DNA from: an uncultured Gammaproteobacteria bacterium
GTDB lineage: Bacteria; Patescibacteriota; Patescibacteriia; Patescibacteriales; GWC2-42-12
Direction: 5' to 3'
NCBI GenBank assembly: GCA_964431805.1
Contig: CAYSKV010000005.1
Span: forward strand, 3,435 to 67,434
DNA length: 64,000 nucleotides
Part shown: piece after piece, positions 1 through 64,000 of the stretch
Layout: each line of letters opens with the position of its first letter
Numbering within the stretch: position 1 is the stretch's first letter
The notes under the pieces: generated by a model
The model's database searches: none
Told to the model about the DNA's origin: nothing
The model's input: the letters and a program-made list of their open reading frames with translations, nothing else
Made by a program: the position numbers and the translations under genes

Positions 1-530
1 GTGATGCCGAAAAGTTCTTGCGCTTTTTCTTGAAACTTTGATTTAGGATCAAGATAAAGCTGATTTTTTAAAATATTATCTAATTTAGATAAAATAAAAG
101 CTTTAACGAATTTTTTAGCCGGCTTAATACCCTGATCTAAATAAAGCGCGCCGATAATCGCTTCCATGGCGTTAGCTAAAATAATTTGCCTGGCCTTAGA
201 ATTTTTATCTTTAGATTCTCCTTTGGATAAATATAAATATTTGTCTATGCCGAGTTCGTTAGCAATAGAAGCTAACATGCGGTAATTAACTAAACTAGCT
301 CGCCAGTTCGTTAAATCGCCTTCCGGCGTTTCTGAAAAATCGTGGAATAAAGTTTCCGTAACGATTATTTCTAAAACCGCGTCGCCTAAAAATTCTAATC
401 GTTCATTATGATGTAATTCAAAATCAGGATGCTCATTTAAATATGACCGGTGCACGACCGCCTGCTTTAATAAGTCAACATTTTTAAATTTAACATCCAT
501 TAATGCTTCTAGTTTGGAAAAGTCTTTCAT
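1..530 (-). CDS. rnc: Ribonuclease III, N-terminal part (C-terminus runs off the window start)
   Basis: Absent from the ORF track because there is no stop in the window. My minus-strand translation from the ATG at 528-530 reads MKDFSKLEALMDVKFKNVDLLKQAVVHRSYLNEHPDFELHHNERLEFLGDAVLEIIV. This contains the RNase III signature ERLEFLGDAVL. Confidence 0.9.
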   Translation of the reverse strand, partial: MKDFSKLEALMDVKFKNVDLLKQAVVHRSYLNEHPDFELHHNERLEFLGDAVLEIIVTETLFHDFSETPEGDLTNWRASLVNYRMLASIANELGIDKYLYLSKGESKDKNSKARQIILANAMEAIIGALYLDQGIKPAKKFVKAFILSKLDNILKNQLYLDPKSKFQEKAQELFGI

Positions 531-607
531 GATAATGGAAATTTGATATTTGAAATTAGAAATTCAATAAATAAATTAGAATCGCTAATTACAAATGGCA
601 AATTGTC

Positions 608-1084
608 TTAATTATTAATTGGTTCTTCAGTTGGCTCCTCGGCCTGCGGCTTTTCAACTTTTTTGAGAGTGCCGGCGACATCTTTATAAATCGCGCCTAA
701 AACTCCGTTAACAAATTTTCCAGACGATTCGCCGCCAAAAGTTTTGCCGATTTCAATGGCTTCATTAATCGCTACTTTAGAAGGTATATTTTGATCAAAA
801 ATTAATTCATAAACTCCAATGCGTAAAATATTTCTGTCAACAATAGTAATCTGATCTAACGGCCATTCAGTAGCATATTTAGTTATATATTTATCAATTT
901 CAGCTTCATGCTTTATCACGCCGTTAATTATACATTTAACAAAACCATGATCATTAAATTTCGGAGCAAACTGCTTAAAATTTTGCTCAATTAAATCATT
1001 TAAATCTTTTTCTTGCTTACCATTAAAATCCCAAGAAAACAGAGTTTGCATGGCAATAGTTCTGGCTAGATGACGATTAGACAT
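608..1084 (-). CDS. nusB: Transcription antitermination factor NusB
   Basis: 158 aa. [17 protein letters not shown] at the N-terminus and [26 protein letters not shown] are typical of NusB. Confidence 0.9.
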
Positions 1085-1121
1085 AAATTAAGGAATCAAT
1101 CCGCCAAAGGCGGACAGGGTT

Positions 1122-1322
1122 TTATTTTTTTTCTTTCTTAATCTTGCTTTTTATCTTTAAAACTTCTTTACCTTTATACGAACCGCAAAATTTACAAGCG
1201 GTATGAGGTAATACGGCTTTGCCGCATTTAGGGCATTTGTTTAATTTCACTTTTTTTAAAGCCTGGTGCGAACGGCCGCGTCGGGCTTCGCTTCTAGACC
1301 TTCGTTTTGCTGGTACTGACAT
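1122..1322 (-). CDS. rpmF: 50S ribosomal protein L32
   Basis: 66 aa. MSVPAKRRSRSEARRGRSH start plus CPKCG...CKFCG zinc ribbon, as in L32. Confidence 0.9.
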   Translation of the reverse strand: MSVPAKRRSRSEARRGRSHQALKKVKLNKCPKCGKAVLPHTACKFCGSYKGKEVLKIKSKIKKEKK

Positions 1323-1390
1323 AAAAAAATTTTATTAATTATTTATTAATTTAATCTTATTATAGCTTAAAAAACTTGATTTAGTCAAGG

Positions 1391-2425
1391 TTAAATAATC
1401 AGCATAGCATCGCCATAACTAAAAAAACGATATTTTTTCTTTATAGCTTGTTGGTAAGCTTTAAAAATTTTTTCTCTACTTGCGAAAGCGCTAACTAACA
1501 TTAAAAGCGTTGATTTAGGTAAATGAAAATTGGTTATTAAGCCATCAATAATTTTAAATTTATAACCTGGATAAATAAAAATATCTGTCCAGAAGGCCTG
1601 ATTCTTAACCGAAACTTTTTTAAAAACGCTTTCTAAAGTTCTAACCGAAGTCGTGCCCACGGCGATTATTCTTCGACCTTGTTTTTTTGCTTTAATAATA
1701 TTATTGATAGTTTTTTTATTAACCTCAACATATTCCGCATGCATTTTATGTTTAGTTATATCATCAACTTTAACCGGCGCGAATGTGCCTAAGCCAACCT
1801 GTAAAGTTACATATTCAAATTGCACGCCTTTTTTCTTAAGCTGGTTAATTAATTTTTTAGTAAAATGAAACCCGGCCGTAGGCGCGGCGACTGAACCAAT
1901 TTTTTTATCATCAGCATAAATCGTTTGATAATTTTTTTGATCGCTTTTTAATTTTTGCTCTCGTTTTATATATGGCGGTAAAGGCACTCGTCCGATTTTA
2001 TTTATTAGCTTCATAAAATCCGCGCCGCTCTTATTAAATTTTACATTCCAGGTGCCATTAAAATTATTTTTTAAAAATTTGGCTTTAAGTCCGCCGCTAA
2101 ATTCAACTTCTAAATTCTCTTTTCTTTTATGGCCGCCGATTAAACACTCCCAAATATTAGTTTTTACTTTATTTAACAAAAATACTTCGACTTTCCCGTG
2201 GGTAATGGCTCGTTTACCGATTAATCTTGCCGCCATTACTTTAGTATTATTTAAAACTAAAACGTCTCCCGATTTTAAATAATCTATAATATCATAAAAA
2301 TGCTTATGCAGGATTCTACCATTTTTTTTAGACAATAATAAAAGCCGCGAATGATCTCGCGGACTAATTGGTTTTTGCGCGATTAAATTTTTCGGCAGAT
2401 TATAATCAAACTTTTTCAACTCCAT
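1391..2425 (-). CDS. queA: S-adenosylmethionine:tRNA ribosyltransferase-isomerase
   Basis: 344 aa. FDYNLPKNLIAQKPISPRDHSRLL start, AAPTAGFHFT and FFSYGDAML motifs match the QueA family. Confidence 0.9.
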   Translation of the reverse strand: MELKKFDYNLPKNLIAQKPISPRDHSRLLLLSKKNGRILHKHFYDIIDYLKSGDVLVLNNTKVMAARLIGKRAITHGKVEVFLLNKVKTNIWECLIGGHKRKENLEVEFSGGLKAKFLKNNFNGTWNVKFNKSGADFMKLINKIGRVPLPPYIKREQKLKSDQKNYQTIYADDKKIGSVAAPTAGFHFTKKLINQLKKKGVQFEYVTLQVGLGTFAPVKVDDITKHKMHAEYVEVNKKTINNIIKAKKQGRRIIAVGTTSVRTLESVFKKVSVKNQAFWTDIFIYPGYKFKIIDGLITNFHLPKSTLLMLVSAFASREKIFKAYQQAIKKKYRFFSYGDAMLII

Positions 2426-2951
2426 GTGTTTTTTTATTTTCTTCTGCTAACTTAATTATAATATCTCTAACTTGCTCTGGTTTAGGAATTTGCATAAAAG
2501 CAAATCTTTGCACTTCGCCGGCCGTCTGCACATGAACATCGCCATAGCGAAAAATAAATTGGAATAAGCCTTTAAGCTCGCTAGTCACATCCTGAATTTG
2601 CGATAATTTTAATTCCGAAACTGTTCGTGAAAAAAAACCTTCCTGTCTAACATCAATTATCCGCTGGTTAGTAATTATCCAAATATCTAAATAATAATCA
2701 ATGAAAGTGAAAAAACCAAACAGCCAAATAAATAAAATATACCCGCTTACCGCTATAAGAATTAGAGGATAAGAAATTTCACCTAACAGTAAATTAGGAT
2801 AAAGATTTAAGGTAACATATCCGGCTAAAGCCGGTAAGCCAATTAAAAGTACGCCTAAAACAAACCTTATAAATAAAACAAAAGTATCTTTTCTTAAAAT
2901 TTTTATAATCTTTTCGTCTGGTAATTTTTCTAATAATTTATAAATTAACAT
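2406..2951 (-). CDS. Membrane protein with bacterial PH (YdbS/YdbT-like) domain
   Basis: 181 aa. Two TM helices followed by a WIITNQRIIDV...GDVHVQTAG bPH-like fold pattern. Its 3' end overlaps the queA start. Confidence 0.6.
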   Translation of the reverse strand: MLIYKLLEKLPDEKIIKILRKDTFVLFIRFVLGVLLIGLPALAGYVTLNLYPNLLLGEISYPLILIAVSGYILFIWLFGFFTFIDYYLDIWIITNQRIIDVRQEGFFSRTVSELKLSQIQDVTSELKGLFQFIFRYGDVHVQTAGEVQRFAFMQIPKPEQVRDIIIKLAEENKKTHGVEKV

Positions 2952-2954
2952 AGG

Positions 2955-3215
2955 TTAAAATTTATTAGTGCCAAAAATATCGTTGCCGCCCTGAAAAATC
3001 GTTAAACCGATACTCCAATCAATTTGGCTTAAATATTGATAGGAAAAAAATAAAATAACTATTGAGCCAGCAATATAAAAAAAGGCCGCGATAAAAGTTC
3101 CAAAACTAACTTGGCCGTATCTTATAATATGAAAAAGCGCGATTAGACTAAAAATTAGCCAAACGACTAGAAATAGTAAATATAAAAATAGAAATGCGAT
3201 TAAAGGAATGGTCAT
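2955..3215 (-). CDS. Small hydrophobic membrane protein (3 predicted TM), unknown function
   Basis: 86 aa, almost entirely hydrophobic. Overlaps the ruvB stop by 4 nt, so it is probably operonic. Confidence 0.5.
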
Positions 3216-4234
3216 AAAATTTTTTCTTGTCCGCTCTTTTTACGGCCTAAATGTTTATACGCCATATTCGTGGCGATACGGCCGCGCGGCGTTCTATCTA
3301 AAAATCCTAATTGCATTAAATATGGTTCATAAACTTCTTCAACCGTCGCAATATCTTCGGCCGTAGAAGCGGCGATTGCGGAAAGCCCGACCGGTCCGCC
3401 GTTAAATTTATCAATAATTACTTCTAAAATTTTTCTATCTACCCAATCTAAACCGAGTTCGTCCACTTCTAATAGTTTAAAAGCTTCCTGACAATAATTC
3501 AAGCTAATATCGCCGTCGCCTTCAACCTGGCAATAATCGCGTACTCTTTTTAAAAGTCGGTTAGCGACGCGAGGTGTGCGGCGCGAACGCTTAGCGATTT
3601 CTTCGGCCGGCTCATTCGGCAATTTTATATTTAAAATTTTCGCGCTTCGACCAATTATTTTTTTAATATCATCACTTTGATAAAAATCTAAATGATAAGT
3701 CATGCCGAAACGATCCCTTAAGGGCGATGATAATAAACTAATTTTCGTGGTCGCGCCGATAATCGTAAAACGTGGTAAATCAAGGCGTAAAGTTCTAGCC
3801 GATGGACCTTTGCCAATTATTATATCTAAGGCATAATCTTCCATAGCCGGATAAAGAATTTCTTCAATGGTTTTATTAAGCCTATGGATTTCGTCAATAA
3901 ATAAAATATCACCTTCATTAAGGTTTGTTAAAATAGCGGCTAAATCGCCGGATTTTTCAATTACCGGTCCGGAAGTAACTCTTACGTTAACTCCGAGTTC
4001 ATTAGCGATAACATGAGCTAAAGTTGTCTTACCTAAACCAGGCGAACCATATAATAAAACATGCTCGATTGATTCTTTTCTATTTTGCGCCGCTTTAAGA
4101 AAAATTCGTAAATTTTCTTTAATTTTATCTTGTCCGACGAATTCGCTTAATTTCTTTGGGCGTAAAGTTAAATCTAAAGTTTTATCATCAGCCGCCTCCT
4201 CGGGGGCAATGACTCGCTCATTTATATCTGTCAT
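3212..4234 (-). CDS. ruvB: Holliday junction branch-migration helicase RuvB
   Basis: 340 aa. Walker [18 protein letters not shown], and a C-terminal winged-helix region of RuvB. Confidence 0.95.
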
Positions 4235-4326
4235 ACTTATATTTTAGCTTTTTAGGGAGTTTAAGTAAAGTTAATGTGATAATATGTTTTATTTTTATAT
4301 TTTTTATTATTTAGACACAAAATCTG

Positions 4327-4534
4327 TTGACAAAACGCTTAATTTTTGCTAAAATAACATTAGATAATACAAAATTATATTATCTAAAAACAAAAACAAA
4401 AAACATGACTAAAAATAACGTCAATTTGGCTAAAAATAGCTCAAATTGGTTTAAAATATTAGAAAAAAGCAATGGACAGGAGTTTATCTAATTTAAACTC
4501 TTTTATGTCCATTGCTTTTTTAATAAACAAAAAT
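4327..4534 (+). promoter_or_regulatory. Promoter (TTGACA 4327-4332, 17 nt, TAAAAT 4350-4355) plus ~175-nt structured leader ending in a terminator-like hairpin (4469-4515, then T6). Copy A of a duplicated cassette.
   Basis: Consensus -35/-10 hexamers with 17-nt spacing. Hairpins: TTAGATAATA/TATTATCTAA, and GCAATGGACA...TGTCCATTGC with an inner GAGTTTA/TAAACTC stem followed by TTTTTT. About 88% identical to the minus-strand copy at 59002-59205. Confidence 0.6.
4405..4491 (+). CDS. Candidate leader peptide (uORF, 28 aa) MTKNNVNLAKNSSNWFKILEKSNGQEFI
   Basis: An ATG-initiated frame is conserved in leader copy B (MIKNNANLAKNSINWFKILEK...). The stop lies inside the loop of the terminator-like hairpin. 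No SD, but most genes here lack one. Confidence 0.3.
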   Translation: MTKNNVNLAKNSSNWFKILEKSNGQEFI

Positions 4535-7516
4535 ATGAAAATAACAAAAAACAAAAACAAAAAAACAAAAAAAATAATCTTTCCTCTCTTAATTTTCGTT
4601 TTAATTTTTAACTTAGCCCCTTCGGTTGTTCGAGCAACTACGGCCTATGACAGTATTAATGGTATTTATACTGATGATTTTGCTAATAACTCGGGCGTGC
4701 CGACTAGAAGTTATATTAATGTTAATACCGCTACCGGCGCACTTCAATTAACTAATGCCAGCAATCAAAGCAGTTTCGCCACTCCTTATAAAGACAACGG
4801 TTATGCTATAACTGGCTCAATTGCCCCTGTATTACTAGCTAAATGGGGCACGATTTCTCTTGATGCAAATATACCAGAAGGAACTACTCTTAAAATTCAA
4901 GTAATGGATGATAGCAATACTCTATTTTCTGATACAAACTTGCCTGGCAATTCTTCTGGCGTAGAAGCAACTAACATAGATATTAGTAATGTTGATATTT
5001 TACATTGCGCCCCGGGTCTTAATTGTAATAAGCCGTATGTTATAAAAATTAAATTTTTAATGACTACTACTGATACTGCTGTCACGCCGACGATTAATAA
5101 TTTAACTGTTACCTGGGCTACAACTCAAGGTGATTTGTCCGCCGCTGAACCAGACACTACTTCAGCTTGGCCATCATATAACGTTAATCAGCAAAGTACC
5201 AACCATGTACCTTTTGCTAATTCTCAAATTTACCCAACATTTAAATGGGCTAGCGCCCAATTTGAAAGAGATTATGGCGTTGAGGGAATATATATTCTAG
5301 ATGATAAAATTTTTGGTTATACCGGCTATTACGGCGGATATATGTTTGCTCAAGACAAAGATACCGGAGAAGACCTTTGGAGGCTTCCATATAATAGATG
5401 CAGCGGACCAAGAGGATCTATCAGCAGTAACGGAACTTTTTATGGCACTGACATAGGTTGTGATGGTTTTTATGTAATAGACACTAACACGGGCCAATTA
5501 AAATGGCTATATAATTTTTATGGTGGACATGGTTCTGGGCAGACGATTATAGGAAGTGATGGAACTATTTATACTGATAGAAATTCTGGGGGTAATGGTA
5601 CCGATATTTTTTACGCTTTTAATCCTGATGGTTCAATAAAATGGACAAAAAATATTATTCTTTCAGAAACTGTTGGAGATAGGTTAAGTATTAATTCATT
5701 ATTTATGAGCTCAGATGATACTATCTATTTGCCTTTTTCCACTTATGATTCTAGTTACAACAGCACAAACCATGGCAAACTTGTTGCAATTAATTCCGAA
5801 GATGGTTCAACAAAATGGACATATAATACTGGTGATTTAGGATGGCGTGCAATAATAGATAATAATGGAACTATTTATGTTACTTCTGATTATCAATATA
5901 ATGCTACATTAGGAGATTATGTAGCTACAGAAAAAAAGATTTTTGCTATTAACCCGGACGGAACTTTAAAATGGGAAAGAACTACAGGAGAAAATACAAA
6001 ACAAGGTTATAATAGTTTTTCATTAAGAAATGATGGGATACTGCTAGCGCTTAGGGGCCAAAATGAGTGGAACGAACCAAACAAATTAGAAGCGATTAAT
6101 ACTAGTGACGGATCTTTGCTTTGGTCAGAAGAAACTACTGCTTATGATATCTCTTTTTCTGATAATAACAACGGATTTGTCTATGCGGATGGCGTTGCCG
6201 GCGCCAATGCAAATGATTATTATACAAGAGTTAATTATTTTGACTCAAACGCTAATTTAAAATGGAGAGTTGCTTACCCATATAATACTGATCCAAACAA
6301 TTCCGGTGGTTATGTTTATTATAGTTTAGGAAGTATTGTCCAAGATGAACGCGGTTGGATTTATGGTTCGCTTGGTAAAGGTGCTTATGACAATGACACC
6401 GATTGGAATGCTTTACCTGAAGAAATGTTCGCTAAATCTTTTGCTTTAGCTCCTTGGACTTTAAGTAATCAAACCCTGCCATATGATCATCAACAGCAAA
6501 GAGATACTTTAAATTTTAGCGTTGTTTCTTCGATGCTTGAAACTAACCCTGTTTTCTCCGGCGACAACAAAGTGCAAGTAATAATGGATAATGGCGATAA
6601 AATAGCTCTTAGTTATAGCGGTTTAGATGCTAGCGGCAACAGCCTTTGGACAGGTTCCTATACTATACCGGCCGATGCAGTCGCTGGCACGCACACTTAT
6701 ACTATTGAAGCCGCGCAAAGTTATCTGCAAACAGATATTACTACTCATTTTGCTTCTGCTCCAACAGAATCAAACAACACCGGTATTACTGCTACAGGCA
6801 CTTACTATATTTATGAGCGTGGCGGCACTGTAATATTGTCTCCTACTACTCTCGCGCCAACTACACCCAACAATACTGCAAATATAGCTACGCCTAACGC
6901 TAACAGCGAACCAGCGTCTAATTCAAGTCAATTAAACTCAACCGAATCACATACTGAACAAAATCAAACGCAAAACCAAAGCCAAGCCACAACAATTTTT
7001 AATCATAATCAATTTGTTCCTTTAAGCGACAATGAAAAAAAATTATATTCAACTATTATAGAAAGTGATGAAAATTTAGATGATCAAATAAAATATGCTA
7101 TTGCTTATTTTATTAATTTTGGCACTCCTAATACAAAACACTTAGGCGCGGGAGAAAGAGCTGGCGTGATAAAATCTTATAAATCCGCTTTTAAAAAATT
7201 GCCGAGATCAACGGCAGACTGGGAAGATATAATAAAAATCGCTAACGGTATTGCTCCTATTGAAAGAAGTCAAAACGCTGAAGATCAAGCTAAAAAATTC
7301 TTTAAAACAATTTATCAAAGAGAGGCTGACATTACTAACGTTTATGACAATAACGCTATCATAATAATGGCTTACGGTTTACGCCCAACCGCTCGTGATT
7401 TAAATAGCGAGCTATCTTCTATAAAAACTTTTAAAGTAATATTCGGATTTATGCCGCAATCAACTGAACAATGGAATATGATAAAAGCTATTGCTTATAG
7501 CGGAGTGAGTAAATAA
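4535..7516 (+). CDS. Giant secreted protein: signal peptide, PQQ/BamB-like beta-propeller repeats, Thr/Asn/Gln-rich linker, conserved C-terminal domain
   Basis: The ORF-track frame 4472-7516 was trimmed to the ATG at 4535 (MKITKNKNKKTKKIIFPLLIFVLIF...VRA signal peptide) because the upstream part is the leader hairpin. Repeated ..G..KW.. blades: TGQLKWLYNF, DGSIKWTKNI, DGSTKWTYNT, DGTLKWERTT, DGSLLWSEET. The C-terminal ~165 aa are homologous to the C-terminus of 55666-59001. Confidence 0.85.
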   Translation: MKITKNKNKKTKKIIFPLLIFVLIFNLAPSVVRATTAYDSINGIYTDDFANNSGVPTRSYINVNTATGALQLTNASNQSSFATPYKDNGYAITGSIAPVLLAKWGTISLDANIPEGTTLKIQVMDDSNTLFSDTNLPGNSSGVEATNIDISNVDILHCAPGLNCNKPYVIKIKFLMTTTDTAVTPTINNLTVTWATTQGDLSAAEPDTTSAWPSYNVNQQSTNHVPFANSQIYPTFKWASAQFERDYGVEGIYILDDKIFGYTGYYGGYMFAQDKDTGEDLWRLPYNRCSGPRGSISSNGTFYGTDIGCDGFYVIDTNTGQLKWLYNFYGGHGSGQTIIGSDGTIYTDRNSGGNGTDIFYAFNPDGSIKWTKNIILSETVGDRLSINSLFMSSDDTIYLPFSTYDSSYNSTNHGKLVAINSEDGSTKWTYNTGDLGWRAIIDNNGTIYVTSDYQYNATLGDYVATEKKIFAINPDGTLKWERTTGENTKQGYNSFSLRNDGILLALRGQNEWNEPNKLEAINTSDGSLLWSEETTAYDISFSDNNNGFVYADGVAGANANDYYTRVNYFDSNANLKWRVAYPYNTDPNNSGGYVYYSLGSIVQDERGWIYGSLGKGAYDNDTDWNALPEEMFAKSFALAPWTLSNQTLPYDHQQQRDTLNFSVVSSMLETNPVFSGDNKVQVIMDNGDKIALSYSGLDASGNSLWTGSYTIPADAVAGTHTYTIEAAQSYLQTDITTHFASAPTESNNTGITATGTYYIYERGGTVILSPTTLAPTTPNNTANIATPNANSEPASNSSQLNSTESHTEQNQTQNQSQATTIFNHNQFVPLSDNEKKLYSTIIESDENLDDQIKYAIAYFINFGTPNTKHLGAGERAGVIKSYKSAFKKLPRSTADWEDIIKIANGIAPIERSQNAEDQAKKFFKTIYQREADITNVYDNNAIIIMAYGLRPTARDLNSELSSIKTFKVIFGFMPQSTEQWNMIKAIAYSGVSK

Positions 7517-7535
7517 AAATTAAAAAAACAAAAAA

Positions 7536-7562
7536 ACACCGCTGTCAAAGCGGTGTTTTTTT
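7536..7562. terminator. Bidirectional intrinsic terminator
   Basis: ACACCGC-tgtcaaa-GCGGTGT flanked by an A-run and a T-run, between convergent genes. Confidence 0.7.
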
Positions 7563-7580
7563 ATACAAAATTTATAATCT

Positions 7581-8381
7581 CTAATTTCCCTTTTTCGGCA
7601 TCTCCCCGTTCAAAGCTTTTTTAATTATGTCTTTTACTTCTTCGGAAAAATCAGAAGCTAAAACCCAGCTTAAAAAACCTGGATCTGTTTTAGCTACTTC
7701 GGCGAGCGACCTGTCTTTATGTTTAGAAAAAGCCAAAAAAGCTTCGCCGCCTCGCCAATAAAATTTTCGATCAGTATCAACGAAGCGATCATCCGTAGTA
7801 TGATGAATTTTATAAATAAAATTCCAATCTCTGGTTTCTTTATATTTTTCTAATTGCTTAGTTAAAACTTCGGCCGTGGCTTCAACGTCGCCTAAAGCGT
7901 TATGCGCTTCGCCATGATCTTTTTTACAATAAAATTTATAAGCCGCGGAAAGCGTGCGCGGCTCCATGGCATGATAAATTATTTTAGCGTCAATAATCTT
8001 GGCTGACGAATAATCAAAATCCATGCCCACTCTTAAAAATTCTCGTTTAAGTATTGGCAAATCAAAAGTTAGAACATTAAAACCGCTGTAAGCACAATCG
8101 TTAAATACATTAAAAAATTCTTCGGCCATATCTTTAAAAGTCGGCTGGTTTTTTACGTCCTCGTCCGAAATCCCGTGAATAGCGAAAGCTTCGGCCGGTA
8201 TTTTCATTTCTGGATTTAAAAATAAATCGCCTTTTAAAATTTCGCCATCCGGCATAATTTTCATATACGCGATTTCAATAATTCTGTCTAAACTAATAGA
8301 TAGGCCGGTGGTTTCTAAATCAAAAATCACTAATGGTTTATCTAAGGTAATTAATTCATTTATTTTTTTTGTTTTTGGCAT
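7581..8381 (-). CDS. DEDD-family 3'-5' exonuclease (DnaQ/epsilon-like) with C-terminal extension
   Basis: 266 aa. ExoI VIFDLETTG, ExoII SGFNVLTFDLPIL, ExoIII HNALGDVEA. Confidence 0.8.
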   Translation of the reverse strand: MPKTKKINELITLDKPLVIFDLETTGLSISLDRIIEIAYMKIMPDGEILKGDLFLNPEMKIPAEAFAIHGISDEDVKNQPTFKDMAEEFFNVFNDCAYSGFNVLTFDLPILKREFLRVGMDFDYSSAKIIDAKIIYHAMEPRTLSAAYKFYCKKDHGEAHNALGDVEATAEVLTKQLEKYKETRDWNFIYKIHHTTDDRFVDTDRKFYWRGGEAFLAFSKHKDRSLAEVAKTDPGFLSWVLASDFSEEVKDIIKKALNGEMPKKGN

Positions 8382-8444
8382 GAAATAGATTTGTTAATTT
8401 TTTATGTTTTCTATCTTTTTTTATTTTACAACAATTTTTTAAAT

Positions 8445-8477
8445 AAAAACACCCCCGACTTCTCGGGGGTGTTTTTT
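8445..8477. terminator. Bidirectional intrinsic terminator after the RRM gene
   Basis: ACACCCCCGA-cttc-TCGGGGGTGT flanked by A- and T-runs. Confidence 0.7.
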
Positions 8478-8500
8478 ATGTGATATCTGAAATAATCTTT

Positions 8501-8833
8501 TTACCAATTATTTCCGCCACGGTTACCGCGATCGCGGTCAAATCCGCCACGGCTGTTGCCGCCGAAACTTCTTTTCGGTCTGTCTTCCTGAGGTCTAGCC
8601 TCATTAACAGTGATTACGCGGCCTTCAAGCTCTTTACCGTTAAACATATCAATAGCGGCTGTAGCTTCTTCTTCAGTTGACATTTCAACGAAACCAAAAC
8701 CTTTTGATCTGCCAGTCATCTTATCCATGATAACGATGGCTGAAGTAACTGTTCCGGCTTGTGAAAAAGCATCTTTTAAACCGCCTTCGGTGGTTGAATA
8801 TGGTAAACCACCAACGTATAATTTTTTGTTCAT
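8501..8833 (-). CDS. RNA-binding protein, RRM (RNP-1/RNP-2) domain with Gly/Arg-rich tail
   Basis: 110 aa. RNP-2 LYVGGL, RNP-1 KGFGFVEM, C-terminal RGGFDRDRGNRGG. Confidence 0.9.
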   Translation of the reverse strand: MNKKLYVGGLPYSTTEGGLKDAFSQAGTVTSAIVIMDKMTGRSKGFGFVEMSTEEEATAAIDMFNGKELEGRVITVNEARPQEDRPKRSFGGNSRGGFDRDRGNRGGNNW

Positions 8834-8991
8834 AACTTTCTTACGCTTTTTAGGGATATTCTAAATCCCATAATAATTAAATGTAAGTCGACTTTCTTAT
8901 TTTACTTTTTAATTACGCGAAAAGCATAAGAAAAGAAAAATAACTCTTACAAAAGAAGTATAGCCTATATTAGCTAAAATGTCAAGTCCGA

Positions 8992-9327
8992 CTAGAGTAA
9001 GTCTTTTACCTCGTCCATTATTTCTTTAGGAATTGAATTTCTTTTTGGGCTTACCCCTGGATAGCGCCAGGCGCTGATAATTTTTTTCTTAGCTTTATCT
9101 AGTTGATACATTGCCCAAATTTCCGAATTCCAAGTTTTCTTTTTGCTGTTAATTGACGTCGGCTGCATAACCGCGGTCGTATTTTCGGCCACGCCTTCTT
9201 CAATTCTAGCCGGATGATTAATTACGCGTAAAATTCTTTGCGCCGTTAAGCCGTAATATTGCATCTTGCCAAGAGCGTGAGAAGTCCAAAAAAATCGTTC
9301 ATTATTTTTAGGCGCTTTAAATTGCAT
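8992..9327 (-). CDS. Small conserved hypothetical protein (possibly DUF4258-like)
   Basis: Trimmed to the ATG at 9325-9327, 1 nt after the stop of the upstream Fe-S gene (TAAcATG coupling). WTSHALGKMQYYGLTAQRILRVINHP resembles the helper-helix start of DUF4258-type proteins. Weak call. Confidence 0.4.
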   Translation of the reverse strand: MQFKAPKNNERFFWTSHALGKMQYYGLTAQRILRVINHPARIEEGVAENTTAVMQPTSINSKKKTWNSEIWAMYQLDKAKKKIISAWRYPGVSPKRNSIPKEIMDEVKDLL

Positions 9328-9328
9328 G

Positions 9329-10603
9329 TTATTGTTTTTTGCCTTCTTTATATAAAAGTTCAAACAATTTATAATATTTCGCTTTTATTAAAGCTTTTAA
9401 ATATCTTGATCTAATTTGCGTTTGCACTAATAATATTTTTTTCGGAGTAAGTTTTATAATCACGCCGAAAAGCCGTCTTAATAATTCACTTGTCCAAGAA
9501 TCATAATTATCAAAAATATAATCTTGCAACCTATTTTCTTCTATGGCGTTAGTCACCACTCTTTCAAAAGAATCTACCGGCGTATAATTAATCTTTTTCT
9601 TTCTCTCCATGGAAATACAATTCTTAGGGCAAAAACGAGAGCAGACTCCGCAGCCAATGCATTTATGTTTATCAATTAAAATTTTACCGTCTTTTTTTAT
9701 AGCGTCTACCGGGCATCTTTTTGCGCAGATTTCGCAAGAGATACATTGCTCCTGATTAATTTGCGCTAAAAAATTGCTTTGAATTCTATTTCTGTCGCCA
9801 AGCTTTCTATAGGCGATTAAAGCCTCGCAGCAACAACCGCAGCAATTACAAATCCAATTAACGCCCTCCTGGATATTGTCGCCGATTTGCACCAAGCCGA
9901 GTTTCCGACATTTATCTAATATTCCCATAGCCTCTGCTTTAGATATTTTTTTAGCGATTTTATGTTTAGATAAACTTTCGGCCGAACCGTTAAAAGTTAA
10001 ACAAACTTCCTGGGGCATATCGCAAGCCTTGCCGACATGCTCCATTTTATGCCGGCAATAGCAAGTGCCGACCGTAATGCAACTCGCCGAGTCTATTATA
10101 TGCGAGGCTTTTTCATAATCTAAAATAATTGATTTGTCTTTAACTTTATCTTCATGGACGAACGTTCTGTCGGCCGGAATACGCATGCCAAAAATCCTTT
10201 TAACAAAAGCCTCTTCCTGATTTATGTATTTATAAAATAACTCTGACAATATTTTACGATCAAATTTTCCATCAGTTCTCATTAAAGAAAATTCAAAAAA
10301 ACCGGCCATGGTTGGCGCGAGAATAAAAACTCTTCTTTTATTATTTTCTAAATCTAATAGAATACCTTTATCGGCTAAACCGTTTAATATTTTTTCGGTT
10401 TCCATTAAATCCTTTTTAAATCTTTTAGCCGCTTCTTTAATTGTAAAAAAACGAATTGGTAATTTTGCGACCAGCTCAGCCTCTTTTTCCGTAAATAAAA
10501 TTTCTAAAATTTTATATAAAGTTTCTGATTCCGGCGCGCCTTGAACATGCCGATCTAACCTTGCTTGTAAATTTTTATATGATTTTGATGTAATATGACC
10601 CAT
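9329..10603 (-). CDS. Cys-rich Fe-S protein: N-terminal winged-helix-like region, central CxC/CCxCCC cluster region, C-terminal 2x[4Fe-4S] ferredoxin domain
   Basis: 424 aa. CISCEICAKRCPVDAI and CIGCGVCSRFCPKNCI are classical ferredoxin motifs. Also CYCRHK..C, and NWICNCCGCCCEAL. Confidence 0.7.
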   Translation of the reverse strand: MGHITSKSYKNLQARLDRHVQGAPESETLYKILEILFTEKEAELVAKLPIRFFTIKEAAKRFKKDLMETEKILNGLADKGILLDLENNKRRVFILAPTMAGFFEFSLMRTDGKFDRKILSELFYKYINQEEAFVKRIFGMRIPADRTFVHEDKVKDKSIILDYEKASHIIDSASCITVGTCYCRHKMEHVGKACDMPQEVCLTFNGSAESLSKHKIAKKISKAEAMGILDKCRKLGLVQIGDNIQEGVNWICNCCGCCCEALIAYRKLGDRNRIQSNFLAQINQEQCISCEICAKRCPVDAIKKDGKILIDKHKCIGCGVCSRFCPKNCISMERKKKINYTPVDSFERVVTNAIEENRLQDYIFDNYDSWTSELLRRLFGVIIKLTPKKILLVQTQIRSRYLKALIKAKYYKLFELLYKEGKKQ

Positions 10604-10620
10604 GAAATTTATCTAATTAT

Positions 10621-11091
10621 TTATTTATTTTTTCTAGTCGGCAAAGGCGCATTAACCATTTCTTCTAAAGTTTGTCTAGAAACTTTATCTAAACCGATGC
10701 CGAACCAATTATACCATTTCCAATGCCAAATCGCCGGCTGATTATTTATTTCCATATCTAAAGTAATCGGATTAATTTTACCTGAATATAAATTGCCATA
10801 AGCATAAACCGAGCCCCTTATCATTTGTTCGTCTAGCGAAAGCCTTATTTTTTTCGTATTTAACTCATTGCCAAAAAAACGATAGCAAAATTCCCCAAAA
10901 TTTTTATTTTGGTTAAATTCTTGATTATATTCTTTTTCTTGCAAAACATAAGCGTGACTTCTTAATTTTTGAGATAAAATAAACCCATAATCAGGGTTTG
11001 TTTTATAGTTAAAAACAACTGTTACGATTAGAAGTATAAATAAAATAAAAAGCGCTAGAAAAAAAATTAATAAAAATTTTTTAATACTCAT
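10621..11091 (-). CDS. Membrane-anchored hypothetical protein
   Basis: 156 aa. Single N-terminal TM (FLLIFFLALFILFILLIV). No recognisable motif. Confidence 0.5.
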   Translation of the reverse strand: MSIKKFLLIFFLALFILFILLIVTVVFNYKTNPDYGFILSQKLRSHAYVLQEKEYNQEFNQNKNFGEFCYRFFGNELNTKKIRLSLDEQMIRGSVYAYGNLYSGKINPITLDMEINNQPAIWHWKWYNWFGIGLDKVSRQTLEEMVNAPLPTRKNK

Positions 11092-11102
11092 AAAATTATT
11101 AA

Positions 11103-11387
11103 TTATCTAAATATAACTTTCCAGTTTTTATTAAATAAAATGCCTTCTTTTTTTAATAAATTTATTTTATTTTTCCCCTTTAAGCCATTATAGCCGCCGA
11201 CCGATCCATCGGATTTAACCACGCGATGGCAGGGAATTTTTTTATTTTGGTTGGCGGACATAATAGCGCCGACAGCACGTGACGCGCGAGTATTGCCAGC
11301 CAAAGCCGCAACCTTAGAATAAGTTAAAACTTTACCGGACGGAATTAAAGAAACTATATCAAGCACAGATTTTTTAAACGATTTCAT
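11103..11387 (-). CDS. MGMT-family (methylated-DNA-protein-cysteine methyltransferase) DNA-binding domain protein, stand-alone C-terminal domain
   Basis: 94 aa. The active-site-type motif IPCHRVV followed by GSVGGY. Confidence 0.8.
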   Translation of the reverse strand: MKSFKKSVLDIVSLIPSGKVLTYSKVAALAGNTRASRAVGAIMSANQNKKIPCHRVVKSDGSVGGYNGLKGKNKINLLKKEGILFNKNWKVIFR

Positions 11388-11399
11388 AAAAAATAAATG

Positions 11400-11486
11400 C
11401 GGAGAGGGCGAGATTTGAACTCGCGAAGGGCGTTAACCCTTGCCGCTTTTCGAGAGCGGTACCTTCAACCACTCAGTCACCTCTCC
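11400..11486 (-). tRNA. tRNA-Ser (anticodon CGA), class II long variable arm, discriminator G
   Basis: Reverse complement GGAGAGG..CCGCT-CTCGAAA-AGCGG..long arm..GCGAG-TTCAAAT-CTCGC-CCTCTCC-G folds as a cloverleaf by hand. Confidence 0.9.
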
Positions 11487-11501
11487 AATTTTTCAGCTAT
11501 T

Positions 11502-11846
11502 TTACTTTAACAGCATTAACTCTCCGATGGCAAGTAGTAGCCAAACAAACAAACTGGCCGTGGTGTAAAATAAAAGTTTTAAGGCTTGTTTCTTTTTGCC
11601 ATCTAAATAATACAAGATCGGTCGGCCTAAAACTAGCGAACTAGTAATCAGGGCGGATAAAATGAAAATCATGAGCATAGTCATGCCGGCTAACATTTCA
11701 TTGGTTGGTCCAATAAATTTACCGGCGCTATTCATAAACCAGACTACTAACGCCACATAAAGAAAAACTCCGACCGAATGAAGAATTCCCAATAAAACTA
11801 AATCCTTTTCTTCGTTGTTATTTTTGTTAGAAAAAATTTTCATCAT
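11502..11846 (-). CDS. Small membrane protein (3-4 TM), unknown function
   Basis: Trimmed to the internal ATG (MMKIFSNK...) to avoid overlap with the upstream gene. Hydrophobic segments. Confidence 0.5.
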   Translation of the reverse strand: MMKIFSNKNNNEEKDLVLLGILHSVGVFLYVALVVWFMNSAGKFIGPTNEMLAGMTMLMIFILSALITSSLVLGRPILYYLDGKKKQALKLLFYTTASLFVWLLLAIGELMLLK

Positions 11847-11853
11847 ATATTTA

Positions 11854-12183
11854 TTATTCGGCGCTTTGTAAAAAAATTTTTTTAGCAAAACCGCCGCGTT
11901 TAATTTTTCTTTCTTGTTTTAATTTATTAATTTCTTTTATATTTAAATTATAATAATTAATAATAGCATCAATCACTTCATAAATATCCCCGATTTCTTT
12001 TTGCATTTCTAGCTTATCACCTTTAATTTGAATTAATTCCTCTGACTCTTCTTTTATTTTTTTCAATAACTCAACAATAAATTCTTCATCATCTAAAATT
12101 CTAATCGTCGGTTCGCTGTTATCAGCCTTCATAATTTCCGGAATATTATCCCGCACTAATTTATTATATATTGTTTTTGCCAT
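11854..12183 (-). CDS. MazG-like nucleoside triphosphate pyrophosphohydrolase (small all-alpha NTP-PPase)
   Basis: 109 aa. YNKLVRDNIPEI start and EExxE..D acidic helix pattern typical of the small MazG-like family. Confidence 0.6.
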   Translation of the reverse strand: MAKTIYNKLVRDNIPEIMKADNSEPTIRILDDEEFIVELLKKIKEESEELIQIKGDKLEMQKEIGDIYEVIDAIINYYNLNIKEINKLKQERKIKRGGFAKKIFLQSAE

Positions 12184-13561
12184 AATTTTTTTCTAAATTT
12201 ATCATACTTATCATAGCAAGGAATAACCAAAACATAACGGACAAATCATTTTTAAAATATGGCACATCAACTATACCATGCACAATAATAGCAACCATAG
12301 CGCAAATCAGGCCGATATTTATATATTTATATTTTGCCGACGCCTGCCGGTAATTTTTAATCCCTGTCCAGAAATACTTTAAAATAATCCAAACAAAAAG
12401 CATCATGCCGGCTAAACCTAATTCAGACCAAAAATTTAAAATTATATTATGCGGATACAAATAAATTTCTAGAGGCTGCCACATTTGTTTTCTATAGTCA
12501 GCGCTATTGCGTAAATTCCTTAGCCAATTTGGGTCGTCATTTTTTATAAAAAATCCTTCGGCGTGATAAGACGCGACCGCGTTTTTAAAATTAGCTAAAC
12601 CGGCGCCAGTAATTAAACGACCGTCTTTTAACATCTCCCAGCTCTCTTCCCAGCCAACCATTCTTATCTGTCCAGAAAAAGTTTTAAAAGTTGCTGTATC
12701 GTAAACTAATTTTCTGACAGGTTGGTATGCAATTACGCCAATCATTATAAGTAATAAAGCGATGGCTACCATCCATCTAACTTTTTTATTTACCATTAAA
12801 CCGAAAACTATCAACCCGGCCACTGCCCCAAGCAAAGCGCCCTTTGATTTAGAAAAATAAATAGACAAAGTAGCAAATATAATTGTTAAACCAATAAAAA
12901 ATATTTTTATTTTTTCATTTCGCGCATAAGCAATGGCAGAAAAAAACCAGCCAACCATAATTAATATAATTGGCCCTAAATATAACCCAACCGCATTCGG
13001 GTAACCGAAAAAAGAAACCACCCGTCGCGTCTCCGCGGCCGCCCAAGCAGGATTATTTATAAAATTACCGGTAATTTTTTGATAAATCGCTAAAAGCGAT
13101 ACGGCTAAAGCGCTTATAGCTAACGACCATAAAATTTTATTTCTGCCATCTTCGCCTTTCATTATATTTAATACTACTATAAAAAACATCAACGGCTCAA
13201 AAAAATACGCCTTAAAAATACCAAGCGAACTAAAACTAAAGCCAGAAACTCCAGCGGCCACAAAAGCGACTAACAATAATAAAACAATTTCCCAATCAAA
13301 TGGATATCTTATTTTTATTTTTTTATTTTCTTTTTTAAAATTCTCTAAAAAATTATTTTTAACTCGACTAAAATTTTTAATTAACCAAATTAAAAAAACA
13401 ACCCAAATCATTACTTCAAGCAATGTCGCCGGCAAACCAAAAATATTAAATCTAATTAAATAAGCCGGTAAGGCAGCAATTAAAAACATAACCGCCCAAT
13501 CAAGGCGGAAAAAAGCAAAAATAGAAAATAAAACAATAAAAATTATAATTAAATAAATCAT
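12164..13561 (-). CDS. O-antigen ligase/Wzy-like polytopic membrane protein
   Basis: 465 aa with more than 10 TM. The loop with YPHNIILNFWSELGLAGMMLF resembles the Wzy_C/O-antigen ligase motif. Confidence 0.6.
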   Translation of the reverse strand: MIYLIIIFIVLFSIFAFFRLDWAVMFLIAALPAYLIRFNIFGLPATLLEVMIWVVFLIWLIKNFSRVKNNFLENFKKENKKIKIRYPFDWEIVLLLLVAFVAAGVSGFSFSSLGIFKAYFFEPLMFFIVVLNIMKGEDGRNKILWSLAISALAVSLLAIYQKITGNFINNPAWAAAETRRVVSFFGYPNAVGLYLGPIILIMVGWFFSAIAYARNEKIKIFFIGLTIIFATLSIYFSKSKGALLGAVAGLIVFGLMVNKKVRWMVAIALLLIMIGVIAYQPVRKLVYDTATFKTFSGQIRMVGWEESWEMLKDGRLITGAGLANFKNAVASYHAEGFFIKNDDPNWLRNLRNSADYRKQMWQPLEIYLYPHNIILNFWSELGLAGMMLFVWIILKYFWTGIKNYRQASAKYKYINIGLICAMVAIIVHGIVDVPYFKNDLSVMFWLFLAMISMINLEKNYGKNNI

Positions 13562-13567
13562 TTTATT

Positions 13568-14533
13568 TTAAACAATAAACAAATATAAACCCAAACAAAC
13601 CATGACTGTGCCAATTAATTTCTGAAGTAGCACGCCGCCGCCTAATTGCTCATTTAACATTTTCGGAAATTTATTGGAAATTAATAAAATTATGACAAAC
13701 AAAAATAAATATTGCACGCCCTGTAAAGCGTTAACCATAGCAACATTGCCCAAACTAATCGCCCAATTAATCATAATAAACGCGGCAGCGGCTAAAAGTC
13801 TAATAGTTAAAAAATAAAACATATTTTTAGGAGTTTTAGCTCCTTTTTGTTGTTCAAAAATTAAACGCCGCCAATCAGGCACAAACAGCATCAAAAGCAC
13901 GCCAACAAAAGATCCTAAGCGCGACCAAACAAAACTGCCAACAAACGGCTGATACATATAAATGTACTTCATTAAAATATAATAAACAGCGAAAAAAACC
14001 GCGGCCGTGACTGAATTAATTAAAATACGACTAGTCGGCTGAGCGCCGGCCGGAACGTTACCGACAATATCGCCAACAACTTCTCTAAATCTAGCCACAA
14101 CCCTTTGATATGAATAAACTTTTGTATGTTTAATTGAAATTAAAACACCGCCGCAAATTAAAATAAAAAAAGCTAAAAGTTGTTGCCCGGATAAAGTCTC
14201 GCCTAAAAAGACAAAAGACAAAATAAAACTAAATACCGGCACTAAGGCGCCGACAATCGGCACCACGCGCGAAGCTTCGCTTTGATGCAAAGCCTTATAC
14301 CAGAATACTAAAGTAATTAAAAATAAAAAACCAGCTAATAGATCAAGGGTCATTTCCTGTAAATTAGGCATCCAAGGCCAGAAGAACAATAAGCCTACAT
14401 TAAAAACACTCCAAATACCAACATAAAAAGCATAGGCTATGGAAGAATGAATCTTTTTAGATAACAAAAATTTGTCCGCCACATAAACGCCGGCGTTAAT
14501 AAAATAGGCTCCGATAGTGATAAAAATCCACAT
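13568..14533 (-). CDS. Polytopic membrane protein, DMT/EamA-like
   Basis: 321 aa, about 10 TM, with an internal two-fold hydrophobic pattern. Confidence 0.45.
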   Translation of the reverse strand: MWIFITIGAYFINAGVYVADKFLLSKKIHSSIAYAFYVGIWSVFNVGLLFFWPWMPNLQEMTLDLLAGFLFLITLVFWYKALHQSEASRVVPIVGALVPVFSFILSFVFLGETLSGQQLLAFFILICGGVLISIKHTKVYSYQRVVARFREVVGDIVGNVPAGAQPTSRILINSVTAAVFFAVYYILMKYIYMYQPFVGSFVWSRLGSFVGVLLMLFVPDWRRLIFEQQKGAKTPKNMFYFLTIRLLAAAAFIMINWAISLGNVAMVNALQGVQYLFLFVIILLISNKFPKMLNEQLGGGVLLQKLIGTVMVCLGLYLFIV

Positions 14534-14739
14534 AAATTAGTCATTAAATTATATTTATATTTTAGCATTTTTTATTTATGATTGCGAGCCTGCCTAGCCG
14601 CCATAAAAAATTAAACTCCGTCGCGCACTTCGGAATATTTTACCCTTGATTTTTTTTCTAATCTATAGTAATCTCTTTTGAAAGGGGGGTAAAAATAAAT
14701 CGCAAACTAAAAAATAAATATTGATTAGAGGAGGAACTA

Positions 14740-15297
14740 ATGTATAAAGGAAAAATTAGTTGGACGGATGTAATTAATAAGGTTATCGTGCATGCCAATT
14801 TAAATTTTATCAAAAGCGAAGATTTTATTCGGCTATACTCAATAAAAAGATACATAATAAACGACAGATTGCTTCGCTTTCTTAAAAATCATGAATTTGA
14901 AGAAGAAATTTGTCTTGCACGAGGAAAAGTTCTGGTTGACAAAAAATTTCGCGAAGAATCAGGTGGACAATTGCCGCTTAGCAACTGCTCTTGGCTATTA
15001 CTGCCAACTGGTATGAGTTTAAAAAAACAAACTCATATTGATCTGGGTGTTAATTTCAATATTGATGAAAAAGATGCTTGTGCAGTTCTTAACGCGCAGA
15101 TAAACGTACCTCATGACATGCCAAGCGCCGACCTGCCTCATCGCCGGCTATTTGATGTATTATTCGGTTACAACGACGGCTTACCAAAGCCAAAAGGGAA
15201 AATAGTTGAAGAAATCCGGCAATTTGGCCATAGCTTTATTACTTTTGATCAACTCGGAATCAAAGGAGCTAAAGTTTTCATACCGCCGCCAAAATAA
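14740..15297 (+). CDS. Hypothetical protein (orphan), strong SD
   Basis: 185 aa. GAGGAGG 6 nt upstream of the ATG. Followed by the terminator CAGCCAA-cctaagga-TTGGCTG-T8. No motif recognised. Confidence 0.6.
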   Translation: MYKGKISWTDVINKVIVHANLNFIKSEDFIRLYSIKRYIINDRLLRFLKNHEFEEEICLARGKVLVDKKFREESGGQLPLSNCSWLLLPTGMSLKKQTHIDLGVNFNIDEKDACAVLNAQINVPHDMPSADLPHRRLFDVLFGYNDGLPKPKGKIVEEIRQFGHSFITFDQLGIKGAKVFIPPPK

Positions 15298-15403
15298 GTT
15301 GAAATTCTTCATTAAACAACAGCCAACCTAAGGATTGGCTGATTTTTTTTAAAAAAACGACCCAATATTATTGAGGCGTTTTTTATATTAAATTTTAATA
15401 ATT

Positions 15404-16507
15404 TTATAAATCTAATAATACGGCCGCAATCCAAGGGAAAGCTACAGTAACGTCGCTTTGAATTATCTGATAATAACTTTGGGTTGATAATTTATCCCAA
15501 GTTATTTTTTCTTTACCGCCAGCGCCGGAATATGAACCATAAGACATTGGCGATGAACCGATTTCAACAAAACCGGCCCAATCTCTAATTTTGTTATGAA
15601 ATCTTAAATCATGTTTAAGCGAAGGCACAACACAAATTGGGAAATCAGCCGAAATTCCGCCACCTAATTGCAAAAAGGCAATCGGCGCGTTTTTAGATTC
15701 TTTCATATACCAATCATAAAGAAAATGAAAATATTCTAAACCATTTTTCATAACTTTACCATCAATAGTGATATCGCCTTTTTTCTTATGCGCGCCTTTA
15801 TAGGTATAGCTAGAAAAAATATTTCCCATCGTAGAATCTTCAAAACCAGGGATAACAATCGGAATATTTTTTTTGTAAGCTGCATAAGTCCAGCAGTCGG
15901 CCGGATTAGATTGTTTATCTGGTGAAATTAATTTTTTAGAAAATAACCGGCGAAAATATTCATGTGGAAAATAACTTTCACCTTTTTTCTCGGCCTCTTT
16001 CCACATTTTTACTAAATGTGGCTCCATAATGCGCACGCTTTCATCTTCCGGCAAAAAGGTATCGGTAATGCGGCGCAACCCGGCATCGCGTAATTCAGCT
16101 TCCTGCTCCGGAGTTAACTCGGTATAGCGCGGAATATAAGCATAATGCGAGTGCGCAACATAGCGGTAATATGATTCTTCATGATTAGCACCAGTCGCCG
16201 AAATCAAATGTACTTTATTTTTTCTAATTAACTCGGCGAGCATCACCCCGACCTGAAAAGAGCTTAACGCTCCGGCTAAAGTAATAACTAATTTACCGCC
16301 ATTTTTTAAATGATTTTTTAACCATAAAGCCGCTTGCATAGTTGAACCGCCATTACAATGATTTAAAGTCGCCTGGCCAAAAGCCGAAACCGGAGCTTTA
16401 GATTTTTTAACGTAAGCGCTTAATTCACCCATTTTAGATTTATTGCCTTCGGGTATAATTAATTTTTTTAATCCGGGAGAAAGTTTATTAAGAGTAGTTT
16501 TTTTCAT
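15404..16507 (-). CDS. Deoxyhypusine synthase-like (DHS/homospermidine-synthase family) protein
   Basis: Trimmed to the ATG at 16505-16507 (MKKTTLNK). The overall pattern TLAGALSS...HLISATGANHEES...GGGISADFPI resembles the DHS Rossmann family. Confidence 0.65.
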   Translation of the reverse strand: MKKTTLNKLSPGLKKLIIPEGNKSKMGELSAYVKKSKAPVSAFGQATLNHCNGGSTMQAALWLKNHLKNGGKLVITLAGALSSFQVGVMLAELIRKNKVHLISATGANHEESYYRYVAHSHYAYIPRYTELTPEQEAELRDAGLRRITDTFLPEDESVRIMEPHLVKMWKEAEKKGESYFPHEYFRRLFSKKLISPDKQSNPADCWTYAAYKKNIPIVIPGFEDSTMGNIFSSYTYKGAHKKKGDITIDGKVMKNGLEYFHFLYDWYMKESKNAPIAFLQLGGGISADFPICVVPSLKHDLRFHNKIRDWAGFVEIGSSPMSYGSYSGAGGKEKITWDKLSTQSYYQIIQSDVTVAFPWIAAVLLDL

Positions 16508-16579
16508 AATAAAATAATAATTATTTACCACTTTATAATAATACATATCCTGTAAATTTTCAATAGTTTTGTCGTTTGC

Positions 16580-16619
16580 TTGACATTTTTTAAATATACG
16601 ATATACTTAGATAATCTAA
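16580..16619 (+). promoter_or_regulatory. Promoter of the marR-efflux operon with an overlapping palindromic operator candidate
   Basis: TTGACA (16580-16585), 16 nt, TATACT (16602-16607). The palindrome TTAGAtaaTCTAA (16607-16619) overlaps the -10/+1 region. Confidence 0.45.
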
Positions 16620-16642
16620 CTATTTAATAAACTAATAAATAT

Positions 16643-17065
16643 ATGCCAAATGACAAAAGCGAAATAATGAATTTATTATTTGCTACCGTTAAAATCATTA
16701 AAGAAAATTTTAGTAAACAAAAAGTTGACGGAATTTCTTTAGCACAAATAAAAACTCTCGGATTTATTGAAAAGAAAAAAAATCCGACCATGAAAGAAGT
16801 AGCCGACGAATTAGGAATTACTCCCCCATCGGCAACAGTTTTAGTTGATTCATTCGTTCTGCATGGATTAGTTAAAAGAGTTTATAACACCGATGATCGT
16901 CGAACTATAAAATTAGCACTAACAATCAAAGGTAAAAATTATTTAAATGAGCATTTTAAAAATATGGCGCAAAAAATGGAAAATTTATTATCCCATTTAA
17001 ATAAAAATCAAATCAACAACTTTAAAGAAATCTTAAATATATTATTAAAAAATTCTAAAAAGTAA
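16643..17065 (+). CDS. MarR-family transcriptional regulator
   Basis: 140 aa. wHTH pattern LAQIKTLGFI..MKEVADELGITPPSATVLVDSFV..GLVKR..DDRR. Confidence 0.85.
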   Translation: MPNDKSEIMNLLFATVKIIKENFSKQKVDGISLAQIKTLGFIEKKKNPTMKEVADELGITPPSATVLVDSFVLHGLVKRVYNTDDRRTIKLALTIKGKNYLNEHFKNMAQKMENLLSHLNKNQINNFKEILNILLKNSKK

Positions 17066-17076
17066 CTTAATTATTT

Positions 17077-18699
17077 ATGGAATTAAAGAAAAAAATTATT
17101 ATTGCGGTATTCGGCGTAATTTTAATCGGAGGGCTAGTTGTTAGCGCTTATTTTTTGTTTGATAAAAATTCTAAAACAAAATATAATTTCGCGACAGTTA
17201 ATAAAGGCGACATAGCTGAGGAAATTAATTTAAATGGTAACGTTAAGGCGGCCGAAAACGTTCAATTAGCTTTTGAAAAATCCGGAAAAATTGCTCAGGC
17301 TAATTTTAAAGTCGGCGATAAAGTTAAAAATGGCCAATTAATAGCTAGCTTAATATCAGTTGATTTAAACGCACAATTAGCGCAAGCGCAAGCCGCTTAT
17401 GATGCACAAATAGCTATTTTAAAAAATCTCCAGGCTGGCGCACGCGCAGAGGATATACAAATTTCGGCTACAGTTGTAAAAAATGCGCAAAATAGCTTAG
17501 CTGATACAAAAAATAAAGCTGATAATGACTTAAATATACTTTATATAAAATCAAGCGATATACTAAATGATGCTTATGCTAAATCCTTTGATGCTTTAAA
17601 TAATAAAATTGATGGCATCTTTAACCATCCTTTGAGTGACAGCCCTGTTCTTGTACCGATGATAAATAATTCAGCGCTAGAAAATTATTTGGAAAATCAA
17701 CGCCCAATTATTAACCAAGAGTTAATTAAAATGAAAAATGAAATTGATAATTTAAACTCTGACCAAATAAATATTGATGATACTTTAATTAAAACTATCA
17801 CTCATCTTGAAAGTATTAAGAATTTCTTAAATCAATTAAACGATGCCATGAATTCTGTATTAATTTCCTCAACTATGACAACAGCGCAAGTTTCTACTTA
17901 CAAAAATAATATCAGCTCTGCTATTAGCAATCTTAATACTGCTATTTCTACAATTAACAGCCAGCAAAATGCCATTGCTACGCAAAAAATCACTAATCAA
18001 AATTCCATAACTTTAGCAGAAAATAATTTAGCTTTAGCACAAAAACAGTTAGACCTTAAACAAGCTGGCGCTACAGATGAACAAATTGCAGCCCAACAAG
18101 CGGCAGTTAACCAAGCTGCGGCTGCTATGCAAAATATTAGAGCACAATTGAGTAAATCTGCTCTAATTTCACCAATTAACGGCACTATAAGTAAACAAGA
18201 TGCTAAGGTTGGAGAAATAGCCTCCATGAATGTTCCGCTTATTTCGATTATCAGTGATGCTAAATTTCAAATAGAAACTCAAGTAGCAGAAGCTGACATC
18301 GAAAAAATACAAATTGGACAAACAGCTAAAATAACTCTTGACGCTGATAATGGCCAACATATCTTTCAAGCTAAAGTTATTTTAATTGATCCAGCTAAAA
18401 CTGTAACCAATGGTTCAGCAACTTATAAAGTGACTTTAGAATTTATTGATGAAGATCCATTAATTAAAGATGGTTTGACTGCTAATTTAAAAATTGTTAC
18501 TAAACAAAAAACTGATACTTTGCTTATTCCAACCTCTTCAATAATAAAACAATACGATAAAACAATTGTGCTAAAAAATAATGGCTTAGGTAACGTAGAT
18601 CAAGTTTACGTTACAACCGGCATCAACCAAGGCAGTTTAACTGAAATTTTATCTGGATTGAACCAAGGCGATGAGATAGTAACCTTCAATAAAAATTAA
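17077..18699 (+). CDS. HlyD/membrane-fusion-family periplasmic adaptor (long coiled-coil)
   Basis: 540 aa. N-terminal TM, biotinyl/lipoyl-like hairpin (GDKVKNGQLIASL), a long alpha-helical hairpin, and a beta-barrel C-terminus. Confidence 0.75.
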   Translation: MELKKKIIIAVFGVILIGGLVVSAYFLFDKNSKTKYNFATVNKGDIAEEINLNGNVKAAENVQLAFEKSGKIAQANFKVGDKVKNGQLIASLISVDLNAQLAQAQAAYDAQIAILKNLQAGARAEDIQISATVVKNAQNSLADTKNKADNDLNILYIKSSDILNDAYAKSFDALNNKIDGIFNHPLSDSPVLVPMINNSALENYLENQRPIINQELIKMKNEIDNLNSDQINIDDTLIKTITHLESIKNFLNQLNDAMNSVLISSTMTTAQVSTYKNNISSAISNLNTAISTINSQQNAIATQKITNQNSITLAENNLALAQKQLDLKQAGATDEQIAAQQAAVNQAAAAMQNIRAQLSKSALISPINGTISKQDAKVGEIASMNVPLISIISDAKFQIETQVAEADIEKIQIGQTAKITLDADNGQHIFQAKVILIDPAKTVTNGSATYKVTLEFIDEDPLIKDGLTANLKIVTKQKTDTLLIPTSSIIKQYDKTIVLKNNGLGNVDQVYVTTGINQGSLTEILSGLNQGDEIVTFNKN

Positions 18700-18722
18700 A
18701 AAATAAATATTGTAAAAATCTT

Positions 18723-19337
18723 ATGACACAAATAAATAAAAAAACTATTATCATTTTACTTACAATTTTAATAACTTGCGGCATTGCCTGCGGCGGAATA
18801 TACTTTTATATCGCGCAAAAAACTATTTATACAGAATCAGCAGAAATTTCCGCACCCACAATAGCTTTATCAGCAAAAACATCCGGGGCTTTACAAGAAA
18901 TAATGGTTAAACCTGGCGATATGATTAATGAAAATACGGTTGTTGCTCGCGTCGGCGATCAACTTATAAAAACTAAATCAGCCGGTTTAATTATAGCTAC
19001 AGAAACTGACATGGGAAAAATTTTTAACCCCGGAGAAGCGGTTGTGACAATGATTGTACCTGATGAACTGCGCTTAATCGGACATATTGAAGAAGATAAA
19101 GGCTTAAAAGATATAAAAATCGGCCAGACTGTAACTTTTAAAATAGATGCTTTTGATAATAAAAAATATTATGGTGTGGTTGATGAAATAAGCGAAACAG
19201 CTAATACTACTGGCGTAGCTTTCAGTATCTCCGATAAACGAGCAACAAAAAAATTTGATATCAAAGTTAGATTTGATATTAACCAATATAGCGAATTAAA
19301 AAATGGCATGTCTGCCAAACTTTGGATTTCTAAATAG
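18723..19337 (+). CDS. Short HlyD/EmrA-like secretion adaptor
   Basis: 204 aa. TM then VKPGDMINENTVVARV lipoyl-like motif. No coiled-coil insert. Confidence 0.6.
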   Translation: MTQINKKTIIILLTILITCGIACGGIYFYIAQKTIYTESAEISAPTIALSAKTSGALQEIMVKPGDMINENTVVARVGDQLIKTKSAGLIIATETDMGKIFNPGEAVVTMIVPDELRLIGHIEEDKGLKDIKIGQTVTFKIDAFDNKKYYGVVDEISETANTTGVAFSISDKRATKKFDIKVRFDINQYSELKNGMSAKLWISK

Positions 19338-19342
19338 GTCTC

Positions 19343-20845
19343 ATGGAACAAAATAGTCCTCAAAAAACAAAACAACATTCACCCTGGATAATCTTAGCTA
19401 CAGTTATGGTTGGAACTTTACTTATCGGTCTTGATTCTACGGTAGTGAATCTTGGCTTAGCTAAAATGATGAGCGACTTTGGAGTTTCCGTTTCCACAGC
19501 TAGCTGGATTTCTATCGCTTACATAATTTCCAACGCTGTCTTTATACCTGTTTTTGGCAAACTCGGCGATAAAATAGGAAACCGAAAAATTTATCTTTAT
19601 AGCTTTATAGGTTTTATATTTATTTCTATTCTTTGCGGATTAGCCTGGAATATTTCTTCGATGATATTTTTCCGGATTCTCCAGGGTTTAGTGGGAGCGG
19701 CTATTTCTCCCACGGCTATGTCATTGATTGCCAAAAATTTTACTGATCAAAAAACTCGCGCCCAAGCTTTAGGAATTTGGTCAGCTTCTTTCGCTGCCGC
19801 CATGGTAATTGGCCCATTAATCGGCGGGCCCATAATTGATAATTACTCTTGGAGAATGCTATTTTATATCAATCTCCCAGTTGGAATTATCGGAATTTTA
19901 ATGGTGCTTCTCTTTTTACCAAATGACGAAGGCAAAGAAAAGGGCGGCTTTGATTTTTATGGATCCATAACATTAGCCATAGCCCTTTCTAGCCTGGTTT
20001 TAGTATTAGAAAAAGGTCAGGATTGGGGCTGGACTTCAAACACAAGTCTCTTGGCCTATTTAATAACTATAATTTTTGGAATTTGGTTTGTTCAAATCGA
20101 AAAGAAACACCCTTATCCTATGATTGATTTAAAATTCTTTAAAAATCAAACTTTTGTTTCTGCTTTAGCGGTTTCCTTTGTTTCTTTTGGCGGCATGATG
20201 GGAGCTATGTTTCTTATTCCTGTTTTTGCCCAGACATATTTAGGATTTGATGCTACGCAAACAGGATTATTATTTTTGCCAATGTCTCTTACTATGTTTG
20301 TAGCGGCACCGATTGGCGCAAAACTTTCTCAAAAAATTCATGTTAGATATTGTGTTTTTTTAGGCATGTTAACAACGGCGTTTGCCATATCGCTTTTTAC
20401 AAAACTTGACCCCAAAACATCAACTTCAGATTTAATATTGCCCTTAATGACTCTGGCCACAGGAATGGGTATGGCGATGTCTCCTTTAACTAATACTGTC
20501 GCTAGCTCCGTACCTGCCCATGAAGTAGGAATGGCTTCAGCCGTTCTTAGTTTAATAAGAAGTATTGCTGGAGCGATGGGTATAGCTTTATTCGGAACTC
20601 TACTTAATAACGCCATAAAAACAAATGTCTTAGAATTAGGAGCTAACGCCATTATTAATAATTCAACCTATAATTCACTTGTAGCTAGCTTAGTTATTCT
20701 TAGAGCTACAGTATTGGCATACAGAGAAGTATTTTTAGTTTCTTCAATTATAGTAGCGACGGGAGCTTTTATCGGATTAACGCTTAAAGATCGAACAAAA
20801 ATAAAAGATGAAAGTGAAGATATAAAAATTATAGCGGAAGCATAA
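19343..20845 (+). CDS. MFS transporter, DHA2 (EmrB/QacA, 14-TM) family
   Basis: 500 aa. Motif A-like GKLGDKIGNRK, 14 hydrophobic segments. Confidence 0.85.
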   Translation: MEQNSPQKTKQHSPWIILATVMVGTLLIGLDSTVVNLGLAKMMSDFGVSVSTASWISIAYIISNAVFIPVFGKLGDKIGNRKIYLYSFIGFIFISILCGLAWNISSMIFFRILQGLVGAAISPTAMSLIAKNFTDQKTRAQALGIWSASFAAAMVIGPLIGGPIIDNYSWRMLFYINLPVGIIGILMVLLFLPNDEGKEKGGFDFYGSITLAIALSSLVLVLEKGQDWGWTSNTSLLAYLITIIFGIWFVQIEKKHPYPMIDLKFFKNQTFVSALAVSFVSFGGMMGAMFLIPVFAQTYLGFDATQTGLLFLPMSLTMFVAAPIGAKLSQKIHVRYCVFLGMLTTAFAISLFTKLDPKTSTSDLILPLMTLATGMGMAMSPLTNTVASSVPAHEVGMASAVLSLIRSIAGAMGIALFGTLLNNAIKTNVLELGANAIINNSTYNSLVASLVILRATVLAYREVFLVSSIIVATGAFIGLTLKDRTKIKDESEDIKIIAEA

Positions 20846-20908
20846 AAAAAATAAAATTCTCATAATAAAAATCACCTCAATAGGTGATTTTTATTTTATA
20901 TCTGCAAA

Positions 20909-21763
20909 TTATTTATTAAATTTATAACTTAATAACTTATAAATTAATTTAGCGGCCAAAAAATCCGATGATCTTTCATTTTTATTTGGCGCTAATTCAA
21001 CAATATCAAAACCCACGACATTTTTTTTCTTAATCACCTTTTTTAAAAATTGTAAAACTTGATACCAATAAAGTCCGCCCGGCTCAGGCGTGCCAGTCGA
21101 AGGTAAAATCGACGGATCAAAAACGTCTAAATCAATCGTAATATAAACCTGATCAGTTAATTTAGAAATAGCTTTATCCATCCAATCGGTTTTATTATAA
21201 ATATGTTCCGCAAAAAATATTCGGTCTTTTTTTATAAATGGCTTTTCAATAATATCCATGCTTCTGATGCCAACTTGCACAATCGGGCATAATTCCCGCA
21301 CGCGCGACATTACGCAAGCATGATTATATTTTGAACCATGGTACTCGGGACGTAAATCAGAATGCGCGTCAAGTTGCAAAACTGATAAATTTTTAAATTT
21401 TTTAGCGTAAGCCTTAGCTACGCCAGCAGTCACTGAATGCTCGCCGCCCAAAGTTACAATAAATTTATTTTGTTTTAAAAATTCACTAGCAGCCGCCTCA
21501 ACTTTTTTAACCATTTTTTCCGGTTTACCTTTCTCTATAATCGGTTTAGCTGTAAAAATATTTTTTTTATAAACTTCCGAAGCAGTTTCAATATCGTAAA
21601 GTTCCATGTTAGCGGAAGCTTCTAAAATAGCTTCTGGTCCTTTATCTGCGCCTTTACCCCAAGTTGATGTACCATCGTAAGGCACAGGCAAAATTACGAC
21701 TTTAGAAGTTTTTAATGTTGAATTGGCTTTTGGTAAATCACCAAAGTTTGTTTTATATGTCAT
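20909..21763 (-). CDS. speB: Agmatinase (arginase/ureohydrolase family)
   Basis: 284 aa. GGEHSVT, LDAHSDLR, ITIDLDVFDPS metal-binding motifs. Confidence 0.85.
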   Translation of the reverse strand: MTYKTNFGDLPKANSTLKTSKVVILPVPYDGTSTWGKGADKGPEAILEASANMELYDIETASEVYKKNIFTAKPIIEKGKPEKMVKKVEAAASEFLKQNKFIVTLGGEHSVTAGVAKAYAKKFKNLSVLQLDAHSDLRPEYHGSKYNHACVMSRVRELCPIVQVGIRSMDIIEKPFIKKDRIFFAEHIYNKTDWMDKAISKLTDQVYITIDLDVFDPSILPSTGTPEPGGLYWYQVLQFLKKVIKKKNVVGFDIVELAPNKNERSSDFLAAKLIYKLLSYKFNK

Positions 21764-21778
21764 ATATATAATTTTATT

Positions 21779-23308
21779 TTATGCTCTGCCAAAATAATTT
21801 GGCGCTTCTTTTTCCATGGTTATACCATGAGGATGTGATTCGCTTAAACCAGCCGAAGAAATATAATAGAAATCCCCCTTTTCATGTAACTCTTTAATAT
21901 CGGCCGCGCCAGTATAACCCATACCACTACGCAACCCGCCTAAAGCTTGAAAAATAATTTTTGCCACCTCGCCTTTAAAAGGCACGACCGCTTCTACGCC
22001 TTCGGGCACTAATTTATTTTTACCACTTTCGGACTGGGAATATCTTTCGCGCGACGCCTTATTCGCTTCCATAGCGCCAAGCGATCCCATGCCGCGATAT
22101 TGTTTAACCGGCATACCATTTCTCATAAAAACTTCGCCGGGAGTTTCGTTAGTGCCGGCAAACATTTTTCCTAGCATTACCGAATCAGCCCCAGCCGCAA
22201 TCGCTACCGTAATATCGCCGGAATATTCAATGCCGCCGTCAGCGCAAACCGCTACACCCGATCCTCTTAAAGCGCGCGCGCAATTATAAACGGCTGTAAC
22301 CTGCGGGCAACCAATACCAGCGACTACTCGCGTAGTGCAAATTGACCCCGGACCCTGCCCGACTTTAATTCCGTCGGCTCCAGCTGAAGCTAAACGCTTA
22401 GCCGAATCAGCTTCAGAAACATTTCCGGCCACCACATCAATTTTTGGATATTTTTTCTTAAGCTCTTTTAAAGTGTCGAGTACCGCGCGCGAATCGCCGT
22501 GTGCCGTATCCATTACTAATACATCAACGCCGCGCTCGTTTAACTGTTCGGCTCGTTCTAAAGCTTCTTTACCAATGCCAACCGCCGCGCCCACGCGTAA
22601 ATTACCATTCTTATCTAAATTATATGATGGCGAACCGCCAGTAATAATTCTTTTAACATCAGAATAAACATACATGCCGGTTAATTTGCTTTGTTTATCT
22701 ATAAGCGGTAGAATTTTTTTCTTGGTTTTTTGCATTACGCTAAAAGCTTGATTTAATAAAACACCATTTCGCGCAGTTGTTAAATTTTTAAATCTAGTCA
22801 TAATTTGCGCAACTTTTAAATTAGCATTCTGACAAAATTCAATGTCGCTTTCAGATATTAAACCGACTAATTTACCGCGGCTGTCTAAAACCGGAAAACT
22901 ATGAAAAGTATAACCCTTGTCTTCTTTCATTTTTAAAACGCTTTTAACGGTTTGATTTCCGTTTAAGCAAATTGGTTTTTCAATTAAGCCGTTTAAATAA
23001 AATTTTACGCGCGAAACTTCTTTGGCTTGATCTTTTGGCGTTAGTGCGCGATGAATTATACCTAAGCCTCCGCTCATAGCTAAAGCAATAGCCATTTTAT
23101 GCTCGGTTATCATATCCATAGGAGAACTTATGAGCGGCGCGTTCAACGGAATATTGCGAGAAAATTTACTAGATAGATTAACATTATTTGGCGCAACTTC
23201 AGAATGAGAAGTTTTTAATCTTACATCACCATAAGACAAGGCCATGCCCAATGCTGCTATTTTTTCAAAAAAATTATCCTTTTTTAATACTATATTTTTA
23301 TTTAACAT
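21779..23308 (-). CDS. guaB: IMP dehydrogenase with CBS pair
   Basis: 509 aa. [11 protein letters not shown] catalytic loop, CADGGI, GSLGAM. Confidence 0.95.
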
Positions 23309-23321
23309 ATATTTATTTTAA

Positions 23322-23370
23322 TCTACCCCAACCTGATTATTTTTGCAAATCTCGGCGTAAACTTTAATGC
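23322..23370 (-). pseudogene. Orphan 3'-terminal fragment (last ~16 codons plus stop) of a GH1 beta-glucosidase gene
   Basis: 23330-23370 matches 23785-23825 at 39/41 nt. In the same frame it reads IKVYAEICKNNQVGVD*, versus VKVYVEICKNNQVQLG* at the end of the intact gene. Confidence 0.7.
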
Positions 23371-23449
23371 CCAACCATTATTGACTAATTAGTATAAAAA
23401 CGTATAATATAATATCGATCATTTTAAAATAATTCTACAGGAGGCAATA

Positions 23450-23713
23450 ATGAAAATAAATGATTTAACAAAAGCGTTGGGTCTGGGCGAAGTTAATGAA
23501 AACACGGCAAGAACGTTGTTGACAATTGGGTTTATTATGGGAAGGGCTCAAGAAAAAACCGATAGAGCTAAAGAAATCAATCCGAGTTTAGCTCACGATG
23601 TCTTTCCTGCTCATGTTCGCGCAGTAATAGGACCACGCCCCGCTTTGACAGGAGGATTTTTCACAAAAGAAATGGCGGAAACAATTATAAGATTTAGAAT
23701 TATACCAGATTAA
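23450..23713 (+). CDS. Hypothetical protein (orphan cassette gene)
   Basis: 87 aa. Own promoter TTGACT(23381)-16-TATAAT(23403), SD AGGAGG, and own terminator ACCTGCT-tacacga-AAGCAGGT-T7. Confidence 0.6.
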   Translation: MKINDLTKALGLGEVNENTARTLLTIGFIMGRAQEKTDRAKEINPSLAHDVFPAHVRAVIGPRPALTGGFFTKEMAETIIRFRIIPD

Positions 23714-23772
23714 TTTTTTAATCAATCTATTTCCAACCTGCTTACACGAAAGCAGGTTTTTTTATAAAAAAA

Positions 23773-24990
23773 TTAACCTAACTGAACCTGATTATTTTTG
23801 CAAATCTCGACGTAAACTTTAACGCTTGGACGTGGCGTTCTTTTAAAAGTCTGTCGATTGACTTCGTATAAACCGAACTTTTGCGTCCAGCCAGCGGCCC
23901 ATTCAAAATTATCTAAAAGCGACCAATATGAATAACCCCTTATATCAACGCCTTTTTCAATTGCTAAATGAATATTTTTTAAAGATTCTTTAATAAACCA
24001 ACTTCTATATTTATCTTGACCGTCAGAAACGCCATGTTCGGTTATATAAATCGGCTTATTGTATTTTTTTAAATCGCGTAAAACAAAATAAATACTTTTT
24101 GGATAAAGCTCCCAGCCGAAATCAGAAACTATTTTATTTTCATTTTTATTAAAACCATAATTAATTACATTCCTGCGATAATGATTTAAACCGATAAAAT
24201 CCTGATAATTTTTTATTCTATTTAAAAAATAAAAATTCCACCACCAATCAGATAATTTTTTTAAAATAATATTTACGCATCTATTTTTATAGGCTTCAAA
24301 ATAAATATTATGTTTAGATATACCGATTTTAGCTTTGGGCGAAATCACTTTAATTTTTTTGTAAACTGACTTATGAACTTTTATTAAATTATTAAGCACG
24401 CGCCAATAAGCCAAAGGATTTTTTTTATTAGGCGGAAAAACACCAGTTAAATAAGAATAACCCGAATAAATATCCGGCTCATTTAAAGTCGTCCAAAAAA
24501 TTACATCATTTTTAAATTCGTTAACCATTTTTTCTGCATAACGGCAAAAATATTTTTCCATTTTACCAGACTCCCAACCGCCTAGATTTTTTAACCATAA
24601 GGGTATTGGATAATGCCACAAAGTAACAAACGGTTCAATATTATTTTCTTTTAATAACTTTATAATATTCCCATAACGATTAATCGCTTGAATATTAAAT
24701 TTTCCCTCTTCTGGTTCAATGCGCGACCATTCAATAGAAAATCGATAAGAGCTTACACTTAATTCTTTCAAGCATTTTAAATCATCAACAAACGATTCAA
24801 ATGAATTACAAGATAAACCACAAATATAATCTTCTAAATTTTTATTTTGCTTTTTTAACTGCTTAACCCTAGCTTCTGATTTTTCCCATTCACTCCAATC
24901 ATTAGTAATATTGCCTTCAACTTGATAAGCCGAGGTAGAGGCGCCCCAAAGAAAGCCTTTAGGAAATTTTAAAATTTGTTGTTTTGACAT
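23773..24990 (-). CDS. Glycoside hydrolase family 1 beta-glucosidase
   Basis: 405 aa. FLWGASTSAYQVEG, acid/base TLNEP, nucleophile YITEHG. Confidence 0.9.
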   Translation of the reverse strand: MSKQQILKFPKGFLWGASTSAYQVEGNITNDWSEWEKSEARVKQLKKQNKNLEDYICGLSCNSFESFVDDLKCLKELSVSSYRFSIEWSRIEPEEGKFNIQAINRYGNIIKLLKENNIEPFVTLWHYPIPLWLKNLGGWESGKMEKYFCRYAEKMVNEFKNDVIFWTTLNEPDIYSGYSYLTGVFPPNKKNPLAYWRVLNNLIKVHKSVYKKIKVISPKAKIGISKHNIYFEAYKNRCVNIILKKLSDWWWNFYFLNRIKNYQDFIGLNHYRRNVINYGFNKNENKIVSDFGWELYPKSIYFVLRDLKKYNKPIYITEHGVSDGQDKYRSWFIKESLKNIHLAIEKGVDIRGYSYWSLLDNFEWAAGWTQKFGLYEVNRQTFKRTPRPSVKVYVEICKNNQVQLG

Positions 24991-25097
24991 AATTTTATTA
25001 TATCATCTTTCTAATCTTAAATAAAAATTTACCAACAACTGTTGACTTTAGGCTAATTTTATTGTAAAGTAAAAAAATAAATTATTAAAAAATATTC

Positions 25098-27065
25098 ATG
25101 AACATTACTGAATTAGCCAGAATTTTAAAAGTCCCGACCCAAGAGCTGCGCGATAAGTTGCCGCTGATTGGTTTTGATATTGGTCAAAAAGCCATTAAGG
25201 TAGATAATAAAATTGCTCAACGCATTATTCAGGAATGGCCAATCTTAATTAAACAACTCGCGGCAAAAGAACAAGCAGCTAAGAAAGAAGAGGCGGTAAG
25301 CGCTATAGCAACTACTGAAAAACCAGAAATAAAAATCCCCCAATTTATTACGGTTAGAGATTTTTCCAATATCACTGGTTCTCCGGTAAATAAAATTTTA
25401 TCTGAATTGATGAAAAATGGAATCTTCAGCTCGCTTAATGAAAAAATTGATTTTGATACCGCCGCTATTATCGGCCAAGACTTAGGTTTAAATATTGTGC
25501 CTGCTAAAGAGGATGAAATAGAAAAAGAAGCTGAGGTTGATATTTTAAAACAAGTCTTCAGCCAGGAAAATCAAGTTGACTTAATTTCCAGGGCGCCGAT
25601 CATCGTTGTAATGGGGCATGTTGATCACGGCAAAACAAAATTGCTTGACGCCATAAGACAAACCGATGTAGTGGCTGGCGAAGCTGGCGGCATTACTCAG
25701 CATATCGGCGCTTATCAAATAATCCACAATAATAAGCCAATCACTTTTATAGATACTCCCGGACATGAAGCGTTTACGGCTATGAGAAATCGCGGCGCGC
25801 GCATTGCCGATATCGCGATTTTAGTTGTCGCTGCGGATGACGGCGTTAAACCGCAAACGGTTGAAGCTTTCCGCATTATTGAAGCGGCCAAAATTCCTTT
25901 TATCGTGGCTATAAATAAAATTGATAAGCCGGAAGCTAATATTGATATGGCAAAAAGAGAATTAGGCGAACAGTTAAATATTATTCCTGAGGATTGGGGT
26001 GGTAAAACTATTTGTATGCCGATTTCGGCTAAAAATAATACTGGCATCAGTGAGCTTTTAGACATGCTACTCTTAACCGCGGAAATGGAAGCAAAAAATA
26101 TTATAGCTAACCCTGAGGCTAGCGCTTCAGGCACAATTATTGAATCGCATATTGATCGAGGGCAAGGTCCGGTCGCCACGGTTTTAATTCAAAACGGCAC
26201 ATTAAAAGTCGGTGATCCTATGACTTTTAACGGCTTATTTTATGGCAAAGTTAGAGCTTTAGAAGATTATGCTGGCAGAAATGTTAAATCAGCACTGCCT
26301 TCTACTCCGGTAAAAATAATCGGCTTAAAGATGGCTCCGGTTGTCGGCGATATTATGCAAATTGGCCAAGGCGAAAAAATTAAAGCTAGTAAAATTTTCT
26401 CTCGCTCTGCCGAAACCTCTAAACCCAAAGAAGAAAAGAAAACCGCGGTTGATGTTAAAAATATAAACTTACTTATTAAAAGCGACGTTTTAGGTTCTGG
26501 CGAAGCTATTGAAGGATCGCTAGCAAAAATTGATCAAGAAGAAGTTAAAATAAATATTATCGCTAAAGGTTTAGGTAATATCACCGAGGGCGATATTGCG
26601 CGCGCTGAAGATAGCCAGGCTAAAATTTTAGGCTTTAACGTTAAAATTACTCCTCAGGCTCAAAAATTAGCCAGAGAAAAAAATGTTGAAATTAAAAGTT
26701 ACAAAGTAATTTATGAATTAATCAACGATCTTAAAGCCGAAGTTGATGGTTTAATTGAAGCAAAAATGGTTAGAGTTGATTTAGGCAGAATGAAAGTTTT
26801 AGCAATCTTTAGAACTGAAAAATCAAGCCAAATCGTTGGCGGACGAATAATTGACGGCCGAACCGAAGCTAATGCTTTAATTGAAGTCATGCGCAACAAA
26901 CAAATTATAGCGGAAGGTAAATTGGCAAAATTACAAATTGCTAAGCAAGATGTCGGCGTTGTTGATGTTAATCAAGAATGTGGCATCAGCTTTGAAGGCA
27001 AGCCCGTAATTCAAGTTGATGATATTCTACAATTTTATAAAATGGAAAAAGAAAAAAAACAATAA
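25098..27065 (+). CDS. infB: Translation initiation factor IF-2
   Basis: 655 aa. GHVDHGKTKLLD, DTPGH, NKID GTPase motifs. Confidence 0.95.
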   Translation: MNITELARILKVPTQELRDKLPLIGFDIGQKAIKVDNKIAQRIIQEWPILIKQLAAKEQAAKKEEAVSAIATTEKPEIKIPQFITVRDFSNITGSPVNKILSELMKNGIFSSLNEKIDFDTAAIIGQDLGLNIVPAKEDEIEKEAEVDILKQVFSQENQVDLISRAPIIVVMGHVDHGKTKLLDAIRQTDVVAGEAGGITQHIGAYQIIHNNKPITFIDTPGHEAFTAMRNRGARIADIAILVVAADDGVKPQTVEAFRIIEAAKIPFIVAINKIDKPEANIDMAKRELGEQLNIIPEDWGGKTICMPISAKNNTGISELLDMLLLTAEMEAKNIIANPEASASGTIIESHIDRGQGPVATVLIQNGTLKVGDPMTFNGLFYGKVRALEDYAGRNVKSALPSTPVKIIGLKMAPVVGDIMQIGQGEKIKASKIFSRSAETSKPKEEKKTAVDVKNINLLIKSDVLGSGEAIEGSLAKIDQEEVKINIIAKGLGNITEGDIARAEDSQAKILGFNVKITPQAQKLAREKNVEIKSYKVIYELINDLKAEVDGLIEAKMVRVDLGRMKVLAIFRTEKSSQIVGGRIIDGRTEANALIEVMRNKQIIAEGKLAKLQIAKQDVGVVDVNQECGISFEGKPVIQVDDILQFYKMEKEKKQ

Positions 27066-27077
27066 TCTCTAGATAAT

Positions 27078-27419
27078 ATGCCTCGCCGAATTGAACAATT
27101 AAATGAACAACTAAAAGAAGAGATAGCCAATCTAATAATAAAAGAAGTGGCTTTAAACAACGGTTTAATCACCGTTTGTTTTGTTAATTGCTCAACTGAC
27201 TTAAAACATGCTAAAATTGCTATCTCAGTTTTACCGGATAAATTTGGTCCATCAGTTTTAAAAAAGATGAGGCACCTTTCCGGACTTTTTAGCCGAGAAT
27301 TAAAAAATAAATTAAGAATCAGACAAATCCCAAGATTCCATTGGGTGCTTGATACAACCGAAAGCCGCGCGGCCGAAATTGAAGATATAATTAAACAGAT
27401 AAAGGAAGAGGAGGAATAA
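27078..27419 (+). CDS. rbfA: Ribosome-binding factor A
   Basis: 113 aa. Conserved infB-rbfA synteny. R..ql.e.lkeeia pattern and IPRFHWVLD. Confidence 0.85.
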   Translation: MPRRIEQLNEQLKEEIANLIIKEVALNNGLITVCFVNCSTDLKHAKIAISVLPDKFGPSVLKKMRHLSGLFSRELKNKLRIRQIPRFHWVLDTTESRAAEIEDIIKQIKEEEE

Positions 27420-27422
27420 AAT

Positions 27423-28376
27423 ATGGAAACTCAACTATTACAAAAAGCCTACAATTTAATAAAAACTGCCAACGACATTTTGGTTGTAACCCACGAACAA
27501 CCGGATGGCGACGCCCTAGCTTCGCTTTGTTTAATCGCAGAAGTTTTAAAATTAACCGACAAAAAATATTGGCTTTACTGCTCTAGCGAAGTTAACAATC
27601 AATACGATTTTTTACCAAATTTTGAAAAATTAAAAAATTTTTACGAAAAGTTTGACTTTGATTTAATAATTACCTTAGATTGCGGTTCAGTCGAACGCAC
27701 AAAATTAACTAAAGAAATTCTGGGCCGTAAGCCTAATCAATTAGTGCTTGAAATAGATCATCATCCTAAAATTAAAGACTACGCGGATTTAGAAGTCCGC
27801 GATTCAGCCGCGGCCGCGACTACGGAGATATTATATTATTTTATTAAAGCCAATAAAATAAAAATAACTAAAGACCTGGCTAGCTGCGTTTTAACCGGTA
27901 TTCTAACCGACACGGGAAATTTTCTTTATCCTTCAACTTCCCCAGAGACCGTTAATATCGCTTCAGAAATGTTAGTTAAGGGCGCTAAACTGCCTCAGAT
28001 TATGGAAAATACTTGGCGCAATAAATCAATTGCTTCTATGAAAACTTGGGGTAAGGCCATGTCTGGTTTAAAAATAAATAAACAATACAATTTTGGTTTT
28101 ACAGTTTTAAAAAGCGAAGACGTGCCCGAAGAAGTAACCGAAGAAGAACTTGAGGGTATGTCCGGATTTTTAAGCAACTTAAACGCGGTCAATGGTGTAA
28201 TGATTTTGCGCGAATTACCAGATGGCAGAATTAAAGGCAGTTTGCGCACCTCTAAACCTAAAATAGATGTTTCTAAATTAGCGCGCGCTTTAGGCGGCGG
28301 CGGACATGCTAAAGCGGCCGGATTTACCGCTGAAGGAAAAATTATAAAAACGGAAAAGGGCTGGAAGATTGAGTAA
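27423..28376 (+). CDS. nrnA: DHH/DHHA1 phosphoesterase (NrnA-like oligoribonuclease/pAp phosphatase)
   Basis: 317 aa. HEQPDGDALAS, DHH (EIDHHP), GGGHAKAAG. Confidence 0.85.
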   Translation: METQLLQKAYNLIKTANDILVVTHEQPDGDALASLCLIAEVLKLTDKKYWLYCSSEVNNQYDFLPNFEKLKNFYEKFDFDLIITLDCGSVERTKLTKEILGRKPNQLVLEIDHHPKIKDYADLEVRDSAAAATTEILYYFIKANKIKITKDLASCVLTGILTDTGNFLYPSTSPETVNIASEMLVKGAKLPQIMENTWRNKSIASMKTWGKAMSGLKINKQYNFGFTVLKSEDVPEEVTEEELEGMSGFLSNLNAVNGVMILRELPDGRIKGSLRTSKPKIDVSKLARALGGGGHAKAAGFTAEGKIIKTEKGWKIE

Positions 28377-28570
28377 AAATTTTTGAATTTTTAATTTTGT
28401 AATTTTATAAATAATTTTTAATATCCTAATATTTAAATATTAAAAATTCAGATATTATTTAAAAATTAAAAATTGGAAATTAAAAATTTAATAATATTGA
28501 CTTTAAGCGATAAAGCAACTAAAATTAATAATATTTTAATAATTATAATTAATAATTAAATTTAAAACAT

Positions 28571-29149
28571 ATGCCATTAATCCCAACGGTTATTGAAAAA
28601 TCAGGCCAAATTGAACGAGCTTACGATATTTATTCTCGCCTATTAAAAGATCGCATCATTTTTTTAGGCGAACAGATTACTGACCATACAGCCAATATTA
28701 TTATCGCTCAATTTTTATTTTTAGACGCCGAAAGTAAGGGCAAGGATATAAAATTTTATATAAACACTCCAGGCGGTTCGGTTACGGCCGGTATGGCTAT
28801 TTATGATACCATGCAATATATTAAATCTGACGTTTCCACTATTTGCGTAGGCATGGCCGCTTCTATGGGCGCGGTTTTACTTGCGGCTGGAACTAAAGGT
28901 AAAAGATTTACTCTGCCGAATTCGGAAATTTTAATTCATCAAGTTATGGGCGGTTTTGAAGGCCAAGCCTCAGACATTAAAATTCACTCCGAACATATTT
29001 TAAGAGTTAGAGAAAAATTAAATAAAATTTTAGCTAAACATACTGGGCAACCAATCGGAACGATTGAAAAAGATACTGACCGCGATCATTTTATGAGCGC
29101 GGATGAAGCGGTTAAATACGGCATCGTTGATAAAGTAATTGTAAAATAA
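28571..29149 (+). CDS. clpP: ATP-dependent Clp protease proteolytic subunit
   Basis: 192 aa. Catalytic GMAASMGA (Ser), IHQ (His), and D in RDHFMSA. Confidence 0.95.
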
Positions 29150-29183
29150 ATTATTAAATTTTAAGTTGATAAGGAGGATCCAG

Positions 29184-29333
29184 ATGTACTACTATTTATT
29201 AATATGTGGATGCGGCTGTGTAGGTAAAACTGTCTCGCAAACGTATATTGCAAACTCCGAAGACAATTGTCCAAACTGCGGTAGTAAAGTTAAGCGAATT
29301 TCTGTTTCAAAGGAGCAATACGACGCGGCATAA
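29184..29333 (+). CDS. Unannotated 49-aa zinc-ribbon mini-protein
   Basis: Not in the ORF track (under 60 aa). AAGGAGGAtccagATG then MYYYLLICGCGCVGKTVSQTYIANSEDNCPNCGSKVKRISVSKEQYDAA*. Followed by the hairpin AGGGGAATAA..TTATTCCCCT-T8. Confidence 0.55.
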   Translation: MYYYLLICGCGCVGKTVSQTYIANSEDNCPNCGSKVKRISVSKEQYDAA

Positions 29334-29507
29334 CAAAAATCATTAGGGGAATAAAGTTATTATTCCCCTCTTTTTTTAAAAAACATTTAATAAAAACACG
29401 CTTCGTTTTAGAAGCGTGTTTTTGTATATTAGAATATATTAAATAAATAATTAAAAAGTTTTTGGGGGAGAATTTTTTATCCTCCCCCGGTGTCCTGATT
29501 TCCTTTC

Positions 29508-29699
29508 TTAAATCAGGGCTAAGATTGCTACTGCAATCAAGAAAAAAAGCGGGAAAGTTGTCTGGCTTGTTTTCTTTGGTTGTTGTTTGGCTTTAAAATA
29601 ACGCGCCTTCCTGGCAAATGCATCCATTCTTTCTATTCCTTCTTTTCTGTCAGGGCAGGTCGGGCAATAACGCCTTTGACAATTATTACAATTTACCAT
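29508..29699 (-). CDS. 63-aa tail-anchored zinc-ribbon-like protein
   Basis: AAGGAGGAtacgaccATG. N-terminal CNNC..CPTC, basic linker, C-terminal TM FPLFFLIAVAILALI. Confidence 0.55.
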   Translation of the reverse strand: MVNCNNCQRRYCPTCPDRKEGIERMDAFARKARYFKAKQQPKKTSQTTFPLFFLIAVAILALI

Positions 29700-29735
29700 G
29701 GTCGTATCCTCCTTGTTACTGATTATTTTTTCCTT

Positions 29736-29854
29736 AATAAAGGTGAAAATAATGCTGGGAAGTTGTTATAGAATTTTAAGGCCTATTAATTTTATATGCC
29801 TAATTCTATATATAGAGGCATGCCTCTTATCTCAGCATTGTTTTCACCTTTATT
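29736..29854 (+). repeat. 119-nt element closed by a 25-bp inverted repeat (long hairpin / MITE-like)
   Basis: AATAAAGGTGAAAATAATGCTGGGA (29736-29760) pairs with TCTCAGCATTGTTTTCACCTTTATT (29830-29854). There are 23 Watson-Crick pairs plus 2 G.U pairs, which are valid only in plus-sense RNA. An inner ATGCCT/AGGCAT hairpin is present. Confidence 0.6.
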
Positions 29855-30287
29855 ATTTATTAAATTTTTAAAGATTGCTTAGCTTGACTTTTTTAAGCTT
29901 TTTTAGCTTAATAAATTAATACAGCATATATTTATAATCTTGTCAATACTTTTCACAATAAATATTTATTTTTTAGCTAATAATAAACAAAATTAAATCT
30001 TATCTATTCCTCTCTTTAATAGGGATAAAAATAATATAACCCCTTGCCAAACCACCAGTCTTATGTTAAGCTAAAAACTGTTAACAATTAATAATAATCT
30101 TCAGTAGTCGGAAGGCTTACGGATAATTCAGATAAGATTAAATTTTACTATTAGATTCGCAAATTTGTGGTACTTAACACTTTTTCTAAAACTCAAAGTT
30201 ACTCTCAAAATATTTTGCTCAAACTAAAATAAATTTGGTCTTGTTTTGTTATAAAAAAATTAGCCTCCGACGCTGGAATATCATTTT

Positions 30288-31805
30288 ATGTATTACGCAA
30301 TTATTGGAATTCTAGCTTTAATCGGTGGTTTTTTTGTTGGTTATTTAGTAAGAAAAAGCCGCGGCTTAGCTCAAGTTACGAGCGCCGAATCACGCGCTGA
30401 AAAAATCTTAAATGAAACTAAGGCCAAACAAAAAGAACTACTACTCGAAGCTCAAGAAAAAGCTTTAAAAATTATTGAGGAAGCTAAAAAAGAAGATGAA
30501 ATAAGACGCCGAGAAATTAACGGCTTACAATCTCGTTTAGAAAAACGTGAAACCGTCTTCTCGCAAAAATTGTTAGAGTTGCAAGATAAGCAACAGCAAC
30601 TTTATGACAAAGTTAATAAGGTTGAAGAAGTAAAAGAAAAAATTAAAAAAATCCATGAAGACCAATTAGCTAAATTAGAAAAAATTGCTGGACTTTCTAA
30701 AGAAGAGGCTAAGCAAGTTTTATTTAAAAACATTGAAAACGACATTAAAGATGATTTAGTTATTAGAATTAATAAACTTGAAAAAGAATCTTCTGATTCT
30801 TTAGATGATAAAGCACGCGATTTAATGGCCGGCGCTATTCAAAGATTAGCTTCAACTTACGCCACGGAAATTACTACTACTACGGTTGACTTGCCTAATG
30901 ACGAAATGAAAGGCCGCATTATCGGCCGCGAAGGCAGAAACATTAAAGTCATTGAACAACTTACCGGCGTAGAAATTATTGTTGACGACACGCCTAACGC
31001 TATAACTATTTCCGGCTTCTCGCCAATCAGGCGCCATATTGCTAAAAGAACTTTAGACCACTTAATTAAAGATGGCCGCATTCACCCAACTAAAATTGAA
31101 GACGCTATTAAATTAGCCAAAGAAGAATTAGCTTTAGACATTAAAAAGGCTGGCGAAGAAGCCATGTATGAAGTTGGCGTTACTGGTTTTGACCCGAAAT
31201 TAGTGCAAATTATTGGCCGCTTAAAATATCGCTCAAGCTATGGTCAAAATGCTTTACGCCATTCAGTAGAAGTAGCGCATTTATCAGCTTTACTCGCCGA
31301 AGAAATGGGCGCGGACGTAACTCTCGCTAAAAAAGGCGGGTTACTCCACGATATCGGTAAAGCAGTCGATCATGAAGTCCAAGGCACCCACCCAGAAATC
31401 GGCGCCAACATCGGTAAAAAATTTAATTTAACTCCGGAAATAATCGCGCCGATTTTAACTCACCATGAAGACAGACCAGACGGATTAATTTCTGTTATCG
31501 TTAAAGTTGCCGACGCTATTTCAGCCGCTCGACCAGGCGCTCGCCGCGATACTTTTGATCAATATATTCAACGCCTAGAAGAGCTAGAAAAAATTGCTAC
31601 TTCATTTGATGGTATTGAAAAAGCTTACGCCATTCAAGCCGGCCGCGAAGTTAGAATCTTTGTCACGCCTGATAAAATAGACGATTTAGCAGCAATTAAT
31701 TTAGCTAAAGAAATCGCTAAAAAAATTGAACAAGAATTAAAATATCCTGGAGAAATAAAAGTTAACGTCATTAGAGAAATGCGCGTAACCGAGTACGCGA
31801 GATAA
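30288..31805 (+). CDS. rny: Ribonuclease Y
   Basis: 505 aa. N-terminal TM, coiled coil, KH domain (GRIIGREGRNI), HD domain (HDIGKA..HH). Confidence 0.95.
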   Translation: MYYAIIGILALIGGFFVGYLVRKSRGLAQVTSAESRAEKILNETKAKQKELLLEAQEKALKIIEEAKKEDEIRRREINGLQSRLEKRETVFSQKLLELQDKQQQLYDKVNKVEEVKEKIKKIHEDQLAKLEKIAGLSKEEAKQVLFKNIENDIKDDLVIRINKLEKESSDSLDDKARDLMAGAIQRLASTYATEITTTTVDLPNDEMKGRIIGREGRNIKVIEQLTGVEIIVDDTPNAITISGFSPIRRHIAKRTLDHLIKDGRIHPTKIEDAIKLAKEELALDIKKAGEEAMYEVGVTGFDPKLVQIIGRLKYRSSYGQNALRHSVEVAHLSALLAEEMGADVTLAKKGGLLHDIGKAVDHEVQGTHPEIGANIGKKFNLTPEIIAPILTHHEDRPDGLISVIVKVADAISAARPGARRDTFDQYIQRLEELEKIATSFDGIEKAYAIQAGREVRIFVTPDKIDDLAAINLAKEIAKKIEQELKYPGEIKVNVIREMRVTEYAR

Positions 31806-31811
31806 TTAGTC

Positions 31812-31948
31812 TGTCATTGCGAGCGACTGAAAGGAGCGAAGTAATCTCACGCGCTATTTATTTAAATTATAGTTTTTTCTGTTGCTAGGTTTTATTTTAT
31901 AAAAATCTTCGCGAGATTGCTTCGTCGCTGAAGCTCCTCGCAATGACA
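31812..31948. repeat. Inverted pair of TGTCATTGCGAG-type hairpin repeats between rny and ymdB
   Basis: TGTCATTGCGAGCGACTGAAAGGAGCGAAGTAATCTC (31812-31848). The reverse-oriented copy GAGATTGCTTCGTCGCTGAAGCTCCTCGCAATGACA lies at 31913-31948. Confidence 0.7.
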
Positions 31949-31957
31949 ATTCATGTT

Positions 31958-32758
31958 ATGTTAAACATTCTCTTTATCGGTGAAGTTAATGGTAAAATTG
32001 GCCGCCGAGCAGTTCAAGAATTTTTGCCTAAACTTAAAAAAGAATTTAAGCCTGATTTAGTTATTTTAAACGCGGATAATTTAGCTCATGGCAATGGAGT
32101 TTCTGAAACTACTATAAAAGAAATGCAAAAAATTGGAGTTGATGCTTTTACCGGCGGTGATCATTGCTTCGGCAATACCGGCTCACTAAATATATATAAC
32201 AGTGATCTGCCATTACTCCGTCCAGCTAATTATTCCGAAAACGCTCCAGGTAAAGGTTCTATAATTATTGAACTAAAAAATGGTCATAAAATACTTTTAA
32301 TCAGCTTAATCGGGCAAGTTTTTATGTCTATGGATTATGATAATCCATTTAACAAAGTTGACCAAATTTTGTCTAATCTTGCCAATAATAATCTATCTGC
32401 TATAATAGTTGATATACATGCGGAAGCCACCTCAGAAAAAATTGCTTTAGGTCATTATTTAGACGGACGAATAAGCGCTATTTTAGGAACTCATACGCAC
32501 ATCATGACGGCTGACGCGCAAATTTCAAAATTAGGCACAGCGCTAATTACCGACATTGGCATGACTGGATTCGCTGATGGAGTTTTAGGAGTAGATAAAG
32601 AAGGTATCATTAAAACTTTTTTAACTCAGATTAAAACTTCGCATACTATTCCGGAAAAAGGCCGAACTTGTTTTAACGCCGTCTTGTTAACGATTGATCC
32701 AAAAACAAAACAAACAAAAAGCATTAAACCAATCACAAAATACATTAATATAAAATAA
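31958..32758 (+). CDS. ymdB: YmdB-like metallophosphoesterase (2',3'-cyclic-nucleotide phosphodiesterase family)
   Basis: Trimmed to MLNILFIGEVNGKIGR (the track start at 31943 lies inside the repeat). GDHCFG, HAEATSEK, GTHTH motifs. rny-ymdB synteny as in Firmicutes. Confidence 0.85.
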   Translation: MLNILFIGEVNGKIGRRAVQEFLPKLKKEFKPDLVILNADNLAHGNGVSETTIKEMQKIGVDAFTGGDHCFGNTGSLNIYNSDLPLLRPANYSENAPGKGSIIIELKNGHKILLISLIGQVFMSMDYDNPFNKVDQILSNLANNNLSAIIVDIHAEATSEKIALGHYLDGRISAILGTHTHIMTADAQISKLGTALITDIGMTGFADGVLGVDKEGIIKTFLTQIKTSHTIPEKGRTCFNAVLLTIDPKTKQTKSIKPITKYINIK

Positions 32759-32777
32759 TAAATTAACTTTAAAATTT

Positions 32778-33059
32778 ATGAACAAAGCAGGCTTAATAGA
32801 AAAAATTGCCGCTGAAGTAGCGGTAACAAAAAAACAGGCCGAAGATATGATTGAAGCTTTAGTCGGCACAATTATCGCAGAACTAAAAGCCGGCAATGAA
32901 GTTACTATAACTGGCTTTGGAACTTTTATGGCAAAATCTCGCCATGCTCGCGGCGGTGTTAACCCGCAAAAACCATCTGAAAGAATTCAAATTCCACAAG
33001 TCACAGTAGCTAAATTCAAAACTGGAAAAACTTTAAAAGACGCATTAAAAGGAAAATAA
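32778..33059 (+). CDS. hup: HU-family DNA-binding protein
   Basis: 93 aa. MNKAGLIEKIA..., GFGTF, RNPQ-like arm (GVNPQKP). Confidence 0.9.
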   Translation: MNKAGLIEKIAAEVAVTKKQAEDMIEALVGTIIAELKAGNEVTITGFGTFMAKSRHARGGVNPQKPSERIQIPQVTVAKFKTGKTLKDALKGK

Positions 33060-33107
33060 AAAACAGGCTGATATAAATAAAGAAGGCTTTAAAAGCCTTC
33101 TTTTTTG

Positions 33108-33127
33108 TGCGCTGCACAGGATTTGAA
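33108..33127 (-). repeat. Duplicated 3' fragment of tRNA-Lys (acceptor plus T-arm half)
   Basis: TGCGCTGCACAGGATTTGAA matches the tRNA-Lys 3' end TGCGCTGTACAGGATTCGAA (33220-33239) at 18/20 nt. It lies ~110 nt beyond the tRNA 3' end. Confidence 0.6.
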
Positions 33128-33219
33128 GGGGCGAAAGCCCCACCCCGACATAGCAGGTTCTCTATCGCACAACATACAAAAAAATAAAACCCCACCTTCG
33201 GCGGAGTTTTATTTTTTTG

Positions 33220-33292
33220 TGCGCTGTACAGGATTCGAACCTGTGACCTTATCCTTAAGAGGGATCTGCTCTACCAGCTGAGCTAACAGCGC
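33220..33292 (-). tRNA. tRNA-Lys (anticodon CTT)
   Basis: Cloverleaf by hand: GCGCTGT..GATCC-CTCTTAA-GGATA..ACAGG-TTCGAAT-CCTGT-ACAGCGC-A. Confidence 0.9.
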
Positions 33293-33309
33293 AAAATTAA
33301 TTGTTTTAG

Positions 33310-33383
33310 TGGCTGGGGAGAGGCTTGAACTCTCGACCTTGGCGTTATGAGTGCCACGCTCTAACCAACTGAGCTACCCAGCC
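33310..33383 (-). tRNA. tRNA with CAT anticodon (elongator Met or Ile2; not initiator-like)
   Basis: GGCTGGG..TGGCA-CTCATAA-CGCCA..CGAGA-GTTCAAG-CCTCT..CCCAGCC-A. G1-C72 is paired and there is no GGG/CCC anticodon stem, so it is not tRNA-fMet. Confidence 0.85.
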
Positions 33384-33396
33384 AAATTTTTATTTG

Positions 33397-33470
33397 TGCC
33401 CCGGAGAGGATTTGAACCCCTAACCTTGTGGTCCGAAGCCACACACTCTATCCAGTTGAGCTACCGGGGC
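33397..33470 (-). tRNA. tRNA-Arg (anticodon TCG)
   Basis: GCCCCGG..TGTGG-CTTCGGA-CCACA..AGGGG-TTCAAAT-CCTCT-CCGGGGC-A. Confidence 0.9.
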
Positions 33471-33580
33471 AAAAAACGTGGTAAAAACCCTTGATTATAT
33501 TATAGCAAAAAACTCCTAAATCAGGAGTTCTATTGCTATGCTAACATAAGTAAAAATAAAAATCAACAACAAAAATTTCT

Positions 33581-34891
33581 TTAATAACACCCCAGCTGGT
33601 TAATAGTAGCGCTGCAAGTCTGAGCTGTATCATGACAAGAACCCCAAGAATAAGTGCGATTGTTATATATACATGTCTCTTTAGCTATATTAGCCCATGC
33701 GTGGCTAGCAGTCGTGCATGATTGGGCTGGACAATTCGTAGCATTATTTGTAGTTCCGGTACAAGTCCTTACAACAGTGGCTGAATAATTATAGTAATTT
33801 GACCATCCGCTCGGGCAGCTACTAATTGATAATCTACAATAACTATTTGCGCCATCATTCATAACAGTTCCGCCCAAGCTTATACAATTAGAAGGCGTAT
33901 GTATGCCTTGGTAAAGAAGCTCTGTGGGAATAAAATAACAACAGTATGCTTCTGTTTTAATTTCCTCCCAATCACTATTATCAGTGCTATTACCACCTGA
34001 ACTACAAAGAGTTGTCTTAATACTAGCTACATAACTGCCATCCGGGCAACTAATAGATGATGTGCCTGGGCTGGCATAAGCACCTCTAACGCAACCTCCA
34101 GAATACCACGTACATCCATTACTTTGTTTTATATCCGTGGCGCCACCAATATACGCTGTTGTTTGTAAAGTCCCATCAGGAAATTTAATACCATCTACGC
34201 CGGCTGTGCCACCGATTGTTAATTTTGCGCTTGGAGTGGTTATCCCAATGCCGACGTTACCTTGATTATCTATACGCATTCGTTCAACAATAGTATTTGT
34301 GCCATCAGGGCTAGTAAAGAACGAGATACGGCCTGGAGTATCTGTTGTGTCCCCGGCAGTATCCCATTCGCCATCAGCTGCAATATATATCATTGCTGCC
34401 GGAAAAAAGGGAAAAAGGCCAGCTGCAACACTATATCCATATCCATTTAAAGACATGAGCCCATCATTATTTTGTACAACGGCTGGACTTGAAACGCTTC
34501 CGCGAGCGCGATAACCCTTGAAAGAAGGTCCATAACCAGGAAAAACAGAATTATAAGAATAATCACCAATTTCAGAATAACTGCCGTCGCTAACTACTGA
34601 TAGTTGATTTGCCGGGTTCGTCGTCCCAATCCCAACATTCCCTTTTTCCACAATCAAACCTAAAGGAGAAATGCCGTTAGTATTAATCCATAAAGCTCCT
34701 AATTTAGATTGTAAAAGTGGGCCAACGTTAAGCGGTTCGTCGCAACCTGGATCACCGGTATTACAAGTCGCCGGGTTAGCTAAAGGCGCGATCCAGGCGG
34801 CCAGGAGAGATTGAAATGAAATAGATAGGCCTAGAGTTAAAATAACAGCCGTAATTAGAAGAAGAGAGATTTTAAAATGCTTCTGGTACAT
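33581..34891 (-). CDS. Secreted surface protein with tail-fibre-like GNVGIG repeats and a Cys-rich C-terminal domain
   Basis: Trimmed to the ATG at 34889-34891 (MYQKHFKISLLLITAVILTL signal/anchor). Repeats GNVGIGTTNPANQLSVV and GNVGIGITTPSAKLTIGG. About 24 Cys in the last ~190 aa. Confidence 0.75.
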   Translation of the reverse strand: MYQKHFKISLLLITAVILTLGLSISFQSLLAAWIAPLANPATCNTGDPGCDEPLNVGPLLQSKLGALWINTNGISPLGLIVEKGNVGIGTTNPANQLSVVSDGSYSEIGDYSYNSVFPGYGPSFKGYRARGSVSSPAVVQNNDGLMSLNGYGYSVAAGLFPFFPAAMIYIAADGEWDTAGDTTDTPGRISFFTSPDGTNTIVERMRIDNQGNVGIGITTPSAKLTIGGTAGVDGIKFPDGTLQTTAYIGGATDIKQSNGCTWYSGGCVRGAYASPGTSSISCPDGSYVASIKTTLCSSGGNSTDNSDWEEIKTEAYCCYFIPTELLYQGIHTPSNCISLGGTVMNDGANSYCRLSISSCPSGWSNYYNYSATVVRTCTGTTNNATNCPAQSCTTASHAWANIAKETCIYNNRTYSWGSCHDTAQTCSATINQLGCY

Positions 34892-34903
34892 AAATAAAAA
34901 CAA

Positions 34904-35308
34904 TTAATTAATTTCCTTTTTTATTTGATTGTTGATTTCATCTATAATTTTCTGCCTTTCTTCTTGCGCTTTTAAATCAGCCTCTTTTTGTTCTGGGGTT
35001 TTATTTTGTTCGTACTTTATAATTTCAGTATTAATAGTACTAATCACTTCTTGTCTAACAGTATCTTCTGTCGCCGCGGGATCGTTTTTGGCATCTTCTA
35101 TTACTTTATCTACTTTCTGTTGTATCATGTCGGTTGTGGTAGTGCCAACGGCTTTATCGCCATTAAGTTGTTCGGCTTGATTATTATTTAATCCATTGTT
35201 TGCATTTGGCAAAATAAGCGTTTTATTCATGTAATACAAAATTAAAAAAATTACCAATAAAATTAAAAACAACACTAAAATAATTATTGTAGCTTTTTTG
35301 GGAGTCAT
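34904..35308 (-). CDS. Membrane-anchored coiled-coil protein, unknown function
   Basis: 134 aa. N-terminal TM (IIILVLFLILLVIFLILYY) then a charged helical region. Directly upstream of the surface protein. Confidence 0.55.
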   Translation of the reverse strand: MTPKKATIIILVLFLILLVIFLILYYMNKTLILPNANNGLNNNQAEQLNGDKAVGTTTTDMIQQKVDKVIEDAKNDPAATEDTVRQEVISTINTEIIKYEQNKTPEQKEADLKAQEERQKIIDEINNQIKKEIN

Positions 35309-35435
35309 AAATTAAAATTTATTTTTTAGATAAGTTCTTGTTATATTATACCAGAATTACTAATTTATGTAAAAAACAAAAACAGCATAAAAAATTTATA
35401 GCTGTTTTTTAATATTATTTTTTAAAGCCTTGCGC

Positions 35436-36146
35436 TTATTTTAAGTGTAAAGTTAAAACCAAATAATAATTATATTTATCTTTATACAATTTTTCTATTT
35501 TAAATCCCGCTTGAGAAACAAGTTTTTTTAATTGATTTTTAGTAAAAGCGTGATAATAGCGCTGGCTAATTTTTTCGCCTTTATTATTTTTCCAATCAAA
35601 TAAAATATCGCCAAAATCAAATTTATTTATACCAAATATTTTTAATAAACCATACTTTAAAATTATTCTTCTATATTTTTCCTTGCTCCAAAAATTCCAA
35701 ACCGTAATTATAATCTTGCCATTATTATTAATTTTATTTTTCATTTGTTCTAAGGCTTTTATTCTTAAATCTACGCTCGGCAGATGATGAAAAACCGCGA
35801 TGCAAAAAATATAATCAAAATTATTTTCTGGCAATTTATCTAATTCTAAAATATCGCCTAATAAAAATTTTATATTTGAGATTTGATAATTGTTTTTTGC
35901 TGCTTCAATTAATGTTTCACTATTATCCACGCCTAAATAATTTATTTTTTTATTTTTAAACGCTTCTACTAATCTGCCATTACCACAGCCCACGTCTAAA
36001 ATTTTATCACCATTTTTAACAAATTCAGCTAATTTTATTAACTCCGGCCATAAAAATTTTTTTCTAGTGGTATCAAAATCAAGCGCAATTTCTTCATAAT
36101 TGCGTTTAACCAAATTTAATAAATTTTCTTGAGTTTGTTTATCCAT
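35436..36146 (-). CDS. Class I SAM-dependent methyltransferase
   Basis: 236 aa. Motif I ILDVGCGNGR. Motif post-I and motif II patterns. Confidence 0.8.
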   Translation of the reverse strand: MDKQTQENLLNLVKRNYEEIALDFDTTRKKFLWPELIKLAEFVKNGDKILDVGCGNGRLVEAFKNKKINYLGVDNSETLIEAAKNNYQISNIKFLLGDILELDKLPENNFDYIFCIAVFHHLPSVDLRIKALEQMKNKINNNGKIIITVWNFWSKEKYRRIILKYGLLKIFGINKFDFGDILFDWKNNKGEKISQRYYHAFTKNQLKKLVSQAGFKIEKLYKDKYNYYLVLTLHLK

Positions 36147-36248
36147 ATTTAATTTTTAACATTTATTAGACAAAAAGAAAAGGGCGACTAATAAAAAAGC
36201 CCCGCTAACTTATTGTTAGCGGGGGTTAAAATTAAATTCCTTGATTAA

Positions 36249-37007
36249 TTAAACAAGTGTTATACCACCTCTGTTTAAGAATATCTTCTGCGCCGCCATC
36301 ATCACGCCGGTAGGCAACATCTGCCATTCAAACGGCAGGACATGTTGCTGCAATGCTTCAGCCGCCTCTTCAATGGTAATAATTTTTTTGAAACACTTGT
36401 TTATTATTTGCGTTGGTATTTCAACTTGACCCCTTAAAATTTCCGCTCCACCATCATATTTTTTGCTTACGTCTTCAGTCGCTGACAGAGGAATTTCGTG
36501 GATAGTCGGATAAGTAAAAAATCTATCTCCGATATCCGCTTTTTTTCTTTTTATCTGATCAATTATTTCTTCGAGCACGTGGATATGTGGTTTTAACCCC
36601 ATCATCTCAAAACCGCCATGTTTCTCTTTGTCTGCTGGGTGGATATTAAATACTGGGAATTGTTTAACCACCGGCACAAAATGTTTACAACCAACTGTAA
36701 AAATAAAATCCGGGCCAACCTGTTTAAATTTTTCCAGCATTTTTTCTTTAAAACAAATTAAACTGTTTGTCGGAGTTTCACAAAGTTGTTTAAAGGACTC
36801 TCTATCTATCGTATAATCCATTATTTTATATGTTTCCGCCCTCTTTAAACAAAAAGCTCCAGCCACAGTGCTAATCAATCCCACTAGCCTTACTTCAAAA
36901 TAATCATTGGTTAATTGTCCTTTTACGAATGCTTTAGCAATTGACTCGAAGTCAGTACCACTACCGCTTGCGATACATAATAACCTTAAAGTAATTTTTT
37001 CCATCAT
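36249..37007 (-). CDS. Formyltransferase-fold (PurN/GART-like) protein
   Basis: 252 aa. LLCIASGSGTDFESI N-terminus and FNIHPA..HGG resemble the NIHPSLLP catalytic region of formyltransferases. Divergent. Confidence 0.45.
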   Translation of the reverse strand: MMEKITLRLLCIASGSGTDFESIAKAFVKGQLTNDYFEVRLVGLISTVAGAFCLKRAETYKIMDYTIDRESFKQLCETPTNSLICFKEKMLEKFKQVGPDFIFTVGCKHFVPVVKQFPVFNIHPADKEKHGGFEMMGLKPHIHVLEEIIDQIKRKKADIGDRFFTYPTIHEIPLSATEDVSKKYDGGAEILRGQVEIPTQIINKCFKKIITIEEAAEALQQHVLPFEWQMLPTGVMMAAQKIFLNRGGITLV

Positions 37008-37181
37008 CTTCTTTCACCCTTTCCTTTCATATCATTTATATTAGTTTATACTTCTTTCCATTATTATTTATTAAATTGTCAAAGATCCATCTATATATAA
37101 AACAAAAACTAACCCCCTTCCTCCTTGGGTTAGTCTTTAATTTTCTAAAAAGATTTTACCTAATTTTAAATAAAAAGTCAA

Positions 37182-39251
37182 CTATTTCTTACTTTTTATT
37201 TTGGCTAAAACTAGCTTTATTTCATCCCAGCTATAATCTTCGCCCAATATCTCGTGAATTGGCGTTAATTTATCCGTGCCAGCAGTCTTAATCGCGGCTA
37301 TAATTTTTTTCTGCCGCTCTAGCTTTACTAATTTATCAATCTTAACTCCTAAACCTTTTTCTATTAAAAAACATAAATGGCTAATAATCGTATCAATCGT
37401 TAACTCTCGCGCTTCGGCGATTTTTTCTAAACTTAATCCTTTATTCCATAATTCCAAAGTTTCTAGTTGTGTTAACTTAGTTGATAGGCTTGAAGTTTTC
37501 TTTTTGTGTTTTTCTTCAAATTGAACTTTTTCTACTTCGCCCATATCTTTTACTAAACAATTATCGCACTTAGCGCATTTATCGGCTTCGAGCTCGCCGA
37601 AATAATCTAAAATATATTTTTGCCGACAACCAAAATGATAAATATAATTTTCCATTAAATCTAACTTTTTATAAGCATGCTTTAATTTGTGTTTCAAGGC
37701 CGCGAAGTCTAATTTAACTTCATCTCCCTCTACCCGTTTTAAAATTTTTATTTCTGTGCCGCGAAACGGCGGAACATATTCAGCCAATTCCAACTCTTTT
37801 AATTTTTTAATTAAACGCGCCAAAGTATCTTTCTTAACTTTTAAAATATCTGCCATCTCTTCTAAATTAGCATACATACCTTTCTCTAGTTCGTCACCAT
37901 ATTTATTTATTAATTGTTCCAAATTATTGCGCTGGCTTTTACTTTTAAATTTTTGACTTTCAGTTTTCAGCTTTTCACTTTTAACTTTTATATACGCTTG
38001 CCCAACGCGATCATGCGAGCGCGCTATATAACCCTCGCGTTCTAAAACTTTTAAACCAGTACCAACGGCCATTTCTGGAACTTTATCCGATAACATTTCC
38101 GCAATTTCGGAATAAGTAATTAAAATCGTGTCGGTCTCGTAATTCTTTAAAATTTCATACATTTCTAAAATCATTTCTGGTGGCGGATTATCGCCTTTTA
38201 TAAAAAATTCTTGTAAATAACGATCGCGCGGACTGTAAAGTAATAAACAAAAACTTTGTTTGCCATCACGGCCGGCTCGACCGGCTTCTTGGTAGTAAGC
38301 TTCAATCGTGCCCGGCATATCATAATGAATAACAAATCTAATATCGCGCTTATCAATACCTAAGCCAAAAGCATTAGTGGCAACGATAACTTTAGCTTTG
38401 CCTTTCATAAAATTTTCTTGCACCCATTTTCTGTCTTCCGCTTCCATGCCCGCATGATAACTAACAGCTTCAATATTATTGCCCAATAAAACTTGCAACA
38501 ATTCATCGGCGCGCGACCTTGTACCAACATAAATTATGCCGGTTCCGTCAGGCGCGCTAGAAATTGCGTCTAAAACAAATTGCGGTTTACGCGAATCCTG
38601 AGTATTAATCACGCCAAACTGCAAATTCGGTCGCGCGAAACCAGTAATAACTAAACTCGGATTAATTAAACCTAATTGTTTTATAATGTCATCTCTAACT
38701 TCTAGCGTGGCCGTAGCGGTTAAAGCTAAAACTATAGGATTGCCTAAATTTTCAATCGCGCTTTTCATTTTTATATAACTTGGTCTAAAATCGTGACCCC
38801 ATTGACTAATACAATGCGCTTCGTCAACCGCGAATAAACTCACTTTAATTTGTTTTAAAGCAGCTATAAAGTCGGAGCTATAAAATCTTTCTGGCGCGAT
38901 ATAAAGCAACTTGTATTGGCCGGCTTTAACCGCTTCTATCCTATTAGCAGTTTCAGTTTGGCTGATGGAAGAATTTATAAAAGTGGCTGGTATGCCAATT
39001 TTTTGTAAACCATCAACTTGATCTTTCATTAAAGCAATTAAGGGCGAAATTACTAAAGTAACGCCGTCTAAAACTAAGGCTGGTAATTGATAACATAGCG
39101 ATTTGCCGCCGCCAGTCGGCATGATTACTACCGTAGAAATTCCAGCTAAAATATTATCAATTACTTTTTCCTGGCCAGGTCGAAATGCCTTAAAACCATA
39201 ATGAAGTTTAAGCAGTTCTAAAAGTTGTTGTTTTTTGTTATTTTCAGCCAT
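37182..39251 (-). CDS. recQ: ATP-dependent DNA helicase RecQ with C-terminal helix-turn-helix extensions
   Basis: 689 aa. FRPGQ, MPTGGGKSLCYQLPA, DEAHCISQWGHDFRP, zinc-binding C..C..C..C, RQC region. Confidence 0.9.
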   Translation of the reverse strand: MAENNKKQQLLELLKLHYGFKAFRPGQEKVIDNILAGISTVVIMPTGGGKSLCYQLPALVLDGVTLVISPLIALMKDQVDGLQKIGIPATFINSSISQTETANRIEAVKAGQYKLLYIAPERFYSSDFIAALKQIKVSLFAVDEAHCISQWGHDFRPSYIKMKSAIENLGNPIVLALTATATLEVRDDIIKQLGLINPSLVITGFARPNLQFGVINTQDSRKPQFVLDAISSAPDGTGIIYVGTRSRADELLQVLLGNNIEAVSYHAGMEAEDRKWVQENFMKGKAKVIVATNAFGLGIDKRDIRFVIHYDMPGTIEAYYQEAGRAGRDGKQSFCLLLYSPRDRYLQEFFIKGDNPPPEMILEMYEILKNYETDTILITYSEIAEMLSDKVPEMAVGTGLKVLEREGYIARSHDRVGQAYIKVKSEKLKTESQKFKSKSQRNNLEQLINKYGDELEKGMYANLEEMADILKVKKDTLARLIKKLKELELAEYVPPFRGTEIKILKRVEGDEVKLDFAALKHKLKHAYKKLDLMENYIYHFGCRQKYILDYFGELEADKCAKCDNCLVKDMGEVEKVQFEEKHKKKTSSLSTKLTQLETLELWNKGLSLEKIAEARELTIDTIISHLCFLIEKGLGVKIDKLVKLERQKKIIAAIKTAGTDKLTPIHEILGEDYSWDEIKLVLAKIKSKK

Positions 39252-39356
39252 TTGACAATTATTATTTAATAAACTAATTTAAGATTAACACAAGACAAAA
39301 ATTAAGACAAAAAATCTAAAATAAACCGATCTTTTAACAACTTACAAGGAGAGAAT

Positions 39357-40313
39357 ATGAAAAAAACGATTTTAGGAAACACGATTTCTCGGGTAATAAC
39401 TTCATCTATAATGGGACATTCTGGTAGCGGCATGTTTCCATTAACTTTATTTCCTCCATACCAAAGGTTGATGAGAGTTATAAAACAAGCCGAAATTTAT
39501 AATTTAACAAAATCATCAACGGCAGAAAAGAACACTGGCAATTTTATTTTGGGCAATCCTTTTACTTGGAAATATATTCAACAAATAGGCGAAAATGGAT
39601 TGCTAAATGCTTATGGTTTAACCAACCACGGGGTCAGAATAAACTCTAAAGGAGCCGCTTTTGCCTGCAGTTATGGTTTTAAAGTAATTCCTAATTTTTA
39701 CCCGCAATTTGCTAAAGGTAGAGAAATCGCGGCTAAACAAAACAAGCCAATTGAGGCCGGTCTTGATATCACAATTAAAGCAACTGTCCAGGCGATAAAA
39801 AGATATAGCCGGATAATGGAACATTATTTTTGGGCGGTGGAATTAAATTATTCCTGCCCAAATTCTAAAGAAAAAATCCGAGAAAACATAGCCGATGCCC
39901 TGGCTTGTACTAAAGCCGTCAGAAAAGCATTCCCCAATCTTATTATAATCGCCAAAATTAGTTATGTTCATCCGATTGAATTTGTCCAGGAATTAGTTAG
40001 GTTTGGCGCGGACGTTATTCATGCTATTAACACCATCCCTTATGACATGGTATACAAAAATGGCGCCCCCTCCCCCTTGGCTGATGTTGGCGGCGGCGGA
40101 GTTTCTGGCAAACCAATAAGTCGTATGGCCTTTGAATACAACTGCCTACTTAGAAAAAAAACTCACGCTGATATCATTATGGGGGGTGGCATAACTTGTC
40201 TTGATGATGCCAACAGATATTTTAATGAAGCTGGCGCCGACATTATCAGTATCTGCACTATGGCGCGATTAAACCCGAAAGAAGCAGAAAAAATCATCGA
40301 ATTTTACGCCTAA
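39357..40313 (+). CDS. Dihydroorotate-dehydrogenase-like TIM-barrel flavoenzyme (PyrD/DPD family)
   Basis: 318 aa. NAYGLTNHG, NYSCPN, GGGGVSGKPI, GGGI patterns of the DHOD family. Confidence 0.6.
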   Translation: MKKTILGNTISRVITSSIMGHSGSGMFPLTLFPPYQRLMRVIKQAEIYNLTKSSTAEKNTGNFILGNPFTWKYIQQIGENGLLNAYGLTNHGVRINSKGAAFACSYGFKVIPNFYPQFAKGREIAAKQNKPIEAGLDITIKATVQAIKRYSRIMEHYFWAVELNYSCPNSKEKIRENIADALACTKAVRKAFPNLIIIAKISYVHPIEFVQELVRFGADVIHAINTIPYDMVYKNGAPSPLADVGGGGVSGKPISRMAFEYNCLLRKKTHADIIMGGGITCLDDANRYFNEAGADIISICTMARLNPKEAEKIIEFYA

Positions 40314-40373
40314 GCACTAAAGGTAATACAAAACCCGGAAAATAAATTCCGGGTTCTTTTTATTTTAACTATT

Positions 40374-41234
40374 TTATTTCTTTCTCTTTTTGTAAATCTC
40401 TACTGTATTTTTAAACGCCATGGCAATAGTCATAGGTCCGACGCCGCCGGGTACCGGCGCAATATAACCAACCTTATCTTTTACATCTTCAAAATCAACA
40501 TCGCCAACAGTTTTCCCGCTTTGTTTAGAAATGCCTACGTCTATAATCACCGCGTCCTGTTTTATCATGTCTTTTTTTATAAACTTTGGTTTGCCTACGG
40601 CCGTAATTAAAATGTCAGCTTGTCTAGTTGTATCTTTTAACTTTTTGTCATCCGCTTTAACCATTTCTGTTTTAGCGCCCCGGCATTTTAAAACATAGGC
40701 TAAACTTTTTCCGAAAATATCTGAATTAGAAATAATACAAACTTGCTTATTTTCAATTTTATAATTTATATCATTTAACATCTCTAAAACTGTAGCGAAT
40801 ACCGGCGGCATTAAAGCGGAAGAATGGCAATCAGAGAGTAATTTTTCTAAATTGTCAGGATGAAAACCGTCAACATCTTTAGCTGAATCAAGCGCCATAA
40901 TAATTGTATCTGTATCAATTTTGTCAGGTAACGGAAGCTGGATTAAAATCGCATCAATAGTTTCGTCTTCATTTAAACATTTTATCATCTCTAAAACTTC
41001 TTGCTCGCTAATGTTCCCCGCGCATTTATATAGATGCGTATCAATCCCGACTTTTTTGGCTTCGCGCTCTTTTAGACTTACGTACAACTCTGAGTCCGGT
41101 CGTTCACCGATTAAAATAATTGCCAAGTTCGGCCTGGTAATATTATGAATATTTTTATTTAAGCTGAGAATTTCTTTAACGATATCATCTTTCATTTTTT
41201 CAGCTAATTTTTTACCATCAATGATTTTAAACAT
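40374..41234 (-). CDS. folD: Bifunctional methylene-THF dehydrogenase/methenyl-THF cyclohydrolase
   Basis: Trimmed to MFKIIDGKKLAEK (the track start would overlap glyA). YVSLKEREAKKVGI, PVPGGVGPMT. Confidence 0.9.
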   Translation of the reverse strand: MFKIIDGKKLAEKMKDDIVKEILSLNKNIHNITRPNLAIILIGERPDSELYVSLKEREAKKVGIDTHLYKCAGNISEQEVLEMIKCLNEDETIDAILIQLPLPDKIDTDTIIMALDSAKDVDGFHPDNLEKLLSDCHSSALMPPVFATVLEMLNDINYKIENKQVCIISNSDIFGKSLAYVLKCRGAKTEMVKADDKKLKDTTRQADILITAVGKPKFIKKDMIKQDAVIIDVGISKQSGKTVGDVDFEDVKDKVGYIAPVPGGVGPMTIAMAFKNTVEIYKKRKK

Positions 41235-41236
41235 AA

Positions 41237-42484
41237 TTAAATACTCGGTATGGGAAATTCCAAACACATTTTTTTAACTTCTTCTTTAATACTTTCTAAT
41301 ATTTCTATTTCTTCCTTATTTTTAATGGCCGCATTAATCCAAGCAACAATTTTTTTAATTTCTTCTTGTTTCATGCCGCGGGTAGTTATAGCCGCTGTGC
41401 CGAAACGAACGCCCGACGGATTCATCGGCGGGTTTGGGTCATTCGGAATAGTGGAACGGGAAACCGAAATACCGCATCTCTCTAAAATAACTTCAACATC
41501 TTTTCCGCCGATATCTTTACTCGTCATATCAACTACCATTAAATGATTATCCGTGCCGCCGGAAATTACTTTATAGCCTAATTTTATAAATTCTTCGGCC
41601 ATAAGTTTGGCGTTGACGATTACTTGTTTAGCATATTGTTTAAATTCTGGTTTTAAAGCTTCGCCGAATGCCACGGCCTTAGCTGCGTTTATGTGATCGT
41701 GTGGGCCACCTTGCATACCGGGGAAAACCGCTTTATCAATTTGCTTAGCGAATTGTTCTTTACACATTATCATAGCGCCGCGCGGTCCGCGCAAAGTTTT
41801 ATGAGTCGTGGTTGAAACTACATCAAAAATCGGCACCGGATTATTCATTTCTCCGGCTGCAATTAAACCGGCCGTATGCGCTATATCGGCAAAAGTAAAC
41901 GCGCCAACTTCATCCGCAATATCTTTAAATTTTTGCCATTCAATTTCTCGAGAATAAGCGCTATAACCAGCTACAATCATTTTTGGTTTTTCTCTGATTG
42001 CAATTTCTCTAACTTTATCCATATTAATTTTGCCGGTAGCCGGATCAACTTCATATTGGGTAAAATTATATAACATGCCGGAAAAATTTACCGGATGGCC
42101 GTGCGATAAATGCCCGCCATGGTCAAGTTTCAAACCTAAAACTTTATCGCCTGGTTTTAAAAATGCCATATACACAGCCGCGTTAGCCGGCGAACCGGAT
42201 AAAGGCTGGACATTAACATGTTCGGCGGAAAATAATTTTTTCGCCCGTTCTCTAGCAATATTTTCCACTTCATCAATATATTGGTTGCCGCCATAATAAC
42301 GATGACCTGGTGTGCCTTCAGAATATTTATTAGTTAAAACAGTGGCCATAGTTTCTAACACGGCTTTTGATGCATAATTTTCCGAAGCAATTAATTCCAT
42401 TTCTTCTGCTTGCCTAGTCATTTCTCTTTTGACCGCGGCCATAACTTCTTTATCTTGTTCGTTTAAATTTTTATAGCTTAACAT
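41237..42484 (-). CDS. glyA: Serine hydroxymethyltransferase
   Basis: 415 aa. LIASENY, and the PLP site TTTHKTLRGPRG. Confidence 0.95.
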   Translation of the reverse strand: MLSYKNLNEQDKEVMAAVKREMTRQAEEMELIASENYASKAVLETMATVLTNKYSEGTPGHRYYGGNQYIDEVENIARERAKKLFSAEHVNVQPLSGSPANAAVYMAFLKPGDKVLGLKLDHGGHLSHGHPVNFSGMLYNFTQYEVDPATGKINMDKVREIAIREKPKMIVAGYSAYSREIEWQKFKDIADEVGAFTFADIAHTAGLIAAGEMNNPVPIFDVVSTTTHKTLRGPRGAMIMCKEQFAKQIDKAVFPGMQGGPHDHINAAKAVAFGEALKPEFKQYAKQVIVNAKLMAEEFIKLGYKVISGGTDNHLMVVDMTSKDIGGKDVEVILERCGISVSRSTIPNDPNPPMNPSGVRFGTAAITTRGMKQEEIKKIVAWINAAIKNKEEIEILESIKEEVKKMCLEFPIPSI

Positions 42485-42605
42485 ATTTTTAAAAGTTAAA
42501 ATTAATTAATGAAATTATTAAAATTTGGTTGCTTTTTATAACATTTTATTGATTTTAATTTAGTAAACTTGTGTTATAATCTTAATTTAAATATGGTACT
42601 TTGTC

Positions 42606-42638
42606 AAAAAGAAAAAGGCAGGGTTTTTAGGCCCTGCC
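42606..42638 (-). terminator. Intrinsic terminator of the mini-ORF transcript, just upstream of the glyA promoter
   Basis: Minus strand GGCAGGG-cctaaaaa-CCCTGCC followed by TTTTTCTTTTT. Confidence 0.7.
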
Positions 42639-42742
42639 TCGGTTAAAGGTTCTAATTTGTTAACTTTTTAGTTTGGTTTAATTCAACTTTTTACGTCGTT
42701 TAGTTTTTAGTTAACTCTTCCAGTTAATTTTCTAACTGCTCC

Positions 42743-42811
42743 TTATTTAAAGGATCTTAAGATCCGATGCCAAAAAATCTCTCCCCTACCTTTTAGGAAT
42801 ACTTTTGCCAT
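42743..42811 (-). CDS. Candidate 22-aa basic mini-ORF MAKVFLKGRGEIFWHRILRSFK
   Basis: GGAGGtttgaATG. Not in the track (too short). Speculative. Confidence 0.2.
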   Translation of the reverse strand: MAKVFLKGRGEIFWHRILRSFK

Positions 42812-42889
42812 TCAAACCTCCGCCCTAAACTTTGGTTTGTTTGAAGTTAATATTTCTGGTTTCGCGAAGTTTAATGTCTGCTCTGACAG

Positions 42890-42946
42890 CTACGCGAATG
42901 CCATGACCAACCCTACAGACAGCAGAACAAGCCAAAACTTCTTCAT
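42890..42946 (-). CDS. Candidate 18-aa hydrophobic mini-ORF MKKFWLVLLSVGLVMAFA
   Basis: TAGGAGGGataattATG. Signal-peptide-like or type-I-toxin-like composition. Ends at TAG. Confidence 0.3.
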   Translation of the reverse strand: MKKFWLVLLSVGLVMAFA

Positions 42947-43189
42947 AATTATCCCTCCTAAAATATTTTGGCCGGGTTAAGAAACTCTGAAAATAACGAC
43001 AATCGTTAAAATATTATCCTCCTTTCCCTTGTTAGCAATAAAAACTAACTAGGTTAATTATGCTTTAATATTATTATAAAAAGCCTCTTTGGTCAATAAT
43101 TTGTTTGACATGATTTATTTTATATATTAAAGTAAAATGTCGGACAAAATTTAGAAAAACAAAACAATAAAAAATAAGGGGGATTTCTA

Positions 43190-43624
43190 GTGCGTAATAA
43201 AACAAAAATTGCCAAAGAAAATCAAGGTCTTAATCGAGAAGGTATAAAAGCGGTTATTTTGTTTTATCAAACTGCAAAAGAAAGAAGAATCGCGGCATTA
43301 ATGCTGGAGAAAAAAAGAATTGATCATTTACTTGAAGTTACTAAACATACTCAGTTATGGCAACTCTGCAGAAGATACACCAGACGGCAAATGATTGATT
43401 ATAAAGGAAAAATTGAAAAAAAAATTGCGAAACTTATAGCGTTAGCTGATGATTTCGCAAAGTTGGCATCAAGGCTCACAGCCGATGATGTGGAAATAAT
43501 GGAGGAAGAATTTTTGGCAGAATTTGGAAAAATTATCAGCGAAAAACAAACTGTCCAAAAAAACTTATCTCTAAAAAACTATCCTGACGCCGACTTTTTC
43601 GAAAAAAAACTTGCTTCGTGGTAA
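43190..43624 (+). CDS. Hypothetical protein (orphan), GTG start
   Basis: 144 aa. AAGGGGGAtttctaGTG. Promoter-like TTGACA upstream. Followed by the hairpin CCCTCTTC-tttcc-GAAGAGGG-T7. Confidence 0.5.
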   Translation: MRNKTKIAKENQGLNREGIKAVILFYQTAKERRIAALMLEKKRIDHLLEVTKHTQLWQLCRRYTRRQMIDYKGKIEKKIAKLIALADDFAKLASRLTADDVEIMEEEFLAEFGKIISEKQTVQKNLSLKNYPDADFFEKKLASW

Positions 43625-43691
43625 AAATTGTGGAAGCAATATAAACCCTCTTCTTTCCGAAGAGGGATTTTTTTATTATTAAATAATTTTT

Positions 43692-43737
43692 AAAAAAAGT
43701 GAAAGCGGTAGGGCTCGAAAGTCCTACCGCTTTTTTT
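43692..43737. terminator. Bidirectional intrinsic terminator shared by convergent units
   Basis: GCGGTAGGGC-tcgaaa-GTCCTACCGC with T7 downstream and A7 upstream. Confidence 0.7.
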
Positions 43738-43953
43738 ACTTCAGGCTAAAAGCCTATGGTACAGGTGAAGGTTAGGCTTTGGCCGTCTCTGCTGCGAAAA
43801 TGCCGCCGTTGGCTTGACTTTTCAAGGCGACGATCACGTTTTCTCTGCGGGAGCTTTCTTCATTCAATCCTACAACACATGATACCCTCCTTACGGGTTA
43901 TCGCGGTGTTATGGCTTTGAGCCGTTTTTTCTTCGGAATATTTCCGAGGTCCG

Positions 43954-44112
43954 CTATCGCCTGCGAGACGGATTTTCTGTCCGGTGGCAAACGATATTGT
44001 CTGAGTAAAAACTTTGCCTTAACTTAGTCGCCGCCAAGTTGCAATAAAATTTATAAATAATAGTCGGCGCTAAAAGCAAAATTAATACAACACCACATAC
44101 ATCTGGATTCAA
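43954..44112 (-). CDS. Candidate 52-aa membrane peptide (TTG start) inside a GC-enriched structured transcript
   Basis: GGAGGGtaaggggaTTG. (M)NPDVCGVVLILLLAPTIIYKFYCNLAATKLRQSFYSDNIVCHRTENPSRRR: one TM, 3 Cys, basic tail. Promoter TTGACA(44206-44201)-17-TAGTAT(44183-44178). Confidence 0.35.
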   Translation of the reverse strand: MNPDVCGVVLILLLAPTIIYKFYCNLAATKLRQSFYSDNIVCHRTENPSRRR

Positions 44113-44210
44113 TCCCCTTACCCTCCTTTCATTAAAATAGAAAACAAAAAGAGCCAATATTTAAAAACACTTTCTACATACTATTAAAAATTTTTTAACT
44201 TGTCAATAGT

Positions 44211-44798
44211 TTATCTTAATTTTTTATAAGTCATTTTCTTTAAACCTTTCCACCAATCTGTAAATTCAAGTTTTGTCATCTCTTTAAAAATTAATTTGGC
44301 TGATTTTGTTTCTATGGCTTTACCAACATTATCAATCCAACCTTGGGCAGATTTATAGCCTAAATCAACATATTCTTTGGCTTGAAAAGCCTGCTCTAGC
44401 CAATCAGCGTCTTTAGCAATTATACCTTCTTTAGTATTTCTGTTTTCAAATTCATCAAAATATTTCTTCCATTTTTCGCCAACTTTAGCTAATTTTTCCA
44501 CCTGGTCATTAAAAGCATGGGATTCCGCTTCTTCGCTATTAAAATATCTGGCTGCAACTTTATGGTGATCACCAATTCTAATTTCGCCATTATCATGAAC
44601 TAAAATCATAGCCGCAACTTTCTCCGGATTTTTTATGCCTTCCATCACGGCTAAAATATAACTGATTTGCGCTGCCCGCATTACATGCTCGGCTACGCTA
44701 TCCGGATCTTTTATGCCGCATAACTTAAAGCCGTTATGCTTAATACGTTTTAATTGATTTATTTCAAAAATGAAATTTGCCGCATTTTTGGGATTCAT
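44211..44798 (-). CDS. HD-domain hydrolase (YfbR-like 5'-deoxynucleotidase family)
   Basis: 195 aa. SVAEHVMR (H), VHDNGEIRIGD (HD), DADWLEQ (D). Confidence 0.75.
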   Translation of the reverse strand: MNPKNAANFIFEINQLKRIKHNGFKLCGIKDPDSVAEHVMRAAQISYILAVMEGIKNPEKVAAMILVHDNGEIRIGDHHKVAARYFNSEEAESHAFNDQVEKLAKVGEKWKKYFDEFENRNTKEGIIAKDADWLEQAFQAKEYVDLGYKSAQGWIDNVGKAIETKSAKLIFKEMTKLEFTDWWKGLKKMTYKKLR

Positions 44799-44827
44799 AT
44801 TTTTTATTTATAAATTTATGTAAACAA

Positions 44828-46417
44828 TTATATCAAACTTTTTACCATATAACTATTCTCTAATCTATGGCCTAACTTTCTATAATAGCCGCGCACACCG
44901 ATACCAGAAATCACAGCGATTTTTTTATATTTTTTTTGTTTAGCAATTTTTTCCGCTTCCTGCATTAACATTTTTCCTAAACCTGCATGCTGAATTTTTT
45001 TATTTTTTCCAACCGGCACTAATTCTCCGTAAATATGCAACTCACGAATCATGGCCGCTTTATTTTTTTCTCCTAATCTTAACCGGCAAAAACCATAAAG
45101 AATATCTTCTTTTTTATCAACCGCCTGAAAAAAATATTCTACTCCTTTTGAGGCTTTATATTTTATAACTTTCAACTTTAAACTTTCAACTTTAAACTTT
45201 TTTTCTCCTGCTTCCCGGCATCTAATACATTTACATTTCACGCCCTGGTCTTTCATAACCTGCCGTAAATTAGTTATCATATTGCCGGCGATAATTGATT
45301 CTCCTGGGATATCCCGAATTAATCTAATAATACGCACATACGGCGGCACAATTTCTTTGCATTCCACAATTAAATTTTGTAAAACTTTATCCGAATACGG
45401 TTTATACTTTCCGGCTCGCCACCATTTATATAATAAACTACCGCGCGTTACTACGGTCGGATAAAATTTTAATTGATCTGGTTGAAATCTTTCTTCAGAA
45501 AATAATTTTTTAAACATAGCCAAATCTTTTTTCGCCGTCGCGCCGGGTAGCCCTGGCATAATATGATAAGTTACTTTAAAGCCATAGTTTTTTAACATCT
45601 CGGTCGCTTTAACGGTTTCAGCTACGCCATGTCCGCGTTTATTTAATTTTAAAATTTTATCATCAATCGCTTGCACGCCGAGTTCTACGCGCGTCGCGCC
45701 TAGTTCGCGCATTTCTAATAGTTCTTTATTATTAATATAATCCGGACGCGTTTCTAAAGTTATGCCGATAATTTTGTATTTAGCGCTTTCATTTTTTTTC
45801 TGCTCTCCAAATAATAACTTTTTTAAAATCCCAATTTTTATTTTTGAATCTAACTTTTGAATTTTAATTTTTTCATTTTTTTCTTTTTCAAAATTATTTG
45901 CCGCTTTAAAGCATTGCGTGATATACCAATATTTATAATTTTCCGGTAACGCCGACCAGGTTCCACCAATAACAATTAATTCAATTTTTGTTGGTTCGTG
46001 TCCGTTAGCTTCTAAAGCGCGCAAACGCAATTGTACTTGTTTGTATGGATCATAATTACAACGAATGGCGCGCATGACCGCCGGTTCGTTAGATAAATAA
46101 CTTTGCGGCACATCTTTTTCGGTTGGGCAATAAGCACATTCGCCTGGGCAAGGATATGGTTTTGTTAAAACCGCCACCGGCGCGATACCAGACATAGTAC
46201 GCACTGATCGCTTGCGTAAAATTCTTTCTAAATCTGGCTGCCTTTTAGTCATTCCATTTCTATATTCTTTTAAAATTTCTGAATGCGATAAAATAGACCG
46301 GCCGTATTTTTTGGCCAGCTTTCTTTTAACCGCCATTAAGTCAGAGCGCGAATTAATTTTTCCGCTAAGCAATTCATTAATAGCATTTTTTTTATTTTGT
46401 TTTTCCTTGATTGTCAT
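44828..46417 (-). CDS. elp3: Elp3-like radical SAM + GNAT acetyltransferase (tRNA U34 carboxymethylation family)
   Basis: 529 aa. SGIAPVAVLTKPYPCPGECAYCP (CxxxCxxC), a radical SAM barrel, and a C-terminal GNAT with QHAGLGKMLMQEAE. Confidence 0.8.
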   Translation of the reverse strand: MTIKEKQNKKNAINELLSGKINSRSDLMAVKRKLAKKYGRSILSHSEILKEYRNGMTKRQPDLERILRKRSVRTMSGIAPVAVLTKPYPCPGECAYCPTEKDVPQSYLSNEPAVMRAIRCNYDPYKQVQLRLRALEANGHEPTKIELIVIGGTWSALPENYKYWYITQCFKAANNFEKEKNEKIKIQKLDSKIKIGILKKLLFGEQKKNESAKYKIIGITLETRPDYINNKELLEMRELGATRVELGVQAIDDKILKLNKRGHGVAETVKATEMLKNYGFKVTYHIMPGLPGATAKKDLAMFKKLFSEERFQPDQLKFYPTVVTRGSLLYKWWRAGKYKPYSDKVLQNLIVECKEIVPPYVRIIRLIRDIPGESIIAGNMITNLRQVMKDQGVKCKCIRCREAGEKKFKVESLKLKVIKYKASKGVEYFFQAVDKKEDILYGFCRLRLGEKNKAAMIRELHIYGELVPVGKNKKIQHAGLGKMLMQEAEKIAKQKKYKKIAVISGIGVRGYYRKLGHRLENSYMVKSLI

Positions 46418-46463
46418 TCTCTTAAATGTTATTATTAAAACATATAAATTTAACCATAAAATT

Positions 46464-47594
46464 ATGAAAAAAGCAATTATAATCGCCTGTTTTGCGCTTT
46501 TACTTCCCTTAGCGGCCTCGGCTTATAGCGTTAAAAATGGCGATTCAGTTTATGTGCCAAAAGACGAAATTATTGAAGGCAACCTTTATGCCGCTGGCTC
46601 AAGCTTGGTTATTGACGGTAAAATTACCGGCGACATAATTTGCGCCGGACAATCTATTAATATTAACGGCGATGTAGCCGGTGATGTTATTTGCGCCGGA
46701 CAATCTATTAATATTAATGGCAAAATCGGTGGTAATTTACGCTTAGCCGGTAATACTATTAATTTCAACGGACAAGCAGAACGAAACGGCATTATTATAG
46801 GCGCTACAGGCATAACTTCGGCTAGCTCTACTATTGGTTGGGACTTATTAATCCTCGGCAATATTTTTGAATTAAATGGCAAAGTCGGCCGCGACTTATA
46901 TGGTAGCGCTGGTAAAGTTAATTTAGCCGGACAAATCGGAAAAAATATTAATCTTGATTTTGGCATGCAAAATAATAATGAAAAACAATTAGCAATAACT
47001 AGCACAGCAAAAATTAACGGCCAACTAAAATATAAATCAAATAAAGATGCAGCCATTGATGCTGGCGCGGTTATTACTGGAGAAACAATTCATAATTATC
47101 CAACCGCAGTTACTAAAAAATCAAACTTAGCTAATTTAGGTTGGTGGTGGGGAAAATTAATTTCACTTTTTTCAGCTTTAGTTATTGGTTTAGTTTTAAT
47201 TAGTTTTTGGCGAGAACAAATTATTAAAATTACCGACTTAATATTGGCTAAAGCCGGCGCTTCGCTAGGCTGGGGAATTTTAGCTTTACTATTAACACCG
47301 ATTATCGCCATTATTTTATTAATTACCATTATTGGCATTCCTTTAGCTTTAATTTTAATGGCGCTCTGGTTAATCGCAATGTATGTTAGTAAAATTTTAG
47401 TTGGTATTTTAATTGGTCGCGCTATTTTATCAAAATACTGGCTCAAGCAAAAAGATTCTTTAATTTTGGCTATGATTTTTGGTATTGTAATAGCATATTT
47501 AATTTTTGCCATTCCATTTATCGGCTGGATTATGGCCTTAATGGCGATGCTTTTTGGATTAGGCGGCATTATGCTAGCATTAAAAAAAGCTTAA
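46464..47594 (+). CDS. Secreted/membrane protein with bactofilin-like (polymer-forming, beta-helix) repeats and C-terminal multi-TM domain
   Basis: Trimmed to MKKAIIIACFALLLPLAASA (the track start at 46212 is antisense to elp3). Repeats GDIICAGQSININGDVAGDVICAGQSININGKIGGNLRLAG. 4-5 C-terminal TM. Confidence 0.65.
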   Translation: MKKAIIIACFALLLPLAASAYSVKNGDSVYVPKDEIIEGNLYAAGSSLVIDGKITGDIICAGQSININGDVAGDVICAGQSININGKIGGNLRLAGNTINFNGQAERNGIIIGATGITSASSTIGWDLLILGNIFELNGKVGRDLYGSAGKVNLAGQIGKNINLDFGMQNNNEKQLAITSTAKINGQLKYKSNKDAAIDAGAVITGETIHNYPTAVTKKSNLANLGWWWGKLISLFSALVIGLVLISFWREQIIKITDLILAKAGASLGWGILALLLTPIIAIILLITIIGIPLALILMALWLIAMYVSKILVGILIGRAILSKYWLKQKDSLILAMIFGIVIAYLIFAIPFIGWIMALMAMLFGLGGIMLALKKA

Positions 47595-47670
47595 CAAACA
47601 TAATATATTTTGTTAAAATAAAAAAGGCGATGCTTATACATCGCCTTTGATTTAATCTTAATTTAAAAAC

Positions 47671-49092
47671 ATGCAAGTAAATCCACATATGTTTCGTGGC
47701 TACGATTTAAGAGGCGTGGCCGGCAAAGATTTAACTCCAGAAATCGTTGAACATTTAGGTAAAGCTCACGGCACTTATTTAAAACGTAATGGCATTGTTA
47801 AGGCTTTAGTAAGCCATGATTCGCGCGCTACCAGCGAAGAATATTCAACTAGCCTAATTAAAGGTTATAATTGGGCTGGCATAGATACGGTTGATATGGA
47901 CTTAAATTTAGTTGGTACTTTTTATTGGGCGCAATATTTTTTAAACATAAAGGGCGGAGCTTTCGTCACGGCTTCGCATAACCCTGCCGAATATAATGGT
48001 TTTAAATTTGCCATAGATTTTTCAGAAACTATGGTTTCCGATGGTATTCAAAAATTACGCGAGATGGTTGAGCAAGAAGATTATGAACCTGGTGAAACGC
48101 TGGGTAAAAATGAAACCAAAGATATTAGGCAAGATTATTTTAACGACATTTTAAAACGCTTGCCACTACAAAAAAAATTCAAGGTTGTTATTGACGCCAG
48201 CTGCGCTACGGCCGGAGTGATTGCGCCAGATTTACTTAGACAAGCCGGTTGTGAAGTTATAGAAACTAACTGCGAGCTTAATTCATCTTTTCCTTTAGGC
48301 ACGCCTGACCCGACTGAAAACGCAGTTGCCAAAAGATTAAGTAATAAAATAATGGAAACCGGAGCTGATTTAGGATTTTCTTATGACGCCGACGGCGACC
48401 GCATCGGCATAGTAGATAATGAAGGCGGCATAATTTGGAACGACGTTTTAGTCGCGCTTTTTGCGGTTGATGTTTTAAACGATCATCCAGGCGCAAAAAT
48501 TATGTTTAACACTTTATGTTCTAAAGTAGTGGAAGACACAATTAAAAAATACAACGGCATACCGTTTATGTGGCGTACTGGCCATTCATTTTTAAAAAAG
48601 AAAAATCAGGAAGTTAAAGCCGCTTTTATCGGCGAATTATCCGGTCATTTCTTTTTCTCTACCGATTTTTATAATCATGACGACGGTTTATATACTACCT
48701 TAAGGCTACTTTCTTATTTGTCGCGCACTAATCAAACTTTAGCTCAAGCCGTTTCGTCTTTACCTAAATATATATCTAGCCCAGAAATAAAAGTCGGTTG
48801 TGCCGATGAAATAAAAGTTAGTTTAACGGAAAATTTCGCAAAAATATTACGCGTTGATTTTCCAGATGCTGAAATCATAGATGATGAACGCGCTGGCGAC
48901 GGTGTTCGCCTAGATTCGCCTGATTCAATGCTAGTTATTCGTTATTCGCAAAATGGCCCATATTTAACTATAAAATTTGAAGCTCAAACTCAGGGTAAAT
49001 ATGATGAATTAAAAAAATATATTAATAATCTTTTGCATAGTTCTAAAGAAGTTGACTGGAGTTACGGAGTTAATGTTGAAAGCTTGAATTAA
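47671..49092 (+). CDS. Phosphomannomutase/phosphoglucomutase (alpha-D-phosphohexomutase)
   Basis: 473 aa. Active site TASHNPAEYNGFK, metal loop YDADGDR, sugar loop GELSGH. Confidence 0.9.
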   Translation: MQVNPHMFRGYDLRGVAGKDLTPEIVEHLGKAHGTYLKRNGIVKALVSHDSRATSEEYSTSLIKGYNWAGIDTVDMDLNLVGTFYWAQYFLNIKGGAFVTASHNPAEYNGFKFAIDFSETMVSDGIQKLREMVEQEDYEPGETLGKNETKDIRQDYFNDILKRLPLQKKFKVVIDASCATAGVIAPDLLRQAGCEVIETNCELNSSFPLGTPDPTENAVAKRLSNKIMETGADLGFSYDADGDRIGIVDNEGGIIWNDVLVALFAVDVLNDHPGAKIMFNTLCSKVVEDTIKKYNGIPFMWRTGHSFLKKKNQEVKAAFIGELSGHFFFSTDFYNHDDGLYTTLRLLSYLSRTNQTLAQAVSSLPKYISSPEIKVGCADEIKVSLTENFAKILRVDFPDAEIIDDERAGDGVRLDSPDSMLVIRYSQNGPYLTIKFEAQTQGKYDELKKYINNLLHSSKEVDWSYGVNVESLN

Positions 49093-49144
49093 AATTTCAT
49101 ACAAAAAAACCGAGGCTACGTTACCTCGGTTTTTTATTTGAACT

Positions 49145-49441
49145 CTATTTTTTAAACAAACTCAATATCTTTTTAATATCGGCTAAATCTTCTTCGGATA
49201 ATTTTAATTTTATTCTATTTTGATAAAGTCGATAAGCTTCATTTTGTAGCGTTACCGAAGAAATGCCCATACCACGATGAATCTCGCCGATATGCTTTTT
49301 AATCATGTCTAAAATTATTTTTCTATTGCCTTCGTCTAAATTTCTAAAATGATAGTTCTCCCTAACTAAACTATTTAATTTTTGTTCAAACCGATCAAAA
49401 TCTTGAGTTTTAGCCGAAGCTAAAAGTTCTTGAATATCCAT
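49145..49441 (-). CDS. Hypothetical protein, last gene of the trpB2-trpS unit
   Basis: 98 aa. The start is 3 nt after the trpS stop. No motif recognised. Confidence 0.5.
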   Translation of the reverse strand: MDIQELLASAKTQDFDRFEQKLNSLVRENYHFRNLDEGNRKIILDMIKKHIGEIHRGMGISSVTLQNEAYRLYQNRIKLKLSEEDLADIKKILSLFKK

Positions 49442-49444
49442 ATT

Positions 49445-50452
49445 TTAAATTTTAATGCCTAAATTTTCTTTTGCCTTTTTTATCGTCGCTTCGGCGATCG
49501 GTCTAATTTTTTCCGCGCCATCTTTTAAAATCTGTTTAACATCATCATCTTCAAAACTATTATATTTAATCTGAAATTCAATTAAAAAGTTTTTTACTAT
49601 TTCGGCTAAATCTTTTTTAAAATCGCCGTAACCCTTGCCTTGATATTTTTTTTCTAACTCTTTAATGCTTATGTCGGATAGAAGCGAATAAATCGTCATT
49701 AAATTAGAAATCGCCGGTTTTTTCTTTTGATCAAATTTAATTTCCGAACCTGAATCCGTAACTGCGCGCATAATTTTCTTGGCCGCGATTTCTGGCGCAT
49801 CTGTTAAAGCAATATAATTAGCCGGCGAGCTAGCGCTTTTACTCATTTTCTTCGTTGGGTCATCTAAACCCATAATTCGCGCGCCTTGTTTTCTAACCGC
49901 CGCTTCAGGCACTTTAAAAACTTGGCCATAATCGCGATTGAATCGTTGCGCTAAAGTCCGAGTTAATTCAACATGTTGCACTTGATCGTCGCCGACCGGC
50001 ACGGCGTCGGTATTATATAATAGAATATCGCCCGCCATTAAAACTGGGTAATCATAAAGACCTACTCCAACCGACTCTTGATTTTTTCCAGCCTTATCTT
50101 TAAACTGTGTCATTTTATTTAAGTCCGCCATACGAGCAGTCACGCAATTTAAAATCCAAGCTAATTCCGTATGCTCCTTAACATCTGACTGCTGAAAAAT
50201 TACCGACTTCTCCGGATTAATGCCCGCGGCTAAATAAGTTTTTACTACGTCTAAAATACGACGATTCAATTCTTCCGGGTTTTGCTTAACCGTTATGGCA
50301 TGATAATCCACCACGCAAAAAATACAACTATTCTGGTTCTGCATTTCCACCCATTGCTCTAACGCGCCTAAATAATTTCCTAAATGCAAAACTCCCGAAG
50401 GTTGAACTCCAGAAAAAATGATTTTTTTGTTATCTTTTGTTTGTGATTTCAT
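49445..50452 (-). CDS. trpS: Tryptophan--tRNA ligase
   Basis: 335 aa. GVQPSGVLHLGNYLG (HIGH-type), KMSKS, class Ic architecture. Confidence 0.9.
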   Translation of the reverse strand: MKSQTKDNKKIIFSGVQPSGVLHLGNYLGALEQWVEMQNQNSCIFCVVDYHAITVKQNPEELNRRILDVVKTYLAAGINPEKSVIFQQSDVKEHTELAWILNCVTARMADLNKMTQFKDKAGKNQESVGVGLYDYPVLMAGDILLYNTDAVPVGDDQVQHVELTRTLAQRFNRDYGQVFKVPEAAVRKQGARIMGLDDPTKKMSKSASSPANYIALTDAPEIAAKKIMRAVTDSGSEIKFDQKKKPAISNLMTIYSLLSDISIKELEKKYQGKGYGDFKKDLAEIVKNFLIEFQIKYNSFEDDDVKQILKDGAEKIRPIAEATIKKAKENLGIKI

Positions 50453-50520
50453 ACTTTAATTGTATATTTAATCAAAATAATTGTAAAGAAGCGGGGCAAA
50501 TGAATTTGCCCCGCTATTTT

Positions 50521-51813
50521 TTACATTTTTCCGTCTAAATAATTTTCGTATGCCGCCATGTCAAAATGTCCATGCCCAGATAAATTAAATAAAATAACTT
50601 TACTCTCACCGGACAAACGACATTTTTCCGCTTCATCAAAAACCGCTTTAATAGCATGAGCTGATTCTGGCGCTGGAATAATTCCTTGACTTCTCGCAAA
50701 TTTGACCGCCGCTTCAAAAATCTCTTTTTGACCATAAGCTACAGCTTCAACTAAACCTTCGTCTTTGAGTAAACTTACTAATGGCGCGGCGCCATGATAT
50801 CTTAAGCCACCAGCATGAATAGACGGCGGGACAAATTCATACCCCATAGTATACATTTTTATAAGAGGAGTTAAACCAGCGATATCCCCGAAATCATATT
50901 TATACTCACCTTTAGTAAGAGACGGACACGATGTTGGCTCGGCCGCTAAAACCCGCAAATTTTTCTTTTTGCCTTTTAACTTGTCGCGCAAAAATGGAAA
51001 AGCAATACCAGCTAAATTACTGCCACCGCCATGGCAACCAATAATTATATCCGGATAATCGCCGGCGATTTCCATTTGTTTTATAGCTTCTTGCCCGATA
51101 ATAGTTTGATGATGTAAGACGTGATTTAAAACCGAACCTAAGGCGTATTTAGTATCATCATGTTTGGCCGCGTCTTCAACCGCTTCGGCAATCGCCATAC
51201 CTAAACTCCCGGAAGTATCCGGTTGTTCGGCTAAAATTTTCTTGCCGGCCTCGGTAAGATTAGACGGACTGGCAATACAATCGGCCCCATAAGTTCTCAT
51301 CATTATTTTACGATACGGTTTTTGTTCATAACTTGATTTAACCATATAAACGGTTAAACCTAAACCAAAATAATTACAAGCAAAACCTAAAGCCGAGCCC
51401 CATTGGCCAGCGCCGGTTTCGGTAGTTAATCTTTTTACGCCGGCTTGTTTATTGTAATAAGCTTGCGGTAAAGCCGTATTTAATTTATGGCTGCCGACCG
51501 GACTAACGCCTTCATATTTATAATATATTTTAGCTGGTGTCTTTAATTCTTTTTCTAATCTAGTCGCGCGAATTAACGGGCTTGGTCGATATATTGTATA
51601 AGCCTTTCTAACTTCTTCCGGAATTTCTATCATGCTTTCGCCCGACATTTCCTGCTTAATTAATTCCATCGGAAACAGCGGCGCTAAATCTTCTGGCTTT
51701 AATGGCTCTTTTGTTCCTGGATGAAGCGGCGGATCTAGCGGTCGCGGTAAATCCGGAATAATATTATAATAATGTGTTGGCATGTCTTTTTGATCTAAAA
51801 ATATCATTGGCAT
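50521..51813 (-). CDS. trpB: TrpB2-type tryptophan synthase beta-like PLP enzyme
   Basis: 430 aa. [14 protein letters not shown]-terminus, PLP lysine VGSHKLN, GGGSN loop. The long form is typical of TrpB2. Confidence 0.8.
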
Positions 51814-51847
51814 AAAATTTATATTTAAATTAATAATAAAATAATCT

Positions 51848-51875
51848 TGTCATTGCGGCCCCCGAGCCGCAATCC
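51848..51875 (+). repeat. TGTCATT-hairpin-AATCC repeat unit
   Basis: TGTC-ATTGCGGC-ccccga-GCCGCAAT-CC. Confidence 0.6.
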
Positions 51876-51944
51876 ATTTCCATAATTAAGCTTCGCCAGA
51901 ATTCCCTACTTTTGTTTTTAAAATAAAATTTTTTCATATTTTTT

Positions 51945-51971
51945 TGTCATTCCGGGCTCGACCCGGAATCC
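51945..51971 (+). repeat. TGTCATT-hairpin-AATCC repeat unit
   Basis: TGTC-ATTCCGGG-ctcga-CCCGGAAT-CC. Confidence 0.6.
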
Positions 51972-52056
51972 ACTACCTTTATTATATAAATTTATTAATT
52001 TTAGAATTGGCGGGAAACGAAACAAAATATAATTTCGTTTCCCGCGTTTTGCCTTT

Positions 52057-52257
52057 TTAGTCTTGCCAAAGGCAGTCGGCACGGCGGATGCCTACCACTG
52101 GCATTTTCCAGATACTATCAGCTTTTTTTAATTCAGCTAGCAGGCTCTTTTCTTGTTCGCGAGTTATTAATCCATCATTTTTAGCCGTCCTTATGTCCTT
52201 TGATGTTAAATCTTCAACCAGTATTTTTACCTTGTCCGCAATTTCCGATAATTTCAT
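52057..52257 (-). CDS. 66-aa hypothetical protein, second gene behind the T-box leader
   Basis: AAGGAGAataaaagATG, where the SD overlaps the stop of the upstream ORF. MKLSEIADKVKILVEDLTSKD... is helical and charged. Confidence 0.55.
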   Translation of the reverse strand: MKLSEIADKVKILVEDLTSKDIRTAKNDGLITREQEKSLLAELKKADSIWKMPVVGIRRADCLWQD

Positions 52258-52269
52258 CTTTTATTCTCC

Positions 52270-52464
52270 TTATCTGTGATATGTTGAGTTAAAACCACTT
52301 AAACTAGAACCACAACCGCGCGGACATTTTGCTTCTGCGCCAAATCCTACGCCTATAGTTTTTGCGCTACCGCAAAAACCGCATTTGTCATTGCTATTAC
52401 CAAAAATTAAAACATCATCATCTTTTATTTCTTTTTTATCATCCTTCTTTAAATCAGCTGACAT
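52270..52464 (-). CDS. 64-aa four-Cys mini-protein, first gene behind the T-box leader
   Basis: Trimmed to the ATG at 52462-52464, preceded by GGAGGG (52477-52472). MSADLKKDDKKEIKDDDVLIFGNSNDKCGFCGSAKTIGVGFGAEAKCPRGCGSSLSGFNSTYHR (CxxC ... CxxxC). Confidence 0.55.
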   Translation of the reverse strand: MSADLKKDDKKEIKDDDVLIFGNSNDKCGFCGSAKTIGVGFGAEAKCPRGCGSSLSGFNSTYHR

Positions 52465-52509
52465 AATTTTTCCCTCCATATTTTTTTTATAAAGATCGTT
52501 TTGGAAAAC

Positions 52510-52846
52510 AAAAAAGCTTCCCATCTCTTAAACATAGCTAAACTATGCTTAAGGGACGGAAAGCCTTGCTTTTCGTGTTGCCACCCTTATTCCGAAAACA
52601 AAAAAACGCTTTTGAGCGTTCTATTTTCGCTCATCGACTCATGCTTCGTTTTTAACGAAAGACATCGATTATCCTATGATTACGGAGGAAACCGAGTTAA
52701 CACTAACGCATTAACCACCCTTTAAGTTCAGGCCCAATCCCAGCGTATCGCCGGGACCCGAACGGGTTTTACAATTTGTTTACCCCTGTTAAATCCGCGA
52801 AGCGGAAATTTGCCAAAGGCCAATTTATTTAACGGGGTGAAGTTCT
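52510..52846 (-). promoter_or_regulatory. T-box-type leader (antiterminator 52588-52551, terminator 52564-52516 plus U-tract 52515-52510, Stem III-like hairpin 52620-52605)
   Basis: AAGGG-UGGCAAC-ACGAAAAGC-aag-GCUUUCCGU-CCCUU matches the T-box antiterminator architecture (A1 helix, 7-nt UGGN bulge, A2 helix). Its 3' half re-pairs into a 21-bp terminator with one mismatch, followed by UUUUUUGUUUU. Promoter TTGACA(52880-52875)-16-TATACT(52858-52853). Confidence 0.65.
52782..52844. repeat. Structured element closed by CCCC(T)GTTAAAT/ATTTAACGGGG, copy 1
   Basis: Plus strand CCCCTGTTAAAT-[CCGCgaaGCGG]-[AAATTTGCCaaaGGCCAATTT]-ATTTAACGGGG. The 20-mer TTATTTAACGGGGTGAAGTT (52825-52844) recurs exactly, inverted, at 54913-54932. 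Confidence 0.6.
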
Positions 52847-52868
52847 AAAATCAGTATAGCAAAAATAA

Positions 52869-53888
52869 TTAATTTGTCAATTCCTGATTCGAATCAGCTT
52901 TTAATTTTTGCCACGGCGTAAACTTTTTTCTTTTAGCGCTAAAATATCCGGCCGTAGCGATCATAGCTGCGTTGTCCGTACAATATTTAAATTCAGGAAT
53001 AATTAATTTAGTATTAATTAATTTATTTTTTACCGCTGTTTCAAGTTGGCTTCTTAATTCAACGTTCGCCGCTACACCACCCGATAACATAATATTTTTA
53101 CAATTATATTTTATAGCCGCTTTAATAGTTTTATGAACTAAAACTTCAGCTACGGCTTTTTGAAATTCATAAGCATACTCGGAAATTTTCTTTTTATAAT
53201 TTTTATCTTTTTGTATTTCGTATAACAACGCTGTTTTCAATCCAGAAAAAGAAAAATCAAAATCACCGGAATTAAGCATCGGTCTTGGTAATTTATTAAT
53301 TAGTAATTTGTAATTTGTAATTTGTAATTTTGCCGCGCTAGCGGCGATTTCCGGTCCTCCTGGATATCCTAAATTAAGTAATTGCGACGCTTTATCAAAA
53401 GCTTCGCCGGCTGCATCATCTCTAGTTTCGCCTAATAATTTATATTTACCATGCGCGGTCATTAAAATTAACATAGTATGACCCCCGGATACTGTTAAAA
53501 TTAACGCCGGAAATTTCGACTTACTATTTATAAAATTGGCGTAAATATGTCCTTCAATATGATTAATAGCTATGACCGGCAAGCTCCAAGCATAGGCTAA
53601 AGTTTTAGCCGTTTCCACTCCGACGAGTAATGACGTAATTAATCCCGGCCCAGTCGTCACGGCAATCGCATCAATTTTATTTACGCCTCTAAGCGCTTCG
53701 TTAACTACCGGCAAAATATTTAAAACATGTTCGCGCGCCGCCACCTCTGGCACCACGCCGCCATATTTTTTGTGTATTTCGATTTGTGAAGAAACCACAT
53801 TTGATAAAACCTTAACTTTATCACCCATACCGCAAACGACCGAGGCCGCGGTTTCATCGCACGAGGTTTCAATGCCTAATATATTCAT
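52869..53888 (-). CDS. tsaD: tRNA N6-adenosine threonylcarbamoyltransferase
   Basis: 339 aa. ILGIETSCDETA, HIEGH, SGGVAAN motifs. Confidence 0.95.
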   Translation of the reverse strand: MNILGIETSCDETAASVVCGMGDKVKVLSNVVSSQIEIHKKYGGVVPEVAAREHVLNILPVVNEALRGVNKIDAIAVTTGPGLITSLLVGVETAKTLAYAWSLPVIAINHIEGHIYANFINSKSKFPALILTVSGGHTMLILMTAHGKYKLLGETRDDAAGEAFDKASQLLNLGYPGGPEIAASAAKLQITNYKLLINKLPRPMLNSGDFDFSFSGLKTALLYEIQKDKNYKKKISEYAYEFQKAVAEVLVHKTIKAAIKYNCKNIMLSGGVAANVELRSQLETAVKNKLINTKLIIPEFKYCTDNAAMIATAGYFSAKRKKFTPWQKLKADSNQELTN

Positions 53889-54003
53889 AAAATTTATCTT
53901 ATCTAATAACCCTTAAAAAAACAAGCTGACTTTACAAAATTCTCTTAAAAGTGCAAAATATAAGGGACTTACAAAATAATTAATAACCGGCTATAATATA
54001 ATT

Positions 54004-54408
54004 ATGTATAAAAAAGTCATAATTCCTACAATTTTATTCATCGCTGTTTTTGCTTTTTCATTTTTTGCGCTTTCAGGAGAAGGTAGTAAAAATAAACCAA
54101 CAACAAACGAGCCAACCGGCCAACAAAATCAGGCGGTAAGCCAGATTATTCTTTTTTATGGCGACGGCTGCCCGCATTGTAAAATCGTAGAAGAATATAT
54201 TGAAAAAAATAAAACCAAAGAAAAACTTTCTTTCGCTCAAAAAGAAGTTTATTATAATAAAACTAACGCTAACGAGCTTGTAGAAAAAGCAAAAATTTGC
54301 GGTTTACCGACCGATTCAATCGGCGTGCCATTTCTGTTTGATGAAAAAAAATGTTATATCGGCGATCAAGATATTATAAATTTTTTCAAACAAAAAACTA
54401 ATGAATAA
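54004..54408 (+). CDS. Membrane-anchored thioredoxin-fold protein with CPHC active site
   Basis: 134 aa. N-terminal TM, then LFYGDGCPHCKIVEEYI. A second Cys pair occurs later (C...C). Confidence 0.7.
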   Translation: MYKKVIIPTILFIAVFAFSFFALSGEGSKNKPTTNEPTGQQNQAVSQIILFYGDGCPHCKIVEEYIEKNKTKEKLSFAQKEVYYNKTNANELVEKAKICGLPTDSIGVPFLFDEKKCYIGDQDIINFFKQKTNE

Positions 54409-54928
54409 CAAAAAATTATCAATTTATATTTTTTCTTTTTTAGCAATTAGTTTTCTCTTTGCTAAAAAAGCTTTAGCGGTTTGTCCCATTTGTACGATCG
54501 CGGTTGGCGCTGGCCTTGGTCTTTCCCGCTGGTTAGGAATTAACGATACCATAACCGGCCTATGGATTGGCGGACTTATCGTTTCCATGATTGTCTGGAC
54601 CGAAAGTTGGCTTGATAAAAAAAATATTCGCTTTAAAGGCAGAATTTTTGTGGACATACTAGTCTATTATCTTTTTACTATTATTCCACTTTATTATACT
54701 GGCATCATCGGCAATCCATTAAATACTTTATGCGCTTGTGGAATAGATAAATTACTTTTTGGCATTGTTGCTGGCAGCTCGGCTTTCTGGTTCGGAGCTA
54801 GTTGGTATTTTTTTCTTAAAGAAAAAAATAATGGACGCGCTCACTTTCCTTTTCAAAAAGTTGTTATGCCAATTACGCCGATTATTATTTTAAGTATAAT
54901 TTTTTATTTTTTAACTTCACCCCGTTAA
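54401..54928 (+). CDS. Novel 5-6 TM membrane protein with CPIC and CAC motifs
   Basis: 175 aa. The start overlaps the upstream stop by 8 nt (ATGAATAA). AVCPICTIAVGAGLG lies in a TM and NTLCACGIDKL at a TM boundary. Confidence 0.6.
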   Translation: MNNKKLSIYIFSFLAISFLFAKKALAVCPICTIAVGAGLGLSRWLGINDTITGLWIGGLIVSMIVWTESWLDKKNIRFKGRIFVDILVYYLFTIIPLYYTGIIGNPLNTLCACGIDKLLFGIVAGSSAFWFGASWYFFLKEKNNGRAHFPFQKVVMPITPIIILSIIFYFLTSPR

Positions 54929-55051
54929 ATAATTTGTTTAAACAAATTAAGGCTTGGATAATTGGCGAGATAATTATATTATTAATAAATTGAATATTAT
55001 TTAAAAAATTTTATATAATCAAAATAAAAAATCAAGCCTTATTTAACGGGG
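54913..55051. repeat. Structured element closed by CCCCGTTAAAT/ATTTAACGGGG, copy 2
   Basis: CCCCGTTAAAT-[AATTTGTTTAAACAAATT palindrome]-AAGGCTTG ... CAAGCCTT-ATTTAACGGGG. The left arm overlaps the last codons of the membrane-protein gene. Confidence 0.6.
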
Positions 55052-55068
55052 CAAGTAACTTTAAAAAT

Positions 55069-55605
55069 ATGGATAACCAAAATCCGATAAAAAATATTAA
55101 TGAATTTATTCAAAAAGTAGATACGATGAAAAAAGAAAATAAATTAGACCTTTCTTCTGATCAAGATTTATCCATCGCCATTATGAATTTAGTTAGTATT
55201 GAAGAACATTTCTTTTTTACTGGCGGCAAATTAGAAAAAACAGGCTACTACGATATGATAAAAGATGTTAGGGAAATGAGAAAAGAACTGATGTTAAAAA
55301 TAGTGAAAGAACCGGAAGGTGAAGTCTGGTGCATTTCAAAGCATTTACTCGCCGCTTCTATGCGCTTAATGGAAGTTGGGACAAAACAACTTGGCATAGG
55401 CAGAAAAGATGAAGCCTACAATCTTTTTGATAAAGCCTTTAATCTTTATTCTCTATTTTGGGGGCTTAATATGAAACTTTTAAATGTCGGCGATATAAAA
55501 AAAATTGATGATGGAGCGGTAAATAAACATGACACTGAAAAAAAAGGTTTAATGGGAAAACTTGGTGAACTGGTAAAAAAAGCGATTGATTGCTGTATTG
55601 AATAA
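55069..55605 (+). CDS. Hypothetical protein ending in CCIE
   Basis: 178 aa, helical. No recognised motif. Followed by the bidirectional terminator ACTCTGG-tttaaa-GCCAGAGT. Confidence 0.5.
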   Translation: MDNQNPIKNINEFIQKVDTMKKENKLDLSSDQDLSIAIMNLVSIEEHFFFTGGKLEKTGYYDMIKDVREMRKELMLKIVKEPEGEVWCISKHLLAASMRLMEVGTKQLGIGRKDEAYNLFDKAFNLYSLFWGLNMKLLNVGDIKKIDDGAVNKHDTEKKGLMGKLGELVKKAIDCCIE

Positions 55606-55665
55606 TTTTTAAAAATTATATAAAAAAACTCTGGTTTAAAGCCAGAGTTTTTATTTTTATTATCT

Positions 55666-58600
55666 TTATCTTTGAAGACCGCTATAAGCTATACCTCTAA
55701 TTATATTCCAATCTGTAGCATTAACTGGGCTATGTTCATAGATCCATTTGAAAGTTGTGATAGCGGTTTGTTCGCTGATTAGGTTTCTGGGTCTGGGCAT
55801 TAAACCATAGGCCATAACCATAATAGTGTTTTGGTCTAGATTGTTAGACATAACAGGGTTGCGGCCATAGACTCGGGAGAATTCTATTTTAGCCTGTTCC
55901 TCAATATTAGAATTTCTCTCAATTGGCCATCTACCATTGGCTATTTTCAATAAATCAGACCATTCAGCTTCGCTATTAGGCAGTCTAGAGTAGGCTTTGT
56001 AGTAGGAGTTAATGACTGCGGCTCGTTCGCCTGAACCTAATCTCAGGGTTGATTTAGTACCATAGACTATGAAATTATTGATAGTTGATCTCTCAATATC
56101 AGTTATAGTTTTATCTAAATTTAGAATAGTCTGATATTTAATTAATCCTTGTTGTTCTTTGGCTAAATCAGCCTGAATAGCTAGATGAGTTAATAATTGA
56201 TTTTTATCATTAGTAGCTAATATTTGAGCTTCGGTTAGAATCTGTTCTAATAGTTCATCATTGTTATTATTAGCTGAATTATTATTGTTGTTATTATTGT
56301 TTTGATTATTACCTGGGTTGTTGTTTCCTGGATTGCCGTTATTGTTGTTCCCATTATTTCCTGGGTTGTTGTTATTGGGTGGAGGCAAAGGGTTACCACC
56401 AGAAACAATCATAATACTGTCTGAATAAACATCTGTTATATTGCCTAGAGCGTCCTTAAATTTAACATAAACTGTTTTAGTGCCAAAACCGCTGTCTAAC
56501 GTCCAGGTTATGGCCGAGGTATATGTTCGCCAATCGCAATCAGTAAACTCTTGATTATTACAAACCATCATCTGACTAACAGCGCCGGCATCATCAGTGG
56601 CTTGAAAATTTAAAATTACATCATGAGTAATTATTTTTTCTTCTCCGGAGTTAATAGTAATTTGACCGGTTAAAACCGGAAGGCCGAGACGGGTTAAAAA
56701 AGTAACTTCAGTATTATTATAAGAAGTAAAAAATCCGCCAACTAATATTTTATTATCGTTTTGAAAAAAGACGGAATATACTCCGGCATAAAAAAGCCCT
56801 GCTAAACCAGTTCCAGAATTAAATGTTTCATCTAAGCTGCCGTCGGAGTTAAGTCGAACTATATTATTTACTGCAGTGCCATTATAAGAAGTAAAATATC
56901 CGCCAATTAATATTTTACCATCATCCTGAAGTGACATTGTTTGTATGTATGGATAATCGTTTCCCAATCCTGTGCCAGAACTAAATGTTTCATCTAAGCT
57001 GCCATCGGAGTTAAGTCGAACTATGTAGTTTGCCATAACTCCATTATAAGAATTAAAACCTCCACCCACTAATATTTTACCATCATTTTGAAGGGCTATT
57101 GAACATACCGCCGGCCAATCTCCGCCGAAACCGGTACCTTGATTAAAAGTTGTATCCATACTTCCATCAGTATTTAGTCTAACTATATTGTTTACTTCGG
57201 TACCATTATAAATAGTAAAATATCCACCAACCAATATTTTATCGTCATTTTGTATTGTAACAAAATAAACTCTTTCCCAGTCTCCGTTAAAACCCTCCTC
57301 CATATTAAAACTTGCATCTATACTGCCATCAGAATTAAGTCTAGCTATATTATTAGCCAAATTTCCATTATAAGAACTAAAATCTCCACCAACTAATATT
57401 TTCCCGTCACTTTGCAAGGCTATAGTATTTATATAATTATCAAATCCTAATCCGCCAGAATTAAAAGTAGTATCTAAACTACCATCAGAGTTAAGTCTAA
57501 CTATATTATTCGCCGTAGTGCCGTTATAAGAAGTAAACCATCCACCAACTAATATTTTACCATCACTTTGAAGGGCTATAGTATTCACACAATCATCAAA
57601 ACCTAACCCGCCAAAATTAAATGTTTCATCCAAACTACCATCAACATTGAGTCGAGCTATATAATTTACCGCAGTATCATTATAAGAAGTAAAACCTCCA
57701 CCCACTAATATTTTCCCATCGTCTTGAGTAGTTACAATACTAATATAACCATTAAAACCTTTAGCGCCTGGATTAAAGCTTGTATCTAAACTACCATCTG
57801 AGTTAAGTCTTTCCAAATAATCTCCGCCTATTATTATTTTATTATCAGATTGAATAGATATATCTCTAACCCACATCCAAGAATAAATTTTAGAGGGAGA
57901 GGTAAATGTATTATCTAAAGTTCCATTACTATTTAATCGGGCTATTTTTTTTATAGTAGTACCATTATAAGAATCAAAATCTCCTCCTATTAATATTTTA
58001 CCGTCTGATTGAATAGCTACACTAGCAGTCCTAATAGTAAAACCTGTTCCTGCGTTAGCATGAAAGTCCGTATCTAAACTTCCATCTGTATTAATTCTAG
58101 CTATATATCCAATACTTGTTCCTCTGTATGTGTCGATTCTCATGCCAACGATAATTATTTTCCCATCAGATTGTACTGCTATATCTAAAATTTCTGGATA
58201 ATATGAACCCGACAACCCAGTACCGGGGTCAAAAGTTGTATCTAAGGTTCCATCAGCATTTAATCTGGCTATTTCGTTTCTGGTTACTCCGTTAAATGTA
58301 GTAAAAAGTCCCCCAATAACTATTTTATTATCGTCCTGAATAAATATTGATTCTGGACCCCACCAATTAAAACCTGTGCCAATATTAAAACTTGTATCTA
58401 AAGTACCATTTGTATTTAATCTAGCTATTCTGCTTACTGCTGTACCATTATAAGAACTAAATTGCCCGATAACTACTATTTTCCCATCACTTTGTAGGCC
58501 CATTCCCATGACATTACTATTAAACCCAACACCAATATTAAAATCTGTATCTAAACTACCATCAGTATTTAATCTAACTATGTGATTTACTGTTGTGCCA

Positions 58601-59001
58601 TTATAAGAAGTAAAACCTCCTCCAACTAATATTTTACCATCACTTTGGAGGACAATTGTTTCTACTTTATAATCACCATTGTCATTAAAGCCTGTACCGA
58701 TATTAAAATCTGTATCTAAACTACCTTCAGTATTTAATCTGGCTATACAATTAGCCGGTGTGCCATTATAAGAATTAAATTCACCGCCAATTAAAATTTT
58801 TCCATCACCTTGAATAACTGTTGTATTTACTCTATAATCAACTCCTTTAAATTCACCATTTATAAAATCCGAGTCTAGTCGCCCATCAGAATATATATAA
58901 CTTTGAGCTTTGGTTTGGTTGGCGAAGGAGGATAGAAATAATAAGGTTAAAATAAATAAGATTATGCCTTTGGGCATTTTTTTGTTTTTTGTTATTTTCA
59001 T
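55666..59001 (-). CDS. Giant secreted protein: signal peptide, ~13 delta-60-type beta-propeller repeats, Ig-like region, poly-Asn/Gly linker, conserved C-terminal domain
   Basis: Trimmed to the ATG at 58999-59001 (MKITKNKKMPKGIILFILTLLFLSSFA). Repeat unit ARLN.DGSLDT.FN.G.GF......IA.QSDGKILVGG.F.SYNG. Linker PPNNNNPGNNGNNNNGNPGNNNPGNNQNNNNNNNN. The C-terminal ~190 aa are homologous to the end of 4535-7516. Confidence 0.85.
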   Translation of the reverse strand: MKITKNKKMPKGIILFILTLLFLSSFANQTKAQSYIYSDGRLDSDFINGEFKGVDYRVNTTVIQGDGKILIGGEFNSYNGTPANCIARLNTEGSLDTDFNIGTGFNDNGDYKVETIVLQSDGKILVGGGFTSYNGTTVNHIVRLNTDGSLDTDFNIGVGFNSNVMGMGLQSDGKIVVIGQFSSYNGTAVSRIARLNTNGTLDTSFNIGTGFNWWGPESIFIQDDNKIVIGGLFTTFNGVTRNEIARLNADGTLDTTFDPGTGLSGSYYPEILDIAVQSDGKIIIVGMRIDTYRGTSIGYIARINTDGSLDTDFHANAGTGFTIRTASVAIQSDGKILIGGDFDSYNGTTIKKIARLNSNGTLDNTFTSPSKIYSWMWVRDISIQSDNKIIIGGDYLERLNSDGSLDTSFNPGAKGFNGYISIVTTQDDGKILVGGGFTSYNDTAVNYIARLNVDGSLDETFNFGGLGFDDCVNTIALQSDGKILVGGWFTSYNGTTANNIVRLNSDGSLDTTFNSGGLGFDNYINTIALQSDGKILVGGDFSSYNGNLANNIARLNSDGSIDASFNMEEGFNGDWERVYFVTIQNDDKILVGGYFTIYNGTEVNNIVRLNTDGSMDTTFNQGTGFGGDWPAVCSIALQNDGKILVGGGFNSYNGVMANYIVRLNSDGSLDETFSSGTGLGNDYPYIQTMSLQDDGKILIGGYFTSYNGTAVNNIVRLNSDGSLDETFNSGTGLAGLFYAGVYSVFFQNDNKILVGGFFTSYNNTEVTFLTRLGLPVLTGQITINSGEEKIITHDVILNFQATDDAGAVSQMMVCNNQEFTDCDWRTYTSAITWTLDSGFGTKTVYVKFKDALGNITDVYSDSIMIVSGGNPLPPPNNNNPGNNGNNNNGNPGNNNPGNNQNNNNNNNNSANNNNDELLEQILTEAQILATNDKNQLLTHLAIQADLAKEQQGLIKYQTILNLDKTITDIERSTINNFIVYGTKSTLRLGSGERAAVINSYYKAYSRLPNSEAEWSDLLKIANGRWPIERNSNIEEQAKIEFSRVYGRNPVMSNNLDQNTIMVMAYGLMPRPRNLISEQTAITTFKWIYEHSPVNATDWNIIRGIAYSGLQR

Positions 59002-59205
59002 ATTTTTGTTTATTAAAAAAGCAATGGACAAAGAGTTTAAACTGATTAAACTATTATCCATTGCTTTTTTTCTAATATTTTAAACCAATTTATGCTATTT
59101 TTAGCTAAATTGGCGTTATTTTTTATCATGTTTTGTTTTTATTTTTTGATAATATGATTTTGTATTATCTAATATAATTTTAACAAAAATTTTGTATTTT
59201 GTCAA
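59002..59205 (-). promoter_or_regulatory. Promoter (TTGACA 59205-59200, 17 nt, TAAAAT 59182-59177) plus structured leader and terminator-like hairpin (59064-59021, then T6). Copy B of the duplicated cassette.
   Basis: Hand alignment to 4327-4534 gives ~88% identity with 3 small indels. The hairpin GCAATGGATA...TGTCCATTGC keeps pairing through a C-to-U change, so C-G becomes U.G. Confidence 0.6.
59046..59129 (-). CDS. Candidate leader peptide (uORF, 27 aa) MIKNNANLAKNSINWFKILEKKQWIIV
   Basis: Same frame and the same first 21 codons (3 substitutions) as uORF A. A 1-nt indel changes the tail. The stop again lies inside the terminator-like hairpin. Confidence 0.3.
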   Translation of the reverse strand: MIKNNANLAKNSINWFKILEKKQWIIV

Positions 59206-59350
59206 TGTCTAAAAATTTAAAAATCACCTATACTTAGCGGGGTTTTATTTTATTGACTTTGATAAATTCTTTCTGTTATACTTACCCAAAGCACATTTTA
59301 AAATTAGTAAACACAGAAGCAACCAAAACGACAAAAACAAGGAGGGCATT

Positions 59351-60808
59351 ATGAATAATGTAATTTCGTACAAAAAGTTTAGCGATGAAGTAATGGGAAT
59401 TAAAACTAAAGACGCAACATTTTTACTTATGCCTAAAACCAGGAGGATTGTCACCATGAAACCTGTCGATCTTGGCATTATAGGAAACGAACTGGGCAAT
59501 ATTGTTGAATCATTGCCCGTCAAAAAAGTTTGCGGAACTGAAGAAGAAAATATTTTTGCGCCATTCGCCGGTGGTATTTTTCTTACCAGCGATTGCAATT
59601 TGCGTTGCGTATATTGTTATGCTCGCGGCGGCGAAAAACAAAAATATATGAACTGGCAACTGGCTCATGGCGCGGCTATTTTTTTAATTAACAACGCCAA
59701 AGAATTCAATATCAACCCGCGCATCTCTTTCCATGGCGGCGGAGAGCCGACAATGAACTGGTCGATACTAACAAAAGTTGTGGCATTAATCCAAAAAGAG
59801 TGTCGTCAGTATGGCTTAACGCCATCATTCAGTATTTCAACCAATGGCATTCTTTCTGAAAAAAAGGCGGCTTGGGTTGCTGAAAACATTAACCACATCC
59901 AGTTATCATTTGATGGTCCGAAAAGTATCCAGGATTTTCAACGACCAGGTATTTTCAGCGGCTTCAGCAGCTATGAATACGCAATGGCTACCGCGGCGAC
60001 TTTCAAGAAGCTGGGGAAAAAATTTGTTTCCCGTACCACCGTTCTTGCAGAAAATATCAACAAGATGCCGGAAATTTCTGATTTTATTCTGGAAGAACTT
60101 GGAGCTTCAATGATTCATGTCGAACCGGTTTTCCATGACGGACGAGGAATTAATAACCCCCTTATTAAAACCCCCGACCAAGGCGAATTTTTAGAACAAC
60201 TGCTAAAGCTGCAAACCAGTTCTAAATTTTCTGGCAAAATTTTTGCTCTGGCGAAAGGAATGTTTAAAGATAAATATTGCGGCGCTGCCGGATATAATTT
60301 TCTGGTAACTCCGGATGGCATTATCACCAGCTGTTATGAAGTGCTCACCCGAGACGACGAACGAGCAAAAATTTTTCAGTATGGTTATTACGACGAGTTC
60401 GAGAAAAAATTTATAATTGATCATAAAAAATTTGATCGCCTCGGACAGCGAAAAGCTTGCAACGTCAAGGGATGTGATGAATGCTTCGCTGAATTTAACT
60501 GCGCCGGCGGCTGTTTAGCTAAACATGCCAACGCGAATTCAGACAGTATATTCAGTTTCCAAAAAAACTTCTACTGCGATGTTGAAAAGGGATTAGTGCT
60601 CCACACTCTGGAAAACATGCGCGAAGGCGGGACAGAAATTACAATTGCTCCGGAAATTGCTGCCAAAGTCGGTGCCATGAAAGTATATGATTTGCCATGT
60701 ACGGCTTCTTTAGGAGGGCAAGACCAAACAGGCGCAGTGCTCTGTTGTGGTTGTGCGGGACATAGCTGCCCGCAGTGTTCCCACTGCGATGACTGTGGCT
60801 GCTCATAA
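59351..60808 (+). CDS. Radical SAM/SPASM-domain enzyme with an appended 8-Cys C-terminal tail
   Basis: 485 aa. AAGGAGGGcattATG. SDCNLRCVYCYA (CxxxCxxC), GGEP, SPASM-type CGAAGYNFLVTPDGIITSC ... CDECFAEFNCAGGC. Tail LCCGCAGHSCPQCSHCDDCGCS. Promoter TTGACT(59253)-18-TATACT(59277). Confidence 0.8.
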   Translation: MNNVISYKKFSDEVMGIKTKDATFLLMPKTRRIVTMKPVDLGIIGNELGNIVESLPVKKVCGTEEENIFAPFAGGIFLTSDCNLRCVYCYARGGEKQKYMNWQLAHGAAIFLINNAKEFNINPRISFHGGGEPTMNWSILTKVVALIQKECRQYGLTPSFSISTNGILSEKKAAWVAENINHIQLSFDGPKSIQDFQRPGIFSGFSSYEYAMATAATFKKLGKKFVSRTTVLAENINKMPEISDFILEELGASMIHVEPVFHDGRGINNPLIKTPDQGEFLEQLLKLQTSSKFSGKIFALAKGMFKDKYCGAAGYNFLVTPDGIITSCYEVLTRDDERAKIFQYGYYDEFEKKFIIDHKKFDRLGQRKACNVKGCDECFAEFNCAGGCLAKHANANSDSIFSFQKNFYCDVEKGLVLHTLENMREGGTEITIAPEIAAKVGAMKVYDLPCTASLGGQDQTGAVLCCGCAGHSCPQCSHCDDCGCS

Positions 60809-60898
60809 TAGAAAAACATTTAACTCCGCTGATTTAATTATCAGCGGTTTTTTTATTATAATAAAATCCGAGACAAAAATCTCGGATTTATAATTGGG

Positions 60899-60970
60899 GG
60901 TGGCTACAGGGAATTGAACCCTGGTATCTAGGACCACAACCTAGTGTTCTACCATTGAACTATAGCCACC
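60899..60970 (-). tRNA. tRNA-His (anticodon GTG) with encoded G-1
   Basis: G-GTGGCTA..CTAGG-TTGTGGT-CCTAG..CAGGG-TTCAATT-CCCTG-TAGCCAC-C. Confidence 0.9.
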
Positions 60971-60993
60971 ATGTTTTATAGCATTACTGCTAG

Positions 60994-61065
60994 TACGCCC
61001 AGTTGGAATCGGACCAACATATCCAGCTTAGAAGGCTGGTGTTCTATCCATTGAACTATGGGCGC
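60994..61065 (-). tRNA. tRNA-Arg (anticodon TCT)
   Basis: GCGCCCA..CCAGC-CTTCTAA-GCTGG..GTTGG-TCCGATT-CCAAC-TGGGCGT-A (G1.U72 wobble). Confidence 0.85.
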
Positions 61066-61135
61066 ATAAAATAAAAATTGCCAACAATCGGCAATACCAA
61101 AATACTACCGATTAAAACATAATTTGTCAAAAATA

Positions 61136-62059
61136 TTATTTTCTCTGCTTTCCATGAAACGCTTTATGTACATCCCTAAGCTGCTGATCAGTAATATGGG
61201 TATAGACTTGGGTAGTGGTAATTGAAGCATGTCCGAGCATAGCTTGCACGCTACGAATATCAGCTCCGTTCATTAATAAATCAGTAGCATAACTATGGCG
61301 TAAAGTATGGGGCGTTACTTCTTTAGTAATTCCGGCAACGCGGGCATATTTTTGCACTAAACGTTGTACGCTCCTTGGCGTCAATCCGTCTTGCTCCTCG
61401 CGGCCGCTAGACGCTTTATCATGGCTGGTAAATAAAAACGGATTGGTGTCTAAGCGAGTTTTTAAATATTCTTCAATCGCTCGCCTAGCGTCGTCAGATA
61501 AAAAAACAATACGCAATTTAGAACCTTTACCACGGACAGTAAATTCATCTTTCTTCAAATTAATATTTTCTATTTTTAATTTACATAATTCAGAAACCCT
61601 AAGACCCGTAGAAAAAAATAATTCTAAAATCGCTCTATCCCTTTTTCTTATAATCTCCGGCAATTCAATTTTTAACGGCGCTTCTAAAATACGCGCTAAA
61701 TCCGAACCCTCTAAAAAATCTACTTGCCTTTGCTCTTGTTTAGCTAATTCCACCTTTTCCGGCTCTAACGATTTAATATCGTTTTTAACTAAATATTTTA
61801 AAAACCCGCGTAAGGCGATTAAATGATAATTTTGTGTATTCTTTTTTAAGCTTTCACTTTTAGAATTACTTAAGCGGTTAAGCCACAATCTATACTTATG
61901 CACTAATTCTTTGCTAATTTTAGCCGTAGAAGTAATACCTGATTCTTTGGCAAAACCGGCAAATCTTTTTAAATAAAACGCATAATTACTAACCGTGGTA
62001 CGTGATAACCCTTTTTCTACCTCTAAATACTCTAAAAAATTGTTTATTGTCTTATCCAT
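61136..62059 (-). CDS. xerC: Tyrosine recombinase, XerC/XerD-like
   Basis: Trimmed to MDKTINNFLEYLE. N-terminal SAM-like core-binding domain. Catalytic R..HxxR..Y: LRHSYATDLL, GHASITTTQVYTH. Confidence 0.8.
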   Translation of the reverse strand: MDKTINNFLEYLEVEKGLSRTTVSNYAFYLKRFAGFAKESGITSTAKISKELVHKYRLWLNRLSNSKSESLKKNTQNYHLIALRGFLKYLVKNDIKSLEPEKVELAKQEQRQVDFLEGSDLARILEAPLKIELPEIIRKRDRAILELFFSTGLRVSELCKLKIENINLKKDEFTVRGKGSKLRIVFLSDDARRAIEEYLKTRLDTNPFLFTSHDKASSGREEQDGLTPRSVQRLVQKYARVAGITKEVTPHTLRHSYATDLLMNGADIRSVQAMLGHASITTTQVYTHITDQQLRDVHKAFHGKQRK

Positions 62060-62262
62060 AGACCCCCACACTTATAATTTATTTACCCTCACTACAAAAT
62101 ATAAGCTAGTTTTATATTAAGTGTGGGGGTATACTTTCATTTTACGACACCTTGCAATTTTTTACAATTTATGTTAGTCTTAGCACATATTTATTAAAAA
62201 ATAACGGTACCCAATCTTGGTCAGGGCTTTGTCCCCCTGTCTCGGTCTGGGCCAAAGACAAC

Positions 62263-62676
62263 ATGTTAGACAAAAAAGCAAAGCAAAAAATCATTAACAA
62301 GTTTAAGATCCATGAAACCGATACTGGGTCTTCGCAGGTGCAAATTGCTATTTTAACTGAAGAAATTAAGCAGTTAACCGAGCACTTAAAAAAGCACAAA
62401 CATGATCATTCTTCAAGACGCGGCTTATTAAAAAAAGTTAGCGAACGAAGACGCTTATTAAAATATTTACAGAAAGAAGACCAAAAAGCTTTTGATGAAT
62501 TAGCTAAAGCTTTAAAATTAAGAATTGCTAAAAAAATGATTGAAGATGAAGAGGCCAGACAGAAAATTGAAGATGAAATTTTAGCTAAACAAGAATTAAA
62601 AGCCGAACAAGCCGAAGAAGAAGAAAATGAAAGAGCTGAAGTTGAAGATCATAAAAATAAAGAAGACGAAGAATAA
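62263..62676 (+). CDS. rpsO: 30S ribosomal protein S15 with ~50-aa acidic coiled-coil C-terminal extension
   Basis: Trimmed to MLDKKAKQKII (ATG 62263). TGSSQVQIAILTEEIKQLTEHLKKHKHDHSSRRGLLKKV is the S15 core. The extension is EDEEARQKIEDE...EEEENERAEVEDHKNKEDEE. Confidence 0.85.
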   Translation: MLDKKAKQKIINKFKIHETDTGSSQVQIAILTEEIKQLTEHLKKHKHDHSSRRGLLKKVSERRRLLKYLQKEDQKAFDELAKALKLRIAKKMIEDEEARQKIEDEILAKQELKAEQAEEEENERAEVEDHKNKEDEE

Positions 62677-62729
62677 CTTTTAAAAACTTTTTTAGAAAAA
62701 GTTTTTAATATTTTCAAAAAATATAAGGT

Positions 62730-62786
62730 ATTAATAAAATAATTAATAGCGGGCAAAGCCCTACGGCCATTAATTATTTTATTAAT
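62730..62786. repeat. Perfect 18-bp AT palindrome enclosing a GC mini-hairpin
   Basis: ATTAATAAAATAATTAAT-agcGGGCaaaGCCCtacggcc-ATTAATTATTTTATTAAT, between rpsO and the NYN gene. Confidence 0.6.
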
Positions 62787-62822
62787 TATATAAAACCATT
62801 CTAAGAAGGTTTTAAAAACATT

Positions 62823-63320
62823 ATGATTAAACATAAGGAGCAAAGAATTGGCGTCTTAGTGGATGTTTCCAACATGTACCACAGTGCTAAAAATCTTTTT
62901 AAGAGAAGAGTAAACTTCAAAGAAATTTTAAAATCAGCGGTCGCGGGTAGAAAATTAATTCGCGCCACGGCTTATGTTATAAAAACCGAAAATGAAGAAG
63001 GTAATGCTTTTTTTGAAGCTTTAAACCAGCAAGGTTTTGAAGTTAAAATGAAAGATCTGCAAATTTTTGCCGGCGGCGCTAAAAAAGCCGATTGGGACGT
63101 TGGTATTACGGTTGATGCAATTAAACTATCAGAAAAACTTGATGTGGTAATTTTAATTACTGGTGATGGCGACTATATTCCGTTAGTAAATTATTTACAA
63201 AATACCAAAGGCTGTTTAGTTGAAGTTATGGCCTTTAGACAAACCGCTTCAAGTAAGCTAATTGAAGAAGCTGACGACTTTGTAAATTTAAGTGAAGATA
63301 AAAAATATTTATTACGATAA
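62823..63320 (+). CDS. NYN-domain (LabA/DUF88-like) putative ribonuclease
   Basis: 165 aa. IGVLVDVSNMYHS, DVGITVDAI, LITGDGDYIPLV acidic-residue pattern of NYN/LabA. Confidence 0.75.
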   Translation: MIKHKEQRIGVLVDVSNMYHSAKNLFKRRVNFKEILKSAVAGRKLIRATAYVIKTENEEGNAFFEALNQQGFEVKMKDLQIFAGGAKKADWDVGITVDAIKLSEKLDVVILITGDGDYIPLVNYLQNTKGCLVEVMAFRQTASSKLIEEADDFVNLSEDKKYLLR

Positions 63321-63362
63321 TAAGGATCGCACAATAAAAAAATAAATAACGATGGAGGGGTT

Positions 63363-63728
63363 ATGAAAGCTTTTATTAGGCATGAGGTAAAAACGGCGGG
63401 CATTGAAAGAAGCATTTTAGTAATACCTAAAGGTAAAGGTTGTTTAATTTTTTCGGTTTACTTCGAAGGAGCATTAAGTTGGCGAAATGATTCACCGTTT
63501 TATAAGCCAAAAGATAGCTACGAAGAAGTTACCTTGCCGGATAATTTTGAACAAGCTTTATCGACATTTAACGGCAAAGAAGTAGAAAAAAATCTTGAAT
63601 TGCTTCTATGCGATTTTGTCAGAAACCATAAAAAAACCGTCAAGCAAAAGGTCGCGACGCTCGCTACGGCAGTAATTAAAAAACCTAATAAGCAGGTTCA
63701 ACAACAAATTGTGCAAAATGATCTTTAA
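63363..63728 (+). CDS. Hypothetical protein (orphan), strong SD
   Basis: 121 aa. GGAGGGGttATG. No motif recognised. Followed by the hairpin GGGTGA-tattatatg-TCACCC. Confidence 0.5.
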   Translation: MKAFIRHEVKTAGIERSILVIPKGKGCLIFSVYFEGALSWRNDSPFYKPKDSYEEVTLPDNFEQALSTFNGKEVEKNLELLLCDFVRNHKKTVKQKVATLATAVIKKPNKQVQQQIVQNDL

Positions 63729-63878
63729 ACGAAACATAGGGTGATATTATATGTCACCCACTTTTAAAAAATATTCATTAACATAAATAATAATTAACTA
63801 AGCTTGACCGACGAACAGATAGTACTGTGGCTTTACCATAGTTCTGTAGTTTGTTGGCCAAGCAAGAAATGTAAAAAG

Positions 63879-64000
63879 TATGAACGAACAAACATTCAGT
63901 TGTGAGTGGCTTGGCCGCACTCTCACTATTAAAACTGGCAAATTAGCCAGACAAGCTGACGCCGCCGTTACCGTACAATATGGCGATACGTCTGTTTTGG
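63879..64000 (+). CDS. pnp: Polyribonucleotide nucleotidyltransferase (PNPase), first 40 codons only
   Basis: Not in the track (runs off the window). [40 protein letters not shown] is the typical PNPase N-terminus. rpsO-pnp neighbourhood. Confidence 0.8.

Follow-up and report, generated by a model that had tools for sequence, protein, structure and literature searches.

Two surface-protein genes share a 5′ module

The 64-kb stretch of DNA analysed here (hereafter, the window) belongs to an uncultivated Patescibacteria (CPR) bacterium and encodes two giant secreted proteins, otherwise unrelated to each other, whose genes (A and B; Table 1) carry nearly the same ~250-bp module of promoter, hairpin-rich leader and first eight codons, the latter being part of the signal peptide. 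The module combines a near-consensus extended -10 sigma-70 promoter, a ~173-nt leader with three hairpins (P1-P3) and an unstructured, A-rich start region. In the MAFFT alignment of 4327-4557 (+) with 59205-58979 (-), 203 positions match and 23 carry substitutions, with 3 indels amounting to 6 nt, so that 90% of the aligned bases are identical. This, together with repeat finding, bears out the near-identity of promoter and leader, with about 23 substitutions and three indels, described in the initial annotation. Identity was 87% 5′ of the perfect block (4327-4505), 100% over the 52 nt of the block itself (4506-4557, equivalent to 59030-58979) and 39% in the 23 gap-free columns just past 4557, the boundary falling abruptly at codon 8; weak similarity persists for ~20 nt 5′ of the -35 hexamer. 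Under uniform divergence, a perfect run of 52 nt has a probability of ~0.02. The identical stretch before the ATG, previously put at ~45 nt, shrinks to 29 nt, with a 3-nt indel between the copies at 4503-4505, and the identity of the first eight codons stands; the distance between the copies is 54.4 kb and not 51.5 kb as first stated.

Table 1. Coordinates of the two genes and of the elements of the duplicated 5′ module, counted from the first letter of the window
Feature	Coordinates	Strand	Description
Gene A	4535-7516	+	993-aa secreted PQQ-like beta-propeller protein; 34-aa signal peptide; shared C-terminal domain; Pfam PQQ_2
Gene B	55666-59001	-	1111-aa secreted delta-60/DUF5122 repeat protein, 13-14 repeats; shared C-terminal domain; Pfam DUF5122, NCBIfam delta_60_rpt
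5′ module, copy A	4305-4557	+	A/T-rich DNA 5′ of the promoter, the promoter itself, the leader and codons 1-8 of gene A; from alignment with copy B and repeat pairs I1-I4
5′ module, copy B	58979-59222	-	From alignment and repeat finding
Promoter, copy A	4327-4355	+	TTGACA 4327-4332, 17-nt spacer, TG 4347-4348, TAAAAT 4350-4355
Promoter, copy B	59177-59205	-	TTGACA-17-TAAAAT with TG extension
P1, copy A	4360-4387	+	Perfect 10-8-10 A/T palindrome, TTAGATAATA-N8-TATTATCTAA; from folds
P1, copy B	59145-59172	-	One arm mismatch; 7 bp in common with copy A; spacer differs by 1 nt
Upstream ORF, copy A	4405-4491	+	28 codons, MTKNNVNLAKNSSNWFKILEKSNGQEFI then stop; runs through P2, stop in apical loop of P3
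Upstream ORF, copy B	59046-59129	-	27 codons, MIKNNANLAKNSINWFKILEKKQWIIV then stop; 1-nt indel shifts frame of tail, stop still in loop region of P3
P2, copy A	4420-4450	+	13-bp hairpin with one bulge; RNAalifold pair table
P2, copy B	59084-59114	-	RNAalifold pair table
P3, copy A	4463-4521	+	Terminator-like, A6-GCAATGGACA...TGTCCATTGC-T6; inner stem of 6-8 bp; -28.2 kcal/mol
P3, copy B	59015-59070	-	Terminator-like hairpin; -25.5 kcal/mol
Translation start region	4522-4557	+	Unstructured, A-rich; ATG 4535-4537 and codons 2-8 (MKITKNK); within the 52-nt perfect block

Both copies were reproduced, at 99.2-100% identity, in independent metagenome assemblies (five JGI samples, two Logan runs), which dismisses the possibility that the repeat is an assembly artefact. 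Three of these contigs (L003, L011 and L012) span one or the other copy plus its flanks in the same arrangement as in the window, and copy B aligned by blastn to copy A on an independent contig with an E-value of 2e-78, well beyond chance. The Logan contigs stop at 4535, where a k=31 graph should break at a two-copy repeat with an identical block from 4506. The duplicated module is real, a lineage-specific expression or attenuator module whose mechanism we infer from its sequence.

Repeat finding and a covariance-model search disclosed no third copy in the 64-kb window, and patterns of the P1 and P3 type occur at these two places only (~0 expected). With just two copies, both fixed in the same position and orientation ahead of a surface-protein gene, a generic dispersed repeat, MITE or REP-like element was rejected; a 19-nt match at the start of RecQ (39224-39261) was dismissed as a low-complexity coincidence in another reading frame. 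Beyond the window, where the copy number is gauged indirectly, the leader-encoded N-terminal extension had no scoring protein in a word-indexed search, and an exhaustive search of representative proteins with the same extension recovered proteins A and B only. The C-terminal domain matched short Patescibacteria proteins and gave no lead to more leader copies. Scans of genome and metagenome contig collections, from which the source organism is evidently missing, with exact 20- and 22-mers found chance matches of 20-23 nt only, located in Falkowbacteria, Bacteroidales, a Gammaproteobacteria MAG and three coding sequences. Nothing resembling the module was found in viral contigs, and phage and plasmid collections gave no match beyond a single A/T-rich one with 24% coverage.

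A start at 4535 provides gene A with a signal peptide of normal length and a mature end that aligns with the homologues, in keeping with the relatives of this gene, in which homology starts directly after the signal peptide; the ATG of gene B lies at 59001-58999. The two homologues that come nearest to gene A (P0124 and P0125, 53-54% identity) follow DNA that is unrelated to the leader and contains a tRNA in one case and response-regulator genes in the other. These homologues thus yielded no orthologous leader for a covariation analysis of the R-scape type.

Promoter, hairpins and upstream ORF

Promoter scans confirm TTGACA-17-TAAAAT in both copies, each with 11 of 12 consensus matches and a TG one base ahead of the -10 hexamer; with this extension, the copy A promoter ranks among the best in the window. 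We infer that transcription of copy A starts near 4362-4363, so that P1 begins 0-3 nt from the predicted start. The P1 pattern is present at the two copies only (0.01 expected), and folding agrees with the initial annotation that its 10 bp in copy A are reduced to 7 bp in copy B. P1 could be either a 5′-terminal RNA hairpin or a DNA operator; a canonical dif site was rejected, the spacing being wrong. Scanning of the leader interior found no strong promoter, and none fits between P3 and the ATG; TAAAAT at 4452-4457 was discarded as an internal promoter, as it is not preceded by a -35 hexamer.

P3, which ends 13 nt 5′ of the ATG, has what defines an intrinsic terminator, a G-C-containing stem with U6 directly after it, and stands between promoter and start codon. 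The same succession of A-run, stem and T-run is found in the 3′ terminators of this genome (for example, at 7528-7564, 33177-33219 and 55624-55652). A simple terminator scanner missed P3 of copy A solely through its limit on loop length. Refolding gave no alternative antiterminator: with the 3′ arm of P3 removed, its 5′ arm found no other pairing partner in either copy. The start codon downstream has the character of most starts here, which have no Shine-Dalgarno sequence and lie in A/T-rich unstructured contexts.

The upstream ORF opens with the first ATG of the predicted transcript, which is situated in an unstructured A-rich linker, so that the ORF has both an accessible start and the overlap with P3 looked for in a leader ORF. 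It stays open in 20% of random-substitution simulations, the differences between the copies are mostly non-synonymous, and its richness in Asn and Lys goes with a sequence that is 50% A. That the ORF ends in the loop of P3 suggests ribosome-dependent attenuation, which we regard as a lead rather than a finding.

Conserved folding and the origin of the identity

Both leaders fold far better than their shuffles (z = -9.0 and -9.2), and folding, as well as RNAalifold, agrees with the initial annotation that all three hairpins are kept in the two copies. The consensus structure of 42 pairs includes one double change, two single-sided changes and no broken pair, all four substitutions in stems preserving pairing. 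RNAalifold recovers both changes noted earlier, namely, a compensatory G-C to A-U double change in P2 (which additionally shows a U.G to C-G change) and a C-G to U.G change in P3 that retains the pair. When the 17 leader substitutions were re-placed at random, the folding energy was -28.8 +/- 5.2 kcal/mol compared to the observed -44.1, a value reached in 0 of 500 trials; re-placement in the reverse direction gave 0 of 500 and that over the whole leader 1 of 500, with ~40% of the folding energy lost on random placement. The test compares two sequences and presupposes that substitutions are otherwise uniform over bases of the same kind. On this premise, P1-P3 appear to be kept by selection, the differences either avoiding the stems or compensating.

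The module does not belong to a known RNA family (riboswitch, T-box, ribosomal leader or small RNA), as Rfam yielded nothing above gathering score. Across the whole window, Rfam found six tRNAs only, and E-value scans of both copies gave sub-threshold matches of microRNA and sRNA hairpins on P3, at no more than 28.5 bits against gathering scores of 47-180. The covariance model proposed in the initial annotation was built and searched, and its weak matches fell on the 3′ terminators of the genome, which supports the resemblance of P3 to these.

The C-terminal domain, the only coding part common to both genes, has reached saturation at silent sites, with a DNA identity of 0.56 (0.41 at third codon positions), pS of 0.73 and dS of ~2.7, and we read this as genes A and B themselves being anciently diverged. 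The leader, in contrast, is 0.87-1.0 identical, loops and linkers included, against a random expectation of 0.36 for its base composition; the promoter spacer (12 of 17 positions), the loops and the A-rich linkers are 71-100% identical. Given this contrast between a saturated C-terminal domain and a leader with differences of ~10%, and given the abrupt end of similarity at codon 8, a recent, non-reciprocal recombination, by gene conversion or replacement of the 5′ end, most likely explains the identity. RNA selection and conversion, offered as alternatives in the initial annotation, thus both seem to have acted, conversion setting the level of identity and selection the placement of the differences, whereas a conserved RNA family was not substantiated.

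Possible function and alternative explanations

We consider it reasonably probable that the module is a lineage-specific 5′ expression module, copied recently with its hairpins kept, in which read-through of P3 co-regulates both genes. Once transcription has begun from the strong promoter, P1 at the 5′ terminus of the RNA would shield it from decay (the organism encodes RNase Y), and P3, shaped like the intrinsic terminators of this genome, would halt a fraction of the transcripts. If P3 stops some transcripts, both giant genes would be expressed by read-through only and hence be co-regulated; they are probably co-expressed at a high level. A constitutive terminator would be a strange thing to find ahead of two large genes if read-through were slight; there being no antiterminator fold, the level of read-through would have to be set by whatever opens or covers the 5′ arm of P3. 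The most concrete candidate would be a ribosome on the 27-28-codon upstream ORF. The more specific reading, in which the module is a new lineage-specific attenuator with P3 overridden by upstream-ORF ribosomes or an RNA-binding factor, is tentative and, in our estimate, rather unlikely.

The module could instead be an independent small-RNA or small-protein gene, whose stable ~160-nt transcript ends at P3 and may encode the 27-28-aa peptide, with the giant gene expressed by leaky read-through only. A strong promoter followed ~160 nt on by a genuine-looking terminator, the ORF opened by the first AUG in the unstructured A-rich context typical of real starts here, and the lack of a second promoter before the ATG all fit such a gene. 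We nevertheless hold it improbable: there is no Rfam match, no copy in the window is detached from a surface-protein gene, the peptides differ mostly non-synonymously and in a frame-shifted tail, and the identity extends past the start codon through eight codons, so that the copied unit includes the start of the downstream gene. It is a shade less probable that a dimeric regulator represses both genes together by binding the palindromes as DNA operators, with RNA folding incidental. P1 speaks most for this, being a perfect 10-8-10 palindrome right after the -10 hexamer, the classical repressor position, which overlaps predicted +1 to +27 and which, composed of A/T pairs only, is weak as an RNA hairpin. 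However, the changes in P2 (G-C to A-U) and P3 (wobble) preserve pairing and not base identity, as suits a nucleic-acid hairpin better than a site bound by protein, and the U-tract of P3 would be superfluous for an operator; the explanation could hold for P1 alone, in which case it is compatible with the expression module. Very unlikely, by comparison, is that the hairpin region is coding, with the genes starting at 4472 and 59061 and the conservation reflecting an extended signal peptide. IMG calls these upstream in-frame ATGs for both genes, which is why exact look-ups of the two genes from the downstream start had no match; the frame is open from them in both copies, and the 3-nt indel preserves it, but an open frame in register arose by chance in 55% of simulations, and the differences in the stretch are almost all non-synonymous, with an indel in addition. 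Moreover, the signal peptide would reach 55 aa, with 34 residues before the hydrophobic core (homologues, ~26 aa), the upstream ATG would be buried in the -28 kcal/mol stem, and the conserved 110 nt further upstream would be left unexplained.

The initial annotation also proposed that the inverted copies could support chromosomal inversion. That they serve as substrates for inversions varying surface-protein expression, perhaps with an Xer-like recombinase acting on a palindrome such as P1, strikes us as highly improbable, even though the repeats are inverted and match perfectly over 52 nt, both surface genes, otherwise unrelated, have a conserved 5′ UTR and start of the signal peptide in the manner of vpma/vsp (PMC2268961), a XerC/XerD/XerA-like recombinase of 311 aa is encoded 1.9 kb from copy B (61136-62071), and the 10-8-10 layout of P1 is typical of tyrosine-recombinase core sites. 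Each copy has its own intact promoter, so that inversion would alter nothing downstream, and the three contigs from independent samples that span a copy all have the same arrangement with no inversion isomer seen, a number too small to rule out rare isomers. The spacers of P1 differ by 1 nt and one arm in copy B is degenerate, the cumulative GC skew falls steadily over both junctions, the recombinase has rpsO and tRNA genes as neighbours and is a housekeeping Xer by its scores, and only two genes, 54 kb apart and in no cluster, are involved.

Relation to known systems and significance

The pyrBI and ampC operons of E. coli are controlled by leader-terminator attenuators, including ribosome-dependent ones. 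The expression module resembles them, as judged from sequence, in the order of promoter, leader and intrinsic terminator directly 5′ of a structural gene, and in a short leader ORF that, when translated, would open the terminator hairpin; unlike them, it has neither an alternative antiterminator hairpin nor a cluster of regulatory codons, and its leader ORF is not conserved beyond chance. In the sap locus of Campylobacter fetus, a single promoter on an invertible segment switches the expressed cassette by inversion, and the conserved region is ~600 bp long. Common to both loci are opposed surface-protein genes, a conserved 5′ region extending from upstream into the ORF, and the possibility of recombination, whereas here both copies keep a promoter and share 250 bp only. 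In vpma of Mycoplasma agalactiae and vsp of M. bovis, surface genes that are otherwise non-homologous have a highly conserved 5′ UTR and start of the signal peptide (PMC2268961), which recalls the arrangement described here, as does the tyrosine recombinase nearby. Those loci, however, are clusters of at least 6 genes with one promoter moved by Xer1 inversions, in contrast to two genes 54 kb apart with their own promoters, no isomers seen and a housekeeping-like recombinase. The slpA gene of Lactobacillus likewise combines a strong promoter with a long structured 5′ UTR, the stem-loop of which makes the message for a highly abundant surface protein more stable (PMC10221546). The slpA hairpin, however, has no U-tract and leaves the ribosome-binding site exposed, while the largest hairpin here is terminator-like, and the proteins encoded here are beta-propeller and adhesin-like, with no S-layer role implied.

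The value of the element is limited by its origin, so far, from one organism and two copies. In practical terms, the point at which the repeat interrupts short-read assemblies can be predicted, and the module misleads gene callers, which started both genes inside a hairpin. Patescibacteria live attached to host cells and are thought to rely on large surface proteins, and to our knowledge almost nothing is known about their gene regulation. The module, a short element, offers a handle on two candidate attachment proteins and indicates that regulatory 5′ ends may be exchangeable between unrelated genes in reduced genomes. If the attenuator reading is true, no cis-regulatory leader would, as far as the literature was searched, have been proposed before for surface proteins of Patescibacteria, and the production of two giant adhesin-like proteins would be coupled to the state of translation in an episymbiotic CPR bacterium.

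The duplicated 5' module

Two copies of a ~250-bp module, each comprising a promoter, a leader with three hairpins (P1 to P3, numbered 5' to 3') and the first 8 codons, head the genes of the two giant secreted proteins, A and B; no others were found within the 64-kb window. Aligned between the -35 hexamer and codon 8 (4327-4557 on the forward strand against 59205-58979 on the reverse strand), the copies agree at 203 positions and differ by 23 substitutions and 3 indels, which reproduces the substitution and indel counts of the initial annotation. The duplication described there is upheld, with the ATG of gene B now placed at 59001-58999, the distance between the copies revised from 51.5 to 54.4 kb, and the identical stretch ahead of the ATG shortened from ~45 to 29 nt. 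Identity amounts to 87% up to 4505, reaches 100% in a 52-nt block detected by repeat finding (4506-4557 = 59030-58979) and drops to 39% right after 4557, with faint similarity, including TTTAGACA, continuing for ~20 nt ahead of the -35 hexamer.

Features of the module, of the genes that it heads and of a nearby recombinase gene (window coordinates; hairpins as in copy A)
Feature	Coordinates	Strand	Description
Promoter	both copies		TTGACA-17-TAAAAT, TG one base ahead of the -10 hexamer
P1	4360-4387	+	perfect 10-8-10 A/T palindrome at the predicted transcript 5' end
P2	4420-4450	+	13-bp hairpin
P3	4463-4521	+	A6-GCAATGGACA...TGTCCATTGC-T6 plus inner stem
Start region	both copies		13 unstructured A-rich nt, then ATG
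Gene A	4535-7516	+	PQQ-like beta-propeller
Gene B	59001-55666	-	delta-60/DUF5122 repeat protein
Shared C-terminal domains	7020-7516 (gene A), 55666-56160 (gene B)		motifs GxGERAxVIxSY...LPxS...W.D..KIANG..PIER
Bidirectional terminators	7528-7564 (gene A), 55624-55652 (gene B)
Tyrosine recombinase	61136-62071	-	311 aa

The promoter ranks among the best promoter matches of the window, and transcription of copy A is predicted to start near 4362. Both leader folds are far more stable than shuffled versions (z = -9.0 and -9.2). P1 of copy B retains 7 bp, and the folding energy of P3, the hairpin nearest the ATG, is -28.2 (copy A) and -25.5 kcal/mol (copy B). The A-run/stem/T-run form of P3 is exactly that of the 3' terminators of this genome, on which the weak matches of a two-leader covariance model also land. 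A/T-rich start contexts without a Shine-Dalgarno sequence are found for most genes of the window, so that the absence of such a sequence at 4535 is normal; upstream of ~45 window ORFs, GGAGG-type sequences were seen in only a handful of cases (for example, 14740, 27423, 59351 and 63363). The organism seems to rely mainly on Shine-Dalgarno-independent initiation.

Origin of the similarity

An assembly artefact was ruled out by independent metagenome contigs spanning the copies with their flanks. In five JGI metagenomes and two Logan runs, contigs match the window at 99.2-100% identity, with L003 covering RuvB-leader-gene A, and L011 and L012 covering gene B-leader-radical SAM. The organism occurs in JGI samples 3300076266, 3300076298, 3300076591 and 3300076594 and in runs SRR12447101 and SRR12447080. 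The Logan contigs end at 4535, presumably the expected break of a k=31 graph at a two-copy repeat with an identical block from 4506.

The initial annotation left the choice between selection on a cis-regulatory RNA and gene conversion. The DNA of the C-terminal domain shared by the two proteins is 56% identical overall and 41% identical at third positions, with pS of 0.73 and dS of ~2.7, indicating that silent sites are saturated; the identity expected at random at the base composition of the leader is 36%. The entire module is 71-100% identical, including the promoter spacer (12 of 17 positions), the hairpin loops and the A-rich linkers, and the similarity stops sharply at codon 8. It is implausible that purifying selection acts on all nucleotides of a 250-bp stretch, and the economical explanation of the identity is recent non-reciprocal recombination, in which either gene conversion took place or one 5' end replaced the other. 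The perfect 52-nt run exceeds the prediction of uniform divergence (p ~0.02) and may represent a second, younger conversion tract or reflect the strongest constraint at the start region. Thus, conversion most likely accounts for the identity, and the hairpin-keeping differences between the copies favour a structured leader, as judged from two sequences.

The same annotation had also suggested inversion between the copies. A tyrosine recombinase gene 1.9 kb from copy B, together with the 10-8-10 layout of P1, recalls the Mycoplasma vpma/vsp genes, where Xer1 recombination sites lie within conserved 5' UTRs (PMC2268961). An invertible surface-gene switch is nevertheless very improbable here, given that each copy has its own promoter, the P1 spacers differ between the copies, GC skew is undisturbed and all three spanning contigs display one and the same arrangement. 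The recombinase scores as XerC/XerD/XerA-like, passing the archaeal XerA cut-off alone (231 vs 220 bits). Its place beside tRNA-His, tRNA-Arg and rpsO resembles that of a housekeeping Xer, which it probably is, and likewise speaks against a switch. No other recombinase was found near either leader copy.

Conservation of the hairpins

The RNAalifold consensus of the leaders contains 42 pairs, with pairing kept at all four substituted stem positions, which represent a G-C to A-U double change and two single-sided changes (U.G to C-G and C-G to U.G). Because this consensus derives from the same two sequences, a separate folding-energy test was run, in which the observed indels were retained and the same 17 substitutions were redistributed randomly, each onto a base of its own kind. 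When the part of copy A ahead of the perfect block was changed toward B, the simulated energy was -28.8 +/- 5.2 kcal/mol against the observed -44.1, which was attained in 0 of 500 trials; for copy B toward A, the values were -26.5 +/- 4.7 and -47.4 kcal/mol (0 of 500), and for copy A toward B over the whole leader, -25.9 +/- 5.3 and -44.1 kcal/mol (1 of 500). The differences are therefore placed non-randomly, such that the hairpins are kept. This placement, in two sequences only, is the best support for a structured leader, and the hairpins appear to be under selection.

Start codon and upstream ORF

The public IMG gene calls (L010, L011) start both giant genes at an in-frame ATG (4472 and 59061) that lies within the 5' arm of P3 and adds 20-21 residues. 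These starts are probably mis-called owing to the open frame, which is kept open by chance in 55% of simulations. The differences inside the added frame are almost all non-synonymous, the signal peptide would reach 55 aa, compared to a normal 34 aa from 4535, and the mature end predicted from 4535 (TTAYD...GIYTDDF) aligns with homologues just past their ~26-aa signal peptides. These four points favour 4535 over 4472 as the start of gene A. Within the first 15 codons, A-runs were observed in gene A (A6, A5, A7 and A8; 4535-4580) and gene B (A6 and A7; 58975-59001), where replication slippage could turn the genes off; no variation in run length was seen among the independent contigs.

The first AUG on the predicted transcript (4405 in copy A, 59129 in copy B) lies in an unstructured A-rich linker and opens an upstream ORF of 28 or 27 codons, respectively, unnoticed in the initial annotation, which traverses P2. 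Although the two ORFs differ by a 1-nt indel, both have their stop codon in the apical part of P3. A ribosome at this stop codon would occupy the 5' arm of P3 and block terminator formation, so that translation of the upstream ORF would lead to translation-dependent read-through. The frame remains open in 20% of simulations, its differences between the copies are mostly non-synonymous, and no alternative antiterminator fold was found in the leader folds. Ribosome-dependent read-through is thus a lead, not a finding.

Distribution and genomic setting

No match to the leader was found in Rfam, nor to the module in phage and plasmid collections, and exact-word scans of genome and metagenome collections returned chance matches only. 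When 1.84 billion representative proteins were searched exhaustively with HMMER for the leader-encoded N-terminal extension and signal peptide, only proteins A and B were recovered, and the closest homologues of gene A, with only 53-54% identity, have unrelated upstream DNA. Within the limits of public data, the element is thus specific to one lineage. The start of a RecQ-like helicase gene (39224-39261, reverse strand) has 19 nt (TGAAAATAACAAAAAACAA) in common with the starts of both giant genes; the reading frame is not the same, and the match was judged to be a low-complexity coincidence.

The window, with 33-39% G+C, is ordinary chromosomal DNA and includes genes for RuvB, QueA, NusB, IF-2, IMPDH, RNase Y, RecQ, SHMT, TsaD and rpsO, and six tRNAs. 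Genes A and B are each divergent from a housekeeping neighbour and closed by a clear bidirectional terminator. Named homologues of both proteins are mostly from Patescibacteria. The two proteins have in common only a ~165-aa C-terminal domain (43-47% identity), for which neither Pfam nor NCBIfam has a model. Matches to this domain, which may be a cell-surface anchoring module, were seen in at least 222 proteins, the named ones mostly from Patescibacteria (Falkowbacteria, Parcubacteria, Magasanikbacteria) and many being short stand-alone proteins of 130-290 aa.

Several other repeats were observed in the window. A 53-nt direct repeat with 89% identity (23318-23370 and 23773-23825) comprises the last codons and stop of a GH1 glycosidase gene, found again 455 nt downstream, directly before guaB; with an 87-aa ORF on the opposite strand between the copies (23450-23713), the arrangement resembles an insertion flanked by a long target duplication. 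Three tandem 51-nt repeats (46610-46762), 61-78% identical to the reference copy, sit within overlapping ORFs on both strands (46212-47594, forward; 46586-47056, reverse). An intergenic 37-nt direct repeat with 84% identity (53955-53991 and 62718-62754) precedes two forward-strand genes, and an intergenic 31-nt inverted repeat with 90% complementarity (52821-52851 and 54906-54936) has its arms 2 kb apart; both may be shared regulatory or terminator sequences.

Collectively, the 5' expression module shared by the two surface-protein genes is real and well delimited, and gene conversion most likely homogenised its copies. It probably acts as a strong promoter ahead of a stabilised leader with a terminator, an attenuator-like arrangement, with all functional steps predicted from sequence, and belongs to the same kind as the shared 5' cassettes of surface-protein families and as leader terminators.

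Follow-up and report, generated by a model that had tools for sequence, protein, structure and literature searches.

We analysed a window of 64 kb from an ultra-small, uncultured bacterium of the CPR, meaning the whole stretch of DNA to which all positions below refer, and examined the minus strand from the end of tsaD to trpS. A promoter, a long structured leader, two mini-ORFs, trpB2 and trpS follow one another there. According to an earlier note on this DNA, the leader is of the T-box type and drives the two tiny ORFs and no aminoacyl-tRNA synthetase. The promoter and leader comprise the following features, in the order of transcription.

52853 to 52880, minus strand: sigma-70-type promoter, with -35 TTGACA (52880-52875), a 16-nt spacer and extended -10 TGcTATACT
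52778 to 52839, minus strand: three-way-junction element of 62 nt, located downstream of the transcription start and upstream of Stem I
52717 to 52767, minus strand: truncated Stem I, from RNAfold and from RNAalifold on 10 leaders
52734 to 52736, minus strand: UGG, the Trp specifier codon, located in the bulge AUUGG on the 3' side of Stem I
52695 to 52716, minus strand: short Stem II, GGUUAA/UUAACU, with a conserved 10-nt loop UGCGUUAGUG
52673 to 52694, minus strand: Stem IIA (CGG...CCG) and pseudoknot IIB (UCCU 52689-52686 with AGGA 52676-52673)
52633 to 52669, minus strand: linker helix AUCGAU/GUCGAU, enclosing a variable hairpin
52593 to 52629, minus strand: Stem III, aligned to Stem III of RF00230 and also formed by RNAfold
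52551 to 52588, minus strand: antiterminator, with A1 AAGGG/CCCUU, the 7-nt bulge UGGCAAC (52583-52577) and helix A2
52505 to 52564, minus strand: intrinsic terminator, with 5' arm 52564-52543, 3' arm 52537-52516 and U-tract 52515-52505

The promoter overlaps the last tsaD codons and matched 11 of 12 consensus positions (-10 hexamer TATACT at 52858-52853, preceded by TG). It was kept in five relatives (L203, L206, L208, L189 and L210). The TTGACA-16-TATACT site proposed earlier at the end of tsaD is confirmed. The earlier description of a leader richer in GC and hairpins than its surroundings was also borne out: GC content was 0.39-0.44 against 0.27-0.38 in the flanks, and the 361-nt leader had a folding energy of -125 kcal/mol, compared with -92.1 +/- 5.4 for shuffles (z = -6.05). 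The three-way-junction element, whose termini form the inverted repeat CCCCGUUAAAU...AUUUAACAGGGG, had no Rfam match. It was missing in the close relative L203, which has AAA instead, and a comparable element occupied the same site in L084, L099 and L162 (four of 97 leaders, including that of the window). On comparative grounds, we regard it as optional and outside the T-box core.

Structure, family and tRNA identity of the leader

Folding had been suggested earlier as a way to locate Stem I, the K-turn and the specifier. It yielded Stem I and a specifier, and no K-turn in the window. Stem I is made up of the outer helix ACCC/GGGU, in which UUAAA is bulged, a lower helix (52763-52756 with 52733-52726) and an upper hairpin (52755-52739). 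In homologous leaders, the lower helix was 100% paired, with four of five pairs changed on both sides, and the upper part was a plain 5-20-bp hairpin of variable sequence. The distal platform (AG bulge plus distal loop) was absent, 86 Stem I model positions being deleted in the RF00230 alignment. The GA motif of a K-turn at the base of Stem I was absent in the window and its near relatives, where the outer helix with its bulge stands instead; most family members have UUGA...UGAGG (K-turn) at this place. G52733, directly after the specifier, forms a U.G closing pair. UGGG was invariant in the alignment designated A2, and UGG stood at the specifier position in all family members examined.

Stem II was 97.6% paired, and all six of its pairs were changed on both sides. 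The F-box/IIA-B part of RF00230 was matched with high posterior probability. The Stem IIA/B motif served as our search pattern, and the invariance of most of its positions is therefore uninformative; the single IIB pair left free by the pattern covaried (UA/CG/GC). In the linker helix (RNAalifold pairs 146-154/205-212), CG to UA changes occurred on both sides.

The antiterminator lies exactly where the earlier note had put it, with the bulge that it had described. Helix A2 is ACGAAAAGC/GCUUUCCGU with one A.C mismatch, and GGUGG of the T-box sequence was invariant in the family. Across 88 sequences, 90.4% of the antiterminator cells were paired, compared with 50-59% when the 3' partner was slid, and 10 of 14 pairs were changed on both sides. 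The two arms of the terminator form 22 pairs with one C.A mismatch, and UUUUUUGUUUU comes directly after them (52515-52505). Its 5' arm reuses the 3' half of the antiterminator, 52564-52551 being common to both. In 88 sequences, 91.6% of its cells were paired (43-52% when slid) and 19 of 22 pairs were changed on both sides. The folding energies were -30.1 kcal/mol for the terminator and -9.3 kcal/mol for the antiterminator. These results confirmed the mutually exclusive pairing inferred earlier. Covariation was thus seen for Stem I, Stem II, the IIA/B pseudoknot, the antiterminator and the terminator; an independent RNAalifold consensus of 10 leaders agreed with this structure, and small lineage-specific insertions were confined to loops.

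The RF00230 search proposed in the earlier note matched 52724-52549 (minus strand) at 36.4 bits (E = 3.5e-6 in a 1.2-kb scan and 1.9e-4 in the whole window), which does not reach the curated gathering threshold of 93 bits. RF00230 was the sole Rfam family fitting the leader, with model positions 1-219 covered and Stem I mostly deleted, and the low score is explained by the approximately 86 missing Stem I positions. The search thus fell short of the cut-off, while the T-box reading holds through covariation among homologues. None of 20 sampled family members reached the cut-off either (family range 36-65 bits; L005, 64.9; L003, 38.5). Standard annotation would miss these T-boxes because the tRNA-elbow-binding tip of Stem I is missing.

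Scanning metagenomes for the Stem IIA/B motif recovered 120 homologous leaders. They precede trpB2, trpB, trpS, trpE/G, trpA, trpD-like, DAHP-synthase-like and chorismate-mutase-like genes; trpB2, trpB and trpS were assigned by tblastn, and the other genes were read from N-terminal sequences without a profile search. The element travels with Trp genes and not with tsaD, since genes other than tsaD stand upstream of it in L003, in L005 and in most of the 120 loci. The L005 T-box lies directly upstream of trpB2 and has tRNA-Trp(CCA) behind it. The leader at 52846-52505 (minus strand) is, on these comparative data, a T-box of a previously unannotated subclass in CPR/Patescibacteria. The earlier note had placed it in a lineage without described T-boxes. 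We found no paper combining T-boxes with CPR or Patescibacteria, which is consistent with that statement; it has to be qualified in that the related MAG L003 contains canonical T-boxes above the Rfam threshold.

The earlier inference from UGGC to a tRNA with G73 was supported and could be sharpened to tRNA-Trp because of the UGG specifier, a bulge that is only UGGY, G73 in linked tRNA-Trp genes and the adjoining Trp-pathway genes. Over 110 leaders, the fourth bulge base was U in 69, C in 41 (as in the window) and A or G in none, and all four tRNA-Trp(CCA) genes linked to T-box loci have G73. The 64-kb window contains no tRNA-Trp gene, and G73 of the cognate tRNA was therefore taken from relatives. 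As far as sequence can tell, and without binding data, the T-box is specific for tRNA-Trp. The TCG-A sites offered earlier as Ser specifier candidates (52669-52664 and 52638-52633) proved to be the two strands of the covarying linker helix, and Ser specificity was rejected.

The mini-ORFs and the downstream Trp genes

Beyond the terminator, the locus continues as follows.

52270 to 52464, minus strand: ORF1, 64-aa Cys4 mini-protein (CGFCGS...CPRGCGS), with a GGAG-type SD
52057 to 52257, minus strand: ORF2, 66 aa, with a GGAG-type SD; three predicted helices and a flexible tail
52010 to 52045, minus strand: GC-rich hairpin of 14 bp after ORF2, its U-tract decayed to CAAUUCUAAAAUU
51971-51946 and 51875-51849, minus strand: two hairpin-repeat copies, GGATTsCGG...CCGsAATGAC
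51830 to 51937, minus strand: uORF upstream of trpB2, with conserved core MKKFYFKNKSREFWR and Trp codon 51898-51896
51813-50521, minus strand: trpB2 (NCBIfam NF009057, 732 bits)
50452-49445, minus strand: trpS (TIGR00233, 373 bits), with ORF98 following trpB2-trpS downstream

The two SD-led, stop/SD-coupled mini-ORFs of the earlier note are both present, and homologues were found for both. The SD of ORF1 (~52477) lies about 30 nt past the terminator helix and is unpaired, and the ORF1 stop codon overlaps the SD of ORF2. ORF1 has the layout C28-x2-C31, VGFG, C47-P-x2-C51 (C47-x3-C51) and a GF tail, with no Trp residue. Its homologues are found in L203 (two residues different), in P0018 (63% identity) and P0020 (57%), and in L109/L198. 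The P0018 homologue lies behind the same T-box in L210, and the homologues at 57-63% identity did so wherever the flanking context was known. Related mini-ORFs matched the generic Pfam zinc ribbons Zn_Ribbon_1, DZR and Zn_ribbon_3. Generic zinc-ribbon mini-proteins have two CxxC-type knuckles some 12-20 residues apart in fewer than 100 aa. ORF1 itself matched nothing, and the AlphaFold modelling suggested earlier for it failed to help, the AlphaFold2 model being unusable (pLDDT 47.7). ORF1 is probably a zinc ribbon, zinc binding being inferred.

For ORF2, 13 homologues shared the invariant residues I49, W50, G56, L63 and W64. None of them had a Pfam family, and one, from Candidatus Gribaldobacteria, is listed as a hypothetical protein. 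The AlphaFold2 model reached a pLDDT of 77.5. An ORF2-type gene always directly followed an ORF1-type gene. The order tsaD - T-box - ORF1 - ORF2 - (trpB2) - trpS was kept in L203, L206 and L208, L211 keeps ORF1 - ORF2 - trpB2, and the L210 sequence covers the T-box and ORF1 and runs into the beginning of ORF2. Although there are no expression data, the comparative evidence leads us to treat ORF1 and ORF2 as real genes.

A Cys4 mini-ORF was the first gene after the T-box terminator in 22 of 89 loci, where 0.21 were expected (p = 2.7e-16), so that such mini-ORFs are approximately 100-fold over-represented directly after these terminators. An intrinsic terminator followed the mini-ORF(s) directly in 16 of 25 loci, indicating that the mini-proteins themselves are the output of the sensor. 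The earlier proposal of a T-box driving tiny ORFs instead of a synthetase, and its suggestion to look in related genomes for the same leader with mini-ORFs and covariation, were thus both answered positively: the loci are recurrent and the alternative pairings conserved.

All the downstream features listed in the earlier note (a hairpin without a U-tract, two hairpin repeats and trpB2-trpS-ORF98) are present. The hairpin after ORF2 was kept in L203, L206, L208 and L211, and it corresponds to a called terminator in L109/L198 and L117/L206. The hairpin repeat has only two copies in the window, neither of which is in L203; on our reading, the copies are insertions flanking and entering the uORF, whose reading frame in the window is extended by a repeat insertion. 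Of 12 distinct Patescibacteria loci that were compared, 10 have the uORF peptide (...KN[KR]..EFWR) before trpB2, with synonymous variation (GAA/GAG, UUC/UUU, CGN), and the peptide was absent from about 75 other trpB2 loci. No conserved terminator/antiterminator pair was found after the uORF in relatives. On the minus strand between ORF2 and trpB2, neither the window nor L203 has a promoter-like site. L206 has one (10 of 12 positions) directly before trpS, and co-transcription of the cassette with the Trp genes is therefore not general and remains uncertain in the window. Read-through into the Trp-codon uORF, trpB2 and trpS is plausible here as an inference, because the terminator after ORF2 lacks a U-tract.

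Proposed mechanism and alternative explanations

We consider it very probable that the leader at 52846-52505 (minus strand), together with ORF1 and ORF2, is a transcription-attenuating tRNA-Trp T-box that switches on a mini-protein cassette; tRNA binding, antitermination and expression are inferred. By default, as established knowledge of T-boxes would predict, the -30 kcal/mol terminator would form and transcription would end at ~52505. Uncharged tRNA-Trp would bind the specifier UGG (52736-52734) and the bulge, whose UGGC is complementary to the tRNA-Trp end G73-C-C-A. This binding would stabilise the -9 kcal/mol antiterminator and allow RNA polymerase to continue. The direct product would be the conserved two-gene cassette, consisting of the zinc-ribbon-type Cys4 protein ORF1 and the three-helix protein ORF2 with its invariant Trp. 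In relatives, the cassette, or a lone zinc-ribbon ORF, is closed by its own intrinsic terminator. In the window, some transcripts would probably run on through the conserved leader peptide of 15 residues with its Trp codon and into trpB2 and trpS. The mini-proteins are most likely trans-acting, as an inference, and their target is unknown.

Three other explanations were weighed against this reading. The T-box could in reality serve trpB2-trpS, like that of an ordinary Trp operon, and the two mini-ORFs would then be chance or functionless frames within a long leader. The same T-box class does stand directly before a uORF and trpB2 in L189 (whose TrpB2 is 92% identical), L005, L086, L196 and L201; in the window, ORF2 and trpB2 are not separated by any promoter-like site, and a word-indexed search found no homologue of ORF1. 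However, conserved ORF1 homologues behind the same T-box, 13 ORF2 homologues with invariant residues, strong SD sites on both mini-ORFs, the excess of Cys4 mini-ORFs after terminators, the own terminator after most of them and the position of the L109/L198 cassette 3 kb from trpS make this explanation very unlikely. The mini-ORFs might also be cis-acting Trp-codon leader peptides, on which ribosome stalling tunes the next gene as in rtpLP or trpL, the proteins being functionless. This would be difficult to reconcile with the absence of Trp from ORF1 of the window, with loci where a terminator directly follows the ORF and leaves no downstream gene to tune, and with four conserved Cys and a predicted three-helix fold, which are unexpected for a mere stalling peptide. 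We judge it unlikely, even though Trp is conserved at or near the ORF2 C-terminus (W50 and W64 of 66), many related zinc-ribbon ORFs have a C-terminal Trp (G-W-G-type tails in 12 of 26, compared with 4 of 111 background ORFs), ORF2 has an SD that overlaps the stop codon of ORF1, and a true Trp leader peptide (EFWR) lies just downstream.

There might also be no tRNA sensor at all, the leader being a structured tsaD 3' UTR or terminator, or chance hairpins with a T-box-like sequence; a sub-threshold RF00230 score and a leader beginning within the end of tsaD would be in line with this. The near-consensus promoter upstream of the leader, the association of the element with Trp genes and not tsaD, the covariation behind every helix and the invariance of the UGG codon and UGGY bulge stand against it. 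Comparative data thus already contradict this explanation, and we give it almost no chance.

Returning to the tRNA-Trp T-box reading, it is possible, although we hold this only tentatively, that units of T-box, mini-ORF and terminator are stand-alone sensors of tRNA-Trp charging in CPR, whose sole output is a trans-acting zinc-ribbon mini-protein, with a three-helix partner in this clade. If so, Trp starvation would be broadcast to an unknown target, e.g. RNA polymerase, the ribosome, TrpRS/TrpB2 or a TrpR-like repressor, and the units would add to another Trp sensor that relies on the ribosome, the EFWR leader peptide before trpB2.

Comparison with known systems

In Firmicutes, tRNA-Trp is well known to control Trp genes. 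With class I T-boxes (RF00230; the B. subtilis tyrS, glyQS and trpS leaders), the leader shares a specifier in Stem I, Stem II, IIA/B (F-box CCGUAA), Stem III, the T-box sequence AGGGUGGNANCNCG, the 7-nt UGGN bulge and an antiterminator mutually exclusive with an intrinsic terminator and its U-tract. It differs in that Stem I is cut to a short hairpin above the specifier, without the AG bulge/distal-loop platform that stacks on the tRNA elbow and is one of the contacts that define class I, and the K-turn is replaced in the window by a plain helix with a bulge. Instead of a specifier "loop", the family has no more than a 3' bulge of 3-5 nt, and its Stem II, a hairpin of 6 bp, closes a conserved loop of 10 nt.

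Translational ileS T-boxes with an "ultrashort Stem I" have reportedly been described in Actinobacteria. The TBDB classes these as class II and assigns the longer Stem I to transcriptional T-boxes (PMC7778990). Our leader shares with them a truncated Stem I without the distal platform and the retention of Stem II and IIA/B, and one family member (L093) has its specifier in the terminal loop, as they do. In contrast to their sequestered RBS, the window leader has a strong terminator and a free SD. No class II sequestrator helix hiding the SD is present in the leader, where the terminator helix is followed by UUUUUUGUUUU and the ORF1 SD is unpaired. The amino acid (Trp, not Ile) and the phylum also differ. 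This makes the family a hybrid of both, in which a short Stem I is combined with transcriptional control, against the TBDB statement (PMC7778990).

The uORF at 51937-51830 resembles E. coli trpL-type attenuation as a short ORF with a conserved near-terminal Trp codon directly before a Trp biosynthesis gene. It differs in having a single Trp codon, not tandem ones, in co-occurring with a T-box and in lacking a conserved terminator/antiterminator pair.

The B. subtilis at operon consists of a tRNA-Trp T-box, rtpLP and rtpA, which encodes anti-TRAP, a 53-aa zinc-binding protein. The earlier comparison with anti-TRAP does not extend to homology: among the best 60 of 180 matches of an ORF1-family profile to PDB sequences, anti-TRAP was absent, and the profile found generic zinc ribbons (RNA polymerase subunit P/Rpo12, bL33, Gin, Fin and LysW). 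In this test for similarity to anti-TRAP, with its DnaJ-like CxxCxGxG zinc motif, ORF1 alone gave no hit, and Pfam and NCBIfam gave none either. ORF1 is, moreover, accompanied by a second, helical mini-protein, its target is unknown, and no TRAP gene is known or seen here. The comparison is apt as circuit logic: in both systems, the output of a tRNA-Trp T-box is a very small Cys4 protein, plausibly trans-acting, and no enzyme, and a leader peptide with a Trp codon is found nearby. Should the stand-alone units be real, they would be a counterpart of the anti-TRAP circuit of Bacillus that evolved independently.

Structure and conservation of the leader

The leader begins behind TTGACA-16-TATACT with a TG extension, which agrees with 11/12 consensus positions, as expected for the near-consensus promoter claimed in the earlier note; it is the sole promoter-like site on the minus strand between 53100 and 51700. 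The 361-nt leader folded at -125 kcal/mol, against -92 +/- 5.4 kcal/mol for shuffled sequences (z = -6.05), and its claimed GC richness was confirmed as a modest excess (0.39-0.44 vs 0.27-0.38 in the flanks). The gene calls for ORF1 (64 aa, four Cys), ORF2 (66 aa), tsaD, trpB2 and trpS were all confirmed. The elements of the proposed switch, with folding energies of -9.3 kcal/mol for the antiterminator and -30.1 kcal/mol for the terminator, also matched their first description:

52588-52551, minus strand: antiterminator
52564-52516, minus strand: overlapping terminator
52515-52505, minus strand: U-tract

At gathering thresholds, Rfam returned six tRNAs in the window and nothing else. With E-value reporting, the T-box family RF00230 was the best family on the leader, as had been predicted, but its 36.4 bits lay below the gathering threshold (E = 3.5e-6 in a 1.2-kb scan, 1.9e-4 window-wide). 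The model aligned end to end with 86 Stem I positions deleted, and the IIA/B and T-box segments had high posterior probability. Because this match alone was suggestive and not conclusive, relatives of the leader were sought.

The three closest TrpB2 loci in species-representative genomes were Patescibacteria MAGs. L005, from Candidatus Staskawiczbacteria, carried a 64.9-bit T-box directly upstream of trpB2 and a tRNA-Trp(CCA) gene 3' of trpB2. L003 had a 38.5-bit match upstream of trpB2 and two canonical T-boxes of >106 bits elsewhere. These leaders and the window shared long motifs such as CGGYUUCCUCCGUAAYCAUAGGAUAAU, and a scan of metagenome contigs with this motif yielded 120 loci. The RF00230 cut-off was reached by 0/20 sampled family members, so the subclass goes unannotated. 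A literature search found no publication linking T-boxes with CPR or Patescibacteria.

We aligned the 3' half of the leaders (alignment A1, 88 distinct sequences) and the 5' half (alignment A2, 28 sequences). Column shuffles of the antiterminator and of the terminator matched the observed percentage paired or the covariation score in 0/500 cases.

Table. Pairing and two-sided changes in the helices of homologous leaders
Antiterminator (A1): 90.4% of cells paired; 50-59% with the 3' partner slid; 10/14 pairs changed on both sides
Terminator (A1): 91.6% of cells paired; 43-52% with the 3' partner slid; 19/22 pairs changed on both sides
Stem I lower helix (A2): 100% paired; 4/5 pairs changed on both sides
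Stem II (A2): 97.6% paired; 6/6 pairs changed on both sides

In the IIA/B pseudoknot, the single pair left free by the search pattern covaried as UA/CG/GC in A2; the remainder was fixed by that pattern, so its invariance is an ascertainment effect and uninformative. Run on ten leaders that share the window's subtype, RNAalifold independently gave the outer helix, Stem I, Stem II, a linker helix (AUCGAU/GUCGAU) and the terminator. It also proposed pairing between the IIA loop and the T-box sequence (columns 123-129/296-302), where both strands are nearly invariant and covariation is uninformative. A possible second, upstream T-box at AAAGGGUGGUUAAUGCG (52723-52707) was rejected, as this segment joins the 3' strand of the outer helix of Stem I to the 5' strand of Stem II, both of which covary.

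Two kinds of accessory sequence were found in or near the leader:

52839-52778, minus strand: three-way junction of about 62 nt between the transcription start and Stem I, closed by a helix that is a 12-nt terminal inverted repeat of the CCCAGUUAAAUA...UAUUUAACUGGG type
51971-51946 and 51875-51849, minus strand: hairpin repeat GGATTsCGG...CCGsAATGAC, the only two copies in the 64-kb window

The three-way junction contains two internal hairpins of differing sequence and has no Rfam match. It occurs at the same place in the distantly related L084, L099 and L162. A core role as a substitute platform for the tRNA elbow was rejected, since the close relative L203 lacks the junction and only 4/97 leaders have it; it is an optional accessory domain or else a very small mobile element that is strict in its choice of target. 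Both copies of the hairpin repeat are also missing from L203, and the second lengthens the frame of the short upstream reading frame (uORF) before trpB2 from 16 to 35 codons. L003, L090, L104, L189 and L211 have similar hairpins with AATGAC at their end. GC-rich insertion hairpins (ACCCGCC...GGCGGG / ...GGCGAGGCAGG) were seen in L206 (2711-2750), L208 (Stem II, A2 and terminator loops), L109/L183 (IIA loop) and L210 (A2 loop), repeated inside T-box leaders and always in predicted loops. The look of these small GC-rich hairpins suggests that the genomes carry a family of miniature insertion elements. The small insertion hairpins of relatives lie only in loops of the predicted fold (Stem II, IIA, A2 and terminator loops), and this natural insertion scan agrees with the structural model.

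Tryptophan identity of the leader

The Stem I plan of the family comprises a K-turn, present in most members, followed by a covarying 6-8-bp helix and a variable upper hairpin with CCC at its start and GGG at its end. The 3' bulge of 3-5 nt always has UGG at its end, and the next G pairs with U to close the lower helix. The window's specifier codon is U52736-G52735-G52734. The fourth base of the UGGN bulge was U in 69 leaders, C in 41, and A or G in none, as a G73 discriminator requires. The earlier inference of a G73 tRNA was borne out by this UGGY bulge and by G73 in 4/4 tRNA-Trp(CCA) genes found in family loci. The two TCG-A sites proposed as Ser specifiers proved to be the paired strands of the linker helix in the RNAalifold structure, and G73 is explained without tRNA-Ser.

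By tblastn, trpB2, canonical trpB and trpS lie downstream of many family members. N-terminal sequences, without a profile search, showed other first genes resembling trpE/G, trpA, trpD-like genes, DAHP synthase and chorismate mutase, and further ones that look like membrane proteins and ligase/deacylase-type enzymes. Together, the UGG specifier, the UGGY bulge, G73 of tRNA-Trp and the downstream Trp-pathway genes identify the element, on sequence evidence, as a tRNA-Trp T-box, with tRNA binding itself inferred.

By N-terminal inspection, the first genes of L083, L088, L103, L111, L147, L154, L163, L173, L202 and others variously resemble carboxylate-amine ligases (GCS2-like, VGVERE motif), succinylglutamate-desuccinylase/aspartoacylase-like, amidotransferase-like and radical-SAM enzymes, and include one 285-aa protein without known function. 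These putative assignments suggest that CPR bacteria recover Trp from conjugates by routes not yet recognised. The leaders of L085, L188, L195 and L156 keep Stem I (with UGG), Stem II and the IIA/B pseudoknot, and the search pattern did not find a T-box bulge in them; a short GC hairpin with a U-tract, a YSWR uORF, canonical trpB and trpS follow. They may be a version of the sensor that is reduced further or wired in another way.

Mini-proteins and downstream Trp genes

The earlier note took the small proteins to be the regulated product, and across the family this is a recurrent and statistically solid feature. An SD-led Cys4 ORF starting <=150 nt from the T-box terminator was present in 22/89 distinct loci vs 0.21 expected if such ORFs were as dense there as in the rest of these loci (odds ratio 25.6, p = 2.7e-16). 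The Cys4 mini-ORFs are of several sequence types; several match generic zinc-ribbon Pfam families, and a C-terminal G-[WFY]-G motif was found in 12/26 mini-ORFs vs 4/111 background ORFs. An intrinsic terminator directly follows the mini-ORF(s) in 16/25 distinct loci (10 with a single mini-ORF, 6 with a pair). T-box, mini-ORF(s) and terminator thus form a predicted self-contained unit, which argues for the protein as the functional output and against a purely cis-acting leader-peptide role.

ORF1 retrieved only itself in a word-indexed protein search; an exhaustive search found two homologues, P0018 (63% identity) and P0020 (57%), and HMMER on the collected loci related it to the ORF that comes first in L109/L198. 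They have in common the pattern C-x2-C-G...[VL]-G-F-G...K-C-P-x(1,2)-C followed by a G-[FW] tail, and the AlphaFold2 model was uninformative (pLDDT 47.7). The ORF2 family comprises 13 proteins, none with a Pfam domain, one of them a hypothetical protein of Candidatus Gribaldobacteria. Its residues I49, W50, G56, L63 and W64 are invariant, and the C-terminus is usually LW. AlphaFold2 predicted three helices and a flexible tail (pLDDT 77.5). Foldseek of this model against the PDB gave nothing significant (best E = 3.7); its weak matches were mostly helix-turn-helix DNA-binding domains, a hint only, and one source labels an ORF2 homologue 'predicted transcriptional regulator'. Pfam and NCBIfam searches with ORF1 and ORF2 found no family.

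The family profile, searched against all PDB sequences, matched generic zinc ribbons (RNA polymerase subunit P/Rpo12, bL33, aS34, Gin, Fin, LysW and TFIIB), among which Gin and Fin are anti-sigma factors. LysW, itself a zinc ribbon, carries an EDWGE motif at its C-terminus; the last residues here are neither conserved nor acidic, and a LysW-like amino-group carrier was rejected. The suggested analogy to anti-TRAP survived for the circuit logic, which is as in the Bacillus at operon, but not for descent: anti-TRAP was absent among the best 60 of 180 PDB matches listed for the profile, and homology was unsupported by the profile and ORF1 searches of PDB sequences. It is inferred that ORF1 binds zinc and that the mini-proteins act in trans, as is their target. 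In L086, L196 and L201, an 80-106-aa protein 3' of trpB2 is TrpR/YerC-YecD-like by sequence (...RWKVARMLSE...GLSSTTVARVS...) and is a candidate, as yet only putative, for the target or partner of the mini-proteins.

The order tsaD-promoter-T-box-ORF1-ORF2-hairpin-(uORF-trpB2)-trpS-ORF98, in which ORF98 encodes a 98-aa protein, recurs in L203, L206/L207 and L208/L209. L211 has ORF1-ORF2-hairpin-uORF-trpB2, and the short contig L210 covers the promoter, T-box and ORF1 and reaches into the beginning of ORF2. Conservation extends to the hairpin downstream of ORF2 (52045-52010). Its tail is U-rich in L109/L198, L117/L206 and L208, where the hairpin is called, or reads, as a terminator; the window, L203 and L211 have CAAUUCUAAAAUU as the tail. 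No promoter-like site was found between this hairpin and trpB2 in the window or L203; in L206 a 10/12 promoter-like site ends 7 nt before the trpS start codon. In L189 (TrpB2 92% identical), the T-box lies directly before the uORF and trpB2, without the cassette. In the window genome, transcription is likely to read through in part from the T-box unit into trpB2-trpS, although this is inferred and not shown.

The uORF forms a further element before trpB2:

51937-51830, minus strand: uORF with its Trp codon at 51898-51896 and the pattern ...[FI]K[NI]KN[KR]..EFWR

In L203 (6283-6333) it reads MKKFYFKNKSREFWRS followed by a stop (16 aa). It is also found in L005 (about 1609-1677), L086, L196, L201, L115, L084, L189 and L211, and was present in 10/12 distinct Patescibacteria trpB2 loci compared and in 0/~75 trpB2 loci of other phyla; L085, L188 and L195 have the YSWR variant before canonical trpB. 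Third-codon variation (GAA/GAG, UUC/UUU, CGN) indicates that the uORF is coding, and it is probably a Trp-sensing leader peptide, as predicted from its sequence. No conserved terminator or sequestering hairpin was found 3' of it in the compared loci.

ORF98 (49441-49145, minus strand) has no Pfam/NCBIfam match. Homologues with 56-84% identity occur in L104, L109, L117, L189, L203 and L209, directly 3' of trpS in L104/L149, L203 and L209 and further downstream in L109, L117 and L189; ORF98 may be a functional partner of TrpRS.

Comparison with known T-boxes

The genes behind this leader family make up a Trp regulon of CPR bacteria, with TrpB2 for indole salvage, TrpRS, and candidates for transporters and for ligase/deacylase-type genes, and thus show what these uncultured symbionts scavenge. 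In a quarter of loci the product is a mini zinc-ribbon protein with its own terminator, not an enzyme, synthetase or transporter; to our knowledge, anti-TRAP is the only precedent for such a T-box product. This raises the testable question of how minimal genomes use a tRNA-charging signal beyond switching on biosynthesis.

The distal platform of the canonical T-box Stem I is entirely absent from the family. In L093 the upper Stem I hairpin is gone and the codon lies in the terminal loop, and in the window's subgroup an ACCC/GGGU helix and a UUAAA bulge replace the K-turn. Truncation of Stem I characterises the translational 'class II' T-boxes known from Actinobacteria. Transcriptional T-boxes have a longer Stem I, according to the TBDB paper (PMC7778990). 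The window leader shares the truncated Stem I with the class II elements, but ends in a strong intrinsic terminator and leaves its SD unsequestered. These comparisons support a putative CPR-specific, transcriptional T-box with a truncated Stem I and tRNA-Trp identity. The subclass is missed by standard annotation and may show how a transcriptional switch holds its tRNA without elbow contact. It pairs a Stem I cut short in the class II manner, thought typical of translational T-boxes in Actinobacteria, with a transcription terminator of the classical kind.

Follow-up and report, generated by a model that had tools for sequence, protein, structure and literature searches.

A conserved three-gene unit of Patescibacteria as a candidate transmembrane thiol-disulfide relay

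Three adjacent genes from a Patescibacteria genome may together encode a three-part transmembrane thiol-disulfide relay. The first gene encodes an exported thioredoxin-like protein (TRX), the second a polytopic membrane protein (MEM) and the third a Cys/His protein (THIRD). The proposed relay would be specific to Patescibacteria, resembling DsbB/VKOR/MauE or CcdA in function while being unrelated to them in family. We felt that this reading has about an even chance of being correct. The genes were examined in a 64,000-nt stretch of genomic DNA, here called the window, and in related loci. An Rfam scan of the window identified tRNAs and nothing else.

The pathways of disulfide bond formation are known from few membrane enzyme families. 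Patescibacteria are a huge and mostly uncultured lineage of episymbionts that rely on their pili and surface proteins, and quinone-based respiration is thought to be lacking in most of them. Pfam, NCBIfam and PDB contain neither MEM nor THIRD, two of the three proteins. The module is a testable candidate for extracytoplasmic thiol handling in this lineage, and it provides a working hypothesis for two large families of 'hypothetical' proteins comprising at least 1700 and at least 8000 sequences. The features of the unit are listed in Table 1.

Table 1. Features of the TRX-MEM-THIRD unit, in window positions
Feature	Position	Strand	Basis or remark
Promoter-like site CTTACA-18-TATAAT, 5' of TRX	53968..53997	+	Consensus scan, 10/12 matches; pattern match only
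TRX, 134 aa, exported, membrane-tethered, thioredoxin/glutaredoxin-like	54004..54408	+	ORF
TRX CPHC active-site codons, aa 56-59	54169..54180	+	Read from sequence
MEM, 175-aa polytopic membrane protein, unannotated Patescibacteria family	54401..54928	+	ORF
MEM signal-peptide-like segment, aa 1-26, A-L-A end before V27-C28	54401..54478	+	Putative cleavage
MEM CPIC, aa 28-31, outer face, family-wide CPxC	54482..54493	+	Conservation; topology inferred
MEM CAC, aa 111-113, clade-specific CxC, outer loop between helices 81-99 and 117-142	54731..54739	+	
MEM F149-P-F-Q-K-V154, most conserved cytoplasmic loop, putative THIRD docking site	54845..54862	+	Conservation; loop charge
MEM-THIRD spacer, 140 nt	54929..55068	+	Promoter-like site inside at 54990-55019
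THIRD, 178-aa cytoplasmic Cys/His protein, four-helix core	55069..55605	+	ORF
Terminator-like hairpin and T-run 3' of THIRD, 13-bp stem	55624..55652	+	Pattern match only

When the ORFs are read from the sequence, the TRX stop and the MEM start share exactly 8 nt (ATGAATAA, 54401-54408), as the sequence-only reading had reported. Related loci were retrieved using a 19-sequence MEM alignment, which generated 82 loci; 80 of these represent distinct species' genomes. A TRX-like gene lies directly 5' of MEM in 61/82 loci, separated from it by a median of 1 nt (mostly -14 to +12). Such tight coupling of the TRX and MEM genes is not chance. THIRD is the most constant partner, being found directly 3' of MEM in 75/82 loci with 45-96% identity. 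MEM and THIRD occur without an adjacent TRX in ~20/82 loci, about a quarter. The MEM-to-THIRD gap has a median of 4 nt in the relatives, and the long spacer of the window is atypical.

TRX and MEM are also joined into a single protein in at least 13 family clusters. Among 31 representatives longer than 200 aa, at least 13 have the layout signal peptide, Trx domain with CxxC, TM helix and MEM. The N-terminal domain of the fusions aligns to the TRX of the window (E = 5e-18 and 1e-14), and THIRD again follows the fusion gene in both fusions whose neighbourhoods were examined. Five divergent THIRD genes were examined as well; three adjoin MEM and two adjoin an exported Trx-like gene. The two-gene pair proposed earlier is thus upheld by adjacency and by fusion, but the unit also includes THIRD. 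The Trx-MEM-THIRD module, in some cases fused, is present in at least 499 species genomes. The interval first drawn around the locus, 54004-54928, leaves out the third gene at 55069-55605.

TRX is composed of an N-terminal hydrophobic anchor, a low-complexity linker and an ~88-aa glutaredoxin-like domain with the motif C56-P-H-C59; the anchor and the CPHC tetrad noticed in the first reading are both confirmed. CPHC is present in 55/61 TRX orthologues directly 5' of MEM. In 46 orthologues the invariant columns are C56, P57, C59, E81, N88, C99, P109, C117 and G120, where C99 and C117 form an extra invariant Cys pair besides CPHC. The TRX family profile matches the PDB glutaredoxin 7c10, which also has CPHC, with E=5.8e-8. 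The match to Pfam Thioredoxin (E=5e-4) falls under the gathering score, and the match to YruB-Grx in NCBIfam is weak and below the cut-off. The CxxC, the cis-Pro P109 and the profile similarity to Trx-fold proteins indicate, at the level of sequence, that TRX is a member of the thioredoxin superfamily. It differs from glutaredoxin/NrdH-like proteins in being exported and tethered, in carrying the C99/C117 pair and in scoring below all curated cut-offs.

Members of the DsbA family are ~190 aa in length and have a helical insertion in the Trx fold. TRX was not classified as DsbA because its ~88-aa mature domain lacks this insertion; the DsbA matches in PDB were weak and covered the CPHC region only. 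Nor was it classified as ArsF (NF040494), which is absent from its NCBIfam matches at E<=1. A second Trx-like paralogue found in related loci does match NF040494, with 94.9 bits.

MEM has 1728 homologues in 479 clusters at 50% identity. All are designated 'hypothetical' and none contains a Pfam domain. Both Cys motifs described in the first reading, AVC28PIC31TIA and LC111AC113G, are present in the window, but only the former holds across the family. In an alignment of 150 family representatives, with ~142-144 residues per column, CPxC is conserved at ~98% (C28 140/143, P29 136/143, C31 141/144), and C28 and C31 are the sole Cys in 34/93 members. C111-A112 is a 2-aa insertion in ~9/142 representatives, and the C113 column is W/F/L elsewhere. 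The CxC, which is trailed by G-[ILM]-D-K, is limited to close relatives of the window, and CPxC is the only family-wide pair. CxC was found in 36/79 species loci. TRX lies 5' of MEM in 33/36 of these versus 27/43 loci without CxC, counts that are not phylogenetically independent.

The AlphaFold2 model of MEM has six helices (mean pLDDT 89.8), which fits the five to six TM helices counted previously. Charge counts suggest that only four of these are true TM helices; of the other two, one would be a cleavable signal peptide and one would not span the membrane. Positions -3 and -1 of the putative signal peptide are A in 50/93 and 78/93 members, respectively, and the h-region is ~15 aa. Judged by the loop charges of the MEM family, the KKNIxFKG and FPFQKV loops are cytoplasmic, whereas CPxC, GIDD and the loop with the CxC face outward. 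Loop 140-153 was assigned to the cytoplasm because it has a mean of 4.0 K+R. Given the layout of the fusions, CPxC and the Trx domain share the outer side of the membrane. This topology is built from charge counts and the logic of the fusions, and three arguments locate CPxC at the outer face: the signal peptide, the fusion layout and the positive-inside rule. The MEM alignment contains no conserved His, no conserved cytoplasm-facing Cys and nothing recognisable as a site for a quinone or cofactor. With one conserved Cys pair and no His or cofactor site, MEM has no visible electron route across the membrane.

Comparisons of sequence and of modelled fold show that MEM is not a DsbB, VKOR, CcdA/DsbD or MauE protein and place it in no known family. 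The MEM of the window had no family match in Pfam, NCBIfam or PDB. Searches of 93 MEM members against Pfam DsbB, VKOR, CcdA/DsbD, MauE and DoxX generated no match at E<=1, and the family profile generated 0 matches at E<=10 among all PDB sequences, VKOR entries included. Foldseek of the MEM model against PDB produced a best E of 1.1 with TM<=0.34, and no DsbB was among the 50 matches listed. Against the viral library BFVD the best match was a giant-virus VKOR model, which was non-significant (E=0.36, TM 0.23). MEM was assigned to no transporter family. That the first reading could not match its Cys pairs to DsbB, VKOR or CcdA/DsbD agrees with the results from Pfam, NCBIfam, hhalign and Foldseek. 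Literature searches found no description of the MEM or THIRD family.

The closest known systems share some features with the trio. As in DsbB-DsbA of E. coli and BdbC-BdbD, an exported CPHC Trx-fold protein is paired with a small helical membrane protein. In MEM as in DsbB, the CxxC immediately follows the first hydrophobic helix and faces outward, and in the window's clade only, a second Cys pair occupies the next outer loop. Unlike DsbB, MEM has an inferred topology that ends outside the cell, not inside; the trio has a conserved cytoplasmic partner; and TRX lacks the DsbA helical insert. DsbB itself is a four-TM bundle with an essential Cys pair in each periplasmic loop. DsbB (PF02600) was rejected since hhalign against E. 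coli DsbB gave a probability of 0.2%, the second Cys pair is not family-wide, and there is no similarity in sequence, profile or fold. VKOR and VKOR-Trx fusions (Synechococcus, Actinomyces MdbA/VKOR) resemble the trio in the occasional fusion of the membrane protein with its Trx-like client. VKOR (PF07884) was rejected because there was no Pfam or profile match and because the CxxC of MEM is N-terminal, whereas that of VKOR is at TM4 and is accompanied by a loop Cys pair. VKOR has been reported in many CPR genomes, and also next to MdbA-like oxidoreductases there (Meheust et al. 2019), so no 'missing pathway' is demonstrated for Patescibacteria.

A preprint reports that MauE, a four-TM protein with an outer-loop CXC, can replace DsbB, and a preprint survey finds that ~20% of bacterial species lack DsbB, VKOR and MauE. 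MauE, of the DoxX clan, shares with MEM the four-TM core and, in the window's clade, the outer-loop CxC. However, the CXC of MauE, in the loop between TM3 and TM4, is its sole Cys pair and is followed by a conserved Phe-Gly, while the conserved pair of MEM is CPxC. MauE/DoxX was rejected, as none of the 93 members matched and the CxC is clade-only and lacks the F-G. CcdA/DsbD and ArsG/ArsF resemble the trio in their cytoplasm-to-outside logic and Trx-like client, and their genes are often in the same locus. CcdA has one single Cys in TM1 and another in TM4, within an internal (inverted) repeat, in contrast to the adjacent outer-face CPxC pair of MEM. CcdA/DsbD (PF02683, PF13386) and ArsG (NF040495) were rejected for this reason and for want of a Pfam or NCBIfam match. 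Hhalign of the MEM family with an ArsG-like cluster from the same loci gave a probability of 3.6%, limited to an 'A-x-CP' motif. All comparisons with the PF03773 permease were negative.

THIRD produced no match in profile searches of Pfam, NCBIfam and PDB. It has at least 8000 homologues, none of them annotated, and is more widespread than MEM. The invariant columns are E45, E46, H47, E85, C88, H92 and the C-terminal C175-C176 (CCIE). The AlphaFold2 model has a four-helix core and moderate confidence (mean pLDDT 67.4). Ferritin-like sulerythrin/rubrerythrin proteins were the top Foldseek matches and were rejected at E>=0.19, TM<=0.31 and a model pLDDT of 67.

In the relay that we favour, TRX at the outer face would swap disulfides with exported proteins, for example Cys-rich surface proteins, through CPHC and cis-Pro109, as is typical of its family. 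MEM would then recycle TRX, a step to which synteny, fusion and topology point. On the outer side, its conserved CPxC would begin a short helix that does not span the membrane and packs against the four-TM bundle. In the window's clade the extra outer-loop CxC is probably a shuttle pair toward TRX, comparable to the second pair of DsbB or the CxC of MauE. Finally, the conserved cytoplasmic loops KKNIxFKG and FPFQKV may couple MEM to THIRD, whose Cys88/His and flexible C-terminal Cys-Cys could serve as a cytoplasmic electron sink or source.

The relay is favoured because of the TRX signature, the gene order, the fusions, the CPxC conservation, the loop charges and the adjacency of THIRD. It also gains from the MauE precedent for an unrelated replacement of DsbB and from an exported Cys-rich protein encoded in the window (ORF 33581-34891). 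This protein has 18 Cys in total, 16 of them in the last ~180 aa, and the ~24 Cys claimed earlier for its C-terminal ~190 aa were an overcount. The relay reading is weakened by the single conserved Cys pair in MEM, by the missing TRX beside about a quarter of MEM-THIRD pairs, by metal(loid)-rich neighbourhoods, by the mean pLDDT of the THIRD model and by the cytoplasmic protein partner, which to our knowledge is unprecedented in oxidising pathways.

As to direction, we lean slightly to oxidising because of the DsbA/MdbA-type CPHC, the extra invariant Cys pair in TRX and the separate CcdA-like pair beside the trio. In 16 loci this pair, an ArsF-family Trx-like gene and an ArsG-family (CcdA-like) gene, accompanies the trio, mostly immediately 5' of it; its presence speaks for the trio having a role that is not redundant. 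The same relay could run in the reducing direction, as in CcdA/DsbD, with THIRD as a thiol donor to MEM and TRX kept reduced for isomerisation or for protection of exported Cys. This version forms part of the chance given to the relay and is rather unlikely taken by itself. A reducing pathway would need a dedicated cytoplasmic Cys protein, and we know of none in the oxidising pathways of the DsbB and VKOR families. The fold of TRX is small and like that of Grx/NrdH, with no DsbA insert, and Patescibacteria are not known to have respiratory chains, so that no sink for the electrons of an oxidising pathway is evident. On the other hand, CPHC is the classic oxidase dipeptide, the extra Cys pair of TRX itself needs oxidation, the 16 loci already have a CcdA-like gene with its own Trx-like partner, and MEM lacks the two membrane-embedded single Cys that define CcdA.

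A broader proposal is that MEM and THIRD constitute a quinone-independent machine linking extracytoplasmic disulfide chemistry to a cytoplasmic, possibly metal-containing, Cys/His four-helix protein. It would be a fifth, structurally unrelated solution beside DsbB, VKOR, MauE and CcdA/DsbD, used by a large part of Patescibacteria. We consider this somewhat unlikely; if true, it would explain how the disulfides of pilins and surface proteins are formed or managed in organisms that have no respiratory quinones.

Metal(loid) genes share the locus of the trio in many relatives, often in the same gene string. They include an ArsR/SmtB regulator with CVC, an ArsE-family Trx_3 protein and a PF03773 permease with weak SaoE and SO_0444 Cu/Zn-efflux matches; further neighbours are the ArsF/ArsG-family genes, a P1B-ATPase, and transporters of the CDF and Znu-like ABC types. 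These genes suggest the main rival to the relay, a soft-metal(loid) hand-off in which TRX, the CPxC of MEM and THIRD would serve to take up, sense or detoxify a thiophilic ion, for example As(III), Cu(I), Zn or Cd, by handing it on at or through the membrane. Consistent with a hand-off are the invariant H47, C88, H92, C175 and C176 of THIRD, among which Cys88 and Cys-Cys could form a three-thiolate site like that of ArsR/ArsD, with two His in addition. In one case MEM has a Nitro_FeMo-Co domain as its fusion partner, and the CPxC with its adjacent invariant Asp-Asp recalls the intramembrane CPC/CPx motif of P1B-ATPases. Nevertheless, we judge the hand-off improbable. The trio of the window is without such neighbours, as a search of the window for ArsR, Trx_3, permease, ArsF, ArsG and P1B-ATPase homologues found none, and the dense gene strings of small Patescibacteria genomes make adjacency weaker evidence. 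TRX keeps its full redox signature of CPxC and invariant cis-Pro, and in glutaredoxins the Pro of CPxC works against the bridging of clusters or metals. THIRD and MEM are also too widespread and conserved for an accessory resistance trait.

A function of MEM-THIRD outside a thiol relay, such as envelope biogenesis or signalling, with a CPxC that TRX would merely help to fold and that would serve as structural disulfide or substrate site, would accord with the ~20/82 loci lacking an adjacent TRX, the wider spread of THIRD and the failure to identify a cofactor or electron path, but is quite improbable given the repeated Trx-MEM fusions, the exported Trx-like gene that adjoins THIRD even where MEM does not, and the retention of CxxC at 90-98% in both TRX and MEM.

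The sequence-only reading proposed a pair of genes, encoding TRX, an anchored Trx/Grx-like protein, and MEM, a helical membrane protein. The pair, its motifs and its overlap, which is exactly ATGAATAA, were all confirmed directly in the window sequence. The G+C content of the window is 35%, and its genes share 84–96% identity with their counterparts in metagenome-assembled Patescibacteria genomes, for example JBAZFW010000013.1. Records of related loci (L004, L010, L011, L015, L024, L027 and others) are often titled Gammaproteobacteria, Bdellovibrionales, Burkholderiaceae or Pacearchaeota. Since genes in these loci are 55–90% identical to Patescibacteria ones, mislabelling or mixed bins are the probable explanation.

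Features of the window, followed by two genes from related loci (L085, L090)
Feature	Location	Strand	Length	Description
TRX	54004-54408	+	134 aa	hydrophobic N-terminal segment, polar linker, short domain with C56-P-H-C59
MEM	54401-54928	+	175 aa	hydrophobic; A-V-C28-P-I-C31 and L-C111-A-C113-G
MEM-THIRD spacer	54929-55068		140 nt	between the MEM and THIRD genes
Promoter-like sequence	54990-55019			TTGAAT-18-TATAAT, inside the spacer
THIRD	55069-55605	+	178 aa	gene after MEM; no signal peptide
Cys-rich exported protein	33581-34891	-		18 Cys (even), 16 within the C-terminal ~180 aa
Gap	51814-52868		~1 kb	between TrpB-like gene and tsaD
Short Cys-rich ORF	52270-52524			within the gap
Repeat protein	4472-7516	+	1014 aa	very large, secreted; 'DGSLDTxFN' repeats
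Repeat protein	55666-59061	-	1131 aa	very large, secreted; 'DGSLDTxFN' repeats
Flavodoxin-like protein	L085:1385-2431		348 aa	membrane-anchored; flavodoxin-like N-terminus, 4Fe-4S ferredoxin-type Cys motifs, C-terminal TM helices
P0228, MEM homologue	L090:4001-4918			fused to a cytoplasmic N-terminal Nitro_FeMo-Co (PF02579) domain

One genome per GTDB species was scanned, and a MEM relative was found in at least 499 species. Neighborhoods were counted in 82 loci, the best 80 of these and two others. In 61/82 a TRX orthologue is found immediately 5' of MEM on the same strand (median gap 1 nt), and 55/61 of these orthologues contain CPHC. Of the 31 representatives of the family that exceed 200 aa, at least 13 are Trx-MEM fusions, whose N-terminal domains could be aligned with TRX of the window (E = 5e-18, 1e-14). 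Adjacency and fusion are two independent lines of evidence, and the link between TRX and MEM is real. The fusions run in the order signal peptide, Trx domain with CxxC (CPHC, CPYC, CQYC, CKYC, CIHC and others), conserved GKxNTE linker, one TM helix, basic stretch, MEM signal-like helix and CPxC. With this architecture, the CxxC of the Trx domain and the CPxC of MEM both come to lie on the outer side.

The pair had been presented as a two-gene unit, a view that missed a further component. THIRD, a cytoplasmic protein, is encoded next after MEM in 75/82 loci (identity 45–96%, median gap 4 nt). It was also found 3' of two fused Trx-MEM or domain-MEM genes, in the two neighborhoods looked up. MEM is 5' of divergent THIRD genes in 3/5 loci looked up (L085, L092, L094); the genes in L083 and L093 have no adjacent MEM and are followed by genes for an exported Trx-like CPYC protein and an exported Trx-like CIHC lipoprotein, respectively. 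THIRD is therefore consistently tied to the thiol module, and the three genes form a conserved unit in which TRX and MEM are repeatedly fused and each have a conserved CxxC. The 140-nt spacer of the window contrasts with a median of 4 nt in 72 related loci, and carries an 8-bp inverted repeat, AAGGCTTG...CAAGCCTT. It is shared with the closest relative (L003) and absent from L004, and so looks like a recent insertion, which may uncouple THIRD expression.

MEM and THIRD lie outside every described family, and no description of either was found in the literature searched. The 1728 detectable MEM homologues (479 clusters at 50% identity) are all unnamed and without a Pfam domain. Neither the window MEM nor 93 diverse relatives matched DsbB, VKOR, DsbD, MauE, DoxX or any consistent Pfam family, and a search of all PDB sequences with the family profile gave no hit at E≤10. 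Comparisons by hhalign rejected E. coli DsbB (probability 0.2%), the CcdA-like ArsG cluster (3.6%) and the PF03773 permease (0.4%). AlphaFold2 modelled MEM with confidence (mean pLDDT 89.8, pTM 0.78); Foldseek returned nothing significant for this model in PDB (best E = 1.1, TM≤0.34) or BFVD, where the top entry was a giant-virus VKOR model at noise level (E = 0.36, TM 0.23). With NCBIfam also negative, the earlier difficulty in placing MEM in DsbB, VKOR or CcdA/DsbD was borne out. For THIRD, at least 8000 homologues were found, none of them named, and Pfam, NCBIfam and PDB sequences gave no match. Its AlphaFold2 model (overall mean pLDDT 67.4) has a four-helix core with block means of roughly 75–91 and a C-terminal helix of low confidence; nothing significant was found by Foldseek, ferritin-like proteins topping the list at E≥0.19. 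Among 86 diverse members 39 columns are invariant, including E45, E46, H47, E83, E85, C88, H92 and the C-terminal C175-C176 (...DCCIE).

TRX alone gave sub-threshold matches to Pfam Thioredoxin (E = 5e-4) and the NCBIfam YruB-type glutaredoxin (E = 1e-5). A profile of 46 orthologues matched glutaredoxin structure 7c10, which also has CPHC (E = 5.8e-8), with DsbA entries next, weakly. The invariant positions C56, P57, C59, E81, N88, C99, P109, C117 and G120 include the redox CxxC, a cis-proline loop (G-V-P109) and a further pair of Cys. Since the ~88-aa domain is too small for the DsbA helical insert, TRX is a member of the Trx superfamily outside the DsbA family. It does not belong to the ArsF family either.

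Both Cys motifs attributed to MEM are present in the window, but only CPxC is kept family-wide. C28, P29 and C31 are ~98% conserved in 150 representatives; G38, G46, D48/D49, W55, G57, G125 and the loop F149-P-F-Q-K-V154 are conserved as well. About 9/142 sequences carry C111-A112 as an insertion of two residues; elsewhere W, F or L aligns to C113, and C28 and C31 are the only Cys in 34/93 aligned members. Because of this the CxC belongs to the window's clade and not to the family as a whole; in that clade, relatives of ≥70% identity have CACG, CFCG, CVCG or CSCG. TRX is upstream of 33/36 MEMs with CxC versus 27/43 without (Fisher p = 0.003, for loci that are not phylogenetically independent). 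One 245-aa homologue (P0001) has an internal tandem copy of residues ~48–118, and with it a second CFC loop; the duplication may be genuine or may stem from the assembly.

The MEM model has helices at 3–26, 29–44, 49–73, 81–99, 117–142 and 152–172. Residues 1–26 resemble a Sec signal peptide (KK, then a 15-residue h-region), with A at −3 in 50/93 and at −1 in 78/93 members; its cleavage and the exact place of helix 29–44 are predictions. Loops 72–81 and 140–153 are basic (mean K+R 3.8 and 4.0) and therefore assigned to the cytoplasm, while the acidic loop 44–50 is assigned to the outside; by parity, helix 29–44 would not span the membrane. From charge counts and the logic of the fusions, mature MEM would present an outer-face N-terminal CPxC helix on a four-TM bundle, with the CxC-bearing loop 100–117 likewise outside. 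In this topology the CxxC motifs of TRX and MEM would both be on the outer face, with the conserved loops FPFQKV and KKNIxFKG facing the cytoplasm, the compartment of THIRD.

A Trx-fold CxxC with cis-Pro carries out thiol-disulfide exchange, and DsbB and VKOR, small helical membrane proteins, recycle Trx-fold partners through a CxxC at the outer face. MauE recycles such partners with CxC (preprint). We give an even chance to a three-component thiol-disulfide relay. From family knowledge, TRX would perform exchange with its CxxC and cis-Pro, and the CPxC of MEM would recycle TRX in the manner of DsbB or VKOR. THIRD might be the cytoplasmic redox partner, with its flexible C-terminal Cys-Cys as a possible shuttle; in some thioredoxin reductases a C-terminal Cys-Cys tail works in this way. 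No electron route is visible across MEM, in which a single Cys pair is conserved and no His. The trio shares with known systems the logic of an exported Trx-fold protein served by a membrane partner; it differs in being built from two unrelated, undescribed families, and to our knowledge known systems of this kind have no cytoplasmic third component. For CPR bacteria, only MdbA-like oxidoreductases and VKOR were discussed by Meheust et al. (2019), and a 2026 preprint states that more disulfide pathways are still to be found.

We lean slightly toward an oxidising relay because of CPHC, G-V-cisPro, the extra TRX Cys pair, the exported proteins rich in Cys and the presence of a distinct CcdA-like pair next to the trio. 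The Cys-rich protein in the table, earlier credited with ~24 Cys, which was too high, is a plausible client of oxidative folding. Against these features, the trio has a cytoplasmic Cys protein of its own, TRX is Grx-like in size and no electron sink is obvious, which makes the reducing direction nearly as credible. The L085 flavodoxin-like gene, immediately 5' of a divergent MEM-THIRD pair, could in this single case encode a protein that donates or accepts electrons.

In many relatives the trio sits among an ArsR/SmtB regulator, an MTH895/ArsE-family Thioredoxin_3, a PF03773-type permease, a second Trx-like paralogue of the ArsF family (CWSC or CASC) and an ArsG-family CcdA-like membrane protein, sometimes with a P1B-ATPase, Znu-like ABC transporter or CDF transporter. 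The first five recur in that order before TRX-MEM-THIRD (e.g. L005, L014, L016, L019 and L020, among L003-L082), and the P0228 fusion has a PF03773-like fragment 5' and THIRD 3'. These ars/metal neighbors and the Cys3/His2 set of THIRD would suit soft-metal(loid) hand-off, which we consider unlikely given that TRX has a redox-type signature, that the families are as broad as housekeeping ones and that in the window itself no ArsR/SmtB, Thioredoxin_3, PF03773 permease, ArsF, ArsG or P1B-ATPase-type neighbor was found. The names ArsF and ArsG reportedly originate in one roxarsone study; the wide presence of both families in Patescibacteria points to a broader thiol-related role. A MEM-THIRD complex of unrelated function, with TRX merely a folding helper, is improbable in light of the recurrent Trx-MEM fusions.

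Elsewhere in the window, neither a long ORF nor an Rfam match was found in the gap between the TrpB-like gene and tsaD; the ORFs there are short and overlap, and one is rich in Cys. The two repeat proteins have a nearly identical N-terminus, MD(R/N)SL..LNS..SIAFLINKNMKITKNK, and appear to be paralogues with a conserved leader.
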